From IMG/VR virus record IMGVR_UViG_3300044568_002523: a stretch of DNA of 64,000 bases; one strand, given 5' to 3'. This document shows positions 1-64,000 of the stretch, piece after piece. Numbering within the stretch: position 1 is the first letter of the stretch; each line of letters opens with the position of its first letter. The notes below the pieces were generated by a model. The model was not told the origin of the DNA and did no database searches. It was given only the letters and a program-made list of their open reading frames with translations. Source of the stretch: a virus. The position numbers and the translations under genes are program-made.

Positions 1-148
1 ATTAACAGTATTCTCACCAACATTTATGTTGTTTGGAACTCCACTATGGATTAGTTGGTTTTTTGATGGTATTTTATCATCCGGAGCGGTTTGGGCAATC
101 AATGCGGTGGTAGAATGGTTTGAAGAAAATAGACCAACAAAAAATTAA
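1..148 (+). CDS. 3' end of a gene starting upstream of the window (hydrophobic C-terminal part)
   Basis: Open frame 2 from window edge to TAA at 146-148 (…WISWFFDGILSSGAVWAINAVVEWFEENRPTKN*). The next gene starts 4 nt downstream. Confidence 0.3.
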   Translation, partial: LTVFSPTFMLFGTPLWISWFFDGILSSGAVWAINAVVEWFEENRPTKN

Positions 149-151
149 GAT

Positions 152-667
152 ATGAAACAGACATTAGGTGAATTTGTAATTAAGTTTTTGAAAGATAAAA
201 CTGAGACGAGAAAAATAATTAAATGTGATGATTTTTTTCAACTAATAAATGATATGGGACTGAATGATGATAATGATGAAGTTATCGATATTATTGATTA
301 TTTAGACAATAATAATATTGATATAAATTTCCATAATGCTAAAACCGGCGATTTTTATAACAGATTTAGAAATATTGAAAAGAAAGTTCAGTTGTCTAAA
401 ATGTTGAATGGTACCGAACCGGAAGTTAAAAAATTGATTGAAAAGGTTGATTCTATAAAAGTTCAAGAGAGACCTGATTGGTTAGACTATTATAGAAATG
501 ATGATGAAGACACAACACCTATTGTGACTTCAGAAAGAGATAGAAATTTAGGTCAAGACATTATTGATAGACTGACTAATGAGGTTAAGGAACGAATTAA
601 TAGTGAACCGGGGATTACTTTAGATGAAATACGAGAACAAATGAATCAAGAAATAAATAACAATTAA
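152..667 (+). CDS. hypothetical acidic protein
   Basis: 171-aa ORF with no competing frame and tight spacing to neighbours. Confidence 0.55.
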   Translation: MKQTLGEFVIKFLKDKTETRKIIKCDDFFQLINDMGLNDDNDEVIDIIDYLDNNNIDINFHNAKTGDFYNRFRNIEKKVQLSKMLNGTEPEVKKLIEKVDSIKVQERPDWLDYYRNDDEDTTPIVTSERDRNLGQDIIDRLTNEVKERINSEPGITLDEIREQMNQEINNN

Positions 668-680
668 ATAAATAACAATT

Positions 681-938
681 ATGCCAAAGTCAAAATTACG
701 TGGTGGTGCAAAGGCACACAAAACAAGAGTAACACACAGAAACAACACAATTAGAGGATTAAAGAAAAAAGCTCAAGCGGAGTATCAAGAAATGTTTGAA
801 AAAACTATGGAAACTTTGAAGGCTCAATACCAAGATGAGAACGGTGAAACAACTGATTTAAACACAGAAGTTGTTGGTGATGTGACCGACATAAATGTAA
901 CCGATGCTAAGGTTGTAACACCTGAAGTTACTGAATAG
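681..938 (+). CDS. hypothetical protein with basic N-terminus and acidic C-terminus
   Basis: 85-aa ORF. Lys/Arg-rich N-terminal third (KSKLRGGAKAHKTRVTHRNN). Confidence 0.5.
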   Translation: MPKSKLRGGAKAHKTRVTHRNNTIRGLKKKAQAEYQEMFEKTMETLKAQYQDENGETTDLNTEVVGDVTDINVTDAKVVTPEVTE

Positions 939-950
939 TTAAAATAACAA

Positions 951-3317
951 ATGGATTTATTTAATCCCCCAATAGAATTTAATTATACAATAATGGAAGA
1001 CATAAATATTGTAAACTTGGATAATCCTTACCTACAGGTTGTATGGGAGGATTATGCCGAGAATTTTACACAAGAAAAAATAAAGAGTGTTCGTCATTAC
1101 TTCCAAAAGAAGTATGATACGACCAACGTCAATGTAATTACAAAGACAAAGGTTGCTCAGGACACCATACATACCGTAGACATTTCCTTTAACATCTTGG
1201 ATGAGAATTACCAATTGGAATTGGTTCGTTCATTCTTGGAGTCAAAAGGGAATATGGAACACTACGATGATATCTACCAACTTAATAGTGTGGTGGATAA
1301 CAAATTGTTATTGGACCAAACAGATGCGGCACCATTCAAAAGATGGTACATCAAGAACATTGAGTTCTCAAACTTCCTATCCTATGGTGAGAATCAGAAG
1401 ATAGATTTTGAGAAGTGTGATGGGATTACGGTTGTGGAATCAAACCCACCTAATTTTGGTGGTAAGACAGTTCTTACAGTGGATTTACTTATGTTCTTAT
1501 TCTTTAATGAGACAACCAAGACATCCAAAGCTGAGGAGATATTCAATAGGTTTACAGAAAGAAACAAAGTTGCCGTAAAAGGTGAGATTACAATCGATGG
1601 TGAGGAGTATATCTTACTGAGAAACATTGAGAGAAAGTTGTCTAAGAAAAATGAATGGAATGTTAAAACCGAGTTGGACTTCTATAAGAGATTATCTGAT
1701 GGTAGTTTACAGAACTTCACCGGGGAACAAAGAAGAGAGACCGAAGCGTTTATCAAAACGTCTATTGGTACCAAAGAGGATTTCTTAATGACAATCCTGA
1801 CAACAGCCACCAACTTGGAAGAACTAATTGACTCTAAACCTACGGCAAGGGGTCAAGTTCTTTCAAGATTTATGGGGTTAGATTTCCTTAAACGTAAGGA
1901 AGAGGCGGCCAAAGAAATCTATAGTGACTTCTCCAAAGGTATGTTATCAAACATTTATAGTTCGGAACAACTTAAAACTGATAACCAAACTAGTAAGGAA
2001 ACTATTGATACCTTAACAGAAACTAATGTTACATTAAATGGTCAGTTGGATGATGTTAAAGGTAGAATTACCAAAGGTCAGGAGTATCGTGATGGGTTGT
2101 TGAAATCCAAACACAATATTGATAATGAATTAATGATGGTTTCTCCGGACAAAGTCCAAGAGGAGATTCTTGGGATAGGAACCCAAAAATCCAAAGCTAT
2201 TTCTGATAGAGATGGGGTTAAGGTTGTTGAACCATCTGAGTTCTATCACGAAGACCAACACGACAAGGTTAAACAGGAGATTAAAGATTTAATGACCCAA
2301 CAAGCGGAGAACAACGCCAAGATTAAAAGTATTGAGGAATTGAAGAGTTCGGTTGATGGTGGAATCAAATGTGAACATTGTGGTATTGAACTGATGAACG
2401 CTGCGATAACCAATGCTAAAATTGGGGAACTTGCTGGTTTTATCACGCATAAAGGTCAATTGGAGGGGTTAATGCAGGATTTAACCGGCAAAGAGTTAGG
2501 TTTTGTGAACCTTAAAAAAGAGTTTGATGAGTATGAAAAGAATAAACTTATCAAAGAGAAATATGAATTAAGTGTTGAACGTTTCCAATTAATGATTGAT
2601 GCGTTGAAAACCAAATTGGAAAGATATTCTGAAGTTCAGGATAAGATTATTGAAAATAACAAGACAGATGGGTTGTTGATTAAAGCGGCGATTAGAATTG
2701 ATGAACTTGAGGGTGAGAAGAAAACTATTGAAACTAGTATCTCAAACAATAAGTTTACAATGACTAACCTTACGACCAAGATAACTTCTAACTTGGAAAC
2801 AATTAGAAAGATTGCGGAAGAGGCGGAGAGAGAAAGAATCTACAAAATCTATTTGGAAATCTTTGGTAAGAATGGTGTGACCAAACTTATAATGAAGACG
2901 ATGATGCCACTTATCAATAGTGAACTTCAAAGGTTATTGGAAGACAGTTGTCACTTCAGATTAGAGGTTAAGATTAACGATAAGAATGAAGTTGACTTCC
3001 TTATGATAGACAACAACACTCAAGTTGAGAAACCAATGTCGTCCGGTTCCGGGTATGAAAGAACAATTGCCTCACTAGCGTTAAGAGCCGTGTTGAGTAA
3101 GATATGTTCTTTACCAAGAGCCAACGTTGTTGTGTTTGATGAGGTCTTTGGAAAGATATCCAACGACAACTTGGAAATGGTATCGGAGTTCTTTAGTAAG
3201 ATTAAAGAATATTTTGAAAAAATATTTGTTATTACACACAATCCATTAGTGACAAATTGGGCTGATAACGTGGTGAGAATTAGGAAAGAAGAAAATATTA
3301 GTTATGTTTCCCAATAA
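951..3317 (+). CDS. SbcC/Rad50-like SMC-family ATPase (T4 gp46-like recombination/repair ATPase)
   Basis: 788 aa. N-terminal Walker A (NPPNFGGKTVLTVD), long central coiled-coil-like region, C-terminal signature-like SSGSGYER and Walker B/D-loop (VVVFDEVFGKIS). Confidence 0.75.
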   Translation: MDLFNPPIEFNYTIMEDINIVNLDNPYLQVVWEDYAENFTQEKIKSVRHYFQKKYDTTNVNVITKTKVAQDTIHTVDISFNILDENYQLELVRSFLESKGNMEHYDDIYQLNSVVDNKLLLDQTDAAPFKRWYIKNIEFSNFLSYGENQKIDFEKCDGITVVESNPPNFGGKTVLTVDLLMFLFFNETTKTSKAEEIFNRFTERNKVAVKGEITIDGEEYILLRNIERKLSKKNEWNVKTELDFYKRLSDGSLQNFTGEQRRETEAFIKTSIGTKEDFLMTILTTATNLEELIDSKPTARGQVLSRFMGLDFLKRKEEAAKEIYSDFSKGMLSNIYSSEQLKTDNQTSKETIDTLTETNVTLNGQLDDVKGRITKGQEYRDGLLKSKHNIDNELMMVSPDKVQEEILGIGTQKSKAISDRDGVKVVEPSEFYHEDQHDKVKQEIKDLMTQQAENNAKIKSIEELKSSVDGGIKCEHCGIELMNAAITNAKIGELAGFITHKGQLEGLMQDLTGKELGFVNLKKEFDEYEKNKLIKEKYELSVERFQLMIDALKTKLERYSEVQDKIIENNKTDGLLIKAAIRIDELEGEKKTIETSISNNKFTMTNLTTKITSNLETIRKIAEEAERERIYKIYLEIFGKNGVTKLIMKTMMPLINSELQRLLEDSCHFRLEVKINDKNEVDFLMIDNNTQVEKPMSSGSGYERTIASLALRAVLSKICSLPRANVVVFDEVFGKISNDNLEMVSEFFSKIKEYFEKIFVITHNPLVTNWADNVVRIRKEENISYVSQ

Positions 3318-3321
3318 AATC

Positions 3322-3354
3322 AGTACCTGCCAGTTGACAGGTACTTTTTTTTTG
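3322..3354 (+). terminator. rho-independent terminator
   Basis: Perfect 8-bp stem AGTACCTG/CAGGTACT with 8-nt loop, followed by T9. Confidence 0.8.
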
Positions 3355-3386
3355 ACTATATTTTTATTATAAAAGTAAATATAAAA

Positions 3387-3968
3387 ATGATGAAAAGTAA
3401 AAATTTAATTGAAAATGTAAAAACAATAACGCTTGAAAATTCTAATAACATTTGGATAAATTCCCCTTTTGAATTTTTAAGAACAACATTAACTTCCGAT
3501 GAAAGGGGTAAGTGGGGTGAAAATCTTGCATATGAGTTAATAAAAGGATTAACTGATTATGAGGTTATTTGGGATGGTGATAGAAATATAAAACGTAAAG
3601 ATGGGTCTATTTATGATATATTAGTTAATAATAAACGTGTAGAAGTTAAAACCGCGACTAAAGGAAGTAAAAATGATGTTTGGCAACACGATAATATATA
3701 TGAAGAAAATGTATGGGATACAATACTATTTATTGATGTAAATTTATTTGGTATTTATTTTACAATAATGAATTATTCTGATATACCTTTTGGCACAGAT
3801 AAACATAAAATACTTAATAAACAATCAACAAGACATCTTAGTGCTTGGAAATTTGATTTAACCATAAATCAAATTAAAATTTTAGAAAAAAACAATATTT
3901 CATTCTATTATGATTACAATAATCCTGATGAAATTAATTTTAGAAAATTCCTAACTAAACTTAGTTAG
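3387..3968 (+). CDS. putative PD-(D/E)xK nuclease (candidate restriction endonuclease partner of the adjacent methyltransferase)
   Basis: 193 aa. D…EVK motif (DGSIYDILVNNKRVEVKTA) resembles the PD-(D/E)xK core. Convergent with the methyltransferase gene, with a 4-nt overlap. Confidence 0.4.
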   Translation: MMKSKNLIENVKTITLENSNNIWINSPFEFLRTTLTSDERGKWGENLAYELIKGLTDYEVIWDGDRNIKRKDGSIYDILVNNKRVEVKTATKGSKNDVWQHDNIYEENVWDTILFIDVNLFGIYFTIMNYSDIPFGTDKHKILNKQSTRHLSAWKFDLTINQIKILEKNNISFYYDYNNPDEINFRKFLTKLS

Positions 3969-5026
3969 GAATTTTTTATTCCATATTCTGTGATTGATTT
4001 CTCAATTAAATCAAATCTTATATTAAAGGCTCCATTAGTTGAACGAAAACTAGAATCTGACCAATTAATTGTTTTAAAAGCCGCCATTACTCTTTCATAA
4101 TCTTTTAAAATTATGATACCATATCCTCTTCTTTGAGGTAAGTCTTCAAAGTTTTCATATAATTTCATATTTTCAACACCAAAACAAGTTGTTGGTAGAT
4201 ATAAATCACATTTGTATAACATTTCTTTATTTCTTGTGGTTCCCGGAGTACCTCCATCCGAAACTGAATATATTTTAATAAAATCAGAACAACTCAATTT
4301 GTCGTTATCTAATTTAAAATTTTTAGACCATATTTGAAAAACAACATTAACAATAACATTACTACCATCAGGGTAGTAAAAATCCGGTTTAATTTTTTCA
4401 GAATGAATTAAATTCATACCTTTTACTCTACCTTTACAACTACCTTTACCATCACTATCAAAAAGTTGAGGAACAATAAACGCGACGAATTCTGAAAATT
4501 GGGATGAATGGTTAATAAACCTTAATGCTAAATTACCTCTTAATCCGAAAGGAGGGTTACCAACAGTAACGTATTTTTTTAATTCAGAAGGGTTCCATTT
4601 TAAAAAATTACCTATTATGATACCTTCTGATTTAGGTTCAATATCTAAACCTATTCGTCTATCTTCCGGTAATTCATTATAAAAACTCCCATCACCTGCT
4701 GATGGCTCAATAAACGTGTATTCAGATTCGTTAACATCTAATTCTTTTAATTTATTATTTAGAACGGATAAACAATAAATCACAGTTTCTTTTGAGGTAA
4801 AAAATTGGTCCTTCTCTTGTACGGAAAATTTGCTATAATCTACATCTACTTCAAGTAAATTACACAAGTCAAAAAAATAATATTTAGGGACATTTTTAAG
4901 TAATAGCCATCTATTTATTGTATTTTTATTTACTTGCATTTCATCAACTAAATGATTGATTCCGTATTTTTCTAGTGACATTAAAAATAAGTCATATATG
5001 TTTTCTATATTGTATTTCATATCCAT
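3965..5026 (-). CDS. N6-adenine DNA methyltransferase, gamma-class (NPPF type)
   Basis: 353 aa. Motif I FIEPSAGDGSF followed by motif IV VGNPPFG. Confidence 0.7.
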   Translation of the reverse strand: MDMKYNIENIYDLFLMSLEKYGINHLVDEMQVNKNTINRWLLLKNVPKYYFFDLCNLLEVDVDYSKFSVQEKDQFFTSKETVIYCLSVLNNKLKELDVNESEYTFIEPSAGDGSFYNELPEDRRIGLDIEPKSEGIIIGNFLKWNPSELKKYVTVGNPPFGLRGNLALRFINHSSQFSEFVAFIVPQLFDSDGKGSCKGRVKGMNLIHSEKIKPDFYYPDGSNVIVNVVFQIWSKNFKLDNDKLSCSDFIKIYSVSDGGTPGTTRNKEMLYKCDLYLPTTCFGVENMKLYENFEDLPQRRGYGIIILKDYERVMAAFKTINWSDSSFRSTNGAFNIRFDLIEKSITEYGIKNS

Positions 5027-5145
5027 AAATATATGTAAAAAACCTTTAAAATCAATATGTTACAGTGTGTTTTGATATATTGATTTTTCTTATTTTTTTC
5101 TATTAAAAATTAAAAGAAAATCTTTTAATAATATTTAAGAGTAAT

Positions 5146-5177
5146 TTTGATTAATTAAATTATTTGGGTTATCTTTG
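5146..5177 (+). promoter_or_regulatory. Bacteroidetes-type sigma-A promoter (-33 TTTG, -7 TATCTTTG)
   Basis: TTTG at 5146-5149, 20-nt spacer, TATCTTTG at 5170-5177, about 30 nt upstream of the ATG at 5209. Confidence 0.55.
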
Positions 5178-5208
5178 TAACATAATATATAACTTAAACG
5201 TATAACGT

Positions 5209-5784
5209 ATGAATGGATTAACCAAATACATTTTATTTGTCTTCACAAAGAATGACAACCCAAAAGAATTTACAGAACAAATTGCGGAAGAATTATGTGT
5301 TATTTCCGATACACCCAATCTTAACTTTTATTTCGGACCGGAGTCATCTGTGTTTACAATCTCAACATTAGATTCCCATCAAGATGTAAAAGATTATGTT
5401 GATATGATTTTAGGTGTGGGTGATATTATGTATGTTCTATTACCTTATACATCTGACAATTTGTCATATGGTCTACCTAAAAAAATATCAGAACACCTTT
5501 TTAACGACGGTATTAGTGACTTTATGTCAGAAAAATCTAAACTTTCTGATAAATCTGAATTTGAGGTACGAAAAATGATGCAAGACAAAATCCGAGATAC
5601 TTTTAATTTAAACATTGAAAACTTTGATTTTGAATATGATGAAGATGAGTGGTCTGACATTGATGAAATTAAAAATAAACAACGTAGTCCATCTTTAGAT
5701 GAATTACTTGAAAAAATAAAAGAAAAAGGGTTAAATTCGCTGACGGAAAAAGAATTAACACAACTAAACAAATACTCAAATTAA
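5209..5784 (+). CDS. hypothetical protein
   Basis: 191-aa ORF. The antisense ORF at 5445-5771 is judged spurious. Confidence 0.55.
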   Translation: MNGLTKYILFVFTKNDNPKEFTEQIAEELCVISDTPNLNFYFGPESSVFTISTLDSHQDVKDYVDMILGVGDIMYVLLPYTSDNLSYGLPKKISEHLFNDGISDFMSEKSKLSDKSEFEVRKMMQDKIRDTFNLNIENFDFEYDEDEWSDIDEIKNKQRSPSLDELLEKIKEKGLNSLTEKELTQLNKYSN

Positions 5785-5785
5785 T

Positions 5786-6586
5786 ATGAAAGAAAAAAGC
5801 TCAGGTATTCCAATTAATCAAGAAGAGATTAACTTGTATTTAAAAGATATTCGTAAGATTAAAGTAATGACCCCCGAGAGAGAACGAGAACTTTCCAAAA
5901 TGATTAGTTCCGGTACTTTAACACCAAAACAAATTGAAGAGGTGCATCAAGAACTATTGGAGGGTAATTTACGTTTTGTTATTACGGTTGCAAAACAATA
6001 TCAGAATCAAGGTTTGGATTTCCCCGATTTAATTTCTGAAGGTAATTTAGGGTTGATGAAAGCCATTCAAAATTTTGATTGGTCGAAGAACCTTAGATTT
6101 ATTTCCTATGCCGTGTGGTGGGTTAAACAATCCATTCTCCAATCATTGAATGATAATGCTCGAACAATCAGACTACCGGTTAATGTGGTTCAGGATTTAC
6201 ATAGAGCGAAGAAGGCAATCGAATCTAATGGTGGTAAGTTGGAGGATAAGTTCCAAAACCTACCTTCAATGATTGACTTGGATATGAGTATCAACGAAGA
6301 TGGTGATACTCTTGTTGATATTATTAAAAATGACCAAGCGGATATGCCTGACGAGGCGTTTGACACTAAAGATGAATTAAAAAAACAATTAATCTCTTTA
6401 TTAAATGTGTTGGATGAAAGGGAAAAGGTTATCATTGAAGACTATTATGGTCTTACCGGGACACCAAGAACCCTTGAGGATATTGGTAGTGATTTTAATC
6501 TAACAAAGGAACGTGTTAGACAAATCAAAGAGAAAGCCTTACGAAAATTAAGGAACGATAGTTCAGTATTATATGATTATATGTAA
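5786..6586 (+). CDS. sigma-70 family RNA polymerase sigma factor (phage-encoded)
   Basis: 266 aa. Region 2 (LISEGNLGLMKAIQNFDWSKNLRFISYAVWWVKQSI) and region 4 HTH (TLEDIGSDFNLTKERVRQIKEKALRKLR). Confidence 0.8.
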   Translation: MKEKSSGIPINQEEINLYLKDIRKIKVMTPERERELSKMISSGTLTPKQIEEVHQELLEGNLRFVITVAKQYQNQGLDFPDLISEGNLGLMKAIQNFDWSKNLRFISYAVWWVKQSILQSLNDNARTIRLPVNVVQDLHRAKKAIESNGGKLEDKFQNLPSMIDLDMSINEDGDTLVDIIKNDQADMPDEAFDTKDELKKQLISLLNVLDEREKVIIEDYYGLTGTPRTLEDIGSDFNLTKERVRQIKEKALRKLRNDSSVLYDYM

Positions 6587-6594
6587 AAAGTTTA

Positions 6595-6628
6595 GAACCT
6601 TCTATTTATTATAATAGAAGGTTTTTTA
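6595..6628 (+). terminator. rho-independent terminator
   Basis: 9-10-bp perfect stem GAACCTTCTA/TAGAAGGTT followed by T6. Confidence 0.75.
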
Positions 6629-6656
6629 CTTTTATGATAAACTTAAAACAAAAATT

Positions 6657-6926
6657 ATGAAAGGAATATTAAATTTTATTGATGCTTGGGGAGTTAGAAT
6701 AATGTTTTTACTTGTAGTAATCATTTTCTTCAAAACCTGTACAACTAACACAAAGGTTCAAAATGTGAATGATAGTGTTGATTCATTATCGGTTAAACTT
6801 CGTAAAGAAATAAAAGTTGAAGGTCTTAAATCTGAGAAAAGAGCTATTCAAGCATCTGATAGAAAAATATTAGATGTTAATAGACAAACTGAGATTGACC
6901 AAGAAATATCTAAATTAGAAAAATAA
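6657..6926 (+). CDS. small single-pass membrane protein (holin-like candidate)
   Basis: 89 aa. One TM segment (IMFLLVVIIFF) followed by a charged tail. Lies upstream of the membrane protein and amidase. Confidence 0.4.
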   Translation: MKGILNFIDAWGVRIMFLLVVIIFFKTCTTNTKVQNVNDSVDSLSVKLRKEIKVEGLKSEKRAIQASDRKILDVNRQTEIDQEISKLEK

Positions 6927-7729
6927 TGAAAAAAATATGGAATTGGGTGATTGAACATCCAAATAGGGCTATGTTCTTAGTCCCAATCTTATTGGTTGCG
7001 GGAATATCAATATCACACGTTGTTTCTTGGTATAATTTAGCGAACCCTATCAGTTGGGCAATTTACTTATCTATTGCAATTGAGATTGGCGCTATGACTG
7101 CATTGGTTGCGGCAACTAATAAAATTAAAGGTGGTGTTTGGTTTATGTTTGGATTAATTACATTCATTCAAATGATTGGTAATATCTTTTTTTGTTATAA
7201 AGAAATTGATGAAACAGGTGAATTATTTAAATCTTGGATGGAACTAACCGGACCGGTGTGGGAGATGTTAGGTTCAAAGGCAAATGATGTAATTGCGATG
7301 AAAAGATGGTTAGCGTTCTTAGAAGGGGGATTACTTCCAATTATCTCATTAACATCTTTACACTTCTTCACCAAATATGATGATGGTAAAACTGATATTG
7401 ATGAAGTAAAAGAGATAATTAAAGAAGTTATTGTGGAAAAAGAGGTTATTAAAGAAGTGCCGGTAGAAGTTGAGAAAATTATTGAAGTTCCGGTAGAAGT
7501 TGAGAAAATTGTTGAAGTTGAGAAAATTATTGAAGTTCCGGTAGAAGTTGAAAAAATTGTTGAGGTAATTAAAGAAGTCCCTGTTGAGGTTGAAAAAATA
7601 GTGGAGAAGATAATAGAGGTTCCTGTTTATCAATCAGAATCTGTCGACATTCAAAATGAATATGTTAGTCCGGGAATGGACACACACGAACCACCACGTC
7701 CAAATAGGTTAAGTTACGTTAAACCATAA
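6926..7729 (+). CDS. multi-pass membrane protein with C-terminal EVPVEVEKI tandem repeats
   Basis: 267 aa. About four hydrophobic segments, then 7-8 in-frame copies of (I)EVPVEVEKI(V/I). Start overlaps the previous stop (ATGA). Confidence 0.6.
   Translation: MKKIWNWVIEHPNRAMFLVPILLVAGISISHVVSWYNLANPISWAIYLSIAIEIGAMTALVAATNKIKGGVWFMFGLITFIQMIGNIFFCYKEIDETGELFKSWMELTGPVWEMLGSKANDVIAMKRWLAFLEGGLLPIISLTSLHFFTKYDDGKTDIDEVKEIIKEVIVEKEVIKEVPVEVEKIIEVPVEVEKIVEVEKIIEVPVEVEKIVEVIKEVPVEVEKIVEKIIEVPVYQSESVDIQNEYVSPGMDTHEPPRPNRLSYVKP
7455..7627 (+). repeat. in-frame tandem repeat (about 27-33 nt units encoding EVPVEVEKIIE)
   Basis: Repeated gaagttccggtagaagttgagaaaatt units seen directly in the sequence. 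Confidence 0.8.
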
Positions 7730-7747
7730 AAAATTAATCTATGTGGA

Positions 7748-8344
7748 ATGATAGACATAATTAAATATGGTGAGTTCAAACCTGTTGGAAAACAAAAGAA
7801 AAAACACCAAATCATATTAACACACACATCAAGAAACATCAACGATTATCTTCAGTCGTTGAAGTTTCGTTTTAATGGGGATTTCAAAAGAATCCCCAAT
7901 TACATTATTACCCGGGAGGGTAAAATTTTACAATTATTGGGAAATGCCGAATACTCGGAATACTTCAAAGAACCCAATATAAATCATAATTCGATTATTA
8001 TATCATTAGAAAATTTAGGTTGGTTACAAAAAGAACCGCTAACTGACTATTACATTAACTGGATTGGGGATATTTATAAAGGTAATGTGTTTGAAAAGAA
8101 GTGGAGAGATTACTTTTTTTGGCAACCATATACTGAAGAACAAGTTAAAAGTGTATCTTCTTTATGTAAAAAATTGTTAAAAGATATTAAAATTAAATCA
8201 CAGATTGTTGAGCATAATACAAAAATTGTCGGTATTGAAAAATATGTTGGAATCGTATCTAAAAGTAATTTTGATATGAATTATACAGATTTAAGTCCGG
8301 CTTTTAACTTTAATGAACTATTAAAAAATATAGAAAATGAATAA
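7748..8344 (+). CDS. N-acetylmuramoyl-L-alanine amidase (Amidase_2 / T7-lysozyme-like endolysin)
   Basis: 198 aa. ILTHTS, YIITREGKILQLL and NHNSIIISLENLG match the T7 lysozyme/PGRP zinc-amidase motifs (HxS…, YHFII.RDG, NHNSIGV). Confidence 0.65.
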   Translation: MIDIIKYGEFKPVGKQKKKHQIILTHTSRNINDYLQSLKFRFNGDFKRIPNYIITREGKILQLLGNAEYSEYFKEPNINHNSIIISLENLGWLQKEPLTDYYINWIGDIYKGNVFEKKWRDYFFWQPYTEEQVKSVSSLCKKLLKDIKIKSQIVEHNTKIVGIEKYVGIVSKSNFDMNYTDLSPAFNFNELLKNIENE

Positions 8345-8960
8345 TTCACACGATGAAATTAAAAAATTATTAGAAGCTTCAAGAAAATTATTAAATAATG
8401 ATAATATTAATGAAGATATCCGTAAACAATATGGGTTATTAACTGAACAAGGTGTTGATTTAACAGGTGATAATGTAACTAAAAAAATTAACGTTGCTAA
8501 ATCAGTTGAGGACACTATTGATTATGAAACTGCGGACACTGATGGTAATGGGTTTGATGATGAAGAAGAATCAGGGGATGATAAGACTCAAGGTTACAGA
8601 ATCTCCGGTGGTATATTAGTATTACACGGAAAAGAACAAACAGATTTAGAGTTAACGACTGATGAGAAAATTGCGTTTCAGGAAACTATGGACGAGTTTG
8701 TTAGTGAAGTATCTGATATGGTAGATTTTAATAAATTAAACGTTTACTCAAATAATGTTGATTGGTCCGGAAAACTTATAGAATATGATATTGATTTTTT
8801 CTTTTCAATTGGTGAAGAAAATGGTGTATATATTAACGGTGAAATGTTAAAAACTGACAATGAATTTTTAAATTTACTTAACAAGTTAAAAAATTATTAT
8901 GAAAAGTTTAAATCAAAATGGGCTAAAATATTATCATCAAGAAAAAAAACTGAGAAATAA
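8337..8960 (+). CDS. hypothetical acidic protein
   Basis: 207-aa ORF overlapping the previous stop by 8 nt. Confidence 0.55.
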   Translation: MNNSHDEIKKLLEASRKLLNNDNINEDIRKQYGLLTEQGVDLTGDNVTKKINVAKSVEDTIDYETADTDGNGFDDEEESGDDKTQGYRISGGILVLHGKEQTDLELTTDEKIAFQETMDEFVSEVSDMVDFNKLNVYSNNVDWSGKLIEYDIDFFFSIGEENGVYINGEMLKTDNEFLNLLNKLKNYYEKFKSKWAKILSSRKKTEK

Positions 8961-9316
8961 TGAAAGATATTGTAAGTAATAATAAACAGAATATATTATT
9001 GATAATCGTTATTGTGTTAGCGGGATGGAATATTTTTACAACCAATGGGATTAAAACTGATGTTAAATCATATAAAGATAAAATAGAATCTATTCAAACT
9101 GAGATTGATTCTGCTAAAGCGGTTAATGAAGGGATTAATGTTAAAATTGATTCTGTAAAAGGTAATGTGGTTAAAATTACAAAGGAAATTCATCATATAG
9201 ATAATAATATAACAATAATTAAAAAACAAACAGATGAAAAAGTTAATAGTGTTGACACTCTTACTGCTAACGAGCTTGAGCAGTTTTTCACAAACAGATA
9301 CGACAAAACCAATTAA
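8960..9316 (+). CDS. N-terminal TM plus coiled-coil protein (i-spanin-like)
   Basis: 118 aa. TM segment ILLIIVIVLAGWNIF followed by a heptad-rich domain. Confidence 0.45.
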   Translation: MKDIVSNNKQNILLIIVIVLAGWNIFTTNGIKTDVKSYKDKIESIQTEIDSAKAVNEGINVKIDSVKGNVVKITKEIHHIDNNITIIKKQTDEKVNSVDTLTANELEQFFTNRYDKTN

Positions 9317-9680
9317 TAATATACCTACCACTCAAAGTGATACAACTAAAGTTAGGTTAAAAGTTCCGGTTGCTAAATTAGCGATGAAGGATATTATTAA
9401 AGGTGATGGTTGTGAAGTTGAGTTAAAATTAACTCAAGAAAAACTTATAAAAACTGAAGAGAGAGAAAAAGAGAAAGATTCTCACATTGTTCTTCTTGAA
9501 GAAAAAGATAAGAATAACAACTTTATGTTAGGTAAAAAGGACGAACAATTGAAAGTGTCTGAAGAACTAACTAACAGTTTACATAAAGAACTTAAAGGTC
9601 AAAGAACTAAAACTTTCTTATGGAAAGTTGGGACTTACGCTGGTATTATAGCATCAACCTATTTTATTATAACAAAGTAA
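9234..9680 (+). CDS. secreted protein with signal peptide and C-terminal TM, overlapping the 3' end of the previous gene in another frame (o-spanin-like arrangement, no lipobox Cys)
   Basis: 148 aa. N-terminal signal peptide MKKLIVLTLLLLTSLSSFSQ, C-terminal TM, 83-nt out-of-frame overlap with 8960-9316. Confidence 0.4.
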   Translation: MKKLIVLTLLLLTSLSSFSQTDTTKPINNIPTTQSDTTKVRLKVPVAKLAMKDIIKGDGCEVELKLTQEKLIKTEEREKEKDSHIVLLEEKDKNNNFMLGKKDEQLKVSEELTNSLHKELKGQRTKTFLWKVGTYAGIIASTYFIITK

Positions 9681-9925
9681 TGGCATTAACTGCGACAGAA
9701 AAGAAAGAAATTGAGGTAATGGTTCGTAAAGAAATTAAAGATTTCTTTGGGAGTCAGACAATGCAACAATATGAAAATAAATTAATTGATACCATTTCCA
9801 AAGAAATTAAAAGAGGTAAACTTGAAGGTGATGTTAAAGACATTACGTTAAGAATGTTTAGAGAATTTTATCAATTTATGTGGACCAATAGAAGTTATTG
9901 GGAACCAAGACTTAAACAAGCGTAA
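9680..9925 (+). CDS. hypothetical protein (start refined to MALTATEKK)
   Basis: The ORF 9620-9925 has an internal ATG at 9680 forming a TAATG junction with the previous gene. Confidence 0.5.
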   Translation: MALTATEKKEIEVMVRKEIKDFFGSQTMQQYENKLIDTISKEIKRGKLEGDVKDITLRMFREFYQFMWTNRSYWEPRLKQA

Positions 9926-9926
9926 G

Positions 9927-10691
9927 ATGAAGTTAAATGAGAGTATTGGTTCAGATTTAAAAAAGGCTTATTCTGAAGAAATAGGAAAATCTAATGTTGT
10001 ATCTCAAGGAGGTATCGATGCGGTAATTACTGCAAATCAATTTAAAAATGAAATCCCTGAGAATAAAAAATTAAAAATAATTAAACGACCAATGAAAAAA
10101 GGTATTACTGATAAATTAGTGGGTAAAACTAAGATTAATAAACCGGTTGGTAAATTAACAACAGGGTTACCAATAATGGGTGAAGATGGTGAAACATCTG
10201 AATCTACCGGTTCAGGTTCCGCAGGTGCTTATTCAGGTCCACTATTCTCAACAACTAAACAAGAAATGCAAGAAAAATGTTGGCCCGGGTATCAACAAAA
10301 AGGTATGAAAAAAAAAGGTGGAAGGATGGTTCCTAATTGTGTGAACGAAAGTAAAGATGGTGATGTTAAAAAAGTTGAAGCCACTGAGGCGACAGGTTCA
10401 GGGTCTTCCGGTTCATATGAAACAACATCTGCTTGGGCTAAGTCAACAAAAAAGAAAGATTGGGGTGGTAGAAAGAAAACACAAATACCGGGAGGTAAAT
10501 TTGTCCAAGTTAAAAAGAAATGTCAAAAATTCCCATATTGTAATCAAGGTGACATCAAGGCTCTAAAAATATTTGAGAATGAAAAAGTTAAACAAGCGAT
10601 TCAGAATATTAGTAAGAGACATAATATAAATGAAAATGTTATTAAAACCATTATTGCTTATGAGTATGAAAATACATTTTCAAAGAAATAA
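9927..10691 (+). CDS. hypothetical Lys-rich protein with internal duplication (TGSGSxGxY…KKK…C)
   Basis: 254 aa. Two related segments: ESTGSGSAGAYSG…GMKKKGGRMVPNC and EATGSGSSGSYET…KKKDWGGRKK…C. Confidence 0.55.
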   Translation: MKLNESIGSDLKKAYSEEIGKSNVVSQGGIDAVITANQFKNEIPENKKLKIIKRPMKKGITDKLVGKTKINKPVGKLTTGLPIMGEDGETSESTGSGSAGAYSGPLFSTTKQEMQEKCWPGYQQKGMKKKGGRMVPNCVNESKDGDVKKVEATEATGSGSSGSYETTSAWAKSTKKKDWGGRKKTQIPGGKFVQVKKKCQKFPYCNQGDIKALKIFENEKVKQAIQNISKRHNINENVIKTIIAYEYENTFSKK

Positions 10692-10727
10692 AGTTAAAAA
10701 CCAATATATTTATAATAAAAAACTAAA

Positions 10728-12029
10728 ATGAAAAAATTAAATACAACTTATTTAGATAATTTAGTCTCTAAAGTTTTAAAAGAAACGTTAGAAGAAAAGG
10801 CGGATACTCTTGTTTCCAAAATTAAAGGTGATATGTGTGAACAATGTGGAGGTAATATGAATGAAGACGTTTGTGAACAGTGTGGAAACAGTCGTGGTGA
10901 GATGGAAGAAGATATTCACGATGTTGAAGACATTAACAATAAAAATGAATTTGATTATGTAGAGGAAAGTAATATGTTCGAATACAATCAAGAAGATGTT
11001 GTATCAACTTGTAAAAAACATATTGAATTATTTGGTGAGGATGATGAGGTTACTCAAAAACTTTGTCAAGGTGTTAATCTTAATGAATCATTAAAAGGTC
11101 GTCAAAAAAGATTGGATAAAAATAAAAACAACAAAATTGATTCTGAAGACTTTAAACTTTTACGTAAAGAGAAAAAAAATAAAGATGGTAAGAGTATGAA
11201 GTTTTCTGAAAAATATGGTATGGAAGAACAAGAAACTGAAGAAGGTAATGCTTTTTCAGGTGCTTTATCTAAAGCCAAAAAAGATGGTAAAAATTCTTTT
11301 GAAGTTGATGGTAAAAAATATCCGGTTAAAGAATCTTATCGATTAACTGAAAGTGAAATGATTTCTATGATTGAAAAAATTGTTTTAGAACAGAAAAATA
11401 AAAAAGTTAAAGACCCATCTGAAAAAAATAACATTAAAGGAATGGGTGGTTCTCCAAGAGGTTTAGAAGTTTATAAAAAAGCTCATAATGGTTCAGGTAA
11501 AGAAAATGATGACTATATTAAGTCTGTTACTAAAAAAATGAAAGAATATCTTAAAGATGGTTCTAAAGGTGAATATACTATGAATCCAAAAATATTTCCG
11601 GTTGGTAATGGTGAGTTAGAGAAAATGGACAAAAAGGCTTTTGAAATGACTGATGATTTAGAAGATTTTAATTATGAAATTGCCGGATTAAATTTACCAA
11701 CACCTGATGCTATAGAATTTAATGAAGATTTTATGGAAAAATTATATAAAGGAGATTCAACAACAGGAAACGCTCCGGGTGGAAACGCTTTAGAATCTAA
11801 AGCAAACGATAGATTTAATAAAATTAGAAAGAAAAATACTCTTAAAAAATTAAAAGACCAATCTTACAATAGAGTACCTCAACCGGTTTTTAACGAAAAA
11901 AGTGGTACTGAAAAAGGTAAAGGTGTGAATATTAAATTAGAGTCTGTTGAGGATAAAAAAACAAAACAAATTAATGAAGAGTTTAATAGAATAAAATCTT
12001 TAATGGGTTATAATCAAAGAACTCAATAA
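10728..12029 (+). CDS. hypothetical Lys/Glu-rich protein with N-terminal CxxC…CxxC zinc-ribbon-like motif
   Basis: 433 aa, containing CEQCGGNMNEDVCEQCG. Confidence 0.55.
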   Translation: MKKLNTTYLDNLVSKVLKETLEEKADTLVSKIKGDMCEQCGGNMNEDVCEQCGNSRGEMEEDIHDVEDINNKNEFDYVEESNMFEYNQEDVVSTCKKHIELFGEDDEVTQKLCQGVNLNESLKGRQKRLDKNKNNKIDSEDFKLLRKEKKNKDGKSMKFSEKYGMEEQETEEGNAFSGALSKAKKDGKNSFEVDGKKYPVKESYRLTESEMISMIEKIVLEQKNKKVKDPSEKNNIKGMGGSPRGLEVYKKAHNGSGKENDDYIKSVTKKMKEYLKDGSKGEYTMNPKIFPVGNGELEKMDKKAFEMTDDLEDFNYEIAGLNLPTPDAIEFNEDFMEKLYKGDSTTGNAPGGNALESKANDRFNKIRKKNTLKKLKDQSYNRVPQPVFNEKSGTEKGKGVNIKLESVEDKKTKQINEEFNRIKSLMGYNQRTQ

Positions 12030-12058
12030 TTTACATACAAATAATATAACTTATAATT

Positions 12059-12091
12059 TCTCCATAGACAAACTCTATGGAGAATTTTTTT
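12059..12091 (+). terminator. rho-independent terminator
   Basis: Perfect 10-bp stem TCTCCATAGA/TCTATGGAGA with 5-nt loop, followed by T7. The downstream ORF's ATG lies inside the 3' arm. Confidence 0.7.
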
Positions 12092-12541
12092 AACTACATA
12101 TCAAAACCTTTACAACCGGAAGACGTTGACGTTTGGTTCCGGGTGAATAATATTATTCCTGAAAAATTGGAGTTATATTCTGATTTCACGCATTCTCTTA
12201 ATAATATTATTAGTATTACTTATTTAGGTGAAAGTGAAGTTAATGAGACTAAGATAGTTTTAAGTGAAGATGATGATAAGAATCACTTTGAATGGTGTTG
12301 GAATAAAGTAATAGATAACTTTAATAAGGAAAACATTAAATTCAATAAAAAAGGGGAACACTTTGATTATTTTGAATCTTTTTTTGGTGAAACTTTTTAT
12401 AATCAAAAAGATATTAAGGTTAAATCATCCATAGGATTTTTCTTTACGGATTTATTCAACAACGATAAGTCCTTTACTAAGTCAGATTTAGATATGATAA
12501 CAACAATATATAAATTATTGGATAAGTATTTAAATCATTAA
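12077..12541 (+). CDS. hypothetical protein
   Basis: 154-aa ORF. The start codon is embedded in the terminator stem, so the exact start is uncertain. Confidence 0.5.
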   Translation: MENFFNYISKPLQPEDVDVWFRVNNIIPEKLELYSDFTHSLNNIISITYLGESEVNETKIVLSEDDDKNHFEWCWNKVIDNFNKENIKFNKKGEHFDYFESFFGETFYNQKDIKVKSSIGFFFTDLFNNDKSFTKSDLDMITTIYKLLDKYLNH

Positions 12542-12622
12542 AAATTGTCATAGTATTTACTATGAGGTAATAAAAATTACTTTTATACTATTATAAAAAA
12601 TAAATTAACTAAAATTATTCAG

Positions 12623-12799
12623 ATGGAAACATTAGAACAAATTAAGTCATTGGTTGAAGAATTATCAGTGGACACTACAAAGTTTTTTGGGGGTAACAAT
12701 AGTGCCGGAACAAGAGCTAGAAAATCTGCACAAGATTTAAAAAAATTATTAGATAGCCTAAGAAAAGAAATTTTGGCTGAAAGAAAAGGGGGAGAATAA
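12623..12799 (+). CDS. small histone H1-like DNA-binding protein (Bacteroidetes 'histone H1' family)
   Basis: 58-aa ORF below the ORF-track cutoff. METLEQIKSLVEEL…KFFGGNNSAGTRARKSAQDLKKLLDSLRKE matches the F-x-KGN-x-AAGTR-x-RK N-domain pattern of that family, recalled from memory and not verified. ATGA overlap with the next gene. Confidence 0.45.
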   Translation: METLEQIKSLVEELSVDTTKFFGGNNSAGTRARKSAQDLKKLLDSLRKEILAERKGGE

Positions 12800-12987
12800 T
12801 GACGGATAAGGATACAATTTGTTTATTTGTATTTATCTTCTCAACATTAACTGTTGTTAAGACAGTTGCTAGAATAATAAGTTCCCTATTCTCTAACTCA
12901 CCTAAACAAATTGTGTGGGGTAAGTGGGAACTTATCTTTCTAGGATTAGCAATATCGTATTGCTTAACATTTATTATTAAAAATTAA
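12799..12987 (+). CDS. small membrane protein
   Basis: 62 aa with two hydrophobic segments. Confidence 0.35.
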   Translation: MTDKDTICLFVFIFSTLTVVKTVARIISSLFSNSPKQIVWGKWELIFLGLAISYCLTFIIKN

Positions 12988-12989
12988 TT

Positions 12990-13421
12990 ATGAGTTTATA
13001 TAAAGAATTTTCAGCATTATTACCTTATTTACAGTCCGTTAGAAAATTGGAGAACTATTTAAGTTTTGACGTTAGTTTCCCGGTTACTTGGAAGTTACCT
13101 AAAAAATATGTTGATGAAGAGAAAGTGATGGAACAATCTAGTAAAGTTGAAAATCACAGATTTTTTTCATTTGTTTCAGAAATATCGGAACAAAGTGTTG
13201 AGTTAATATCGGATAATTTAAAAAATATTATCAGATATAATCTTGAGTTAGAAGAAAAAGATAAATTATTTCAAAATAAAGTTAACGAGTTAAAATCTAT
13301 ATTTGAAAAACAAAATTTAAACAATTTAAAAGATTTAAGTTTTGAAATGAAACCTAAAACAACTAAAATTAAATTAGACGATGGGGAAGAAAGTGTTAAA
13401 GGAGTTGGAGTTACTGCATAA
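12990..13421 (+). CDS. hypothetical protein
   Basis: 143-aa ORF. Confidence 0.5.
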   Translation: MSLYKEFSALLPYLQSVRKLENYLSFDVSFPVTWKLPKKYVDEEKVMEQSSKVENHRFFSFVSEISEQSVELISDNLKNIIRYNLELEEKDKLFQNKVNELKSIFEKQNLNNLKDLSFEMKPKTTKIKLDDGEESVKGVGVTA

Positions 13422-13578
13422 AGATGTTGAAAAAAATAAATTAATTCTTGATAAAGAAAAAGAAAAATTTATTAATCAAATTAAACAAATAAATAAAGAA
13501 GACATACTTCCAAAACCACCTGAACCACCTAAAAAATTAACATTATGGCAGAGACTACACAAAGTATTGATGGGATAA
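13381..13578 (+). CDS. small Lys-rich hypothetical protein (overlaps both neighbours)
   Basis: 65-aa ORF. Uncertain because of overlaps. Confidence 0.3.
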   Translation: MGKKVLKELELLHKDVEKNKLILDKEKEKFINQIKQINKEDILPKPPEPPKKLTLWQRLHKVLMG

Positions 13579-13799
13579 TTGAAAAATTAGCTCTTGTTGC
13601 TGATGGATTGCAAACATTATTTCCTGATGGAAATATGGCGGTTGCGATGGAACTTAAATACGACGACTATAAGAAAGTTCAAAAAAACTTCAGAGATGTT
13701 GATAGAAATTTTACTCAATTTAAAATTGATATGTCGGGGGTTGAATTTATGTTTTTATTGAAGGATGGGTCGTTGTCTGACGTTGTAAGTAAGATTTAG
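13545..13799 (+). CDS. hypothetical protein
   Basis: 84-aa ORF. Confidence 0.45.
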   Translation: MAETTQSIDGIIEKLALVADGLQTLFPDGNMAVAMELKYDDYKKVQKNFRDVDRNFTQFKIDMSGVEFMFLLKDGSLSDVVSKI

Positions 13800-14391
13800 A
13801 AAATCCATTTTCAACTAATATATTGTAAAGGTATTTTCTTTGAGCGTTTGAGTAATCTTTAACAAACATACAATCAAATCTTTTTTGTTCTATAAAAAAT
13901 TCTGATATCACATCAATAAATCTACTTGAGTCATAATCATTTTTTAATGTAAATAAATTAAATTTATCGTCATTTTGAACAACAATTTTATTATTTAATT
14001 TTGACACTAATTTAAGTCCCGGTGGGTCCAAATATAATTTAATAAACTCTTTTGAGTTTATTTTTTTATTTAAAGTAGTGTCTAAAATATTTTCTTCAGT
14101 ATAATATGTGGTGATTTTTTTAATTGAAAAATCTTCATTATCTAAATTCACTTTTACATTTCTTCCTAACTCATCTTTTAAAAATACGGGTAAAAATGTT
14201 CCTGACGTTTTTTCAAGAATGGAGATTTCATACTTACATAAGAACCCATTTTCATATTGTTTATTAAAAATAACATCACTACTCTCGGATAATAATGATT
14301 CATAGAAATTATTTGCTCGATTTGAGGTTTTAAATTTCTTGATTATTTTCTTTTTTACTTTATTTTTGAATAGAACAATTAAATAATTCAT
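13747..14391 (-). CDS. hypothetical protein
   Basis: 214-aa ORF on the minus strand, convergent with 13545-13799. Confidence 0.55.
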   Translation of the reverse strand: MNYLIVLFKNKVKKKIIKKFKTSNRANNFYESLLSESSDVIFNKQYENGFLCKYEISILEKTSGTFLPVFLKDELGRNVKVNLDNEDFSIKKITTYYTEENILDTTLNKKINSKEFIKLYLDPPGLKLVSKLNNKIVVQNDDKFNLFTLKNDYDSSRFIDVISEFFIEQKRFDCMFVKDYSNAQRKYLYNILVENGFSKSYLQRQTTTHPSIKT

Positions 14392-14428
14392 ATAAATAAT
14401 TTAACTTTAAATATAATAGAAGTAAAGA

Positions 14429-15340
14429 ATGGAAGATTTTTATCAAATATTAGGTGTTAATCAGAACGCCACACAGGACGAAATAAAAAAGGCTTATAGG
14501 AAGTTAGCGGTAGAACATCACCCGGATAAAGGTGGTGATGAGAATAAGTTTAAAAAGATTTCTGAGGCTTATGATACAATAGGTGATGAAAGTAAACGAA
14601 GTCAATATGATAATCAACGAAGAAACCCTTTTGCTGGAATGGGTGGTGGTGGGTTTAATCCATTTGAGAATATGTTCAATCAAATGCACTCACAAAGAAA
14701 ACGTGCGGTACCTGATAAAATTGTTGAAGTTGTGGTTGGTGCTGTAGAGTCATATAAAGGTGGTGAGAAAAATATCACATATAGTAGAAACCATAATTGC
14801 GGTGGATGTAATGGTACCGGTGGTGAAAGAATTAATTGTGGTACTTGTGGTGGTAGTGGAGTTATAACTCAACAAATTGGGACAGGATTGTTCACTCAAA
14901 TTATAAGACAAACTTGTAATTCTTGTGGAGGTAGAGGGTTCTCATATAAAACTACTTGTGGGACTTGTCACGGAAGTACTACTACATCTAGTACTGAAAC
15001 AATATCAATTAAATTACCTAACGGAATTGATGAAGGTCAATTTTTAAGAATTCAAGGTAAAGGGGATTTCAAAGATGGTATGTACGGTAATTTAGTTGTT
15101 AAAGTAAAAATTGTTGCGGAAAATAATTTTGAAAAATCTTTGGAAGATTTAATTTATAATGCTTATTTTGATTTGGATTCACTAAAAGAAGATAGTGTGA
15201 AAGTACCACATCCATTAGGGGACATTTCAATTAAGTTACCTAATGAGTTTGATACATCAAAACCATTACGAGTTAAAGGTAAGGGATATCACGGTAGAGG
15301 TGATTTATATATAAAACTATTTGTTAAGTTTAAAAGATAA
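14429..15340 (+). CDS. dnaJ: DnaJ-family co-chaperone (J domain, G/F region, four CxxCxGxG zinc fingers, C-terminal domain)
   Basis: DFYQILGV…HPDK J-domain with HPD motif; GMGGGGFNPF; CGGCNGTG, CGTCGGSG, CNSCGGRG, CGTCHGST. Confidence 0.85.
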   Translation: MEDFYQILGVNQNATQDEIKKAYRKLAVEHHPDKGGDENKFKKISEAYDTIGDESKRSQYDNQRRNPFAGMGGGGFNPFENMFNQMHSQRKRAVPDKIVEVVVGAVESYKGGEKNITYSRNHNCGGCNGTGGERINCGTCGGSGVITQQIGTGLFTQIIRQTCNSCGGRGFSYKTTCGTCHGSTTTSSTETISIKLPNGIDEGQFLRIQGKGDFKDGMYGNLVVKVKIVAENNFEKSLEDLIYNAYFDLDSLKEDSVKVPHPLGDISIKLPNEFDTSKPLRVKGKGYHGRGDLYIKLFVKFKR

Positions 15341-15363
15341 CCCCCATTAAAGGGGTTTTTTTA
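15340..15363. terminator. bidirectional rho-independent terminator (weak stem)
   Basis: CCCCC-ATTAAA-GGGG followed by T8. Lies between convergent genes. Confidence 0.5.
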
Positions 15364-15636
15364 CGGGATATATTGAAGTAATTCTTTGATTATTTTTATT
15401 GTCCCGTATATTGATGCAAACAATATGTAAAATGATGCGGATAACATAATCCATTGTCCTTTTGTTAGACCTTTTTGTTTACAGGTTTTACATTCTTTCT
15501 CCGGTTGTATTGGTTGTTCCGGGGTAACATCAATAATGTCTTTTTCTTCAATAATTTGTCCTTCAACTTGTTCCATAATAATAATTTTAAAATAAATATA
15601 GTAAAAAAAATTTGAATGTGAAACTTGCTTTTTCAC
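15361..15636 (-). CDS. small membrane protein with CKTCKQ motif
   Basis: 91 aa with a C-terminal TM segment. Confidence 0.45.
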   Translation of the reverse strand: MKKQVSHSNFFYYIYFKIIIMEQVEGQIIEEKDIIDVTPEQPIQPEKECKTCKQKGLTKGQWIMLSASFYILFASIYGTIKIIKELLQYIP

Positions 15637-15670
15637 TTTTTATTTCTTATACTTTAAAAAAAGAAAAATT

Positions 15671-16519
15671 ATGGCATTATCGTACATCGGAGGTAAATCA
15701 AAAATAGGTAAATGGATTGTTCCATTCATACCTCAAGACATTGAAACATATATAGAACCATTTTCAGGTATGTTTTGGGTATTCTTTAATATGGACTTAT
15801 CCAAATACCCCAATCTAAAGGAAGTTGTTTACAATGACTTCAATCCACTTAACTACAATTTATTCCAATGTCTTCAGAATCCTGAGAGATTATTGGAAGA
15901 AGTGAATAACATTCCTTGTCAACAAAGGAATGAGTTTCCGACACCAGACATCTATAAAGAACAATTTATCAGGTTCCAAGCTGAAATATTTGAAACCAAT
16001 TTCAGAGTACAGGCTTACGATTATGTTGTTGCTGCGAAATATGCTTATATATTGGCTCAAGTATTCTCAGGGTCTAAACCAGAAACAAGTTCATTTATAG
16101 ACTTGAAAGGAAAGTATAAATCAAAGTATCTTACCTTCAGAGATAAGTTATCTAAACCGGATTGGGTGGAACACTTTTTAAAGATTACTAAAGTGGAAAA
16201 TATGGACTTTGAAGATGTTATTAAAAAGTATGATAGTTCATCTACATATGTTTATGCTGACCCTCCATATTGGAAAACTGAGAACTATTATAACAACCAC
16301 GACTTTGATAGTGCGGACCACGAGAGACTTGCGGATTGTTTAAAAGGTGTTCAAGGGAAGTTCTCTTTATCTTATTATGATTTCCCACAATTACACGATT
16401 GGTTTCCTGAATCACAATTTGTGTGGGAGAAGAAAGAGTTCGCTAAAGCGGCTGCGGCTAAGAAGGGTAAAACTCAAAATATGGGTGAAGAACTTTTAAT
16501 TATGAATTACCAAAAATAG
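15671..16519 (+). CDS. Dam-like (D12 class) N6-adenine DNA methyltransferase
   Basis: IGGKSKIGKWIVPFIP…EPFSGMFWVF and VYADPPYW motifs. Confidence 0.8.
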   Translation: MALSYIGGKSKIGKWIVPFIPQDIETYIEPFSGMFWVFFNMDLSKYPNLKEVVYNDFNPLNYNLFQCLQNPERLLEEVNNIPCQQRNEFPTPDIYKEQFIRFQAEIFETNFRVQAYDYVVAAKYAYILAQVFSGSKPETSSFIDLKGKYKSKYLTFRDKLSKPDWVEHFLKITKVENMDFEDVIKKYDSSSTYVYADPPYWKTENYYNNHDFDSADHERLADCLKGVQGKFSLSYYDFPQLHDWFPESQFVWEKKEFAKAAAAKKGKTQNMGEELLIMNYQK

Positions 16520-16549
16520 TTGGATATTAAAAAATAATCATTATCTTTG
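16519..16549 (+). promoter_or_regulatory. Bacteroidetes-type promoter (GTTG -33 variant, -7 TATCTTTG)
   Basis: GTTG at 16519-16522, 19-nt spacer, TATCTTTG at 16542-16549. Confidence 0.45.
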
Positions 16550-16625
16550 TCGTCTTAAATAAAAGTAAATGACATTTTATGAATTATTTACAAAAAACAA
16601 ATATTTATAATAAAAAACAATTAAA

Positions 16626-18017
16626 ATGAAGATTACAAAAGTACTATCAAATTTAATAACTGAAGACGCTCGTTTTCAAGTATTGTATAAGAAATATGTT
16701 TTACCTAGTGGTGATAGAAAAAAAGGTATTTTACCTTTTGAGATTGTGAGAGATGTCGTTTTTACTGACCCAACAACGAGACCTCTAGATTATGATGTTG
16801 CAAGTGCGTCTGTTGAAGATATGACTAGTGATAAAATTAAAGTTGGTAAGTATACTCAATGGATGTTAAACAGATTTGTTAAACCACAATTAACTAATGA
16901 AGATGGAGAACCTCTTGAAGTTGGTTCTGAGGAGTACAAAAGAGACGCTACTGAATACAGAAGACACTTTATGGAGGACTTACCTCAATTCAAAGAGTTA
17001 TTGACTAAATACGACAGATTTAAAGGTAGTTTAGCTGACGATTCTAAAAAGAATATAGATAATGTTAAATCATTTACTGAGTTAGCTCAGTTAGATGTTA
17101 AATATGGTGATACAACTGTTGAGTTAGGTGCTTATCGTGGTAAAAAAGTTAAAAAAGACGCAGGAACTGCTGTTAACAAAAACTTTGATATTCCTGGAGC
17201 TGAGATTTTAAAAGTTGGTTCTGAATATACTTTAATTAGAATCTCTGACAAAGGTACTTTAGGTTCTAAAGCGGCGTCTTATTTCGGTGGATATAGTGGT
17301 GGTATTGATAGAGGTGAAACTAACTGGTGTACTGCGGCAGAAAATTCTTCTCACTCACAAACATATAGAAATCAAGGTCCATTATATATCTTTATTGCTA
17401 ATGATGATAAAGGTCAAGTGGGTGAGGTAACAGGTTTACCAACAGAAAGATATCAAATTCACTTCCCAACTGACCAATTTAAAAGTCGTAACCAATATTC
17501 TCGTGATGGTAATATTCCAATCGTTGAATGGTTAAATGGTAAATGGTCTGAATTTAAAGAAATTCTTAAACCTGAATTTGCAAAAGGGTTTGTTAAACCA
17601 AATACTGAAAACGTTGAAATTAAATATCCGGGAACTGCTACAGGTAAGTTTGTTGCGTTATATGGTTTTGATGAATTATTTGAGGTGTTACCTGAATCAA
17701 TCACAAGATTGAATATTCTTAACACATCTAATGAGCGTATTGTTTTAAATATTCCGGATTCAATCACTCGATTCAAATCATTAAAGGCGATATTGTTTGA
17801 AAATGTTATTGATAAAGTTCCGGATTCTATTTGTCAGTTACAAAGTTTAATGATTCTTGCTCTTCCAAACAATCCGGATTTAAAATCTTTACCTGAATGT
17901 ATTATGAATTTACCAAAACTTACATTTGTGAATGTTAATAGAAGTCCAAATGTTAAAGTTCCACAAGCTTTAGAAGCTTTCGCAGAAGGTGCGGGTTTCT
18001 ATCACAAAGAAGAATAA
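16626..18017 (+). CDS. leucine-rich-repeat (LRR) protein with unknown N-terminal domain
   Basis: 463 aa. The C-terminal about 120 aa has LxxLxLxxN-type repeats (LPESITRLNILNTSN…IPDSITRFKSLKAILFENV…VPDSICQLQSLMILALPNNPDLKSLPECIMNLPKLTFVNVN). Confidence 0.6.
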   Translation: MKITKVLSNLITEDARFQVLYKKYVLPSGDRKKGILPFEIVRDVVFTDPTTRPLDYDVASASVEDMTSDKIKVGKYTQWMLNRFVKPQLTNEDGEPLEVGSEEYKRDATEYRRHFMEDLPQFKELLTKYDRFKGSLADDSKKNIDNVKSFTELAQLDVKYGDTTVELGAYRGKKVKKDAGTAVNKNFDIPGAEILKVGSEYTLIRISDKGTLGSKAASYFGGYSGGIDRGETNWCTAAENSSHSQTYRNQGPLYIFIANDDKGQVGEVTGLPTERYQIHFPTDQFKSRNQYSRDGNIPIVEWLNGKWSEFKEILKPEFAKGFVKPNTENVEIKYPGTATGKFVALYGFDELFEVLPESITRLNILNTSNERIVLNIPDSITRFKSLKAILFENVIDKVPDSICQLQSLMILALPNNPDLKSLPECIMNLPKLTFVNVNRSPNVKVPQALEAFAEGAGFYHKEE

Positions 18018-18033
18018 TTTAAAAAATACTACT

Positions 18034-18324
18034 ATGAAAAATGTTGACGTTGAAATCTACATTAATCAATTTATAACTTTCTTTAATAACAACCCCAATG
18101 ACTTACTTGAGTTAATTGGGGATGTTTTAAAGGATGACTTCTACGAAAGAGTAAAACAACAATCATTAGAAAATTATGATAACGGAGAGGATGTTTCATT
18201 AACTCAGAAACAAATCATCTCAATTGTTGTTGCTCTTAAACAATCTCAAAACGATGAGGTTGATATGGATAAGATTAAGTCCATAATTTATCACACAAAA
18301 TTCGCTCATTTTTCCCTTAATTAA
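18034..18324 (+). CDS. hypothetical protein (start refined to MKNVDVEIY)
   Basis: The first in-frame ATG that does not overlap the previous gene. Confidence 0.45.
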   Translation: MKNVDVEIYINQFITFFNNNPNDLLELIGDVLKDDFYERVKQQSLENYDNGEDVSLTQKQIISIVVALKQSQNDEVDMDKIKSIIYHTKFAHFSLN

Positions 18325-18356
18325 TTTGTATATTCAAATTTAATATCTTACTTTTG
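18325..18356 (+). promoter_or_regulatory. Bacteroidetes-type promoter (-33 TTTG, -7 TACTTTTG)
   Basis: TTTG at 18325-18328, 20-nt spacer, TACTTTTG at 18349-18356. The ATG at 18375 follows. Confidence 0.5.
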
Positions 18357-18374
18357 TGGTTCAAAATAAACCTG

Positions 18375-20141
18375 ATGAAAGAAGAATTATTTAATTATAC
18401 AGTAAAAAGATATAACGTATCGGAGTACTCGGACACGAATCCTATTCGACCTCTTAAAAAAGAAGTTGATGATGATTTTTGGGGTTTAGTTGAAACTAAT
18501 ATGATTTCAACTAAACATACAAGTTATACGCCTTGGGGTGACTATACCTTTAAAGCGGATTATGATACAGAAGAAAAATTTGTAGAACATTACGCAAACC
18601 CATTTGCTCACTTATTTTTTAATAGAGTGACTATCTGCGTGACTAAAGAGAATGATAAAGTCTCCTTCAAGGTATTCAGTTATATTAAAACAAGACGAGT
18701 TGCTGGTAAGTGGTTTAAAGTTCGGACTAATTGTGAATTTATTACTTTTAACTATAAAACAAACGCATTATATACCGGTTCATTAGAGAATTACCATTTG
18801 AAAAGAAAATGCCGTAAGAGAGTTAGTAGAGTTATGTTTAATCACGACCCTATTAATAATATGAGACGACATTTAAGAGATTCGTTGAACACAATAGTTG
18901 ATAAAAAAGTGGTGGATATTCCAACAATTATCAATCAGGTTATCTCAACTTTTGTGAATGCCATTCCCGGAACTGAACTATATGCTGATTTACTTCCTGA
19001 GCAAAGAATCTATAAAAGATATTTGGATGCTCAAGGAACCAAAGTCCCAAACAATTGGTTTGAACTTATGAATGCCTACCCCCAACCAAAGAAGAAAGAT
19101 TTGGTGAAGTGTGAGTATAAGTATATTGATGCTCTGATGAGAGTTCATAAATTAAAGGGGGATAAAGTTAAAAGGGTATTACATAACGTTAAATCATTTG
19201 AGGGTGTGACTAATTTTAATAATGCTTGTTCAATATTTGGTGATAAGTTTATTTTAAATCAACCGGATGAGTTTATCCAATTATTGTTGGAACATAATAC
19301 ACAAAGTACATTTCATAATGATATTGGAAAAGGATTGTTAACCAAAAAAGAATTTTCTAATTTCTTTGAAATATATAAATTATTTCAAAAAGGATTAGTT
19401 AACCATTATGTGATTCAAGACCACTTTAGATTTTATCGTTTATTGGACCAAATGGAACCGGTTAAATGGACTTCAAGAACTCACGATGAGTTTGTTCAAG
19501 AACATTATGATTGGTCGGAGAAATACAACCATTATACAAACGGTGACTTCAATAGAATCTACAACCAAGTGTTTGTTGATAAAATAAATGAGGTTATCTT
19601 AACCAAAGATGGTCCATATTTTCCTGAGGTGTTAATAACGTCCAAACGATACAACAACGAGTCGTTCTTCCAAAACAATTGTGTTAAGACTTATATTAAA
19701 CGTGTGGGTTCTGTATTGATATCATTAAGACGTGGTGAGGGAGAAACTGAAGAAAGAGCATCAATTGAGATTGAGGTGACTCCACTTGTGTTTCCGGATG
19801 AGATGTATTTTAATTTAAGGAGAGTTCAAACCTTGGGAAAACGTAACAGTAGGTTAGATAATAGTTGGGACGATGTTTTGAGTAAATTAGATGATAGAAT
19901 TGAATATATTGTTCGTGAAAGATTGTTTGATACATTACAGATTGATGGTGAATTTGGTGGAAGGAAAGTATTCTCTGATTACACTATTAAGGAATATAAT
20001 AGAACAGGGTATAATATCGGTGTTACAAGTATTAAAAAAGGTGTGTATTTAGATTGGGAAAACAATTCAATTATGAAATTAAATTCGTATAATTATAACA
20101 TTGTTCCAATTGAAATTGATAGGGACGCATTAGATTTTTAA
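18375..20141 (+). CDS. large hypothetical protein (start refined to MKEELFNY downstream of the promoter)
   Basis: 589-aa ORF. The first ATG of the track ORF lies inside the -7 box. Confidence 0.6.
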   Translation: MKEELFNYTVKRYNVSEYSDTNPIRPLKKEVDDDFWGLVETNMISTKHTSYTPWGDYTFKADYDTEEKFVEHYANPFAHLFFNRVTICVTKENDKVSFKVFSYIKTRRVAGKWFKVRTNCEFITFNYKTNALYTGSLENYHLKRKCRKRVSRVMFNHDPINNMRRHLRDSLNTIVDKKVVDIPTIINQVISTFVNAIPGTELYADLLPEQRIYKRYLDAQGTKVPNNWFELMNAYPQPKKKDLVKCEYKYIDALMRVHKLKGDKVKRVLHNVKSFEGVTNFNNACSIFGDKFILNQPDEFIQLLLEHNTQSTFHNDIGKGLLTKKEFSNFFEIYKLFQKGLVNHYVIQDHFRFYRLLDQMEPVKWTSRTHDEFVQEHYDWSEKYNHYTNGDFNRIYNQVFVDKINEVILTKDGPYFPEVLITSKRYNNESFFQNNCVKTYIKRVGSVLISLRRGEGETEERASIEIEVTPLVFPDEMYFNLRRVQTLGKRNSRLDNSWDDVLSKLDDRIEYIVRERLFDTLQIDGEFGGRKVFSDYTIKEYNRTGYNIGVTSIKKGVYLDWENNSIMKLNSYNYNIVPIEIDRDALDF

Positions 20142-20142
20142 T

Positions 20143-20466
20143 ATGAAAGAGATACCACAACATTGTATAGATACGTTTAAATCTAGGTTCTTAACCCAAC
20201 CAAGTATTATTGAAGTGTATCCAAGCCTGTCTAATGAAGACACGGATAAATTATTAAATAAATCACTCTTACTATGGTTTGATTATTTTGTAAATAATGA
20301 ACACGACATAGTTTATAAAGATAGATTATACGAATATGACTCTACGGGAATTTTAATTTTACGGAAGTCACAAACTAAGATATTTATTTTAACAAGAGTG
20401 GATAAACAAAACGTAGTAGACTATTTGTTACTACAATTAAAACGATTAACAACAAAAAAAGATTAA
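20143..20466 (+). CDS. hypothetical protein
   Basis: 107-aa ORF. Confidence 0.5.
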   Translation: MKEIPQHCIDTFKSRFLTQPSIIEVYPSLSNEDTDKLLNKSLLLWFDYFVNNEHDIVYKDRLYEYDSTGILILRKSQTKIFILTRVDKQNVVDYLLLQLKRLTTKKD

Positions 20467-20468
20467 GT

Positions 20469-20792
20469 ATGGAAATTACACAAGAATTATTGCAGGAAAA
20501 AATTAACAATGGGGAAAAATTAATTGTAAACTTCAAAGCCAGTTGGTGCGGACCCTGTTCTATGATGAAACCAATGTTTGAAAGAGTTGCTGAACAATAT
20601 AAAAAAGAAAATTCTGAAGTTCAACTATACATTATGGATGTGGAAAAAAACAGAGACATTGCGGTTAAATATGGTGTTAGAGCTGTCCCAACAATTAAAG
20701 TGTTCAACAATGGTGATGTTGTGGATTCTAAAACAGGTGTTCAGATGGAAGGACAAATAAAAGATTTGGCAACTAACCTAATCAATGGATAA
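20469..20792 (+). CDS. thioredoxin
   Basis: WCGPC active site in thioredoxin-fold context (KASWCGPCSMMKP…VPTIKVFNNG). Confidence 0.85.
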   Translation: MEITQELLQEKINNGEKLIVNFKASWCGPCSMMKPMFERVAEQYKKENSEVQLYIMDVEKNRDIAVKYGVRAVPTIKVFNNGDVVDSKTGVQMEGQIKDLATNLING

Positions 20793-21072
20793 GTTACTAA
20801 TTCTTTTCACGATGGAAGGTTGTCCTTATTGTGAAATAATGAAAACACAATTAAAGGAATCCAATATCCCATTTGAGGTTAGAGATATTCACGAACACAA
20901 GGATGAATATGATATGTTTGTTGAGATAACCGAGAATGAATTTGTTCCGGCATTTATGATTGTTGAATCACCGGACACAGATGACCATAAGAGTTATCTA
21001 TACGCACCGGAAAGAGATTACAACGAGATTGAGGAAGGTGTTGCAATTATTAAAGAACATTTTGGAAAATAA
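20785..21072 (+). CDS. glutaredoxin-like protein (NrdH-like)
   Basis: CPYC active site near the N-terminus (MEGCPYCEIMK), 95 aa. Confidence 0.7.
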   Translation: MDKLLILFTMEGCPYCEIMKTQLKESNIPFEVRDIHEHKDEYDMFVEITENEFVPAFMIVESPDTDDHKSYLYAPERDYNEIEEGVAIIKEHFGK

Positions 21073-21107
21073 TTTAACCCCCAATCTTGGGAGTTTTTAA
21101 TTTATGG

Positions 21108-21116
21108 GATATTTAT
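21108..21116 (+). promoter_or_regulatory. conserved start-proximal motif GATATTTAT (class 2 element)
   Basis: Lies 4 nt upstream of the ATG at 21121. The motif plus about the first 30 coding nt are near-identical to 55609-55650. Confidence 0.5.
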
Positions 21117-21120
21117 TATT

Positions 21121-21642
21121 ATGAAAATAGTAATTAAAGAATCTCAGTATAAATTTTTGGTTGAGCAAACCACACCACCGGCAACTACACCACCGGCAAC
21201 TACACCACCGGCAACTACAACACCGGCAACAGGTCCTAAACCTATGTTTGGTACTCCGGAACAAAGGGCGGCGGCTAAAGCTAAAAGAGAAGGGAACCGC
21301 AAAAAGAGTTTTGATATTTCTGTGGGAAATGCTTACGGAATGGGATTTGTTGAAAAAGTTAGTGATGAGGAGTTCAATAGTGGATGTGAGGTAGATAATA
21401 ACCAAGAATTAAAATATTTAAACAGTACAAGTCCTGAAATACCGAATGTTGTCTATAGAGAAGTTCAAGATGGCACTAAAGTTAAAATCAATATGAAAAA
21501 ATATTTTGCTTATGTTAGAAAACAAAATAAACAAGCTGACGTACCTTTAGATGGGTTACAGGCTCCTAATTTTAAGGCGACAAAATGTGGTGTTTCTAAA
21601 GCGGCTGCTAGTCAATCTAAAAGTGATTGGGCTAAAAAATAA
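21121..21642 (+). CDS. hypothetical protein with MKIVIKE N-terminal motif and (TTPPA)x4 linker
   Basis: 173 aa. The antisense/alternate ORFs are artefacts of the repeat. Confidence 0.55.
   Translation: MKIVIKESQYKFLVEQTTPPATTPPATTPPATTTPATGPKPMFGTPEQRAAAKAKREGNRKKSFDISVGNAYGMGFVEKVSDEEFNSGCEVDNNQELKYLNSTSPEIPNVVYREVQDGTKVKINMKKYFAYVRKQNKQADVPLDGLQAPNFKATKCGVSKAAASQSKSDWAKK
21172..21235 (+). repeat. short tandem repeat (15 nt, caccaccggcaacta) encoding TTPPA x4
   Basis: Direct repeats seen in the sequence. Confidence 0.8.
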
Positions 21643-21644
21643 AA

Positions 21645-21671
21645 AATCCCCTTGATTGGGGATTTTCTTTT
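21645..21671. terminator. bidirectional rho-independent terminator
   Basis: ATCCCC-TTGATT-GGGGAT stem-loop followed by T-rich run. Lies between convergent genes. Confidence 0.65.
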
Positions 21672-22489
21672 TAAAATAATATTAGGTCTTTTAATTTATC
21701 TTTAACTAGCCAAGGTTTTTTATCAAATGGTTTGGTTAAGTCTTCTATAATATCGTAATCTTTAATTTTATTGTTGAATATCAACATATCAAAATCAAAC
21801 ACATCTAACACCATTGAGATAACGTCTTTTTTAACGTATAGAGTATTTGATTTAATATCGATTTGATTGTCCTCATCCACTTTAACGGACGAATATTTGA
21901 AAGTTAACTTGTCTGTTAGTAATATATCTAATAATTGATTAGAGATGTATTCTGAATAGTATAACTCTTGTCTCCCCATACTCAAACTATATCCGTGAGG
22001 AAACTCAGATGATATATTCAACGGAGCGTAGGTGAAATAATCTAAATTAGAAGTGTCGTCCTCGGAGTAATCCAATTCGTATTCTAATTTTGTGGTGTAT
22101 GAGATGGAGTTAAATTTAAGTTGGGGGTTATCAACTAATGTATTAATTACGTTATAGTGGTATATTGGTCGGGTTGAATTATAAAAGTCAAAAGTGTAAT
22201 CGGTTTTTTTTGATAAGTCCCGGTCATACATTATCAAATCAATTACGTTAACGTTTTCATATCCAAAGTTTGTTAATAATGGTTTATAAGTTTCAAGGAA
22301 TGTTTCTTTTACTTTAACCATATCTAAAATTTTTTCTGAGTTGGTCATCCCATTAATTATGAAGAATTTACCGCAATCGGTCACTTCTATAACCACATCA
22401 TATTGATGGGTTTTATTTATCAGGTTAACTATATAATCGGAGAATAAATTAACCAATCCTCTGTTTGAGTTTTCATTTATGTATTTCAT
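21671..22489 (-). CDS. hypothetical protein
   Basis: 272-aa minus-strand ORF. Confidence 0.55.
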   Translation of the reverse strand: MKYINENSNRGLVNLFSDYIVNLINKTHQYDVVIEVTDCGKFFIINGMTNSEKILDMVKVKETFLETYKPLLTNFGYENVNVIDLIMYDRDLSKKTDYTFDFYNSTRPIYHYNVINTLVDNPQLKFNSISYTTKLEYELDYSEDDTSNLDYFTYAPLNISSEFPHGYSLSMGRQELYYSEYISNQLLDILLTDKLTFKYSSVKVDEDNQIDIKSNTLYVKKDVISMVLDVFDFDMLIFNNKIKDYDIIEDLTKPFDKKPWLVKDKLKDLILF

Positions 22490-22590
22490 ATTTTTAAATT
22501 ATACGAAATGATATAGAAATTAATTTTAATTATAAATAAAAAAGGGAACAAAATGTCCCCTAAAATTTTTTAACCCCAAACGTTTAGATA

Positions 22591-22734
22591 TTACTTTTTG
22601 TAATATTTTTGAACCACCTTACGAATTGACTCTTGAATAGGTTGTGAAGTCGGTTGACTTTGAGTTGTTTGAGTATTCGTTTGTTGTGCTGGTGGTGGAG
22701 TTTGATTTCCTTGATTTTTACATCCGCATCCCAT
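22591..22734 (-). CDS. small Cys/Gln/Thr-rich hypothetical protein (MGCGCKNQ…)
   Basis: 47-aa ORF below the track cutoff. A GATATTTAT motif lies 26 nt upstream on the minus strand. Confidence 0.25.
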   Translation of the reverse strand: MGCGCKNQGNQTPPPAQQTNTQTTQSQPTSQPIQESIRKVVQKYYKK

Positions 22735-22811
22735 AGCAATTAGATTTTAAAGTTTATATCCATAAATATCATTAAGAATGCTAATAAGTAAATAAATTTT
22801 GTATCTTCGTG

Positions 22812-22820
22812 GATATTTAT
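22812..22820 (+). promoter_or_regulatory. GATATTTAT class 2 element
   Basis: Lies 4 nt upstream of the ATG at 22825. It forms a divergent pair with the minus-strand copy near 22760. Confidence 0.45.
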
Positions 22821-22824
22821 TACT

Positions 22825-24189
22825 ATGGGTAGAAAATTAAGACTTACAGAATCCGAATTATATAAAGTAATCAAAAAAATAGTTGAACAAACTGAGGATG
22901 AATATTATAGAATATCACCTGAGGATTACTTAGATATGATGCAATACGCCAGTTATAATGGTAACGTATTTAGAAAAATGAAAAAATATGGTGGAAAACC
23001 ATTATATATTACAGGTGATTTAAATTTAAGTGGTTTACCGGTTAAAGACATTGGACCAATAGGTTATGTTGATGGGACATTATATATTCGTGATACTAAT
23101 ATATCTGATTTGGGTAATTTACAAGTTAAAAACTATATTAGTGACTCTGGCACTCCTCGTGAGAGAATTAGAGACAAACAAGAACTTGATACTAAATTAG
23201 CACAACAAGAATCACTTCGTGATAGTGATGAGTGGGCTTTAGAACAGGGGGATGAGACCGGAGAGAAAGCTCACGCGTTATTTGATAACTTAGTTAATAA
23301 TGGTGAGATTGAACCATTATCGGAGGAGGATATTGAAAAATTAACAATTTTGAGACGTAAACTTCAAGATTTGGAACAAGAGTATGAGGGACTTGATGAT
23401 AATGACGAGAGAGCGTATGAATTACAAGAAACTATTGATGAAACACAAACAGAAATTGAAGAATTAGAAGAGAGTAATGTTGATGTTTATATGATGTATC
23501 CACATCCAAGATATACCCACTATGGTTTAACACAATTTGAGATTTTACTACCGGGATTCAAAAATAATGAATACTCTGTTGGGACTGAAGAAGAAATGGA
23601 TGAGGCGGCATTACAATACGCTAAAAATTATATTGATGATGTGGGAGCAGATGGGTTTAATGAATCATTTATTGAAGATTATTTGGATGTTGATGCAATC
23701 GTTAGTATGGCAGAAGATGATTATGAATATCAAGTTAGAGATTATCCTGATAGTTATTTTAATGATGATGATTTTGAATTAACGGAAGAACAAGAAGAAA
23801 GAATTGCTCAACTTGAATCTCAAATAGAAGATTTAGAACAACAAAAACTTGAATTGGATTCAGATGATGAAAATTATTATGACTATGAAGAAGATTTAGA
23901 TAATCAGATAGAAGCTCTCCAAGAAGAATTAGATAGTATTGAAGTTGATACTGAACCAACCGAAGATATGATTGAGAATAAAGTTGCGGAACTTGTTAGA
24001 GACGTAAGAAGAGACCCATTAGATTATCTTAAAAACTATGGGTTATCTATTAAAGAATATATTGATGAAGATGCTTTAGCTCAAGGGTTAGTTGACTCTG
24101 ATGGTTGGGGTGTTATGAATGGATATGACGGTCAATATGATAGTGAAGAAGTTAATGGTATTACGTATTATATAATGAGGATTCAATAA
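22825..24189 (+). CDS. hypothetical highly acidic coiled-coil protein with N-terminal LRR-like segment
   Basis: 454 aa with long D/E-rich heptad regions. Confidence 0.6.
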   Translation: MGRKLRLTESELYKVIKKIVEQTEDEYYRISPEDYLDMMQYASYNGNVFRKMKKYGGKPLYITGDLNLSGLPVKDIGPIGYVDGTLYIRDTNISDLGNLQVKNYISDSGTPRERIRDKQELDTKLAQQESLRDSDEWALEQGDETGEKAHALFDNLVNNGEIEPLSEEDIEKLTILRRKLQDLEQEYEGLDDNDERAYELQETIDETQTEIEELEESNVDVYMMYPHPRYTHYGLTQFEILLPGFKNNEYSVGTEEEMDEAALQYAKNYIDDVGADGFNESFIEDYLDVDAIVSMAEDDYEYQVRDYPDSYFNDDDFELTEEQEERIAQLESQIEDLEQQKLELDSDDENYYDYEEDLDNQIEALQEELDSIEVDTEPTEDMIENKVAELVRDVRRDPLDYLKNYGLSIKEYIDEDALAQGLVDSDGWGVMNGYDGQYDSEEVNGITYYIMRIQ

Positions 24190-24237
24190 AACTATTCCTT
24201 TTTTCAATATTTTCCCGTATATTTGAAATAATACAAT

Positions 24238-25005
24238 ATGGAAATGAGACAGAAAAATAAGAATAATTTTATAATGGATACTGATTGGTTGTTTGACGGC
24301 ATTTTAGATGCGGAACAAAAACAATATGTATTATTAGATTACTTCCAAAAGATGAATAAACATCTTGAAAGAATGGAAGTCTACCCAATGTTTATTGAAC
24401 TTTCATTACATTTGGGTAACATACAAACCTTACTAACCCAAAACAAAATCTTATATGTAGATAAAAAATTAACATCTACTGATGATGAATTGGTGTTAAA
24501 TGATTTAAAGGTTAGGGACATCCCGGTGCTTGACGACGAAGAAGTGATTGAATATCAAAAAATATTAAAAAATAGTCAACCACAACTACACGACTACTTC
24601 AACTTTGCAAAATCAATATGGAGTATTGTTTACGATTCCATCGATGTTGTTGTGAAAAAAAACAAAAATAATTTACAAAGTAAATCAGGGTTTTTTTCTT
24701 ATAAAACACCGGAAATATTATACGTTTGGCAATACACCACAAGAAAAGTGTATAAAACTAAAAACCAAACAAAAACATCTTTAAAATTAATTTTTAAAGG
24801 TCAACAAGATAATTTGACTATCCCGGAAATTATCTCTACTTTTTCAAAAACATATGAGAAAAACAATGAAGTTGGTTATCCAATCTTTGAGGTGTTTTGT
24901 AATGATATATTTCCGTTAGAGCAAACTTTAGTTCCAATCTTTAAAAGAAAAATATTATCGTATGTTAACCAAAACGTTACTATAACAAGAAAATTAATAT
25001 CATAA
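24238..25005 (+). CDS. hypothetical protein
   Basis: 255-aa ORF. Confidence 0.55.
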   Translation: MEMRQKNKNNFIMDTDWLFDGILDAEQKQYVLLDYFQKMNKHLERMEVYPMFIELSLHLGNIQTLLTQNKILYVDKKLTSTDDELVLNDLKVRDIPVLDDEEVIEYQKILKNSQPQLHDYFNFAKSIWSIVYDSIDVVVKKNKNNLQSKSGFFSYKTPEILYVWQYTTRKVYKTKNQTKTSLKLIFKGQQDNLTIPEIISTFSKTYEKNNEVGYPIFEVFCNDIFPLEQTLVPIFKRKILSYVNQNVTITRKLIS

Positions 25006-25187
25006 TGGACAAAAAACAGATTAAATCGTTAATGGATAAGTTAAGACAACCAATCCATATTAATTACATCTCAAAGTATATTTTAAAACTTGATAAGGAT
25101 GAAACAAAAAAACAATTAGATATTTTAATATCTGAAGGTTATGTCAAAGAAAGTAACATAGCTGATGGATACTATGTTGTTGTCTAA
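25005..25187 (+). CDS. small hypothetical protein
   Basis: 60 aa with ATGA overlap. Confidence 0.35.
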   Translation: MDKKQIKSLMDKLRQPIHINYISKYILKLDKDETKKQLDILISEGYVKESNIADGYYVVV

Positions 25188-25395
25188 AAAAACATATTAT
25201 ATAGGTGTTGGTTGTAGTCAAACTGTGATTAAAGGTTTTAATCAATCAATATTGTATAGTAAATCACCATCAGGTTGGTCACTCAGACTTAATAACGGGA
25301 TTGGTGTTAATGTTACAACAAAACCATTATTCTCAGTTAGAAATGGGTATGTAAAAAGTATTAAATTAGGGAAATATTATATAGTAAAATTATGA
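25165..25395 (+). CDS. small hypothetical protein
   Basis: 76-aa ORF. Confidence 0.35.
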   Translation: MDTMLLSKKTYYIGVGCSQTVIKGFNQSILYSKSPSGWSLRLNNGIGVNVTTKPLFSVRNGYVKSIKLGKYYIVKL

Positions 25396-25799
25396 TTCAT
25401 AAAGTAAGTAAAGCATTTGAAGCAATCGAACCATTAAAGGAAAATAGGTTCGTGATTAATGTTAATGAAGAAGTTAACATTCCAGAATATTTGTTTCGTA
25501 AATTTCATATTGAAAATGTTGGTGAAGATTTTATTTTCACAACAGAAATTTATCAAACTGTAAAATATACATTTAACCCTGCGGATTTAACAAAAATTAC
25601 GACTATTGTTCTTAAATTTTTAGGACCGGTTGGTGATTTAGTTGGAGGATTACATATGTTAGTTAAAGGTTCTAATATGGAAATGGTTGGTGATTGGGGT
25701 AGTGATGAATTACTAATTGTTAAATTTAGATTTGTAATTAAACCTGAAGATATTAATTTATTGTGTGGTGATATTAAAAAAGAAGAAGATGGAAAATAA
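25392..25799 (+). CDS. hypothetical protein
   Basis: 135-aa ORF. Confidence 0.5.
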   Translation: MIHKVSKAFEAIEPLKENRFVINVNEEVNIPEYLFRKFHIENVGEDFIFTTEIYQTVKYTFNPADLTKITTIVLKFLGPVGDLVGGLHMLVKGSNMEMVGDWGSDELLIVKFRFVIKPEDINLLCGDIKKEEDGK

Positions 25800-26025
25800 T
25801 AAAGAAATGGTTAATCACCCTAGTCATTACGGGGGAAAAGATAATGTTTATGAAGTTGTAAAAGTATGTGAAGCTTGGGGTCTTGATAAAGACGCTTATA
25901 TCTTCAACGTAGTTAAGTATGTTGCAAGAGCGGGTAAGAAAGACACAGATAAAGAACTTCAGGATATGAAAAAAGCGTTGTGGTATTTGAATCGTAAAAT
26001 TGAAAGATTAGAAAATGGAAGTTAA
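25789..26025 (+). CDS. DUF3310-like phage protein (HPSHY motif)
   Basis: MENNKEMVNHPSHYGG… The HPxHY motif is characteristic of the phage DUF3310 family. Start refined to the internal ATG. Confidence 0.5.
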   Translation: MENNKEMVNHPSHYGGKDNVYEVVKVCEAWGLDKDAYIFNVVKYVARAGKKDTDKELQDMKKALWYLNRKIERLENGS

Positions 26026-26189
26026 TAAAGAGTATTTAGAAATTTTATTAGGAAAAGAAATTTTAGATTTCAAAGTGGGGGTTACTAAAAATGGAATTAC
26101 TGAGGTTAAAGTTATTCCTAAATCACAGGTTCAAGAGATTGAAGTGACACTTTATGTTAATAAAGAAAGAATAGATGAGAATGTTAGTT
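26013..26189 (+). CDS. small hypothetical protein
   Basis: 58-aa ORF below the track cutoff, filling the gap between neighbours. Confidence 0.3.
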
Positions 26190-26477
26190 AATATTGACGA
26201 ATATGCCGAAGGTGCAGTTCTATTAGACGGATTAGAAAGTGCAATCGTTGGGATTGTTGAAGACTTTGGTTCTCCGGGAAGAAAGATGTTATATTCAAAA
26301 CAAAGAATATTAAATATCCTACAAGAAAGAGACCTAATGACGATGAGTGAGGCTGAAGAGTTTTACGATTATAACATAATAGGTTTGTATGCGGGTGAAC
26401 AGAACCCAATTTTTTTAGATTTAGAAATAACGCCAATTAAAAAAGAAGATGGTTGGGAATACCAATTAACAGAATAA
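26175..26477 (+). CDS. hypothetical protein
   Basis: 100-aa ORF. Confidence 0.45.
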   Translation: MRMLVNIDEYAEGAVLLDGLESAIVGIVEDFGSPGRKMLYSKQRILNILQERDLMTMSEAEEFYDYNIIGLYAGEQNPIFLDLEITPIKKEDGWEYQLTE

Positions 26478-26478
26478 T

Positions 26479-27336
26479 ATGATAGAAACAGGAAAGATTA
26501 TAAATGGTGATTGTGTTGAGGTAATGAAAAGTTTACCTGAAGGTTGTATCGATATGGTGGTTACTAGTCCCCCATATTCTGCGGGGATTAAATATGATGT
26601 GTATGATGATAATACACCAATGGATGAATATTGGGAATTTACTAAAAAATGGTTGTCAGGTGTTTACAGAGTATTAAAAGATGACGGAAGAGTTGCTATT
26701 AATGTTCCAATAGAAATGAACGTTCAAGAAAGAGGTGGAAGAATATTATTTAACGCAGAGTTTTGGATGGTGATGAAAGAAGTTGGATTCAAATTTTTTG
26801 GGATGATTGATTTGACTGAGGATTCTCCCCATCGAGTTAGACAAACAGCTTGGGGTAGTTGGATGAGTAATAGTCAGCCTTACATTTATAATCCAAAAGA
26901 GTGTGTGATATTGGCTTATAAAAATTCACCTAAGAAATTAACCAAAGGGGAATCTCAGTGGATGGGAACTCCAACCGAAATTACTGATGAAAATGGTAAA
27001 GTCAGAACCAAAATGGTTTATAAAGATGAAGACAAGAAAGAGTTTATGAACTTGGTGTTTGGACGATGGGAATACTTTGCTGATACTAAATCATTAACAA
27101 AGGCCACATTCTCTATGGACATCCCGGTTAAAGCCATCAAGATATTATCATATAAGAACGATATAGTTCTTGACCCATTTATGGGAAGTGGAACATCAGC
27201 GGTTGCTGCTGAAACATTAGGGAGACGATGGTTGGGAATTGAGTTATCACCAAACTATACCGATATAGCAAGAAAACGAGTGAATGCGTTTATTGAGGAC
27301 CGGAAACAATTAGAGTTAGAATTAAAAGAGGTGTAA
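26479..27336 (+). CDS. DNA methyltransferase, N4/N6 beta-class (pfam N6_N4_Mtase-like)
   Basis: Motif IV first (VVTSPPYS) and then motif I (VLDPFMGSGTSAVAA), which is the beta-class order. Confidence 0.8.
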   Translation: MIETGKIINGDCVEVMKSLPEGCIDMVVTSPPYSAGIKYDVYDDNTPMDEYWEFTKKWLSGVYRVLKDDGRVAINVPIEMNVQERGGRILFNAEFWMVMKEVGFKFFGMIDLTEDSPHRVRQTAWGSWMSNSQPYIYNPKECVILAYKNSPKKLTKGESQWMGTPTEITDENGKVRTKMVYKDEDKKEFMNLVFGRWEYFADTKSLTKATFSMDIPVKAIKILSYKNDIVLDPFMGSGTSAVAAETLGRRWLGIELSPNYTDIARKRVNAFIEDRKQLELELKEV

Positions 27337-27352
27337 CATCCTCTTTTTTTAT
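27327..27352 (+). terminator. rho-independent terminator
   Basis: AAGAGG…CCTCTT stem followed by T7. Confidence 0.6.
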
Positions 27353-27358
27353 TTCCCG

Positions 27359-27370
27359 GATATTTATAAA
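27359..27370 (+). promoter_or_regulatory. GATATTTATAAATAAAA element (class 2, extended; contains TATAAATA)
   Basis: The 17-mer is identical to the one at 32074-32090. The ATG at 27384 lies 16 nt downstream. Confidence 0.45.
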
Positions 27371-27383
27371 TAAAAATACAATT

Positions 27384-27752
27384 ATGGCAAAAAGATTTAT
27401 AATTTCAGAAGAAGAAAGAAGTGACATTCGTTCAAGATATGGGTTAGTTAATGAACAAGATAACTATGAAAATCATACCTTTATTAAAGGTATCCAACGA
27501 TTTTTAAATGAAAAAATTAGAGCGGGGTTAAAAGTTGACGGGTTGTCTGATAATAATTTAAAATCTGAAACCGCAAAAGCAATTGCAAAATATCAATCAA
27601 AAATAGGTGTTTATCCTACCGATGGTGTTTGGGGAAAAAAGACTTGGTCTAAAATGTCACCAAAAGATAAACAAAGATGTGAAGATTTAGTTGCTGAAGA
27701 AGGTGGTATTATTGATGAATTTATCAATTGGATGGGTAAAATGTTTAGTTAA
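27384..27752 (+). CDS. peptidoglycan-binding domain protein (PG_binding_1-like)
   Basis: LKVDGLSDNNLKSETAKAIAKYQSKIGVYPTDGVWGKKTW matches the PG-binding repeat. Confidence 0.55.
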   Translation: MAKRFIISEEERSDIRSRYGLVNEQDNYENHTFIKGIQRFLNEKIRAGLKVDGLSDNNLKSETAKAIAKYQSKIGVYPTDGVWGKKTWSKMSPKDKQRCEDLVAEEGGIIDEFINWMGKMFS

Positions 27753-29158
27753 TGAAAAAACTTATAAAAGAAAGTGGGGTAAGAGATATTAATGCTCTTG
27801 CAAAACGATATCCCAAAGCTGAAATATATTTTCATCAAGATTTAGATGGTGTGACAACTGCGATTGCTATGAAAAAATACCTTGAAAGTAATGGTATTAA
27901 AGTGGTTGATGCTCATATCATTCAATATGGTGATAAAGAGTTTGCTGTGAAGAAGAATGATGCAAAAGGTGATGTGATGCCGGTCTTAGTTGATTTTGCT
28001 CACGGAAAACCAATGTTTGTTATTCACACGGACCACCACGATAGACAAGCCGGGGCGGAAGATACTAAGTCAACTTCGTTTAGACATTCTCGTTCAAATG
28101 TTGAAACAATTTCTCAGGTTGTTTCACCGAAAGAATTGTTTCCATCTTCAGATATATTATTAATCTCTACCGTTGATTCTGCAAACTATGCCTCTAATAA
28201 CATTTCGGTGGATGAGGTAATATCTTATCTATTCAGATTAGACAAAGAAAAATCATTAGAAAAAAATAAAATGTTAATGGGTTTGGTTGTTAACAAACTA
28301 TTATTGGCATTTAAAAATAAACCAGAGTTTTTAGAAACGTTGGTTATGGAATGTTCACCATCTTTATTAAACATTCTTCACACAATTAAAAGAATAATGG
28401 TTGAGAAGGGTTATGCTAAACCGGAACAACTTGAAAAAAATAAAGATGAGTATGTTAAGTCAATGCAGGACAATCCGAATGTTAAAGTATTGGATAATAT
28501 AATTGTTCAGTATGGTGGTGGGTCAATGTTTAAGCCAGGTTCTTATGACAGATATACACCATTCAAAAACAATCCGGAGGCTGATTTTATTGTTATTGCT
28601 TGGCCTTTAGGGTTAGTTCAAGCGTCTTGTAATCCATTCAAAGGTGAACGTCAATTGAAAGGTGTTAATTTAGGTGAGATAGCTCAAGAAGTTTTATCTA
28701 AATGGGAAGACCAATTAAAACAAAGAGAGATACCATTATCAACTATTAAATGGATATCAGAATCTTCAAGAGATTTTAATAAAGAATCAACCGGATTTAC
28801 ATTCAAAGATTTTGTTGCGTTATATGGTAAAGAATATAAAACAATGGAAGATGGTCGTGAAAAATTATATCACATTGGTGAAATGATGGAAAAACCTTTT
28901 TCTCAATTACCTGAAAAACATAGAAAAATGTTGGATGACATTAAAGTTAATGCTTGGGACTTTATCCAAGCAAATAGTGGAGGACACAAATGTATTACAA
29001 ATATATCAGGATTAAATTTTATGGGTAGAAGTACTCGTCCACCAAAAGGAAGTGATGGGTATAATAGAGAATCAGAAGACACTCCTTATATTAAGTTTAC
29101 TAAAATGATTCAGAATGAGTTTGTAAAATTATTACAGGAGAAGATAAATCAATCGTAG
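27752..29158 (+). CDS. DHH-DHHA1 family phosphoesterase (NrnA/RecJ-core-like)
   Basis: Motifs FHQDLDG (I), VLVDFAHG (II), IHTDHHD (III) and ANSGGHK (DHHA1 GGGH). Confidence 0.65.
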   Translation: MKKLIKESGVRDINALAKRYPKAEIYFHQDLDGVTTAIAMKKYLESNGIKVVDAHIIQYGDKEFAVKKNDAKGDVMPVLVDFAHGKPMFVIHTDHHDRQAGAEDTKSTSFRHSRSNVETISQVVSPKELFPSSDILLISTVDSANYASNNISVDEVISYLFRLDKEKSLEKNKMLMGLVVNKLLLAFKNKPEFLETLVMECSPSLLNILHTIKRIMVEKGYAKPEQLEKNKDEYVKSMQDNPNVKVLDNIIVQYGGGSMFKPGSYDRYTPFKNNPEADFIVIAWPLGLVQASCNPFKGERQLKGVNLGEIAQEVLSKWEDQLKQREIPLSTIKWISESSRDFNKESTGFTFKDFVALYGKEYKTMEDGREKLYHIGEMMEKPFSQLPEKHRKMLDDIKVNAWDFIQANSGGHKCITNISGLNFMGRSTRPPKGSDGYNRESEDTPYIKFTKMIQNEFVKLLQEKINQS

Positions 29159-29514
29159 TGAATAACTTTATCACCGGATTTAATACCTAATTTTTTACAG
29201 GTTCCACCTTGAAGTTCAAGTATCATATCACCTTCACCACAATAGTTTCTACAATCTTTGGTTTTACAAGGGGGACAGTTGTTGTGAATTTTTGTTATAA
29301 TGTCATCTTCAATCATAATGATGTCCAATGGTATTATACAATTTTTCATCCAAAAGCAGTGTTGACCTTCGGACATAATAAATAACATACCATTAAAGGT
29401 ATCATCAAATCTTTTGTTCATCATACCTTGACTAGTGTCTTTGGATGATATAACAGTTTTGACTTTGAATTTATTTTTGTTTATAGTTAATTCCATATAC
29501 ATATAAATACACAA
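29149..29514 (-). CDS. DUF192 family protein
   Basis: GMLFIMSEGQHCFWMKNCIIPLDIIMIED matches the DUF192 core (GMLF…FWMKNT.IPLDI.F.D). Confidence 0.5.
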   Translation of the reverse strand: MCIYMYMELTINKNKFKVKTVISSKDTSQGMMNKRFDDTFNGMLFIMSEGQHCFWMKNCIIPLDIIMIEDDIITKIHNNCPPCKTKDCRNYCGEGDMILELQGGTCKKLGIKSGDKVIHYD

Positions 29515-29525
29515 AAAAATATAAA

Positions 29526-29951
29526 ATGAAAAAAGTTAAACGATATTCCGGTGTAATTGTCAAATGTGGTGATGAGGTATTGTTGTGTAAAAGAAACTCA
29601 ACAGGTAGTTTGCCCGGACAATGGAGTATTCCTTGTGGTCATTTGGAAGACGATGAACATCCGATGGATGGAATTATGCGTGAATTTGAAGAAGAAACAA
29701 ATTATACATTAGATAATGATTTAAAATTAGTTGGGTTTGTTAAGAGATATAATCGTGATGGTTCGGAGATTAAAGGGTTGATGTATGTGTTTATGATGGA
29801 GACGGATGAGAGAATCAATCCGGACTTGGAAAACGCTATCGATGGTGATGAACACTCTATGTGTGGTTACTTTGACCTTGAAAATTTACCATTTGATGAT
29901 AAAAGTGACCAATTATGTAGATTAATTACGAGAATCTTAAAAAAAGATTGA
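29526..29951 (+). CDS. Nudix hydrolase
   Basis: Nudix box GHLEDDEHPMDGIMREFEEETN (G-x5-E-x7-REUxEExGU). Confidence 0.75.
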   Translation: MKKVKRYSGVIVKCGDEVLLCKRNSTGSLPGQWSIPCGHLEDDEHPMDGIMREFEEETNYTLDNDLKLVGFVKRYNRDGSEIKGLMYVFMMETDERINPDLENAIDGDEHSMCGYFDLENLPFDDKSDQLCRLITRILKKD

Positions 29952-30026
29952 CTTTTCTAATTTTATTGTATATTTATAATCTCATAAGCCAACAGCCCCT
30001 TTCTTATGGTTGGACTTTATTTAAAA

Positions 30027-30062
30027 CCCTCAACAGAGTAAATTTTGTTGAGGTTTTTTTTG
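30027..30062 (+). terminator. rho-independent terminator
   Basis: CCCTCAAC…GTTGAGG stem followed by T9. Confidence 0.7.
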
Positions 30063-30089
30063 TTTATATCAAAAATAGTGTTATCTTTG
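30059..30089 (+). promoter_or_regulatory. Bacteroidetes-type promoter (TTTG-N19-TATCTTTG)
   Basis: TTTG at 30059-30062 and TATCTTTG at 30082-30089. The ATG at 30113 follows. Confidence 0.6.
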
Positions 30090-30112
30090 TCGGGAATTTA
30101 ATTTATAAAATT

Positions 30113-30619
30113 ATGGAAGTATTAGGTATTCTTTTAGGTATTATTTTGGTAATTGTTGTTTTAATTGGTGTTTTTAGTTTTGTCCAAAACAAAAACAGAA
30201 AGGCTCGATGTAAAAATTGGAAAGTTGGTGATAAATTATCTTTGATTAGAGGTGATTACCACAGAATTTTAGAACAAAACAATAAAGAATTGGCGACCCT
30301 TGAAGGATGGGATTTGGATAATCTTTATATTAATTGTGGTAATAATATGACATATCAAGTTAATTGGGGTGTAATGAATTTTAACAAATCTGCAACTTGG
30401 AGAAAAAATTATGAAGATGCTAAGAAAGTAATGGGTTGTGAGCCCGGATTTACTGGTGGTGTTAGTGAAGGTAGTAAATCTACCGGTAAAAAAGTTGATG
30501 GTAAACCAATTGATTTAATGAATGAGATTGAGTGTGAGGTGTATTTGAAACAAGCGTTGGAAAACGAAGATTACGATACAGCTGAGTTAATTAAAAAAAG
30601 AATGGAAAAATTTAGATAA
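30113..30619 (+). CDS. membrane-anchored protein (start refined to MEVLGILLGIIL)
   Basis: The ORF-track start lies inside the terminator/promoter. The internal ATG follows the promoter. N-terminal TM segment. Confidence 0.5.
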   Translation: MEVLGILLGIILVIVVLIGVFSFVQNKNRKARCKNWKVGDKLSLIRGDYHRILEQNNKELATLEGWDLDNLYINCGNNMTYQVNWGVMNFNKSATWRKNYEDAKKVMGCEPGFTGGVSEGSKSTGKKVDGKPIDLMNEIECEVYLKQALENEDYDTAELIKKRMEKFR

Positions 30620-30620
30620 T

Positions 30621-30875
30621 ATGAGAAATTGGGTATTTGTGTTTGTAATAGTTGTTTTTGCGGTTATTATTGGTGTTGTTGGTTATAGAGGGTTTTTGAT
30701 TGGTGAGATAAAAAAAGGTGGACACCTATATGAAATTACCATTCCGGGTAACAAACGTCAAGAGACAAGTTTCTACACTGATAAGTATGTGGAGAAAGAC
30801 GGATGTATAACATTCAAAGATGAGTTTGGTAGGTCACATAGAATATGTGGTATGTATAACATTACAGAGTATTAA
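30621..30875 (+). CDS. small membrane protein
   Basis: 84 aa with N-terminal TM segment. Confidence 0.4.
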   Translation: MRNWVFVFVIVVFAVIIGVVGYRGFLIGEIKKGGHLYEITIPGNKRQETSFYTDKYVEKDGCITFKDEFGRSHRICGMYNITEY

Positions 30876-30876
30876 G

Positions 30877-31137
30877 ATGGTAAAATTAATATACAGATAC
30901 GATTGGGGTGGAGAACCTTGTGGTGGAACAGAATATGTACCTTTTGAATATAAAGGGAAAGATGAGTTTGTATACGATGTCTTAAAAAGATTCAATAAAA
31001 AATACTTCAAAGAACATAATTACGCCGAAATATTGGGACAGTATCTAAATGAGGGTGATATCAATGATATTGAACATAATGTTTTAACATTAGAAGAGTG
31101 GTTTAGTAAAAGAAAAGAAATTACATTTGCGTTGTAG
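30877..31137 (+). CDS. hypothetical protein (start refined to MVKLIYRYD)
   Basis: The ATG lies immediately after the previous stop. Confidence 0.4.
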   Translation: MVKLIYRYDWGGEPCGGTEYVPFEYKGKDEFVYDVLKRFNKKYFKEHNYAEILGQYLNEGDINDIEHNVLTLEEWFSKRKEITFAL

Positions 31138-31152
31138 AAAAAATACAAAAAC

Positions 31153-31183
31153 TTTGTTATTGTAAAAAATAGTATTATCTTTG
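31153..31183 (+). promoter_or_regulatory. Bacteroidetes-type promoter (TTTG-N19-TATCTTTG)
   Basis: TTTG at 31153-31156 and TATCTTTG at 31176-31183. The ATG at 31199 follows. Confidence 0.6.
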
Positions 31184-31198
31184 TCAAAAATATAACAT

Positions 31199-31474
31199 AT
31201 GACAACAACAAATTATACAGTTAAAATTGAGAACGAAATGTTCGGGAAACTATTACACGAGACATTCGTGGATGCAACTCAATTCAAGTTATTCTTGAAG
31301 ATGGTTCAGGGTTGTCTTGAATTGAAAAATGATTTGACTTTCTTCAACGGAAGTGACTTCTTAATTCACGTTCCATTCAAGTATTTGGTTGATTCGGTTA
31401 TTGTTACATCAACATTTGAGATGACATTGGCTGACCATATGAGAAGTAAAGTAGAGGCGTTAGTAACTAAATAA
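31199..31474 (+). CDS. hypothetical protein
   Basis: 91-aa ORF. Confidence 0.45.
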   Translation: MTTTNYTVKIENEMFGKLLHETFVDATQFKLFLKMVQGCLELKNDLTFFNGSDFLIHVPFKYLVDSVIVTSTFEMTLADHMRSKVEALVTK

Positions 31475-31483
31475 TAATAAGGT

Positions 31484-31984
31484 ATGAGTACAAATTATTT
31501 TCGTATACCGAAACAAAAAGTTGTTAGAGAGAAATACCTTGACTTGGTTGAGAAGATAAATGATTTGGACATATGGTGTCCGGAAAACATTTATAATGAA
31601 TTTAGAACCATTGAAAAAGGTTTTGAAAGATGGTCTCCTTGGGATGAGTTCATTGATGGGTTGAAGATTCATATTGGTAAACGCTCAGGTGGTTGGAAAT
31701 TCCTATGGAACTTTCAAGATAATAAATTCTACAATAATAAGGAAGAACTATTAAAGTTCATCCGTTCAGGTAGAATTGTTGATGAGTATGGTGAATTACA
31801 AGACACCGAAGAGTTCATTAAGATGGCTTTGGAATGGGGACAACCTAATGGTCACGTATATGATAAGAATTATTTGGATGAACAAATTAAGACAACTAAT
31901 TATAGACCCTTTACAAATATGTCAAAGTATTATGACAAAGAAATAGATGGTCTTAGAGTGGCATCAACAGTTGAGTTTTCCTAG
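31484..31984 (+). CDS. hypothetical protein
   Basis: 166-aa ORF. Confidence 0.5.
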   Translation: MSTNYFRIPKQKVVREKYLDLVEKINDLDIWCPENIYNEFRTIEKGFERWSPWDEFIDGLKIHIGKRSGGWKFLWNFQDNKFYNNKEELLKFIRSGRIVDEYGELQDTEEFIKMALEWGQPNGHVYDKNYLDEQIKTTNYRPFTNMSKYYDKEIDGLRVASTVEFS

Positions 31985-32039
31985 TTCTCACAAAACAGGA
32001 TGGTGGAGTCGCCGACATTTCAGTCGGCCCTAAAATTAA

Positions 32040-32065
32040 CCCTCACATAAAGTGGGGGTTTTTTG
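32040..32065 (+). terminator. rho-independent terminator (preceded by a second hairpin at 32009-32029)
   Basis: CCCTCAC-ATAAA-GTGGGGG (one G-U pair) followed by T6. Confidence 0.7.
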
Positions 32066-32073
32066 TTTTCTAT

Positions 32074-32086
32074 GATATTTATAAAT
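32074..32086 (+). promoter_or_regulatory. GATATTTATAAATAAAA element (class 2, extended)
   Basis: Same 17-mer as at 27359. The ATG at 32096 lies 13 nt downstream. Confidence 0.45.
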
Positions 32087-32095
32087 AAAATATGT

Positions 32096-32416
32096 ATGAA
32101 GGATATTATATTAACAGAAAAACAACTTGAAAAGTTGGTTACCAAAATGAAAACCATTAAAGAAGGTGAAGGTAGTGGTTCATATATGGCTCGGCAACAG
32201 TTATACGTAATTGCTAAGATGGCTGAAAAAATGTGGGAGAAGATGGAAGAAAACGAATCAGAAACTTTGGACGATTGGATGGAAAGTAAAATAGCTCAAG
32301 CGGAACAAAGTATTTCATCAGTAGTTAAAGCATATATGTATGACGAATTGAAAGACGATAAAGAGATTGGTGGGATGAATAAACTAGGGTTTGACGACCT
32401 GATAATAGGAAAATAA
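32096..32416 (+). CDS. hypothetical protein with MKDIILTE N-terminal motif (start refined)
   Basis: The track ORF starts inside the promoter element. The internal ATG at 32096 gives the family-type N-terminus. Confidence 0.5.
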   Translation: MKDIILTEKQLEKLVTKMKTIKEGEGSGSYMARQQLYVIAKMAEKMWEKMEENESETLDDWMESKIAQAEQSISSVVKAYMYDELKDDKEIGGMNKLGFDDLIIGK

Positions 32417-32417
32417 A

Positions 32418-33014
32418 ATGGCGGAAGACACATTAAAAGATAAATTTATGGACAACATTAAAAAAATGGATTCATCAAAAGAAACCAAAGAAGAAACTAA
32501 ACCAACTGAAACAAAAACAAATGGTATTGAGTTATATAAATTGGATTCTAAGACAATTCAAATATTAACAGACAGAATTAAGGATGAGTATATTGCTCAT
32601 TACTATTACAGAGCGGCGGCTAATTGGTGTCAAGATATGAACTATAAAAAAGCTGCAGAGTTTTTCAAAAATGAGGCTGACGATGAATTAACTCACGCTA
32701 AAGGTATTCAGGAGTATATGGTGGATTTTAATATCATCCCGGAAATACCACAAGCACCAACATCACATAGTTTTGATAGTTTGGTTGATATTATTTACGG
32801 AGCATATAAAATTGAGTTAGCTCTTATGAAAGAATATAACAAAAACTCTCAAGATTTATTTACATCAGACATCACAACATTTGACTTCTTAAAGAAATAT
32901 AGAAAATTCCAAAAAGGTGCTGTTGTTGAGTATAATGATTTAATAAACGCAATTGATTTGATTGACAAAACAGATAAATTCCAAGTGTTATACTTTGAAC
33001 AAACTTATTTCTAA
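32418..33014 (+). CDS. ferritin-like diiron protein
   Basis: EYIAHYYYRAAANWCQDMNYKKAAEFFKNEADDELTHAKGIQEYM shows a ferritin-like helix pair with an ExxH site. Confidence 0.6.
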   Translation: MAEDTLKDKFMDNIKKMDSSKETKEETKPTETKTNGIELYKLDSKTIQILTDRIKDEYIAHYYYRAAANWCQDMNYKKAAEFFKNEADDELTHAKGIQEYMVDFNIIPEIPQAPTSHSFDSLVDIIYGAYKIELALMKEYNKNSQDLFTSDITTFDFLKKYRKFQKGAVVEYNDLINAIDLIDKTDKFQVLYFEQTYF

Positions 33015-33015
33015 T

Positions 33016-33936
33016 ATGAAAGATTTAATTAGACGTATATTAAAAGAAGAACAAGAAAATCCTTTGAGTAGAAGGGAGATATCTTTATTCAAATATATTA
33101 ATGATAACAAACAGGATGCTAAAACCAAAAAAGTTTTAATTAATTTAATTGAGGAGGCTTTGAGGTATTTTGCCTTACCGGTAAGTGACGCTAATATGTA
33201 TTACGAAATGTATACGGCTAACTTCAGACCGGATGGTGATTATGAAAACATAACAAAAGAGAACTTCAAGGACTACAGACAATTTAAAAAACAAAAAACA
33301 CCTAATAACTCGGCTTATGAATATGCTTCAGCCAAAGTACCTTTTAAAGGTTCAAATATTGAAGGTGAATGGGATACAAATCGTAAAAACGAATGGTATT
33401 ATGTTATTAAATCTTATGGATGGTATCCAATCTTTTTATTCATAAATAATCAGTGGTATAGAACTTTAGATACATATTCTAGTACGACAAGAAAACATAT
33501 GAGTCATTCAAACCCGGTTAGATACAATTCAGGATTACAGGCAAATGTTATAGATGTTTCCCAATATGAAATTGAACGTCTTATGGATGGTACTTATACT
33601 TTAAATGACGTTGAAACTCAAAGAGTTAGTGATTTTGTGAGAAATAAAGATAAATTTATTGGTGTTAAAAAATTGATTAGTGGTGGTTATGGTGATACTG
33701 CTCATAGGGTTAGTTTTATTATTACAGACATTAATGAAGATGATGGTAAGATTAAAATATTTGTTAAGATTAACAAAGCTGGTAGAATGGAAGGTAGAAA
33801 AATGGTTGCTGACCCGGACTATCAAAATAACCCCCAATTAGTGAGTAGTATTGAGAATACAATTAAACAGGATATAATGAGGGATTATCCAAAGTATTTA
33901 ACAAGTAAGAATACTGAAATAGAAATAATACATTAA
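33016..33936 (+). CDS. hypothetical protein with MKDLIRRILKEE N-terminal motif (start refined)
   Basis: ATG immediately after the ferritin-like stop. 306 aa. Confidence 0.55.
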   Translation: MKDLIRRILKEEQENPLSRREISLFKYINDNKQDAKTKKVLINLIEEALRYFALPVSDANMYYEMYTANFRPDGDYENITKENFKDYRQFKKQKTPNNSAYEYASAKVPFKGSNIEGEWDTNRKNEWYYVIKSYGWYPIFLFINNQWYRTLDTYSSTTRKHMSHSNPVRYNSGLQANVIDVSQYEIERLMDGTYTLNDVETQRVSDFVRNKDKFIGVKKLISGGYGDTAHRVSFIITDINEDDGKIKIFVKINKAGRMEGRKMVADPDYQNNPQLVSSIENTIKQDIMRDYPKYLTSKNTEIEIIH

Positions 33937-33937
33937 A

Positions 33938-33963
33938 AGAGGAACATTTAGTTCCTTTTTTTT
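33938..33963 (+). terminator. rho-independent terminator
   Basis: AGGAAC-ATTTA-GTTCCT followed by T9. Confidence 0.7.
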
Positions 33964-33991
33964 GTTTATATGAAATAAAGTATTATCTTTG
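33961..33991 (+). promoter_or_regulatory. Bacteroidetes-type promoter (TTTG-N19-TATCTTTG), possibly producing a leaderless mRNA
   Basis: The -7 box ends at 33991 and the ATG is at 33996. Confidence 0.55.
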
Positions 33992-33995
33992 TACT

Positions 33996-34331
33996 ATGAA
34001 TCCATATCCTAAAAGATTACAGTTACTTATTAAAGAAGTTTATAAGGAGTTCCCCCAAATGAGGAGGCACCCGCAATACCGGTTCTTTTATTTACATTAT
34101 GGATATCCTGAGGTTAGGGAGTATTTTTTTGTTTTAACCGAGAATATTCCGGAATCAGAAAATGATACATTTTTGAGTTTTGTTAATACTACAGCAAGAA
34201 CTTTTGGGTTTATTGAGGGGGTGCTTATGAAACCGAATCATTTTGAAAAATTTATTATGAAACCTATAACTGAAAGTATAAATGAATTACGTGGTAGTGA
34301 GTTCAAAACTTTTGGATATGAGGTGTGGTAA
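33996..34331 (+). CDS. hypothetical protein
   Basis: 111-aa ORF. An alternative start is the internal Met at 34059. Confidence 0.45.
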   Translation: MNPYPKRLQLLIKEVYKEFPQMRRHPQYRFFYLHYGYPEVREYFFVLTENIPESENDTFLSFVNTTARTFGFIEGVLMKPNHFEKFIMKPITESINELRGSEFKTFGYEVW

Positions 34332-34387
34332 TTTGACTTTTGAAAAAAAATAGGTTATAATATACAAACAAACAATAAAACAAATTT

Positions 34388-34825
34388 ATGAACGTTAAGA
34401 AAGCTCTTAAAGAAAAAAACCGATTGGTTAAGGAAATCCAAGAACTTTATACTAGATTGTCTCAGTACAATTCAGTAGAGGTTGGAAATGTGAGACCATA
34501 TTCTCCTAAAGATATGCTTGAGCAAATCAATGAGAAAAGTAATGAGTTGGTGGAACTTAAAACCAAAATCCACAAGGCTAACACTCCGGTGTATGATAAA
34601 ATATTCAGATTGTCTGAATTAAAATCTACAATTTCGAGATTAAAATCTTTGGATTGTACTGAAGGTGTGAGTGATGATTACTACTCACGAAATAGAGAGA
34701 ATCCACCGGTAAAAACTGCTGAGGTATCAGTGGTTGAGAGAGATGAGATGGTAAAATTTATGGAGAAACAAATTGAGGTACTTCAGGATATTTTGGATTA
34801 CCATAATCAGAATACCGAAATATAA
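34388..34825 (+). CDS. hypothetical coiled-coil protein
   Basis: 145-aa ORF. Confidence 0.5.
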   Translation: MNVKKALKEKNRLVKEIQELYTRLSQYNSVEVGNVRPYSPKDMLEQINEKSNELVELKTKIHKANTPVYDKIFRLSELKSTISRLKSLDCTEGVSDDYYSRNRENPPVKTAEVSVVERDEMVKFMEKQIEVLQDILDYHNQNTEI

Positions 34826-35067
34826 TAGTTCAGAGTTCGGGAGGGATTTAATAAGACAAGATGGTAACTACCATTTCCCTACAAATTATTCAGAAAGCGT
34901 TGATAAATGATTGTGATGAAGACGGACATTCAAAACTCAAGATTCAAATTCTCAAACCTAAACGGTCAAAACTTAAAACTCTTTTAGATTTTTATTATTG
35001 AACTTCCAACCTGACTATAAAAAAACCCCTTGAGAAATCAGGGGGTTTAATATTAAATTTAAAATAT

Positions 35068-35985
35068 ATGAGAATAATTGTAACAGGTGGAGCTGGATTT
35101 ATTGGGTCGGCATTCATTAATTACCTTAAAGGTAACTACCAATGTGATGTTGTATGTGTTGATAATTTGTCGTATTGTGGTGATAAAGACAATATAAAAT
35201 ATGATGTTGAATTTATTGAAAAAGATATTTGTGATGTTACTTCAGAAGATTTGGGTGACTACGATTATTTGGTTCATTTTGCTGCGGAATCTCACGTAGA
35301 TAACTCAATTAAAAACGGATTACCGTTTGTTAAAACAAATGTTCAGGGTACATTTAATTTATTGGAATGTGCTAGAAAAAACGGTAATTTAAAAAAGTTT
35401 GTTCATATTTCAACCGATGAGGTTTATGGTGATATGGATAAAGATGTTAATAAGACATCAAATGAAGAACATCCAATTCAACCAAGTTCTTATTATTCAT
35501 CAACAAAAGCGTCTTCCGATTTATTAGTTTTATCTGCTCATAGAACTTATGGTTTACCATATTTAATGACAAGAACTTGTAATAATTTTGGTGAGCATCA
35601 GTATGAAGAGAAATTTTTACCAAAGATTTATGAATGTGTTAAAATGGGTAAAGAAGTTCCGGTTTATGGTGATGGAGAACAAGTTAGAGAATGGATTTAT
35701 GTTTATGATAATGTAAGAGTTATAACTGATTTAATGTTGGATAATGAAGTAATTAATGATGTGTATAACATAGGTTCAGGTATCAGATATAAAAATATTG
35801 ATTTGATTAATATTATATCAAACATATTAAATAAAAAAGTTAACTATAAATTTGTTGAGGATAGATTGGGTCACGATAGAGCTTATCGTTTGAATTGTTC
35901 TAAATTAAATGAATATTATAAAAAAAGAGATGAGTCTGTGGTTTATAAAAAAATAAGTGATTACTTATTAGAGTTATATAAATAA
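35068..35985 (+). CDS. dTDP-glucose 4,6-dehydratase-like NAD-dependent epimerase/dehydratase (extended SDR)
   Basis: MRIIVTGGAGFIGSAF Rossmann start, an NDP-sugar dehydratase-like HFAAESHVDNS segment and catalytic YSSTK (YxxxK). Confidence 0.8.
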   Translation: MRIIVTGGAGFIGSAFINYLKGNYQCDVVCVDNLSYCGDKDNIKYDVEFIEKDICDVTSEDLGDYDYLVHFAAESHVDNSIKNGLPFVKTNVQGTFNLLECARKNGNLKKFVHISTDEVYGDMDKDVNKTSNEEHPIQPSSYYSSTKASSDLLVLSAHRTYGLPYLMTRTCNNFGEHQYEEKFLPKIYECVKMGKEVPVYGDGEQVREWIYVYDNVRVITDLMLDNEVINDVYNIGSGIRYKNIDLINIISNILNKKVNYKFVEDRLGHDRAYRLNCSKLNEYYKKRDESVVYKKISDYLLELYK

Positions 35986-35989
35986 AAAA

Positions 35990-36020
35990 ACCCTCACTTC
36001 GGTGGGGGTTTTGTATTTTT
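35990..36020. terminator. bidirectional rho-independent terminator
   Basis: CCCTCAC-TTCG-GTGGGGG followed by TTTTGTATTTTT, with an A-run on the other side. Lies between convergent genes. Confidence 0.75.
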
Positions 36021-36720
36021 AGAAACGTATCTTAAAGTCCAATGGGACGTTAACATTTTCTTCGTAGTTTTGTTCTAAATTTAAATAAATTTCTGAATCT
36101 TTTGGGCTAAATATAAAACTACCTTGACCACCTTCATTGTTATACCAATCTACATTAGTTTCTTCTAACCATTTATATAACATATCTTCGATAAGTGTTG
36201 GAATATTTTCCGAAGACCCGTTGATATACATATCGCTATCTAAAGCCCCACTATCACCACCACCTTGAAATCTTGCTTCACCTTCACCATTTTCACCAAT
36301 TTGTTCAAATAATCTTAAAACTTCATTATATGTTACTTCATCGTAATCTTCTGAAATTTCTTCTAAAGTTTTTGAGAAATCAAATCCGTTACTTTCAAAT
36401 ACCCACTGAGTTGCGGTTACTGTCAATGTTCTGTCAATACAATCAATTTCAATCTCTAATTGTCCTCTAAGCTCACAATCTGTGGTGGCATTTTCAATTA
36501 ATTCATTAGTTTCAAGTATTTCTTTTAAAACTTCATCAATTTTTTCATAAGTTTCGATTGCTATACTTGTTTCGGGTGAACGAAAATAATCATCTTCATA
36601 TTCAATCTCACAATATTCTATATAATAATCTTTAGTTGCCGTTTCAGCTCCATATGAGTTTAGATAAAGAGCGAATAGTTTTAATGATTTTAATTGTTCT
36701 TCAGTAACTTGTGGTTGCAT
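36019..36720 (-). CDS. hypothetical acidic protein
   Basis: 233-aa ORF. Confidence 0.55.
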   Translation of the reverse strand: MQPQVTEEQLKSLKLFALYLNSYGAETATKDYYIEYCEIEYEDDYFRSPETSIAIETYEKIDEVLKEILETNELIENATTDCELRGQLEIEIDCIDRTLTVTATQWVFESNGFDFSKTLEEISEDYDEVTYNEVLRLFEQIGENGEGEARFQGGGDSGALDSDMYINGSSENIPTLIEDMLYKWLEETNVDWYNNEGGQGSFIFSPKDSEIYLNLEQNYEENVNVPLDFKIRF

Positions 36721-36743
36721 AATTCTTTTTTATTATAAATATG

Positions 36744-37094
36744 TTAATCTACATTAATGTCTAGTGTTCTTATCATCCACATAGGTTTTTCTTTCGCATC
36801 TATTGCTAATATCCACTCACGGGCTGTAGGGATATAATTATAACAATCCTCTTTTACGTGTTGTTCACCTACATAACGAGTATAGACAACTTTTCCGTCA
36901 CTATTTGTGAACATTGGACCAAACTTCTCTTCCATTTCAAATATTCCCTCAGAGTGATGTCTCCACATTCTATGTAATGAGTGGCCATACCACGATTTTG
37001 TTTGGTCAAACCAATTATGTATGTGGATATAATCTTCCCATATCCCACCAAACTTTTTGGCGGATGATTTTGCGTGTAAAATTGGGTGACTCAT
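36744..37094 (-). CDS. hypothetical His/Trp-rich protein
   Basis: 116-aa ORF. The overlapping ORFs at 36869-37236 are judged spurious. Confidence 0.5.
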   Translation of the reverse strand: MSHPILHAKSSAKKFGGIWEDYIHIHNWFDQTKSWYGHSLHRMWRHHSEGIFEMEEKFGPMFTNSDGKVVYTRYVGEQHVKEDCYNYIPTAREWILAIDAKEKPMWMIRTLDINVD

Positions 37095-37096
37095 AA

Positions 37097-37687
37097 TTAT
37101 AATATTTTATTTGATTTTTTAATATTATCTTCTGACCATAATGGTTGAAGGTTTGTGTAATGACAAAGTTTATAAACTTCATCATCGGATATTGCGGATG
37201 ATAATGGAATCTTATGGTCAATATGCCATTGACCATAATTATCCCAACTCATTTCATCGGTAAATTTTTTTTCTAAATATTCTTTTAATTCTTGTGGCGA
37301 ACACCCCACAATATTAAATGTTTTATTATAGTTTTGTATATTATTTGATTTGAAAAAATTTTTAAGACGACTTCTCATACTTTCAATAATTCTAAAAGTT
37401 GGGTCAACCAAACGTCTTTTTTTTCTATAATTTCTAATATATTCGTTTTTTTTTATCCTATTTTTTAATCTATATTCTTTATCGTATTCAGATTTTTTTT
37501 CTTTATTTTTTTCAGAGTATATTTTTTTTTTAATTAAATTTTCTTCTCTATTTAATTCATATCTCAATTTTGCACACGATTTACATTCGGATTGAAGACC
37601 ATTTTTCATTTTTGATGATTTCCTGAATTCACAAACATCTTTTTCAATTTTACATTTACTACAAGTTTTTTTTTCCATAATACTCAA
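37097..37687 (-). CDS. HNH endonuclease with N-terminal Cys-rich (CxxC) module
   Basis: CSKCKIEKDVCEF…CKSCAK followed by HIDHKIPLS…NLQPLWSEDNIKKSN (HNH H-x-D-H…N motif). Confidence 0.75.
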   Translation of the reverse strand: MSIMEKKTCSKCKIEKDVCEFRKSSKMKNGLQSECKSCAKLRYELNREENLIKKKIYSEKNKEKKSEYDKEYRLKNRIKKNEYIRNYRKKRRLVDPTFRIIESMRSRLKNFFKSNNIQNYNKTFNIVGCSPQELKEYLEKKFTDEMSWDNYGQWHIDHKIPLSSAISDDEVYKLCHYTNLQPLWSEDNIKKSNKIL

Positions 37688-37811
37688 TTAATAGTTTTTC
37701 AATCAATCTTGATTTATTAGTTAATTCATCCTCCATCCGTTTATTTATTTCCGGATTCAGGGTAATAGTTATTTTAACTTTTTTGTCTTCTTCTTTTAAT
37801 GTTGGTCTCAT
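37659..37811 (-). CDS. ribbon-helix-helix (CopG/Arc-like) small DNA-binding protein
   Basis: MRPTLKEEDKKVKITITLNPEINKRMEDELTNKSRLIEKLL, from the internal Met of the track ORF (the upstream part is AT-rich junk). It is the first gene of the minus-strand island. Confidence 0.45.
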   Translation of the reverse strand: MRPTLKEEDKKVKITITLNPEINKRMEDELTNKSRLIEKLLIEYYGKKNL

Positions 37812-37868
37812 ATATATAAATATATGGTAAATATGGAAAGTGTGGTATAAACTAAATATTTTTTTGAT

Positions 37869-37876
37869 ATATTTAT
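37869..37876 (+). promoter_or_regulatory. ATATTTAT class 2 element
   Basis: Lies 4 nt upstream of the ATG at 37881. Confidence 0.45.
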
Positions 37877-37880
37877 TAAT

Positions 37881-38414
37881 ATGAAAATAATCATTACAGA
37901 ATCTTTTTATAAGAACACCATATTCAAATTTTTTACTAAGTTTGGTGGTGAAATTGATAATCAATTTATAGATATGTTTAGATTGGATAGTAATAATTCA
38001 ATTTTAACTTATGACGAAGCTTACAAATATCTTATTGAGTGGAGAGGTATTGAAGAATCTAAAACCCTTGCAAATACCATATTACTTCAGAATCCCCATC
38101 ATATAGATGAGTATGGTGGATACGATTTCTTTTTTGAGGTGACTGATATTAAAAAGTGGGGTCTTAATGATGATGAACCATTTGTTACCGTTAAAGTTAA
38201 AGTTGATGATTTAGCGGGTAGTGTTGATATAGGTGGTGACCATAAAACATTAGAGGACGCTTTAGACAATGAAGATTACGGATGGGAAGTTGGTGACGAG
38301 GTTATTTGGGGTATCAACAATTATTTCAAGAAAAAAATAACATCAAAAACCGGGATTAAAGTAATATTCTTTAGACCTGAATATAGTAGTCGAACTTTTA
38401 ATTTTAAAACATAA
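37881..38414 (+). CDS. hypothetical protein with MKIIITE N-terminal motif
   Basis: 177-aa ORF. Confidence 0.5.
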   Translation: MKIIITESFYKNTIFKFFTKFGGEIDNQFIDMFRLDSNNSILTYDEAYKYLIEWRGIEESKTLANTILLQNPHHIDEYGGYDFFFEVTDIKKWGLNDDEPFVTVKVKVDDLAGSVDIGGDHKTLEDALDNEDYGWEVGDEVIWGINNYFKKKITSKTGIKVIFFRPEYSSRTFNFKT

Positions 38415-39445
38415 TGGATGAACTTTTACAAGAATATATAGACGAATTTAATAGTGGTGAATTTGAAAGTTTACTATCTATGTTTGGAAGTATGGAAAAT
38501 ATTTTAACATTTTTCAAAAAACGAAAAGTGTTACATTTAATTGACCCTTTTGACGATAATTTAAGTGATTATCAATTAGAGATACTGAATTACTTATTAA
38601 ACGTTTTAAACGATAGAGAAATATTAAAAGATTGTATTGCTCAATTAAATGATATAGAATCTAAAGATGATGGATATTATTTAGTAATTACAGATAAAGA
38701 AGATTTGGCTGAGTTGTTTGATAATAGTGGAAGAAATATAACTGCTAGAGATTATGTTAAAGCCATATTTGGTGAAGATAATTGGGACCATTACAGTAAT
38801 ACTACCGATGATGTATATAGAGATGTTATTGAAGAGTTGAACCCCGAGAACATAGAACGATTAAAACAACATATGTTAGATGTATTAACCAATTGGAAAA
38901 TTGAAGTTGATGATAGTTCACCTGATTTATTTAACAATTATTCCGAAGAAGGTATTTTTTATTTAACACCTGAGAATGTTGGTGATGTTATTGGTGATGA
39001 AGAATCGTTTATGTATTTACTTGATAATGATTATTTGCCTGATGTAACCGGTGACTTATATAGTATCCATTCCAATGCTTATAACAATGCGTATGAAACA
39101 GAAATATATAATGATGCTATGAGTGAATTGGAAACATTCTTTGATGTAAAATCGGGTAAATGGGTGTCAAAACCAACAAGTTATAATCCTGAGAAACTTA
39201 TTGAAACCTATACAATAAAATTTAATCCGGGGGAAGTTGTTAATTCAATTAAGAAATTTGTTGCGGACAGAAATAATTGGGGGTATTATGCAAATAACCT
39301 TGATTATGTTACTAATTGGTTAAATATGATGAATACTTTTATGGACAATGGTGATGAACCTTGGCTTGATTTTAGAATGCCGGATTACCCGAATAGTGGT
39401 TTAGTAGATAAATACATAAATGAAATATTCCCTGATTACATATAA
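38414..39445 (+). CDS. hypothetical acidic protein
   Basis: 343 aa with ATGA overlap. Confidence 0.55.
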   Translation: MDELLQEYIDEFNSGEFESLLSMFGSMENILTFFKKRKVLHLIDPFDDNLSDYQLEILNYLLNVLNDREILKDCIAQLNDIESKDDGYYLVITDKEDLAELFDNSGRNITARDYVKAIFGEDNWDHYSNTTDDVYRDVIEELNPENIERLKQHMLDVLTNWKIEVDDSSPDLFNNYSEEGIFYLTPENVGDVIGDEESFMYLLDNDYLPDVTGDLYSIHSNAYNNAYETEIYNDAMSELETFFDVKSGKWVSKPTSYNPEKLIETYTIKFNPGEVVNSIKKFVADRNNWGYYANNLDYVTNWLNMMNTFMDNGDEPWLDFRMPDYPNSGLVDKYINEIFPDYI

Positions 39446-39810
39446 TGGAAGATAAAAGAACAAATGCGGTAAAGAATAACATCCTTAGATTGTTGGATGA
39501 TGTTATGGTTAAAGAAGGTCAATATATGATGCCATATTCTAGTGGTGAGGATTACGCGGATTGGTCTGTTACTTATAAGATTGATAAAGTTAGTCTTTGG
39601 GAGACAGAAAAATCTCAAAGGTGTAAATATAGTGGAACCATATATCTTAATCCAATTGAAATTAAGGTAGGGTTTGAAGGTGATTGGGAATATATGAAAC
39701 ATATTACAGATTTACCAAGTTGGATTGAAGATGAAATTTCAGATTCAATTCTCGATGAGGTTGAACGTTACTTCTCAAATGTTTGTCTTGATGTTGATTA
39801 CTCGTATTAA
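39445..39810 (+). CDS. hypothetical protein
   Basis: 121-aa ORF. Confidence 0.5.
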   Translation: MEDKRTNAVKNNILRLLDDVMVKEGQYMMPYSSGEDYADWSVTYKIDKVSLWETEKSQRCKYSGTIYLNPIEIKVGFEGDWEYMKHITDLPSWIEDEISDSILDEVERYFSNVCLDVDYSY

Positions 39811-40466
39811 GTTAAACCATTTCCGAATTGGTCAAAGTATCCAATAACTGCGTTTGAATACATATATGTGCTATCATACATATTTTTATTGTCAATTATT
39901 TCTGTTATAATGTGCCAAACAGCGTCTAACTCCTGTTCTTGAGACGATTCATTATAAATAAAATTCTTAATAAATTCATCAAGAGTGTCGTCATCAACCT
40001 CTTCATCATTAATTTTTGGATTGGTTAGTTCCAAAGATAAATAAAAATTAAACATTTCAGAGTCTTCATAACCAATGTCCCAATTCAAGACATAACATTC
40101 CGAATTAAGTTTTTCTTCATCATGTAATTCAATTGATGTAAAATCACTACACTTGTCGTTAATTTTCTGTCTTAATTCTTGGTTTATGTAAAAGTATCTT
40201 ACATTACCTACTCTACAAAATTTTTCATAAATGTTTGAGCCCCACATTGGGTTGTCTTTGGTTCCAGTCATTACCATAAAATTATGAAACATTTCCTCAA
40301 GGTGTCCATCAACAACAAAATTACTATAGGATAAATCATTAGGGTTTTCAATTTCCCATTCAATATAGTCATCCGATTTAAGTTGGGCGTGTAATATTAA
40401 TCCATTAACATTAACCGGTGGGTTAAGGTCTTTAAGAAATAGTCGTAATAATTTATTTTTGTTCAT
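39807..40466 (-). CDS. hypothetical protein
   Basis: 219-aa minus-strand ORF. Confidence 0.55.
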   Translation of the reverse strand: MNKNKLLRLFLKDLNPPVNVNGLILHAQLKSDDYIEWEIENPNDLSYSNFVVDGHLEEMFHNFMVMTGTKDNPMWGSNIYEKFCRVGNVRYFYINQELRQKINDKCSDFTSIELHDEEKLNSECYVLNWDIGYEDSEMFNFYLSLELTNPKINDEEVDDDTLDEFIKNFIYNESSQEQELDAVWHIITEIIDNKNMYDSTYMYSNAVIGYFDQFGNGLT

Positions 40467-40508
40467 AACAATAAATATGTATATTTATATAAATAGTGAA
40501 TAAATAAT

Positions 40509-41048
40509 ATGACAAAGTTAGAAATCGCATTACAAAAGTTAATAGATAAAGAAGGATTTGATGAAGCTAAGTCAATGTTGGGTTTAACAACAATGGAATT
40601 AATTGAGAAAAGTGATTGTCAAATAGATTTTGAAATGGCAAATAATATTCTTAGTTATTTATTTAGGGAAAAATTATTCCCTATGAAGTATAAAAATTGT
40701 CAATTAAGTTATGATGGTTTTAGTGGTGTGGTTAATTGGGAGTGTGATTGGAGTGGTGATTATTATAATGATTATAATGATGAAACAACATCTAGTATGG
40801 CAACACCATTTTGGGATGGTTATGGTAATATTCCCGTTGACACCGAATTATACCAAGCGGTAGATTCAGAGAGTAACCCAATTTTATTAGGTGATTTGGA
40901 TAATAATCAATCTTACACTTCTATTGAGTGGAATAAAAAATTTGATAATCTTGCCTCATACAGTATGTGGATAAGAAGATTTTACTTACCTAACGTTTAT
41001 GAGGTAATCTCACAACATTTAAATAATTATCGTAATCACGAGGATTAA
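40509..41048 (+). CDS. hypothetical protein
   Basis: 179-aa ORF. Confidence 0.5.
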   Translation: MTKLEIALQKLIDKEGFDEAKSMLGLTTMELIEKSDCQIDFEMANNILSYLFREKLFPMKYKNCQLSYDGFSGVVNWECDWSGDYYNDYNDETTSSMATPFWDGYGNIPVDTELYQAVDSESNPILLGDLDNNQSYTSIEWNKKFDNLASYSMWIRRFYLPNVYEVISQHLNNYRNHED

Positions 41049-41863
41049 GGATAGACTCTATCTGATTGTTTTCTTAAATTTAAATCTTTGGTGTCTTTAG
41101 TGACATATAACAACATATCACCATTATCATATCCTGTATACTCTTCAGTAATTTCCTCAGACATTCCCAAGTATATTGTTTGAGAATTATTATGGAAGTT
41201 TCTTGCGTCTTCGGAATCTAATTGTTGGTCGGGGTTTTTATCAAAGAAATATCCTTTCCAACGACCACTCCAAGATATGTAATCTAAATATTGAACCTCA
41301 ACTTGTTCATCACTATATATCTTTCCTGTTGCATCACAATTTGAACAATTTACGTCTCCATCACCACCACAATAATTACAAGATTCTTCTCCACTACCAT
41401 TACATCTTCCACAAGTCATTCTTCCGGAACCTTCACACATATCACATTCTTCACCAGAATCTTCATCCATACCTGAACCACCACAATAATCACAATCCTC
41501 CTCACCATTACCATCACAACGACGACATTCTGTTTCACCGGTTCCATCACAATAATCACAAGGTTCTTGTCCGTTATGACAATCAGGACAATCTACTTCA
41601 GGTTCAGTGTTATAAATTTCAATTAACTCAACGGCATACATATTTGTTTCAATTCTATCATAAGTTTCATCAATATCTTGACCTTTCAAATAGACAGGAA
41701 CTAAAAAACAAAAGAAGACAATATCTTCGGCAGATAATTTACTAACCAATTGTTTAATGTATACATCATTCCATAATGAGTTATATATGGCGGTTGGGTT
41801 TTTATAATCGTCGAAGTAGTTACCAATTTTTTTAACTAATGCAAGTAATTTGTGTTTTTCCAT
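41045..41863 (-). CDS. DnaJ-type zinc-finger repeat protein (9x CxxC(x)GxG) without J domain
   Basis: CPDC, CDYCDGTG, CRRCDGNG, CDYCGGSG, CDMCEGSG, CGRCNGSG, CNYCGGDG, CSNCDATG. The out-of-frame ORF at 41176-41745 is spurious. Confidence 0.6.
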   Translation of the reverse strand: MEKHKLLALVKKIGNYFDDYKNPTAIYNSLWNDVYIKQLVSKLSAEDIVFFCFLVPVYLKGQDIDETYDRIETNMYAVELIEIYNTEPEVDCPDCHNGQEPCDYCDGTGETECRRCDGNGEEDCDYCGGSGMDEDSGEECDMCEGSGRMTCGRCNGSGEESCNYCGGDGDVNCSNCDATGKIYSDEQVEVQYLDYISWSGRWKGYFFDKNPDQQLDSEDARNFHNNSQTIYLGMSEEITEEYTGYDNGDMLLYVTKDTKDLNLRKQSDRVYP

Positions 41864-41882
41864 AATATTTTAGATTACAAAT

Positions 41883-41890
41883 ATATTTAT
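41883..41890 (+). promoter_or_regulatory. ATATTTAT class 2 element
   Basis: Lies 4 nt upstream of the ATG at 41895. Confidence 0.45.
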
Positions 41891-41894
41891 AAAT

Positions 41895-42419
41895 ATGAGA
41901 ATTATAGTTAAAGAAGTCCAAAATTTAAAATTAATTGAACAGGAAGAGGAAGTTGACACAACTCCAAACTTTAATAAACTAATTTATCTTCCTGCGGAGA
42001 AAGTAATGATTGGGGCTTATATGATTGTTGGTGATACCGGTAAGATGATTGATGTGTTAAACATTCACGAACAATTGGATAATGTTGGTTTGTTTATGGA
42101 TGGTGCGGAATCATATAACATCTATATTTATTTTTCAAAATTACCAAAATCACAAATAGAAATATTAGGTCCGGTTGAAGGTAAAGAAGGTTTTGTGTAT
42201 ATTAAAATACCTTATTGGTTATATAAGAAAATGTCTACAGAATTATCTATCAGACGATATCCAAAGTTAAAAAGATTATCAATTGCTAGAAGTCAGGTAA
42301 ATGATTACTTTCTTAAGTTAATTAACAATCCGGATGTTGAAAGATATTTTAATATAATTGATACGGATGATGTTAGTCAACAAAGATTCAAAAGGTATCA
42401 AAGACATTACAAACCTTAA
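41895..42419 (+). CDS. hypothetical protein with MRIIVKE N-terminal motif
   Basis: 174-aa ORF. Confidence 0.5.
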   Translation: MRIIVKEVQNLKLIEQEEEVDTTPNFNKLIYLPAEKVMIGAYMIVGDTGKMIDVLNIHEQLDNVGLFMDGAESYNIYIYFSKLPKSQIEILGPVEGKEGFVYIKIPYWLYKKMSTELSIRRYPKLKRLSIARSQVNDYFLKLINNPDVERYFNIIDTDDVSQQRFKRYQRHYKP

Positions 42420-42907
42420 AGGATTTTAAAGTTGTCATCAATTGAGTCGTCATTAGTTTCTGAGTCATAAGTGTCCGTATCAATCAAGTTACCATCCCAA
42501 TAAGAATAATCACCTTCGGAACCCATTCCGTAAATATAGTTATATATATCACCTTTGTCTGTTCCATAAGTTTCAACTTGATGTCTATAAGTTAGTTTAA
42601 CCCACTGAGTTTCCCACGCATACCAATCAAATTCTACTTTTTTAAATGTTGGTCTATCAAGATTTCCGGTTAATCTATCTTCTTCAAACAAATCTTCATT
42701 CAATTTCCAAACATTATAAATGTAATCACAATCAATTGCACTATCACCACCTTTAACTCCAATAGTTGATTCTGCTTCTTCAACACCATCTCTTAACATA
42801 TAATTTTGAGATGAGTCCAACGTATTAAAATCAACTTCTTCCATTACAATTTTAATAAACCTGAATAAGGTTTTGTTGGGGATAGATTCGAATATACTTG
42901 CACTCAT
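42416..42907 (-). CDS. hypothetical acidic protein
   Basis: 163-aa ORF. Confidence 0.5.
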   Translation of the reverse strand: MSASIFESIPNKTLFRFIKIVMEEVDFNTLDSSQNYMLRDGVEEAESTIGVKGGDSAIDCDYIYNVWKLNEDLFEEDRLTGNLDRPTFKKVEFDWYAWETQWVKLTYRHQVETYGTDKGDIYNYIYGMGSEGDYSYWDGNLIDTDTYDSETNDDSIDDNFKIL

Positions 42908-42955
42908 AAAACTTTTTTATTATAAATATGACAGATTAAAAAAAAATGTCTATAT

Positions 42956-43804
42956 TTGCCTCATATGGCAAGAAAAAATTCACATAACAATTTAGAATTA
43001 GTTCCACGAGGTTATAGGATTAACCCCGATTGGAACCGAAACTTCCGTGAAGACCAAGATAAGGTAACAAAGGTTATTGACCAAATTTTAGATATGTCCG
43101 TAAGAGAATATATTGGTCGAGAACATACTATGTTACAGGATGTTTATTTCACGAAGTATTGGAGTTGGGGTGGATATTGTTTGGTTTATAAGATGAAAGA
43201 AGATTATGATAACCTTGAAGTTTTATTTGGGGCGGTTTTAGAATCTACTGATGATGTATTAAGGTGGTATGATATTACAGAATTTGGTAATTTCAATGTA
43301 TACATCATAACACCTTATAGAACTTTTAGATTAACTTATTTGGATTTGTTGTATGAATATGTTACTATGAATCATAATAGGATTTCTTTAATTCCAATTA
43401 ATAATCACCCAAGGATTCAACAAATGAAAGAGTGGGTTACAAGATATCAAGAATATGATAGGTATACAAGAAAAACTTTTTTGAGTAACCACCCATATTC
43501 TAACATTGATAGAAATGGTCAACGGGGTGAGTTACTTCGATTAAGAAATGATGATAGACAAATATTGACTCAAAAATATAGAGGTTTAGGAATACTATCG
43601 GGAGAATATAACAATAATATGAGTGTGGAATCACTTCAACAACAAATAATAGAAAGACAAAGAGAATTGATACAAGGTCAAATGTCGTTACGATGGTCGG
43701 ATTATGAAACTAATAACCCGTGTGCGGAAATTGAATTACCAAATGTGACGGTAAAACAAAGAGTAAGTAAATTAAATAAATTATTAAATAAATTAAAATT
43801 ATGA
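42956..43804 (+). CDS. hypothetical protein
   Basis: 282-aa ORF. Confidence 0.55.
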   Translation: MPHMARKNSHNNLELVPRGYRINPDWNRNFREDQDKVTKVIDQILDMSVREYIGREHTMLQDVYFTKYWSWGGYCLVYKMKEDYDNLEVLFGAVLESTDDVLRWYDITEFGNFNVYIITPYRTFRLTYLDLLYEYVTMNHNRISLIPINNHPRIQQMKEWVTRYQEYDRYTRKTFLSNHPYSNIDRNGQRGELLRLRNDDRQILTQKYRGLGILSGEYNNNMSVESLQQQIIERQRELIQGQMSLRWSDYETNNPCAEIELPNVTVKQRVSKLNKLLNKLKL

Positions 43805-44031
43805 ATATGCAAACATTAACGTTCAATAGTACAGAAAAAACAGTTGTGCTTCAAGAAGGGGCCAGAGGGTCAAGAGATTTCGGAGGAATTTTGGAAACAT
43901 TTAATAATGTTCCAACAGTAAAAGTGGAAAACGGGTATTACGAGGTAATGCAAAAATCAGGGGAAAACGGAGGAGTGGTTCCGGTATTAAGAGTACCAAT
44001 GGCGAATACGAATATGTTAATTCAGAGATAA
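43801..44031 (+). CDS. hypothetical protein
   Basis: 76 aa with ATGA overlap. Confidence 0.4.
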   Translation: MNMQTLTFNSTEKTVVLQEGARGSRDFGGILETFNNVPTVKVENGYYEVMQKSGENGGVVPVLRVPMANTNMLIQR

Positions 44032-44032
44032 T

Positions 44033-44548
44033 ATGAATTATGTAGATTGGTGTATAGAACAACACCGCAAAACGAATCATCAATACGACAGATATCTGCC
44101 GTATGAATTTCACCTACGAATGGTGAACAATGTGTATGAGGATTTTCAACACCTATTAGATGAGGAGTTAAATGATTATTGTGGTAAAGCTGTTTGGGCT
44201 CACGATACAATAGAAGACACACGAGTATCTTACAATGATGTAAAAAATTATTTAGGTGAAGAAGTTGCGGATATCGTTTACGCAGTTACCAACGATAAAG
44301 GTAAGAATCGTAAAGAAAGAGCCGGAGACAAATACTACGAAGGTATTAGAAATACTCCGGGAGCAGTGTTTGTGAAACTATGTGATAGAATTGCGAACGT
44401 TCAGTACGGTAAGATGACTAAATCTCGTATGTTTGAGATGTATAAAAAAGAGAATGATGATTTCATCGTTCAGTTAGGTTGGGATGATACAAATACACAT
44501 CCTTACTTTGAAATGTTTGTTTATTTGAATAATTTATTTAGAGATTAA
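44033..44548 (+). CDS. HD-domain phosphohydrolase
   Basis: The H…HD…D pattern (AVWAHDTIEDT…DIVYAVTNDKG) is typical of the YfbR/HD_3-like nucleotide phosphohydrolases. Confidence 0.65.
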   Translation: MNYVDWCIEQHRKTNHQYDRYLPYEFHLRMVNNVYEDFQHLLDEELNDYCGKAVWAHDTIEDTRVSYNDVKNYLGEEVADIVYAVTNDKGKNRKERAGDKYYEGIRNTPGAVFVKLCDRIANVQYGKMTKSRMFEMYKKENDDFIVQLGWDDTNTHPYFEMFVYLNNLFRD

Positions 44549-44552
44549 AAGT

Positions 44553-44792
44553 ATGAAAAGTTTATTGAAGTTTTTAGGAGTATTAGTTGTGTTGTTTGTT
44601 TGGATTGAGTTGGTTGATTTTTCATTCTACTTGATGAACTTATCTGACACGTTATGGTTTTATGTTGGATTTTTTATGATAGCGTTAATAACTATCGGCC
44701 CAATATTTTATTTTGGTGATAACATTGCTATGTTCTTGAAGAATATGAAAGGTGTTTTCACGTATAAAGACGAAGAAGAAAAAAAAGATTAA
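44553..44792 (+). CDS. small two-TM membrane protein
   Basis: 79-aa ORF. Confidence 0.4.
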   Translation: MKSLLKFLGVLVVLFVWIELVDFSFYLMNLSDTLWFYVGFFMIALITIGPIFYFGDNIAMFLKNMKGVFTYKDEEEKKD

Positions 44793-44798
44793 AAAAAA

Positions 44799-44829
44799 TT
44801 TGGTGGTACGGAATAAAATAATATCTTTG
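44799..44829 (+). promoter_or_regulatory. Bacteroidetes-type promoter (TTTG-N19-TATCTTTG)
   Basis: TTTG at 44799-44802 and TATCTTTG at 44822-44829. The ATG at 44868 follows. Confidence 0.6.
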
Positions 44830-44867
44830 TACCCAATTAAAAAAGTAATAATTTAAAAAACAAAAAA

Positions 44868-45704
44868 ATGAGTAGAGGTAAATTTATTTTAGTAGTGGTA
44901 GTGTTAATTTTCGCAAGTTTATTCTTGATGAACTCTTGTGAACAAATCGATGCGGGTCACGTAGGTGTCAAAGTTGATATGTATGGAAGTGGTAAAGGGG
45001 TGAATGATGTCACCGAGTGTACGGGTGTGGTATTTTATAATCCAATCACAACAAAAATTTATGAGTTCCCAACATTCATTCAACACAAAGAATACAAAGA
45101 GGAAAATTCATTTGTAGTAAACAGTAAGGATGGTTCGGAATTTAGAGTCTCTCCAATTATGAACTATTCAGTTCAAAGGGAAAAAGTTCCGGGAATATTT
45201 GCTAAATACAGAAGAAGTTTAGATGAAATTGAGGAAGGATTCTTAAAGACCGCTGTGTATGACGCATTCCGTTTGGCAACTAATAAGTATACCGCCGATG
45301 GATTAATTGGAAATAGAGAAGTTTTTGAGGTTGAAGTTAGACGATTGTTAGAATCTCAATTACTTAAGGAAGGATTTGTAATCAATCAGTTCACATCTAA
45401 TTTAGTATATCCGGATTCATTCAAGAAAGCGATTAATGCTAAGAACAACGCGGTACAAAAAAGTTTGATGGCTGAAAACCAAGTTAAACAAGCTGAGGCC
45501 GAGGCAAAAATTAAAATCGCTAAAGCTAATGGTGAGGCAGAATCTATATTAACACTTGCAAAAGCTGAGGCGGAATCTAATAGATTAAGACAGCAAACAT
45601 TAACACCTATGTTATTACAACAACAATGGATTGAGAAATGGAGAGGTAATGTTCCAACAACACAGTTAGGTGGTAACACTCAAGTGTTGTACGGTTTAAA
45701 ATAA
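44868..45704 (+). CDS. SPFH/band-7 (prohibitin/stomatin-like) membrane protein
   Basis: N-terminal TM, PHB-domain-like region and a C-terminal AEAEAKIKIAKANGEAESILTLAKAEAES coiled coil. Confidence 0.75.
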   Translation: MSRGKFILVVVVLIFASLFLMNSCEQIDAGHVGVKVDMYGSGKGVNDVTECTGVVFYNPITTKIYEFPTFIQHKEYKEENSFVVNSKDGSEFRVSPIMNYSVQREKVPGIFAKYRRSLDEIEEGFLKTAVYDAFRLATNKYTADGLIGNREVFEVEVRRLLESQLLKEGFVINQFTSNLVYPDSFKKAINAKNNAVQKSLMAENQVKQAEAEAKIKIAKANGEAESILTLAKAEAESNRLRQQTLTPMLLQQQWIEKWRGNVPTTQLGGNTQVLYGLK

Positions 45705-45713
45705 GATAAAGTT

Positions 45714-46067
45714 ATGATAGTATTAGTAATATTTTTGATTGTTGGTTTTGTATCTTTTGCGGTGTATGAGGGGACAAATCTATCTGTAACAGGATTTCCC
45801 CCAAAAGATGAGGATGTTTTAGAGTTCCTTGAGAAAGTTAGAAAGAGTAATCCATATCTATTGGATGGTGTTAAACCAAATAGTATATTGGGTTCAAGTG
45901 GTAACCCATACATTTCTTCAAATTTAAGTACTTGTTTAATGGGGTATTATATTTCAGATGTTGGTGCAATACCAAGATGGTATAAGTCGTATGGTGAGAT
46001 TCAAAAACTATATGTTGAGTTGGGAGCAAAGAGTGGTAAAACAAAAAGAGAAAAATTAGGATTATGA
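45714..46067 (+). CDS. membrane protein (N-terminal TM), possible partner of the SPFH protein
   Basis: 117-aa ORF. Confidence 0.45.
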   Translation: MIVLVIFLIVGFVSFAVYEGTNLSVTGFPPKDEDVLEFLEKVRKSNPYLLDGVKPNSILGSSGNPYISSNLSTCLMGYYISDVGAIPRWYKSYGEIQKLYVELGAKSGKTKREKLGL

Positions 46068-46621
46068 AATTAAATAAAAATTCGGTTAGTGCAAAACTAT
46101 ATAAATGGTTTTATGGTGTTAGTGAATGGCAAGGATTACCAAACAACTTATGTCCATATTTTTGGAAAGTTGTGTTGATGTATTTAACCTTCATTCCATA
46201 CGTGTTGTTTTCAATCCCGGTGGTTGTTTATGATTTGTTTGATAAAAATTATAGAAATGGAGATAGAAAGACCGGTGAAAGATTAGGTATTGCTACCGGT
46301 GTTTATATTGGAATATTGTTGGTTATTTCTTTAATCACTGCGATTGTTGGTTTATTCACGCCTATTGAAACAAAAAGTTTTTGGGAGTTTTGTCAGATAT
46401 TAGGTTGTATGTTGTGGGTGGGGGCAATTATTTTAGGTATTATTCAGGGTGTTAAATATTTGAGAGAATATACTACAACTGATAAATATACTTGGGATGA
46501 AACCCAAAAAGATTATACTATTAAGAAAACCAAAGTTAATATGACCGCTGAGTTTATCAAAGCAAAATACAACAAGTATTGTCCAAAGATTGATTGGGAT
46601 GGTAATGACACAAAAGGTTAA
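46064..46621 (+). CDS. multi-pass membrane protein
   Basis: 185 aa with about four TM segments. Confidence 0.5.
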   Translation: MKLNKNSVSAKLYKWFYGVSEWQGLPNNLCPYFWKVVLMYLTFIPYVLFSIPVVVYDLFDKNYRNGDRKTGERLGIATGVYIGILLVISLITAIVGLFTPIETKSFWEFCQILGCMLWVGAIILGIIQGVKYLREYTTTDKYTWDETQKDYTIKKTKVNMTAEFIKAKYNKYCPKIDWDGNDTKG

Positions 46622-46628
46622 TCATTTT

Positions 46629-46910
46629 ATGACACTGTTGAAACATCAACAACCCGAATGTTATGATAGGATTAGTGTTAGTGTTTTATCAAAAAGTAAC
46701 TATCAACAATATCTAGGTATGGATGGTAGGATGAGAGCGGAACTTAATTACAACTCACCGGCACAATATGATATTGAAATATCGTTTCCAAATGTAGATT
46801 CATTATATTATGATATGAGTTTTTATATTGATTATGTATGGGGAGGAAAAATTGATGTAGTGGCAACATTTGATTATTCAGGGACCAACTATTTTAAATT
46901 TACGGTATAA
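46629..46910 (+). CDS. hypothetical protein (start refined)
   Basis: The first ATG after the previous stop. Confidence 0.4.
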   Translation: MTLLKHQQPECYDRISVSVLSKSNYQQYLGMDGRMRAELNYNSPAQYDIEISFPNVDSLYYDMSFYIDYVWGGKIDVVATFDYSGTNYFKFTV

Positions 46911-46914
46911 AACA

Positions 46915-46941
46915 AAAACCTTCAATATGAAGGTTTTTTTG
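46915..46941 (+). terminator. rho-independent terminator
   Basis: Perfect stem AAACCTTCA-ATAT-TGAAGGTTT followed by T7. Confidence 0.8.
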
Positions 46942-46948
46942 TTTTATT

Positions 46949-46957
46949 GATATTTAT
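46949..46957 (+). promoter_or_regulatory. GATATTTAT class 2 element
   Basis: Lies 6 nt upstream of the ATG at 46964. Confidence 0.45.
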
Positions 46958-46963
46958 ATAGGT

Positions 46964-56299: not shown

Positions 56300-56892
56300 T
56301 GAAAGAGTTAATTAAAAAGATATTGAGAGAGGAAGTTCAAAAGAGATTTATAAAATCTAATCAGAGTTTTGAGCGTCTTATTATTAAACAAATGGAATCT
56401 TTAATATCCGAAACAAATAGAGTTGTTGTTCCACCTGAAGAAAATTATGGAAACTTTAGTGAGGAGTGGTGTAAAGGTGATAAAATTATTATGCAGGCAA
56501 GATACTTTTTCAGTAGTGAAGATAGTGATGAAGAAAAGTTTTTTGCTGGTGATTTATATGTTAATAAAGAAGAAATTGATTTTCTATCTCAAATGTTACA
56601 GGTTAGAAAACCCTATTTACTTAATGTAATTACCGAATGGTATGATGAGAAATACGCTACTAAGTTTGGTCAAGAAACCGGACACCCGGAATTGGAGATT
56701 GATGAGACTCACGAAACTGATAGTGACTATAAATGTTATAAAATGATTAACACTTCAAACCTAAGTAGAGAATATATGATTGATTATCTTGACACAAATA
56801 CTTTATATAAACTTAGTGAATTGGAAAAACTACCTGATGATGAGTTAGAAAGAAGATACCGAAGTGTTTATAATATCCAATTAAATAAATAA
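56299..56892 (+). CDS. MKELIKKILREE-family protein (array member 3)
   Basis: 197 aa with ATGA overlap. Confidence 0.55.
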   Translation: MKELIKKILREEVQKRFIKSNQSFERLIIKQMESLISETNRVVVPPEENYGNFSEEWCKGDKIIMQARYFFSSEDSDEEKFFAGDLYVNKEEIDFLSQMLQVRKPYLLNVITEWYDEKYATKFGQETGHPELEIDETHETDSDYKCYKMINTSNLSREYMIDYLDTNTLYKLSELEKLPDDELERRYRSVYNIQLNK

Positions 56893-57194
56893 TGAAAGTA
56901 TTAATAAAGGAAAGTAAGTATAATAATTTAATTGAGAACTATATTCTTGATGGTTATCCTGTGGTTAAAAATGTAACATTTTCAACAAAGGATGTTTATT
57001 TAGCTAGTGGGGATAAAAGTGAGAGAAGAACAATCCAAAGAACCATAATTATTATTCATCTTATTAGTGGTCAGATGACACACAGCCCAACTTGGACTAT
57101 GAAAGAAATCAGAAATGATATTAATCGGATGTTTGGTTTAGGTATTGAGCAACCGGGTTCACATTGGGGGATTGATTATAAAATACATAATTAA
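56892..57194 (+). CDS. MKVLIKE-family small protein (array member 4)
   Basis: 100 aa with ATGA overlap. Confidence 0.5.
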   Translation: MKVLIKESKYNNLIENYILDGYPVVKNVTFSTKDVYLASGDKSERRTIQRTIIIIHLISGQMTHSPTWTMKEIRNDINRMFGLGIEQPGSHWGIDYKIHN

Positions 57195-57199
57195 ACAGA

Positions 57200-57529
57200 A
57201 TGAAAATACTAATTACAGAAAATAAAAGGGATATGTTATTTAAAGCAGAGTTTAAAACTCTGTTTGATAAATTAACTCCAACAAGAGCCGGACGCACCGA
57301 GAACATTATCTACATCTACTTTGATGAGGTATATGATGATGATGCGGTTACAGGATTAGTATATAGACCAAGTAATCGTCAATTAATTATATATCCGAAT
57401 TACTTTATGAGTTTAAGAATGTTTGTTACATCTGAAGAAGAACTTGAGGAAATGATAAAGATATGTTTTGAGGAATTAACTAATAAACACGTAATATATT
57501 CTGAGATATGGATAGATAATTATTTATGA
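57200..57529 (+). CDS. MKILITE-family small protein (array member 5)
   Basis: 109-aa ORF. Confidence 0.55.
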   Translation: MKILITENKRDMLFKAEFKTLFDKLTPTRAGRTENIIYIYFDEVYDDDAVTGLVYRPSNRQLIIYPNYFMSLRMFVTSEEELEEMIKICFEELTNKHVIYSEIWIDNYL

Positions 57530-57834
57530 AAATATTAATAACTGAAGATAGAAGATACCAATTAGCCTACAAGATATTAGATGATATTTTGAATGGATTG
57601 ACTCGTGAGGATTATGATGAAAACAAAGATATATTGTTTGAAGATAAAGATGGTGAATTGGTTATGGTGTTTCAGGAAATGAAAAATACTTTATATGTTT
57701 TAAGAGATGCGCTTTGTAGTTTAAAAGTATTTTCATTTGATGATGAGGAACTACATAGATTAATTTGGAGGTGGTTTAAAGATAGAATTGGTGTAGAGGC
57801 TGAAGATGTTTATTTAGTTAATGATTTTATTTAA
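57526..57834 (+). CDS. MKILITE-family small protein (array member 6)
   Basis: 102 aa with ATGA overlap. Confidence 0.55.
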   Translation: MKILITEDRRYQLAYKILDDILNGLTREDYDENKDILFEDKDGELVMVFQEMKNTLYVLRDALCSLKVFSFDDEELHRLIWRWFKDRIGVEAEDVYLVNDFI

Positions 57835-58034
57835 ATGTCCGTTATTCTAAACAAAAAAACAATAATGTCCATAATAACGGACATTTACATTTATTCCTAC
57901 GTAAAAGTGTAATCAATAAATATATTTCATTTGCATAACACCACACAATGTGTAGTATTGCGTGAATGAAATATATTACCAATCATCATAATATAAACCC
58001 CAATTTATGAGGTCTATCCTACCACAAAAGGTAA

Positions 58035-58331
58035 TTACTTCATATTCTTTAAGACAGCTTCCAACATATCAATAGATATCTTATCCTGTTTGGTTTTTGC
58101 AGGTTTTTTCTTGAGATATTCCAATGATTCAATCATCTCTTGTTTTTTATCTATAGGTTTAAGAGGAGAGTTAGGAACGTTGATTGGTTTTTTAACAACT
58201 TCCATAGGTTTATCTTTGTAGATGATGGTTGTGGATTCACCAACCATTGCGAGAATGTCCTGAGCGGTTTTTTCCGCTACGGATTTAATCAATTTCTTAT
58301 AATCTTTCTTGGTTAATTTTATTGTTTTCAT
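58035..58331 (-). CDS. hypothetical Lys-rich protein
   Basis: 98-aa minus-strand ORF. Confidence 0.5.
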   Translation of the reverse strand: MKTIKLTKKDYKKLIKSVAEKTAQDILAMVGESTTIIYKDKPMEVVKKPINVPNSPLKPIDKKQEMIESLEYLKKKPAKTKQDKISIDMLEAVLKNMK

Positions 58332-58366
58332 ATTTCAAAGATACAACATATTTTTTGTTCCCACAA

Positions 58367-58375
58367 GATATTTAT
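58367..58375 (+). promoter_or_regulatory. GATATTTAT class 2 element
   Basis: Lies 4 nt upstream of the ATG at 58380. Confidence 0.45.
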
Positions 58376-58379
58376 CACT

Positions 58380-58787
58380 ATGGATATACAGGAAAACATA
58401 TATAGAATTAAACAATTAATGACTGAAGGTAAGGACGCTTACGTTGAAAGAGCTCGTTATGACCAAGAGTATGAGGAAGAATATCCAAAATGGAAAAAAT
58501 CTATAATTAAGCTTTTAGAGATGGAAATAGATTCAATGGCGGAAATTAACAATGGTAAAATAATAGTTTTACTTAATGGGAAAAACCTTGACAAAAATTT
58601 AATGAAATATGATAAAATAAATGAAAGATTATGGTATGATTATTCCTTACAAGAAAATTTGGAAGGGTATATACCATACGGTTATTTATCAAGACATTTT
58701 AAATACGCGGTTCAGGACTTCTTCAAAAAACATTTCCCGAATTATGGTGTTAGAGAACTAACGGCTGCGAGTTTAGTAAGTTACTAA
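58380..58787 (+). CDS. hypothetical protein with MDIQENIYRIKQLM N-terminal motif
   Basis: 135-aa ORF. Confidence 0.5.
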   Translation: MDIQENIYRIKQLMTEGKDAYVERARYDQEYEEEYPKWKKSIIKLLEMEIDSMAEINNGKIIVLLNGKNLDKNLMKYDKINERLWYDYSLQENLEGYIPYGYLSRHFKYAVQDFFKKHFPNYGVRELTAASLVSY

Positions 58788-58827
58788 TGAAAGTAGATTA
58801 GAGAAAGCGATTACCGATTATTTGGAT

Positions 58828-58930
58828 GTTGTTGTCACCTATAATTTGTAATGTTCCTCCACCCTAAAATATTTGTGCAAACTTGTACTAGCAGTTGTTG
58901 TCACCTCTAATTTGTAATGTTCCTCCACCC
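58828..58930 (-). repeat. 66-bp-period tandem repeat x2 (reverse complement of the 49531 repeat core)
   Basis: Copies at 58828-58864 and 58894-58930. The gene's stop codon (TAG) is created by a single substitution in the distal copy. Confidence 0.8.
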
Positions 58931-59168
58931 ATTCCTTTGTTAGGTCTTGTATTTCCTCGTATTCTAACCCAAAAAAGGATTTTAAAAATGACCAAATTTT
59001 ATTATAAGAAATATAAATATACTCATTTTTTTTATTGTAATCAAAAATAAGTTCCCCATCTTTCATAAAGAAAATGTAATCCGGATATTTCTCCGTTTCA
59101 AATTGTTCCAACTCCGGATATTCGGAGTTTAGATATTTGATTATTTTATTTTTAAGATTGTCTGTCAT
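58839..59168 (-). CDS. paralog of 49276-49582 (…ETEKYPDYIFF…WSFLKSFFGLEYEEIQDLTKEWVEEHYKL) on the opposite strand
   Basis: 109 aa, with a clear protein-level and about 75% nucleotide-level match to 49276-49582 over the 3' half. Confidence 0.55.
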   Translation of the reverse strand: MTDNLKNKIIKYLNSEYPELEQFETEKYPDYIFFMKDGELIFDYNKKNEYIYISYNKIWSFLKSFFGLEYEEIQDLTKEWVEEHYKLEVTTTASTSLHKYFRVEEHYKL

Positions 59169-59264
59169 TATATTCCTTTTTGGTTAATTTTATTTTTTTC
59201 ATAGGGCAAACATACAATAATAATTTAAGTTGACAAAATTATTTCGAATGATTATTATTGTTGT

Positions 59265-59513
59265 ATGAGAATTAAAGCGATATATAAGAAAAACTTAAAG
59301 ATGAGTGAGGGTAAAGTGGCGGCACAGATTGCTCACGCAGTTAAGAATTTGGGGATAACACCGGTTGATAGTGATATCATAGTATTAAAGGTGTCAGATA
59401 AGAAGTTTGATGAGTTAACATCACAGAATGATTGTTATATTCAAACAGATAAAGGTATGACCGAGGTGGAATCAGGAACACAAACCGCAGCGGCTTGGAT
59501 TGAGATACAATAA
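59265..59513 (+). CDS. PTH2-family peptidyl-tRNA hydrolase-like protein
   Basis: KMSEGKVAAQIAHA, IIVLKV and DKGMTEVESGTQTAAAW match the Pth2 core motifs (KMGKGKIAAQCAHA…VVLKV…DAG.T.I.PGT.T). Confidence 0.65.
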   Translation: MRIKAIYKKNLKMSEGKVAAQIAHAVKNLGITPVDSDIIVLKVSDKKFDELTSQNDCYIQTDKGMTEVESGTQTAAAWIEIQ

Positions 59514-59821
59514 TGGCAAATTTTAGTAAAGAATATATTGAGAAGTATTTCCCGGAATGGTGTTACGACTTCTCGGTATATGATATGTTCAACGAGATAG
59601 AGGAAGGACATTATAGAAGTAAAATCTGTGAAGGGTTTGGTTTTGTTGGTGTATCAAATAATAATGGAATATGTGAGGTTGCTTTCTTAACTGATAAAGA
59701 TGAAAGTGGTGTGGTATGGGTTCCATTTGATGAGGTGGATAATCAAACTTATAAACAATATAAATACTATGGACTTAAACAAAGAACTAACAAAAATGAA
59801 AAGTATGATGGGATTAAATGA
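59513..59821 (+). CDS. hypothetical protein
   Basis: 102 aa with ATGA overlap. Confidence 0.5.
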   Translation: MANFSKEYIEKYFPEWCYDFSVYDMFNEIEEGHYRSKICEGFGFVGVSNNNGICEVAFLTDKDESGVVWVPFDEVDNQTYKQYKYYGLKQRTNKNEKYDGIK

Positions 59822-60335
59822 GAATAAACAAACATATCCCTATTCTTGTGTAATGTTATACTTTAATCCGGATGCGGTTACTGAACTACACAATAAAATA
59901 AACCCTGAAGATTTATATGTGGAGGAAGATGGATTTGGTTTAGAACCGGAATCACATTGTACATTACTATACGGATTACACGACAACGAGGTAACACCGG
60001 AACAAATAGAACAAATCTTAGGTAACAAAACCTTTACAACTTGTAAGGCACACAACCTATCTTGTTTCAACAATCCAAAGTATGATGTGTTAAAATATGA
60101 TATCGTGGGGGACAATCTAAGTGAAACAAATGAGGAGTTAAAACAATTCCCATTCACAAGTGATTACCCTGACTATCATCCACATATGACCATTGCATAT
60201 CTTAAACCGGGCAAAGGTAAGGAATATATTGATATGTTGGGTAAAGACCACAAAGAAATGTGGATGTCACCACAACACGCAGTCTATTCAAGAACAAATG
60301 GGGGGAAATTAAAAATTCCTGTAAGAATAGATTAA
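59796..60335 (+). CDS. 2H phosphoesterase superfamily protein (LigT/cyclic phosphodiesterase-like)
   Basis: Two H-x-T-x motifs (SHCTLLY and PHMTIAY) about 85 aa apart. Start is approximate (alternatives 59769 and 59796). Confidence 0.65.
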   Translation: MKSMMGLNENKQTYPYSCVMLYFNPDAVTELHNKINPEDLYVEEDGFGLEPESHCTLLYGLHDNEVTPEQIEQILGNKTFTTCKAHNLSCFNNPKYDVLKYDIVGDNLSETNEELKQFPFTSDYPDYHPHMTIAYLKPGKGKEYIDMLGKDHKEMWMSPQHAVYSRTNGGKLKIPVRID

Positions 60336-60340
60336 ATAAA

Positions 60341-60371
60341 TTTGGTGGATTAAAAAATAGTATTATCTTTG
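60341..60371 (+). promoter_or_regulatory. Bacteroidetes-type promoter (TTTG-N19-TATCTTTG)
   Basis: AAATTTGGTGG…TATCTTTGTACCC is near-identical to the promoter at 44799. The ATG at 60400 follows. Confidence 0.6.
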
Positions 60372-60399
60372 TACCCAATATTAATTAAAATATAAAATT

Positions 60400-60915
60400 A
60401 TGATTTCTGAAGGACAGTTTTTGATTGGGTTAATTGTGATATTAACAATTGGTTTATCGGTATTATTTTATAAATGGGCATCGTTTGAGGGTGTACCTGT
60501 GATTCTCACATTTTTATGTGGTTTTTTAGGTTCATTGATATTAACAATGGTTATTTTTCCCACCATTAGATGGGTAGATTCAGATACTACAGAGTATTAT
60601 TCCAGAAGAGCAAACATCACATCAATAAAGAATAGTAATGAGGTTGGTGGTAGTTTTACGTTGGGTTGTGGTACAATAGAGCAAACAGAGTATTACTACT
60701 ACTATTACAAATCAGTTGATGGTTATGTAAGAGGTAAGAAACCGGTTAATGAAACATTCATTGTTGAGGATGGTTCGGACAAACCACACGTTGAGGTTAA
60801 GATGACACATTTTGAATCAAAGTCGGGGTTATTCACCTATCACGATGAGGAAAATAGTAAGTATAAGATAGTTGTTCCAAAGGGAACTGTTGTTAACAAA
60901 TTTGAGGTATATTAA
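60400..60915 (+). CDS. membrane protein (2 N-terminal TM segments)
   Basis: 171-aa ORF. Confidence 0.5.
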   Translation: MISEGQFLIGLIVILTIGLSVLFYKWASFEGVPVILTFLCGFLGSLILTMVIFPTIRWVDSDTTEYYSRRANITSIKNSNEVGGSFTLGCGTIEQTEYYYYYYKSVDGYVRGKKPVNETFIVEDGSDKPHVEVKMTHFESKSGLFTYHDEENSKYKIVVPKGTVVNKFEVY

Positions 60916-60917
60916 TT

Positions 60918-61532
60918 ATGATAGTAAATACAATTGAGTTCCCACAACCGGTTGGGGTAAAATGTAATATGATGCCATTCATTCAAGGTGATAGTTCATC
61001 ATTACCGGAAGAATACAAATCTTATTCAAAGATAGTCGATGAGAATTATCTTGAGAAAGGTGAGATTGGTTATCTAACTATTGATGAATCATTTGTTGAT
61101 GGTGGAAAAACACAAAGAGGTTATAACTCCAAGGGAATTGACAGAAACGTCCACATCGAAGTCGGAAGATATGAGAATAAAAACCGATGGGGTGGAAGTG
61201 GTGGAGGTTCATCTTGGGGTGGAAGAAACCATACCTTATTAGATGATGGCACGATGGTGTTGATTGCCAACAACATTTCTGATACTTGTAGAGTATGGGA
61301 CACCAAAGAGATGTCGTATACTGACGATGGTGATTTGAGTGAATACATAGATAGATATCCGGAACATACCGGGTTGATGTTAAAATCGGGTGAGGTTGCA
61401 AAGATAAGTATTTTTACACCACACGAGTGTGTTTCACAAAAAGAATCTAAATTCAGACAATTCTTTAGAATTGTTGGTAAAGGTGTTACCGGAAGAGAAG
61501 AATATTTTACGGTTAACCCGTTATTAAATTAA
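60918..61532 (+). CDS. hypothetical protein
   Basis: 204-aa ORF. The antisense ORFs are judged spurious. Confidence 0.5.
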   Translation: MIVNTIEFPQPVGVKCNMMPFIQGDSSSLPEEYKSYSKIVDENYLEKGEIGYLTIDESFVDGGKTQRGYNSKGIDRNVHIEVGRYENKNRWGGSGGGSSWGGRNHTLLDDGTMVLIANNISDTCRVWDTKEMSYTDDGDLSEYIDRYPEHTGLMLKSGEVAKISIFTPHECVSQKESKFRQFFRIVGKGVTGREEYFTVNPLLN

Positions 61533-61534
61533 TT

Positions 61535-61816
61535 ATGGAACTACCAACTGACTACACAAAACTAACCCAATCACAAAGGAGGGAAGTTAGACTACAGTAT
61601 ATCAAGGAACAAAACAATATGTGTATGTATTGTGGTGAGACATTAGATGAGGTTGCTCCAAAGAGAATAACAGACAAACCAATTAATTGGAGGTTATTCC
61701 CGGAGGGTTTCTTACAACATCCAATCCATCTTCAACATTGTCACAAAACCAATATGACAGAAGGTGCGGTCCATAGTTATTGTAATGCCGTTCTATGGCA
61801 ATACGAAGGGAGATAA
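61535..61816 (+). CDS. Endonuclease VII-like (T4 gp49-like) zinc-binding nuclease, tentative
   Basis: CMYCG, HLQHCHKT and G.VHSYCN resemble the Endo VII C..C…H.DH.H…G.V.G.LC..CN pattern. Confidence 0.4.
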   Translation: MELPTDYTKLTQSQRREVRLQYIKEQNNMCMYCGETLDEVAPKRITDKPINWRLFPEGFLQHPIHLQHCHKTNMTEGAVHSYCNAVLWQYEGR

Positions 61817-61825
61817 AATTAAACG

Positions 61826-61852
61826 AGGGAAAGTAATTTTTCCCTTTTTTTT
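61826..61852 (+). terminator. rho-independent terminator
   Basis: AGGGAAA-GTAATT-TTTCCCT followed by T8. Confidence 0.65.
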
Positions 61853-61860
61853 ATATTTAT
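61853..61860 (+). promoter_or_regulatory. ATATTTAT class 2 element
   Basis: Lies 4 nt upstream of the ATG at 61865. Confidence 0.45.
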
Positions 61861-61864
61861 AGTT

Positions 61865-62635
61865 ATGAACTTAAATGAAGATATACAAAGAATAAGACAA
61901 ATTATGATTTCTGAGGAGATGGTTCAATCAGATGCGTGGAAATCAATCAAGAAAACATTAGATATTCTTAAAAAGAAAAAGAAAGTTTTAATCTTAAGTT
62001 GTTCCAATAGATATAATTGGGATGAAAAAAACCTTGACATACCAAAATCAAAAATGATTGCAATGTATCTTAACGATGAGTTAAAAGACTCAGTGTTAAT
62101 TGATGTCTCTGAACTTAATATAGTTCCTTGTGAGGGGAATGTATCAAGAAAAGACGGGAACAGTTGTGGATTACTTAAAGCAATGCTCAAAGATAAGAAA
62201 AAGAATCCATCCGGGGACCATAGATGTTGGGCAAGTTTCAACAACCCAAAGGATGAGTTATGGAAGATATCCAAAGAGTTATTTGAGTCAGACGCGGTTA
62301 TATTCTTTAGTTCAATTAGATGGGGACAAACCAATATGTTCTATCAGAATTTAATTGAGAGATTGACTTGGATTGAGAACAGACACGCAACCTTGGGGGA
62401 ATCAAATATTGTTAAAGACATTGAGACCGGATTCATTTGTGTTGGGCAGAATTGGAATGGTGAGAACGTAACTGAAATACAAAAGAAAGTTCACGAGTTT
62501 TATGGATTCAAACCAAACGATGATTTATATTGGAATTGGCAATATACAAAAAATGTTAATGATGAAACTCAAAAATCATATAAAGCTTCTCATAACAAAT
62601 TTATAAAAGATACTAAATTACCTGAGGATAAATAA
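61865..62635 (+). CDS. flavodoxin-like fold protein (NAD(P)H-dependent FMN reductase-like), tentative; MNLNEDIQRIRQIM N-terminus
   Basis: KKVLILSCSNRYNW and DAVIFFSSIRWGQTNMFYQNLIERL resemble the flavodoxin_2/FMN_red layout. Confidence 0.4.
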   Translation: MNLNEDIQRIRQIMISEEMVQSDAWKSIKKTLDILKKKKKVLILSCSNRYNWDEKNLDIPKSKMIAMYLNDELKDSVLIDVSELNIVPCEGNVSRKDGNSCGLLKAMLKDKKKNPSGDHRCWASFNNPKDELWKISKELFESDAVIFFSSIRWGQTNMFYQNLIERLTWIENRHATLGESNIVKDIETGFICVGQNWNGENVTEIQKKVHEFYGFKPNDDLYWNWQYTKNVNDETQKSYKASHNKFIKDTKLPEDK

Positions 62636-63378
62636 TGAACTTACGACACGACATAAAAAGAATATTAAGAGAGGAATCTAATAAAGATTTAACTCAGGTA
62701 ATCCAAACATTATTAGATGATTTTGTTGATGACCACAAAAACGTTCTTTGTAAGGCTGAGGTTAAACATCCTGATAAGAGAACCAAACTACCACATTCGG
62801 ATAATGTTTATGAGAATTACAGAGCAACATTTTATTTAATTGGTGGGTATAAGAGTGATAATTGGTTAGCAACACTATCAGTAAGACGTGCGTTTGATGA
62901 TTTAATGAATGAAGCATGGGATTTGGTTTATAATTACACCGGAAAACCATTAGATATGTTTACCAAATATGTAGACAATTGTGATGATATAATACAGGAG
63001 AACAAAGACAGTAGTATTCCCAATATGATTAAAACTTTCGGGGTTTCTGATGTCATTAAGTATTCCGGGAATTATTATACAATTGAGCCATACTTAAAAG
63101 TGGTTGATAAGGTTAATTTTATTAAAGAGAAAGTTAGAGAATTAAGTGATGATGAGGAATTTTTTGGTATTGGTTTATACGAGATAAATGAAGAGCCACT
63201 TCATTATAGTGACGAAGATGGGGAGGAACATCAGATAGAATGGTTAGGACTAACAAGTGTTGATGTTAGTGTATATGAAGATGAGTATAGTGGTCATTTA
63301 AGGGACTATTATGTTAAGTATGAAAGTTTACCTGTGCAAATAATTGAGGAATTGGTTGAGATATTATTAAACCACTAA
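62635..63378 (+). CDS. hypothetical protein with MNLRHDIKRILREE N-terminal motif
   Basis: 247 aa with ATGA overlap. Confidence 0.5.
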   Translation: MNLRHDIKRILREESNKDLTQVIQTLLDDFVDDHKNVLCKAEVKHPDKRTKLPHSDNVYENYRATFYLIGGYKSDNWLATLSVRRAFDDLMNEAWDLVYNYTGKPLDMFTKYVDNCDDIIQENKDSSIPNMIKTFGVSDVIKYSGNYYTIEPYLKVVDKVNFIKEKVRELSDDEEFFGIGLYEINEEPLHYSDEDGEEHQIEWLGLTSVDVSVYEDEYSGHLRDYYVKYESLPVQIIEELVEILLNH

Positions 63379-63381
63379 GAT

Positions 63382-63864
63382 ATGAACTTACACGAGAATA
63401 TATATAGAATTAAAACTTTAATGGTTGAGGACAAGAGTATTTCCAATATGGTTAAAACTTTGGGATTATATGATGCCATCCGTTATTTTGGTGGGTATGA
63501 AAATCTTAAAAGTATGATTGGGGATAATGATATTAAAAATGTGATATTAAATAGTGTAATCTCAAAAAAAGATAAGGTTGAATTAATTAAACAACTTGTG
63601 AAGGAGATTAATGAATCGTTGGGTAATCAACCGGATGAAGGATTTTGGTTTGACGATTTAGGTAAAGACCCACTTGATGTTGACCCAAGTTTTGTTTATG
63701 ATGATGAAATAACCCTTATACAGATTGAGTTATTTTACCTTAACGTGGTTGTTATGTATTATTATGGTGGGGAGAATAACTCGCGAGAAATGGGTAATAC
63801 TGATGAATATTATGACTATTTACCTGAGAGTATATTAGACAGTATAATTGAGTATTTATTATAA
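63382..63864 (+). CDS. hypothetical protein with MNLHENIYRIKTLM N-terminal motif
   Basis: 160-aa ORF. Confidence 0.5.
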   Translation: MNLHENIYRIKTLMVEDKSISNMVKTLGLYDAIRYFGGYENLKSMIGDNDIKNVILNSVISKKDKVELIKQLVKEINESLGNQPDEGFWFDDLGKDPLDVDPSFVYDDEITLIQIELFYLNVVVMYYYGGENNSREMGNTDEYYDYLPESILDSIIEYLL

Positions 63865-64000
63865 CAAACCGGTTTGTGTTTAGATTCACTACAGATGGGG
63901 ACAACTTTTACGAATACTCATAACCGTTGGGGTTAATATTCTCTATTCATAATAATTATATTTCGGACCATCTTATTTTGGCCACGATTTCGTCCTCAAT

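What the first reader, a model, noticed from the sequence alone, without database searches (positions are those of the whole stretch)
21097..21145. Conserved start-proximal DNA element (G)ATATTTAT-N3/4-ATG (plus GATATTTATAAATAAAA variant) marks a co-regulated gene class
Instances, giving motif then ATG position: 21108 then 21121, 22812 then 22825, 37869 then 37881, 41883 then 41895, 46949 then 46964, 53315 then 53327, 55609 then 55621, 58367 then 58380, 61853 then 61865. The extended form GATATTTATAAATAAAA (containing the T4-late-like TATAAATA) is at 27359 and 32074. A minus-strand copy near 22760 lies 26 nt upstream of a small ORF and, with the copy at 22812, forms a divergent pair, which argues for a promoter or operator and against a pure translation signal. 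At 21097 and 55597 the conservation extends from about 12 nt upstream to about 30 nt into the coding sequence. The gene set carrying this element largely coincides with the N-terminal-motif family. It does not coincide with the TTTG/TATCTTTG host-type promoters, which suggests a distinct temporal class. That class may be read by the phage-encoded sigma factor at 5786-6586, or the element may be a leaderless or short-leader initiation signal.
Basis: seen in the sequence. Interest (0 to 1): 0.7.

Follow-up and report, generated by a model that had tools for sequence, protein, structure and literature searches.

The report
Phage promoter box abutting start codons
A conserved 7-base DNA box (TATTTAT) in an uncultivated giant phage of Bacteroidota is most likely the core of a phage-specific promoter, and in a dozen genes it sits exactly 4 bases before the ATG, so the messenger RNA would start at the start codon with no leader, which is rare in the host phylum.

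Summary
TATTTAT-N4-ATG occurs 12 times in the window against about 1 expected, and every copy sits at the start of an ORF. The conserved core is TATTTAT, not GATATTTAT. It stays fixed in orthologues down to 44% protein identity while the flanks diverge.

The element is not tied to the ATG. A second class lies 13-17 nt upstream (TATTTAT-AATAAAAAA). Orthologues of gene 37881 carry the box 28 nt upstream instead of 4.

Copies are oriented towards genes and are 16-fold denser in co-directional gaps than in coding DNA. They are nearly absent from convergent gaps. Several sit directly after terminators or in 31-69 nt divergent gaps. They are missing from operon-internal genes that share the same N-terminal motif.

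Noncoding copies share T at +4 and A at +5 after the box, which fits a transcription start at that A.

Best reading: a -35-less, phage-specific promoter. At N4 spacing it would give leaderless mRNAs.

No transcript data exist, so the start site, the timing and the reading factor are all inferred. The link to the phage sigma is weakened by a third, sigma-70-like promoter class that fits that sigma better.

Verdict: a new variant of a known kind, of moderate interest.

The parts
21110..21123 (+). TATTTAT-N4-ATG, gene 21121-21642; directly after terminator hairpin 21076-21095
   Evidence: conserved in L016 and L009
22814..22827 (+). TATTTAT-N4-ATG, gene 22825-24189; degenerate host-like box TATCTTCG 4 nt upstream
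   Evidence: box and N4 spacing invariant in about 25 orthologous loci at 44-88% protein identity
22732..22768 (-). TATTTAT 27 nt upstream of the 47-aa ORF 22591-22734; divergent partner of 22814
   Evidence: ATAAATATC conserved in all relatives
37870..37883 (+). TATTTAT-N4-ATG, gene 37881-38414, in a 69-nt divergent gap
   Evidence: orthologues L049-L060 carry the box 28 nt upstream instead
37809..37822 (-). TATTTAT-N4-ATG, gene 37659-37811; divergent partner of 37870
41884..41897 (+). TATTTAT-N4-ATG, gene 41895-42419, in a 31-nt divergent gap; part of the palindrome ATATTTATAAATAT
   Evidence: conserved in L056 and L038
53316..53329 (+). TATTTAT-N4-ATG, gene 53327-53701; last unit of a 3 x 40-nt tandem repeat
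   Evidence: orthologue in L037
55610..55623 (+). TATTTAT-N4-ATG, first gene of operon 55621-57834; 13 nt after terminator stem 55572-55596
58369..58382 (+). TATTTAT-N4-ATG, gene 58380-58787, in a 48-nt divergent gap shared with a host-type leaderless box (58343, minus strand)
61854..61867 (+). TATTTAT-N4-ATG, gene 61865-62635; the box starts 8 nt after terminator stem 61825-61846
5018..5031 (-). TATTTAT-N4-ATG at the second ATG of ORF 3965-5026 (start 5020)
40464..40477 (-). TATTTAT-N4-ATG, gene 39807-40466, in a 42-nt divergent gap
   Evidence: conserved in L052, L053, L056, L057 and L059
52943..52956 (-). TATTTAT-N4-ATG, gene 52367-52945
46951..46966 (+). TATTTAT-N6-ATG, gene 46964-48568, after terminator 46914-46938; purine at +5
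   Evidence: N6 spacing kept in L033-L039
10707..10730 (+). Class 2: TATTTAT-AATAAAAAA, 14 nt to the ATG of 10728-12029
   Evidence: conserved in L040-L048
16602..16628 (+). Class 2: TATTTAT-AATAAAAAA, 17 nt to the ATG of 16626-18017; a host-type promoter lies further upstream at 16542
27361..27386 (+). Class 2: TATTTAT-AAATAAAA, 16 nt to the ATG of 27384-27752, after terminator 27324-27347
32076..32098 (+). Class 2: TATTTAT-AAATAAAA, 13 nt to the ATG at 32096, after terminator 32038-32060
36718..36741 (-). Class 2: TATTTAT-AATAAAAAA, 14 nt to the ATG of 36019-36720
42905..42928 (-). Class 2: TATTTAT-AATAAAAAA, 14 nt to the ATG of 42416-42907
15574..15598 (-). Class 2: TATTTAT, 15 nt to the ATG of 15361-15576
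5786..6586 (+). Phage RpoD-like sigma factor (regions 1.2, 2, 4). Candidate reader of the box, unproven. It lies in an operon behind host-type promoter 5146-5177.

Best explanation
TATTTAT is the core, -10-like element of a promoter class specific to this family of giant Bacteroidota phages. It has no -33/-35 partner. Transcription most likely starts at the conserved A five bases after the box (aTATTTAT-N-R-N-T-A).

Where that A is the A of ATG (12 genes in this window), the mRNA is leaderless. Two N6 copies would give a 2-nt leader. Where an A-run follows the box, the mRNA has a 9-13 nt A-rich leader. A few copies give leaders of about 16-47 nt.

What is shown: enrichment, orientation, gene-upstream location, conservation across relatives, and independence from ATG distance.

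What is inferred: that the box is a promoter, the exact start site, leaderless translation, and the reading factor. The factor could be the host RNA polymerase core with a phage-encoded specificity factor, possibly the RpoD-like sigma at 5786-6586.
For: 1. Non-random and start-linked.
- There are 12 copies of TATTTATNNNNATG against 0.98 expected, all at ORF starts.
- The class-2 pattern occurs 8 times against 0.87 expected.

2. Phylogenetic footprint.
- TATTTAT and its spacing are invariant in orthologues of 22825 (44-88% identity) and of 46964, while the flanks and the N4 bases change.

3. Not tied to the ATG.
- In 250 kb of relatives the box-to-ATG distance is bimodal: 4 nt (16 cases) and 13-16 nt (43 cases).
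- Orthologues of 37881, with the same MKxIITES N-terminus, carry the box 28 nt upstream.

4. Promoter-like distribution.
- Sense-oriented density is 4.4 per kb in co-directional gaps against 0.28 per kb in coding DNA.
- Convergent gaps hold one copy in all, and most divergent gaps hold at least one.
- Copies start 8-15 nt after terminator stems at 27347, 32060, 46938, 55596 and 61846. That leaves no room for another promoter.
- Divergent gaps of 31, 42 and 69 nt carry one box per gene.
- Operon-internal genes 55952-57526 lack the box, although they have the same N-terminal motif.

5. Start-site signature.
- T at -1 in 12 of 12 N4 copies, against a 55% background.
- Noncoding copies have A at +5 in 75%, against 24% for coding copies, whatever the ATG distance.

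6. The same logic holds for other promoter classes in the window.
- Host-type boxes TAnnTTTG lie 4 nt before the ATG at 33984, 53743 and 58343(-). The host start site lies 4-5 nt after the box (PMC6847099).
- TTGACA-N17-TATTAT lies 6 nt before the ATG at 59230.

7. Precedents.
- Thermus phage phiYS40 makes most of its middle/late mRNAs leaderless (review PMC3594737).
- In Deinococcus a -10 motif 6-7 bp before ORFs drives leaderless genes (PMC12340547).
Against: - There is no transcript 5'-end or expression data for this phage, so the start site is inferred.
- The box fits neither known sigma geometry. It has A where the host -7 box has a near-invariant T-7, and it lacks G-5. The A and T that could match A-11 and T-7 of a sigma-70 -10 element are one base too far apart.
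- With host-like geometry (TA taken as -12/-11) the predicted start falls one base inside the ATG.
- An RpoD-like sigma with an intact region 4.2 would be expected to use a -35 element. None is conserved.
- Leaderless mRNAs are rare in the host phylum: 5.5% in F. psychrophilum and about 3.7% with leaders under 10 nt in B. thetaiotaomicron.
- Gene functions behind the box do not define a temporal class.
Confidence: 0.6

Rival explanations
1. RNA-level signal. TATTTAT is transcribed as UAUUUAU within a short 5' UTR. There it acts as a translation enhancer for the Shine-Dalgarno-less Bacteroidota ribosome, as the operator of a phage translational repressor (in the manner of T4 RegA), or as an endoribonuclease processing site.
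For: - Spacing to the AUG is strictly fixed in 12 genes.
- The sequence is AU-rich and lies in the region where Bacteroidota initiation is tuned by sequence, not by a Shine-Dalgarno element (PMC6847099).
- In 22814, 53316 and the relatives L010, L013 and L020, a host-like -7 box sits 4-5 nt upstream. A host-driven transcript would therefore begin at the box.
Against: - The distance to the AUG varies: 4, 6, 13-17 and 20-51 nt. It switches between 4 and 28 nt in orthologues.
- Most copies have no upstream promoter. Many start 8-15 nt after a terminator stem.
- The box is absent from operon-internal genes, which also need translation initiation.
- The T(-1)/A(+1)-type signature and the frequent G at -3 are not the A-rich pattern reported for host translation.
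Confidence: 0.12
2. Degenerate host promoter. The element is only a weak variant of the Bacteroidota primary-sigma -7 box (TAnnTTTG, read here as [T/G]ATATTTA). It would be read by unmodified host holoenzyme and would not form a separate class.
For: - In this window 7 of 12 N4 copies read TATATTTA, which matches 5 of the 6 near-invariant host positions. The 5-nt gap to the ATG is within the host's 4-5 nt rule.
- A weak T-rich tract 13-17 nt upstream resembles the AT-rich tract near -28 of F. johnsoniae promoters.
Against: - In distant orthologues the two bases before TATTTAT are GG, AG, CA or AA. The would-be T-12/A-11 are therefore not conserved, while TATTTAT is invariant.
- The G-5 equivalent is always A and never drifts to G.
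- There is no -33 TTTG (7 found against 3.3 expected, mostly not at promoters). The true host-type pattern is strongly enriched (17 against 3.3).
- None of the six sigma motifs mapped in F. psychrophilum resembles the box.
Confidence: 0.12
3. Protein-binding operator or recombination cassette. The box is the binding site of a phage DNA-binding regulator. Alternatively it is the conserved core of a mobile terminator-promoter cassette that spreads by recombination, and the start-codon spacing is inherited instead of functional.
For: - Palindromic TATTTATAAATA occurs at 27361, 32076 and 41884.
- About 55 nt are shared between 21073-21150 and 55569-55650, although the proteins are not detectable paralogues.
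- L009 carries a tandem duplicate of the box.
Against: - Most copies are single, asymmetric and strictly oriented towards the gene.
- Flanks are unrelated among most copies.
- Spacing is maintained by selection in orthologues while neighbouring bases change.
Confidence: 0.06

Closest known systems
Leaderless middle/late transcripts of Thermus thermophilus phage phiYS40 (Sevostyanova et al. 2007, as summarised in PMC3594737)
   Same: A large lytic phage in which a phage-specific promoter class abuts the start codon, so that many non-early mRNAs lack a leader.
   Different: The host phylum is different, and Deinococcota use leaderless mRNAs commonly. The consensus is different. For phiYS40 the start sites were mapped experimentally; here nothing is mapped. 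From memory, phiYS40 is not known to carry an RpoD-like sigma.
Deinococcus-Thermus '-10 motif adjacent to ORF' (TANNNT 6-7 bp before the ATG; PMC12340547)
   Same: A -10-type element alone, at a fixed short distance from the ATG, acts as a promoter for leaderless genes. A -35 element is dispensable.
   Different: That is a cellular system read by the primary sigma. The hexamer is TANNNT with 6-7 bp spacing. Here the element is the 7-mer TATTTAT with 4 bp spacing, and it does not fit TANNNT.
T4 late promoters (TATAAATA, read by gp55 with gp33 and the sliding clamp; from general knowledge)
   Same: A short AT-only box near -10 with no -35 element, present many times in a large phage genome and distinct from host promoters.
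   Different: The sequence differs: TATTTAT against TATAAATA. TATAAATA appears in only three copies, through a palindromic extension. T4 late mRNAs are leadered. No gp55-like protein was seen in the window.
Bacteroidota primary-sigma promoter (-33 TTTG / -7 TAnnTTTG; PMC6847099, PMC9723704)
   Same: Both begin with TA and are T-rich. The phage also carries many true copies of this type (17 against 3.3 expected), three of them 4 nt from an ATG.
   Different: The box has A at the T-7 position, no G-5 and no -33 partner. Its register to the ATG is offset by one base.
PeSL regulatory cassettes of T4-type phages (terminator stem-loop plus promoter; from memory, Arbiol et al. 2010)
   Same: A terminator hairpin is followed at once by a promoter at gene boundaries. 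One pair of copies (21073-21150 and 55569-55650) shares the whole module.
   Different: PeSLs carry early sigma-70 promoters and are defined by their role in modular shuffling. That role was not tested here.

Membership tests
Bacteroidota primary-sigma promoter (-33/-7) | -7 box with near-invariant T-12, A-11, T-8, T-7, T-6, G-5 | tested here: not met
   With TA of TATTTAT as -12/-11, position -7 is A and -5 is variable. With the alternative register ([T/G]ATATTTA), the -12/-11 bases are not conserved in orthologues.
Bacteroidota primary-sigma promoter (-33/-7) | -33 TTTG about 19 nt upstream of the -7 box | tested here: not met
   TTTG-N16-22-TATTTAT occurs 7 times against 3.3 expected, and only two of those are at candidate promoters. 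No conserved column appears in the logo.
Bacteroidota primary-sigma promoter (-33/-7) | Transcription start 4-5 nt after the box | not testable with these tools
   No transcript data. The conserved A lies 5 nt after the box.
Sigma-70-type -35/-10 promoter | TTGACA-like hexamer 17 +/- 1 bp upstream of a TATAAT-like hexamer with A-11 and T-7 | tested here: not met
   No -35-like conservation. TATTTAT cannot place A at -11 and T at -7 together. Sigma-70-like sites are not enriched overall, though a few separate ones are conserved.
T4-type late promoter | TATAAATA box | tested here: not met
   The core is TATTTAT. TATAAATA is present only at 27361, 32076 and 41884, as a palindromic extension.
T4-type late promoter | No -35 element | tested here: met
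T4-type late promoter | Read by a gp55-type minimal sigma with co-activators | tested here: inconclusive
   The only sigma-domain protein among 107 window ORFs is the RpoD-like one. The other roughly 240 kb of the genome were not available.
Promoters for leaderless mRNA (-10 element abutting the ORF) | Promoter element at a fixed short distance from the start codon | tested here: met
   N4 in 12 of 12 copies. The spacing is kept in orthologues.
Promoters for leaderless mRNA (-10 element abutting the ORF) | Start codon is AUG | tested here: met
   12 of 12 in the window and all orthologues inspected. The search pattern itself required ATG.
Promoters for leaderless mRNA (-10 element abutting the ORF) | The primary 5' end coincides with the A of AUG, and the mRNA is translated | not testable with these tools
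   Needs 5'-end mapping and ribosome binding or reporter assays.
Translational operator or enhancer in the 5' UTR (RegA-like) | Constant position relative to the start codon on the mRNA, present wherever the regulated gene is translated | tested here: not met
   Distances are 4, 6, 13-17 and 20-51 nt. The same gene has 4 or 28 nt in different phages. The box is absent from operon-internal family members.

The most novel reading that the evidence does not exclude
The box is read by a so far unrecognised phage factor, not by the RpoD-like sigma, which would instead serve the few TTGACT/TATAAT promoters. This factor would place the transcription start exactly on the AUG. About a third of this phage's transcription units would then make leaderless mRNAs, in a phylum whose ribosomes ignore Shine-Dalgarno sequences and rarely see such mRNAs. 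That would amount to a phage-wide programme that separates phage translation from host translation.
Probability: 0.15. Interest if true: 0.7.

Novelty: new variant of a known kind. Interest (0 to 1): 0.45.

Why it matters
This phage family is abundant in metagenomes. Its sigma gene alone falls into more than 100 clusters at 90% identity, and contigs reach 270-320 kb. It has no cultured relative in the phage collection.

A defined promoter consensus, together with the host-type and sigma-70-like classes, gives a first regulatory map for the family. It improves start-codon calls (for example 5020 and 32096). It also yields compact promoter parts for Bacteroidota, where standard genetic tools fail.

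If the N4 genes are truly leaderless, the phage would be a natural system for studying leaderless translation on ribosomes that do not use Shine-Dalgarno pairing.

Tried and rejected
- Chance or composition. Rejected by shuffles and by permutation controls.
- GATATTTAT as the unit. Rejected, because distant orthologues keep only [A/G]TATTTAT.
- Conservation running into the coding sequence as part of the DNA element. Rejected as a general feature. Orthologues vary at synonymous sites, so the N-terminal motif is a protein-level feature. Only the pair 21121/55621 shares extra DNA.
- A -35 or -33 partner. None was found.
- A link to one paralogous family. All-against-all BLAST shows that the N4 genes are mostly unrelated proteins.
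- A temporal class inferred from function. PHROGs and Pfam gave mostly no hits or non-structural functions.
- A known RNA family or tRNA in the long gaps. None was found.
- A near relative among isolated phages. None by DNA, and only 32-39% identity for the sigma.
- Literature searches for TATTTAT as a phage promoter, or for promoter motifs of Bacteroidota jumbo phages, found nothing relevant.
- The phiYS40 primary paper is not held, so it is cited through a review.

Full report
**What the window is.** The window has 30% G+C and is densely coding, mostly on the + strand.
- It has no DNA match among 50,697 phage records.
- IMG/VR holds many related contigs of 270-320 kb whose proteins are 44-90% identical. 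The window therefore comes from an uncultivated family of giant phages.
- The full Bacteroidota promoter pattern TTTG-N18-21-TAnnTTTG occurs 17 times against 3.3 expected. This points to a Bacteroidota host.
- Window genes are accessory types: thioredoxin, glutaredoxin, DNA methylases, NUDIX, DnaJ, ferritin-like, an epimerase, a glycosyltransferase and one sigma factor. There are no structural genes and no RNA polymerase subunits.

- ATATTTAT is moderately enriched: 35 copies against 20 +/- 4.
- TATTTATNNNNATG is strongly enriched: 12 copies against 0.98 +/- 1.13. Each copy opens an ORF of at least 45 aa.
- None of the other 20 permutations of the 7-mer gives more than 2 such cases.

**The core is TATTTAT.**
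- In about 25 orthologous loci of gene 22825 (44-88% identity), TATTTAT is invariant and the N4 spacing is kept. The same holds in 7 loci of gene 46964, which keep that gene's N6 spacing.
- The flanks, the spacer bases and even the two bases before the box change: GA, TA, GG, AG, CA, AA. Searches show the same for five further genes.
- The coding sequence downstream varies at synonymous sites. The shared N-terminal residues are therefore a protein-level feature and not part of the DNA element.

**The box is not tied to the start codon.**
- The window contains a second class, TATTTAT-AATAAAAAA or -AAATAAAA, 13-17 nt before the ATG (8 matches to TATTTATNRNWAAA against 0.87 expected). It also contains copies 20-51 nt upstream.
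- In 250 kb of related loci the distance from the box to the next gene start is bimodal: 4 nt (16 cases, plus 6 at 6 nt) and 13-16 nt (43 cases).
- Most tellingly, orthologues of gene 37881 have the same MKxIITES N-terminus in eight relatives, yet carry the box 28 nt upstream instead of 4.
- A signal that keeps its sequence while its distance to the AUG changes is unlikely to act in translation initiation.

**The distribution is that of a promoter.**
- Sense-oriented copies reach 4.4 per kb in co-directional intergenic gaps against 0.28 per kb in coding DNA.
- Convergent gaps hold one copy in all. Most divergent gaps hold at least one, oriented outward.
- At 27361, 32076, 46951, 55610 and 61854 the box begins 8-15 nt after a terminator stem, inside or just after its T-run. 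No other promoter could fit between terminator and gene.
- Divergent gaps of only 31, 42 and 69 nt carry one box per gene.
- Genes 55952-57526 share the N-terminal motif but lie inside an operon with overlapping stops and starts. They have no box.

**A common start-site signature.**
- All 12 N4 copies have T at -1, against a 55% background. Eleven of 12 have a purine at -3.
- Across all 40 noncoding copies, whatever the ATG distance, the base five positions after the box is A in 75%, against 24% for the 29 coding copies. The base before the box is A in 70% against 24%.
- In class 2 the A-run starts at that same position.
- The simplest model is aTATTTAT-N-R-N-T-A(+1). N4 genes would be leaderless and N6 genes would have a 2-nt leader. 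Class 2 genes would have a 9-13 nt A-rich leader.
- No -35 or -33 element is conserved. There is only a weak T-rich tract 13-17 nt upstream.

**The same design occurs in other promoter classes of this phage.**
- In F. johnsoniae the -7 box spans T-12 to G-5 and the start site lies 4-5 nt after it (PMC6847099).
- Three host-type boxes here lie exactly 4 nt before an ATG (33984, 53743, 58343 minus). The spacing at 33984 is kept in relatives while the four bases change.
- A sigma-70-like TTGACA-N17-TATTAT lies 6 nt before the ATG of 59265.
- About 16 genes in 64 kb are therefore predicted to be leaderless. Reported host values are 5.5% in F. psychrophilum and about 3.7% with leaders under 10 nt in B. 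thetaiotaomicron.

**Who reads the box is open.**
- The sigma at 5786-6586 has regions 1.2, 2 and 4 and scores as RpoD/RpoS-like. It is 85-95% identical across more than 100 clusters. It lies behind a host-type promoter (5146-5177).
- However, its region 4.2 (KERVRQIKEKALRKLR) looks canonical from my memory of E. coli sigma-70, and the box has no -35 partner.
- I also found a small third class of promoters: TTGACT-N17-TATAAT before 34388 and TTTACA-N16-TATAAT before 12077. Their hexamers are conserved and their spacers vary among relatives. Host Bacteroidota sigma does not use such promoters, so they are a natural target for this sigma.
- My estimates: about 40% that the window's sigma reads TATTTAT, about 30% that another phage factor does, and the remainder for host sigma with or without modification.

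**Timing.** Genes behind the box include a family-2 glycosyltransferase, a metallophosphoesterase, a ferritin-like protein and a peptidoglycan-binding protein, plus many proteins with no matches. The only structural hint is a weak PHROG match of the 22825 protein to a head maturation protease (E 2.4e-5). 'Late' is therefore not justified. 'Non-host class' is as far as the data go.

**Rivals.**
- An RNA-level signal is disfavoured by the variable distance, the terminator adjacency and the absence from internal genes.
- A degenerate host box is disfavoured because the bases that would be T-12/A-11 are not conserved, G-5 never appears, and -33 is missing.
- An operator or mobile cassette explains a few palindromic or duplicated copies but not the oriented single copies.

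**Comparison with known systems.**
- By mechanism, the closest known systems are the leaderless middle/late transcripts of Thermus phage phiYS40 and the Deinococcus-Thermus '-10 motif next to the ORF'.
- By form, the closest is the -35-less T4 late promoter.
- The box is not a member of the host -7/-33 family, the sigma-70 family or the TATAAATA family, because defining features were tested and not met.

**Verdict.** The finding is real and conserved. It is best read as a new promoter consensus used in a known way: a promoter abutting the ORF that gives leaderless mRNA. The host phylum and phage family are ones where this has not been described in the literature I could search. All functional steps remain inferences until 5' ends are mapped.

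Noticed in passing
window 34333-34361, 12030-12057, 59230-59267: A third, sigma-70-like promoter class: TTGACT-N17-TATAAT, TTTACA-N16-TATAAT and TTGACA-N17-TATTAT-N6-ATG. For the first two, the hexamers are conserved and the spacers vary in relatives. They are a plausible target of the RpoD-like phage sigma in a host whose own sigma does not read such promoters.
   Followed up: partly
window 33984-33998, 53743-53757, 58329-58343 (minus): Host-type -7 boxes (TAnnTTTG) lie exactly 4 nt before an ATG, which predicts leaderless mRNAs from host-type promoters. The spacing at 33984 is kept in L052, L054 and L059.
   Followed up: partly
window 53201-53320: Three tandem 40-nt repeats (GAGAGTAAAAAAnTG...TTACCTTCGTTTTATTTTG). 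The last one runs into the TATTTAT box of gene 53327, and the middle unit forms a hairpin followed by a T-run.
   Followed up: no
window 52977-53190: Host-type promoter (52977-53008), then a 37-aa lysine-rich ORF (53051-53164), then a terminator (53169-53190). The unit sits in a 381-nt gap that a 50-aa ORF cut-off leaves unannotated.
   Followed up: no
window 12058-12084: A perfect 10-bp inverted repeat, TTCTCCATAG-N7-CTATGGAGAA, covers the start codon of gene 12077 and is conserved in L040-L045. It could be an operator or a start-codon-sequestering hairpin.
   Followed up: no
window, N-termini of 21121, 22825, 26175, 32096, 37881, 41895, 53327, 55621, 56892, 57200, 57526: [LIV]x[LIV]xE lies within the first 10 or so residues in 11 of 107 proteins, against 2% of internal windows. 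A related M(D/N)(I/L)xE(N/D)IxRI form occurs at 58380, 61865 and 63382. From memory it resembles the L/I-x-E site of the T4 prohead protease and the short capsid-targeting peptides of T4 internal proteins. This was not tested.
   Followed up: partly
window 21073-21150 and 55569-55650: About 55 nt are shared (terminator tail, box, first 9 codons), although BLAST does not detect the two proteins as paralogues. This looks like a transferable terminator-promoter-N-terminus module.
   Followed up: partly
window 5786-6586: The sigma factor is 85-95% identical across more than 100 protein clusters from many metagenomes. It is far more conserved than its neighbours (44-90%).
   Followed up: partly
window 21163-21230: An in-frame tandem repeat encodes (T)TPPAT units near the N-terminus of protein 21121.
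   Followed up: no
L009 about 482-520: A relative carries a tandem duplication of the box (TATTTATgagaTATTTATtagtATG) before the orthologue of 21121.
   Followed up: no
window 41864-41894: A 31-nt divergent gap holds the palindrome ATATTTATAAATAT. The + strand box serves 41895. On the minus strand a host-type box (TATATTTG) lies 14 nt before the ATG of 41863. The two promoters overlap.
   Followed up: no

Follow-up and report, generated by a model that had tools for sequence, protein, structure and literature searches.

Acb1 and 2H phosphodiesterases have been recorded from hundreds of phages (PMC9117128; preprint 10.1101/2025.08.21.671373); the mechanism of Acb1 is described in the former source, and the diversity and messenger specificity of the viral 2H enzymes in the latter. 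The members closest to the protein studied here are Acb1 itself (T4 gene 57B; Erwinia phage FBB1, PDB 7T26/7T27) and PDE-9, an Acb1-type enzyme of Burkholderia phage BCSR5 (PDB 9Q2G/9Q2Y), while the LigT/ThpR proteins (E. coli LigT; P. horikoshii PH0099, PDB 1VGJ/1VDX) represent RNA-directed relatives. Peptidyl-tRNA hydrolases of the Pth2 type are described from archaea and eukaryotes (S. solfataricus 1XTY; human PTRH2/Bit1 1Q7S), and PTH2 genes have already been reported in jumbo phages by Iyer et al. 2021. A phage RNA repair module of the T4 Pnk/Rnl1 type would be expected to combine end-healing enzymes, among them a polynucleotide kinase/phosphatase, with an RNA ligase in conserved linkage.

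We analysed a viral DNA stretch of 64,000 nucleotides (the window), in which a PTH2-like gene and a 2H phosphoesterase gene enclose a third, small gene. The initial annotation had proposed that the three form a tRNA-repair or anti-defence module. The features of the locus are as follows.

59265-59513, + strand: gene A, 82 aa, compact PTH2-fold protein (mini peptidyl-tRNA hydrolase)
59513-59821, + strand: gene B, 102 aa, small phage protein, function unassigned
59769-60335, + strand: gene C, 188 aa, Acb1-family 2H phosphoesterase
59769-59822, + strand: leader at the N-terminus of C, MDLNKELTKMKSMMGLNE, one form of a modular leader; final residues L-N-E
59230-59258, + strand: promoter-like site, TTGACA-17-TATTAT (11/12 matches), 6 nt upstream of the ATG of A
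60305-60381, + strand: copy of a repeated intergenic element, between the stop codon of C and ORF 60400

Layout, transcription and host

The three ORFs all lie on the same strand within 59265-60335, as originally described. The start of B overlaps the stop of A (TAATG). The open frame of C extends from 59700 to 60335; we place its start at the ATG at 59769, neither at 59700 nor downstream of B, because the homologues are 188 aa long and the C cassette becomes similar to relatives at the DNA level from 59754-59764 onward. With this start, the final 53 nt of B also belong to C.

The site at 59230-59258 is a possible start of an A-B-C transcript, judged by a consensus match alone, and such sites are no commoner in the region than expected from shuffled sequence. 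The element at 60305-60381 belongs to repeat families D2, D9 and D10 and bears the Bacteroidota-type signature TTTG...TAtcTTTG. By the -33/-7 consensus of Bacteroidota we take it to be a promoter. Another transcription unit probably begins here, which would make C the last gene of the A-B-C unit. A GC content of ~30%, the lack of Shine-Dalgarno sequences and promoter repeats of the Bacteroidota type make a member of the Bacteroidota the probable host of the phage.

No tRNA gene came up in a scan of the window, so that A has no local tRNA context. Searching cultured phages at the DNA level with window positions 58000-62000 gave a single short match of ~70%, located in an EndoVII-like gene; by this comparison the region has no close cultured relative.

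Gene A encodes a compact PTH2-fold protein

The motif GKVAAQIAHA (59310-59339), which had suggested a Pth2-like protein, does reflect family membership. Pfam PTH2 (PF01981) matches A with 28.7 bits against a gathering score of 23 (E 1.6e-6) and its homologues P0035 and P0120 with 32.1 and 30.9 bits, and among solved structures A matches archaeal Pth2 chains (1xty, E 8e-4). Both the GK(I/V)AAQ(V/I)AHA helix and the D-x-G-x-T-E...G-T loop of archaeal and eukaryotic Pth2 are present in A. Residues K17 (codon 59313-59315), D62 (codon 59448-59450) and T66 align to K18, D86 and T90 of 1xty. K18 and D86 of S. solfataricus Pth2, which we take to be the catalytic Lys and Asp, are said to have been assigned these roles by Fromant et al. 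2005.

Compared with the ~115-120 aa of archaeal and eukaryotic Pth2, A is short by ~20 internal and ~20 C-terminal residues. Its residues 7-75 cover positions 7-94 of the 115-position Pfam profile, the C-terminal ~20 positions being missing, and the 82-aa protein therefore falls short of a complete ~115-residue PTH2 domain. A scores far below the cut-offs of NF003314 and TIGR00283, the NCBIfam equivalogs that mark orthology to archaeal Pth2 (31.7 vs 126 and 26.4 vs 82 bits). The reduced form is a phage-specific clade, comprising 412 homologue clusters at 90% identity, mostly of 82 aa, with at least 78% identity across 120 clusters from different genome contexts. Members occur in Vibrio phage ICP1, Aeromonas phages and Shewanella phage 1/4. 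K17, H24, D62, G64, T66, E67 and T72 are invariant, including in the ICP1 and Shewanella phage 1/4 homologues, and the Lys and Asp at the catalytic positions and the DxGxTE...GT loop are retained in homologues down to 44% identity. By sequence, A is a member of a compact PTH2 clade of phages in which both catalytic residues, Lys and Asp, are retained.

One may ask whether so small a protein is still an enzyme. A could instead be degenerate and inactive, a PTH2-fold protein whose role is to bind the ribosome or the CCA end of tRNA, for instance as an inhibitor or decoy. About one third of the canonical domain is absent, the equivalog scores reach just one quarter to one third of their cut-offs, and the phage homologues are uncharacterised, the ICP1 copy, ORF 15.3 with locus tag ICP12017FMathbaria_147, being annotated as 'hypothetical protein'. 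However, the invariance of the catalytic positions and the loop down to 44% identity speaks against inactivity, and the very strong purifying selection seen across the 120 clusters is in keeping with an enzyme whose substrate is universal. We consider an inactive A quite unlikely. As an active PTH2 enzyme, A would most likely hydrolyse peptidyl-tRNA or N-acyl-aminoacyl-tRNA and so recycle tRNA during infection, working alone and not together with C. The analysis delineates a minimal 82-aa PTH2 clade under very strong conservation; since the model phage ICP1 has a member of it, what Pth2 does in phages can be studied experimentally.

Gene C is an Acb1-family 2H phosphoesterase

C contains two HxT motifs, H63-C-T65 (59955-59963) and H139-M-T141 (60183-60191), whose histidines and threonines are invariant in 31 homologues. 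An AlphaFold model (pLDDT 84.9) adopts the 2H fold, and a Foldseek search with this model returned viral cyclic-dinucleotide phosphodiesterases as top matches, the best being 9q2g. The 2H phosphoesterase recognised in the initial annotation is thereby confirmed at the level of motif and predicted fold, and the matches of both A and C go well past what chance would give. The family comprises 872 homologue clusters at 90% identity. Given this number, the 412 clusters of A, the Acb1-type phosphodiesterases catalogued in phages and the PTH2 genes reported from jumbo phages, the earlier statement that neither enzyme is standard in phages is not supported.

Within the 2H superfamily, the sequence points to Acb1. 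Pfam Acb1 (PF23474) matches C with 33.3 bits against a threshold of 27 (E 4.7e-8), the match spanning profile positions 36-111 of 144 only, and PF23474 is present in the precomputed annotation of most C homologues. Among solved structures the sequence of C finds Acb1 proteins only, as does, weakly, the C-family profile. The tetrad H63, T65, H139 and T141 aligns to H44, T46, H113 and T115 of T4 Acb1, and C shares the motif DYPDYxPHxT(I/L)(A/S)Y with the FBB1 and T4 enzymes. Conserved aromatic residues Y31, F100 and Y133 map to the T4 base-stacking positions Y12, W74 and F107 in a MAFFT alignment, which at this low identity gives moderate support. An hhalign comparison of the C family with T4 Acb1 aligned the second HxT motif alone (probability 33%); the wider residue mapping comes from the MAFFT alignment.

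C also differs from the described enzymes. Identity to Acb1 and PDE-9 in structural alignments is only 16-22%, and the core of C (~170 aa) is larger, with an extra C-terminal β-hairpin (residues 164-184). The C-terminal lid of T4 Acb1 (residues 145-152, including W147) and the adenine-specific E141 have no alignable counterpart in C, whose different terminal hairpin lacks a terminal aromatic lid. In PDE-9, which belongs to the same structural group as Acb1, the lid is N-terminal instead (preprint 10.1101/2025.08.21.671373), so that lid position does not strictly define the Acb1 family. As in PDE-9, the core of C is preceded by an N-terminal extension; unlike in Acb1 and PDE-9, this segment is a leader common to unrelated proteins. 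Finally, the host is probably from the Bacteroidota and not from the Proteobacteria.

The fold comparison alone would also be compatible with a LigT/ThpR-like enzyme, an RNA 2',3'-cyclic phosphodiesterase or 2'-5' ligase-like protein that heals the ends of cleaved host or phage RNAs and does not act on immune messengers. Several observations argue against this. C is 13% identical to LigT/ThpR and lies far under the NCBIfam LigT/ThpR equivalog cut-off (TIGR02258, 17.3 vs 65.7 bits). It also stays below the gathering scores of LigT_PEase (PF02834, 12.6 vs 23.3) and 2_5_RNA_ligase2 (PF13563, 22.9 vs 27) yet exceeds that of Acb1. Both the sequence matches in the PDB and the top Foldseek matches are on the side of the cyclic-nucleotide enzymes, and C has no associated RNA repair genes, no RNA ligase or kinase having been detected nearby in the Pfam-scanned ORFs. 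We regard RNA end healing by C as rather unlikely.

Of the roles originally considered for the 2H enzyme, degradation of cyclic-oligonucleotide immune signals is thus the best supported, because C exceeds the Pfam Acb1 threshold. We infer that C most likely degrades such signals. Its tetrad would most likely cleave 3'-5' linked cyclic oligonucleotide second messengers independently of metal, with a 2',3'-cyclic phosphate as the intermediate and a linear 3'-phosphate as the product. The messengers of CBASS and possibly of type III CRISPR would be the targets, and their loss would turn off abortive-infection effectors. In Bacteroidota, the messengers used by CBASS are often ones that T4 Acb1 leaves uncut. 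For this reason, the specificity of the C subfamily, a large and divergent Acb1-like group (872 clusters) now documented in phages of a probable Bacteroidota host, is of interest.

Gene B represents a widespread small protein family

B was recorded as an unknown gene, and we found no match in Pfam, PHROG or NCBIfam, nor by tblastn against cultured phages. Its predicted structure has a pLDDT of 87.4; the fold search with this model gave nothing significant in the PDB (best E 0.32). Homologues do exist among viral sequences. We collected 90 representatives (50% identity, E<=1e-3), typically ~85 aa long, with the motif MA[DE]FSKEY...DFS...ICEG[FY]GF and with C39 and G41 invariant. Judged by these homologues, B is a real, widespread family of small phage proteins. 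The conserved domain comprises residues 1-84; residues ~85-102 are, by the same comparison, non-conserved read-through into the C cassette.

Linkage of the three genes across viral loci

A single functional module of A, B and C would be expected to travel together. In the form of a tRNA-repair system, C would heal 2',3'-cyclic phosphate ends, A would free peptides from damaged peptidyl-tRNA and B would serve as adaptor; alternatively the three could be parts of an anti-defence system. The genes are tightly packed and co-oriented, their stop and start codons overlap and their transcript is probably common. PTH2 and 2H enzymes have moreover been grouped under jumbo-phage RNA repair/ribosome rescue (Iyer et al. 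2021), and in another phage lineage an RNA ligase gene lies 3-4 kb from A.

We compared 25 non-redundant A-family loci (±10 kb), 62 C-family loci and 80 B-family loci. The A-B-C adjacency is confined to this genome. C occurs near A in just two of the 25 A loci, the window and L010, and A near C in one of the 62 C loci, L029, which is on the same contig as L010. In this one other contig the genes in between differ: a different 100-aa ORF occupies the slot of B, and an EndoVII-like gene lies between A and C. B is found without A in all 80 of its loci and near C once, at a distance of 5 kb, and the B-family profile detected no B in the A and C loci. The closest relatives, with an A that is 100% identical, retain neither B nor C. 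In one of these (L009) the homologue of ORF 61535 follows A directly, and window positions 59516-61530 are missing. C is flanked by other genes in L030 and L031, and all cassette breakpoints fall at gene boundaries.

The partners expected of an RNA repair system are not seen either. A Pfam scan covering 30 ORFs of the window detected no RNA ligase or kinase, in contrast to the T4 Pnk/Rnl1-type module with its linked ligase and kinase/phosphatase, and the lineage that has an RNA ligase near A contains no C-like gene within 10 kb. By synteny, the proposed three-gene module is not a conserved unit; a joint function of A, B and C is largely refuted and, in our judgement, highly improbable. The view of B as its third component is not supported by the 80 B loci.

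The explanation that we favour, and regard as reasonably probable, is that of independent adjacent cassettes, with C an Acb1-type enzyme, A a PTH2 esterase and B the occupant of a slot. A, B and C would be three accessory cassettes brought next to each other by chance in an uncultured jumbo phage, in a hyperplastic and probably co-transcribed stretch, and B a mere occupant of the variable position after A.

The N-terminal leader of C

The leader of C belongs to a group of 18-19 aa sequences with the consensus MNLQENIxRIKEMMG[LIV][IL]xE. A degenerate DNA pattern scan found it at the head of proteins from at least 51 unrelated families in related phages, most of them giant and uncultured. The cargo includes polyvalent-type ADP-ribosyltransferases, a peptidoglycan-binding protein, an acetyltransferase and P-loop kinases, among others.

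The T4 capsid targeting sequence and prohead-protease propeptides (IPI-III; Alt cut at ITE-6) likewise combine a short conserved leader with diverse cargo. They end in (I/L)-x-E as the leader on C does, and the ADP-ribosyltransferase cargo of T4 Alt is paralleled among the leader-bearing proteins. The letters of the T4 sequence are, however, unrelated to those of the C-type leader, and no prohead protease gene was seen in the window. By this analogy, MDLNKELTKMKSMMGLNE might be a capsid-targeting propeptide, and the Acb1-like nuclease might be packaged in the virion and injected with the DNA, a proposal that we consider unlikely. The leader would then steer its cargo into the prohead, where a T4-like prohead protease would cut at (I/L)-x-E. 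If this were true, cyclic-nucleotide signalling would be disarmed ahead of any phage gene expression, and the leader would flag a large set of injected proteins that had escaped recognition before. Were it a packaging signal, injected anti-defence proteins could be predicted straight from sequence.

Two other origins of the leader were considered. An RNA-level or recombination sequence was rejected as the main cause, as the amino acids are kept through synonymous codon changes. A PDE-9-like N-terminal lid is possible for C alone and leaves the unrelated leader-bearing proteins unexplained. In the predicted structure of C, the leader forms a helix (residues 3-13) that is followed by a low-confidence linker.

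Gene layout and transcription

Three adjacent plus-strand ORFs were found at 59265-60335, confirming what had been observed in the initial annotation.

59265-59513, +, gene A, PTH2-like, 82 aa
59513-59821, +, gene B, small phage protein, 102 aa; its ATG overlaps the stop of A as TAATG
59700-60335, +, open reading frame of gene C, 2H phosphoesterase; start placed at ATG 59769
60305-60381, repeated Bacteroidota-type promoter-like element between the stop of C and the next ORF

We place the true start of C at ATG 59769, giving a 53-nt overlap with B, because nearly all homologues of C are ~188 aa long with an N-terminus equivalent to MDLNKELTKMKSMMGL, and because DNA homology of the C cassette with related contigs begins at 59754-59764. 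A sigma-70-like site (TTGACA-17-TATTAT) upstream of A ends 6 nt before its ATG. With promoter-like sites before A and after C, the three genes plausibly form a single short transcription unit.

Gene C is probably an Acb1-type enzyme

The best Pfam family for C is Acb1 (PF23474), an anti-CBASS 2H nuclease family, scoring 33.3 bits where the gathering score is 27. Neither of the generic 2H models, PF13563 and PF02834, attains its own, and the NCBIfam ThpR/LigT equivalog, at 17.3 bits, stays far below its cut-off of 65.7. Compared by sequence with all solved structures, C matches only Acb1 proteins (7T26/7T27 and 9Q2G/9Q2Y), weakly (E 0.06-0.8); its segment DYPDYHPHMTIAY corresponds to DYPDYRPHITLSY in the Acb1 of phage FBB1 and to DFDDYTPHITLSY in that of phage T4. 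Residues H63, T65, H139 and T141 are invariant in 31 homologues (48-87% identity) and align with the T4 tetrad H44/T46/H113/T115 (Hobbs et al., PMC9117128), and the conserved Y31, F100 and Y133 align with the T4 base-stacking residues Y12, W74 and F107. The alignment reveals no counterpart in C of the T4 C-terminal lid (E141, W147).

Structure prediction, as proposed in the initial annotation, was run for C and B. The AlphaFold model of C (pLDDT 84.9) has a 2H fold, which together with the two invariant HxT pairs bears out the earlier family call for this gene. Its best Foldseek match is PDE-9 of phage BCSR5 (9q2g, E 3.7e-6), followed by the penguinpox cGAMP PDE. The fold by itself indicates no more than a 2H enzyme, and the assignment of C to the Acb1 type comes from its sequence. 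That this 2H protein is an RNA>p end-healing enzyme appears unlikely. There are many 2H PDEs in phages, and their structural groups differ in messenger specificity, some groups being inactive on all 18 messengers assayed (Doherty et al., bioRxiv 10.1101/2025.08.21.671373). C is a new, divergent member of this known kind, and we infer its substrate.

Gene A is a compact PTH2-like protein

The earlier assignment of A to the PTH2 family also stands, with 28.7 bits for Pfam PTH2 (threshold 23) and matches to archaeal and human Pth2 structures. K17, D62 and T66 align with K18, D86 and T90 in the S. solfataricus enzyme, reportedly its catalytic residues. A has only 82 aa: residues 7-75 cover Pfam PTH2 positions 7-94 of 115, the final ~20 positions are missing, and its scores amount to no more than between a quarter and a third of what the NCBIfam Pth2 equivalogs require. 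Its clade, compact and extremely conserved, comprises 412 clusters. The best 120 of them have 78-99% identity, are with few exceptions 82 aa long and occur in quite different genomic contexts. More distant members come from Aeromonas phages, Shewanella phage 1/4 and Vibrio phage ICP1, whose copy has 95 aa and is annotated as hypothetical. All members, the distant ones included, keep K17, H24, D62, G64, T66, E67 and T72. That A is a non-catalytic PTH2-fold binder seems to us improbable.

In 9 of 25 A loci (L014 and L016-L023, four distinct arrangements; e.g. L016 5708-12097 and L014 4243-11322) which belong to another phage lineage, A lies within a conserved gene set in the order RNA ligase (PF09414), small ORF, PARP-catalytic-domain protein (PF00644), A and two unknown ORFs, the PARP-domain gene adjoining A. 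The set is possibly a tRNA or RNA damage-response cluster, and these neighbours lend mild independent support to a role of A in tRNA or translation damage. They give no link between A and C. No C-like gene lies within 10 kb of A in these loci; homologues of the RNA ligase/PARP set genes are absent from the window.

A, B and C as separate cassettes

The initial annotation had proposed that A, B and C act as one module for tRNA repair or anti-defence, with B as a possible third component. Its enzyme families hold; the module does not. At 25 non-redundant loci of A, taken with 10 kb on either side, C turns up only in the window and in L010, and among 62 C loci (±10 kb) A occurs only in L029, the same contig as L010. 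None of 80 B loci (±6 kb) contains A and a single one contains C (L139, 5 kb apart), while a B-family profile detects no B in any A or C locus within the same flanks. The module was rejected on these counts, and with linkage not kept across the loci of the three genes we regard it as very improbable.

DNA alignment with relatives further illustrates this. In L009, A is 100% identical as protein and 94.5% as DNA; the match covers window 59207-59515 and resumes at 61531, so that L009 10245-10251 stands opposite window 59516-61530. B, C and ORFs 60400 and 60918 are missing, with the same TAATG stop/start junction as in the window, and window 58796-59206 (minus-strand ORF 58839-59168) is also missing. 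L010 carries a different 100-aa ORF at the slot of B, and in L030 and L031 C is flanked by homologues of window ORFs 61865 and 61535 and has no A within 10 kb of it. Indels between close relatives are gene-precise, with junctions at TAATG overlaps. These alignments show each gene behaving as a separate cassette. That the three are neighbours here is a contingent feature of a mosaic accessory region, and 55-64 kb of the window is a hyperplastic mosaic of single-gene cassettes.

A 93-aa EndoVII/HNH-like protein is encoded at 61535-61816 (phrog_14729, E 2.5e-31; Pfam Endonuclease_7 and retron HNH match weakly). Relatives differ in where its gene stands with respect to A and C: it follows A directly in L009, separates A from C in L010, and comes after C in L030 and L031. 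The protein may have a part in cassette mobility as a small nuclease.

An exhaustive HMMER search gave 90 B representatives (E<=1e-3), typically ~85 aa and matching B residues 1-84, with the motif MA[DE]FSKEY...DFS...ICEG[FY]GF and invariant C39 and G41. The last ~18 residues of B are not conserved here; they are the product of an open frame that extends into the 5' part of the C cassette. Members of the family are frequent in viral contigs (213 confirmed matches) but absent from cultured phage records, and Pfam, PHROGs and NCBIfam give no family match. The confident model of B (pLDDT 87.4) comprises two short helices, a four-stranded sheet and a C-terminal helix, and resembles no solved structure (best E 0.32).

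The three genes are new members of already known kinds. We favour, with moderate confidence, a reading in which C would break down cyclic-oligonucleotide immune messengers in two metal-independent steps of the Acb1 type, A would independently recycle peptidyl- or N-acyl-aminoacyl-tRNA, and B would be an unrelated, small accessory protein.

A shared N-terminal leader

The first 18 residues of C are one copy of a modular leader (consensus MNLQENIxRIKEMMG[LIV][IL]xE), the lead most worth following.

Leader copies in the window: 58380-58436; 59769-59822 (C); 61865-61921; 63382-63438
N-terminal class MK[IV][LVI]I[TKR]E, ORF starts: 21121, 37881, 41895, 49277, 55621, 56892, 57200, 57526
N-terminal class MK[ED]LI[KR]xILREE-like, ORF starts: 33016, 52945 (-), 55952, 56299, 62635

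Across 3,755 distinct ORFs in the loci analysed, the leader stands at 24 N-termini, where its frequency at internal positions predicts 1.0. It is conserved as protein, with varying synonymous codons. A degenerate DNA pattern found at least 120 stretches in IMG/VR; several often share one locus, and the contigs that carry them are mostly 50-320 kb long (further loci L174-L293); L090 carries the leader on 8 genes within 20 kb. Among the matches listed, 103 distinct complete proteins form 51 unrelated cargo clusters, few of whose representatives have Pfam domains (ART-PolyVal ADP-ribosyltransferase twice, PG_binding_1, acetyltransferase, P-loop kinases). Conservation ends after position 19-20; among the same matches, 95% of proteins have L, I or V at position 16 and 63% have Glu at position 19 (background 7.8%), giving an (I/L)-x-E ending. 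Both MK classes sit on small ORFs and end likewise, and part of them may be mere paralogues, e.g. the tandem ORFs 56892, 57200 and 57526.

T4 internal proteins are a diverse defence-countering set whose only common feature is a capsid targeting sequence (PMC3012670). The prohead protease removes six N-terminal residues from T4 Alt at ITE-6, and all such proteases cut after Glu (PMC5694885); MKILITE in the window closely resembles this Alt propeptide. By analogy with these short N-terminal propeptides, diverse cargo and (I/L)-x-E ending, the leader looks like a capsid-targeting propeptide, in which case an Acb1-like nuclease that bears it might enter the host with the phage DNA. The window contains no structural genes or protease. 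Alternatively, the leader of C could be an N-terminal lid as in PDE-9, whose lid is N-terminal, not C-terminal (Doherty et al., 10.1101/2025.08.21.671373).

The motif ATATTTATNNTTATG, which ends in the start codon, has 12 matches in the window (1.3 expected).

ATATTTATNNTTATG sites: 5018, 21109, 22813, 37809, 37869, 40464, 41883, 52943, 53315, 55609, 58368, 61853

It is often preceded by a GC hairpin and T-run (e.g. 61825-61846), and 8 of the 12 sites precede leader-type genes as read from ORF N-termini. This suggests a co-regulated class with near-leaderless mRNAs, and the motif looks like a phage-specific -10-only promoter.

Phage genome and host

GC content is ~30% throughout the window, a tRNA scan of it found no tRNA genes, and no close cultured relative was found. 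Related IMG/VR contigs measure 175-340 kb, so the source is an uncultured jumbo phage. Many small ORFs without family match surround the recognisable genes.

5786-6586, sigma-70-family factor
14429-15340, DnaJ, full-length
15671-16519 and 26479-27336, two DNA methyltransferases, D12 class and N6_N4
951-3317, SbcC-like protein
44868-45704, SPFH/Band 7 protein
35068-35985, NAD-dependent sugar epimerase

Start codons in the window have no Shine-Dalgarno sequence ahead of them; together with TTTG...TAnnTTTG repeats this suggests a Bacteroidota host, an assignment leaning on the promoter pattern of Bacteroidota. The repeated intergenic elements carry TTTG...TA(tc)TTTG, the Bacteroidota -33/-7 promoter pattern, and are likely host-polymerase (early) promoters. 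Several tandem repeats are listed with them.

30054-30090, 31117-31193, 33956-33992, 44773-44830, 52112-52188 and 60305-60381, repeated intergenic element
53201-53320, three 40-nt intergenic direct repeats (GAGAGTAAAAAA...TTTTATTTTG)
49528-49698, three 39-nt copies, 66-nt spacing
58828-58930, 66-nt-spaced duplication (EEHYKL repeat) inside minus-strand ORF 58839-59168
7400-7566, 30-nt coding repeats in ORF 6926-7729
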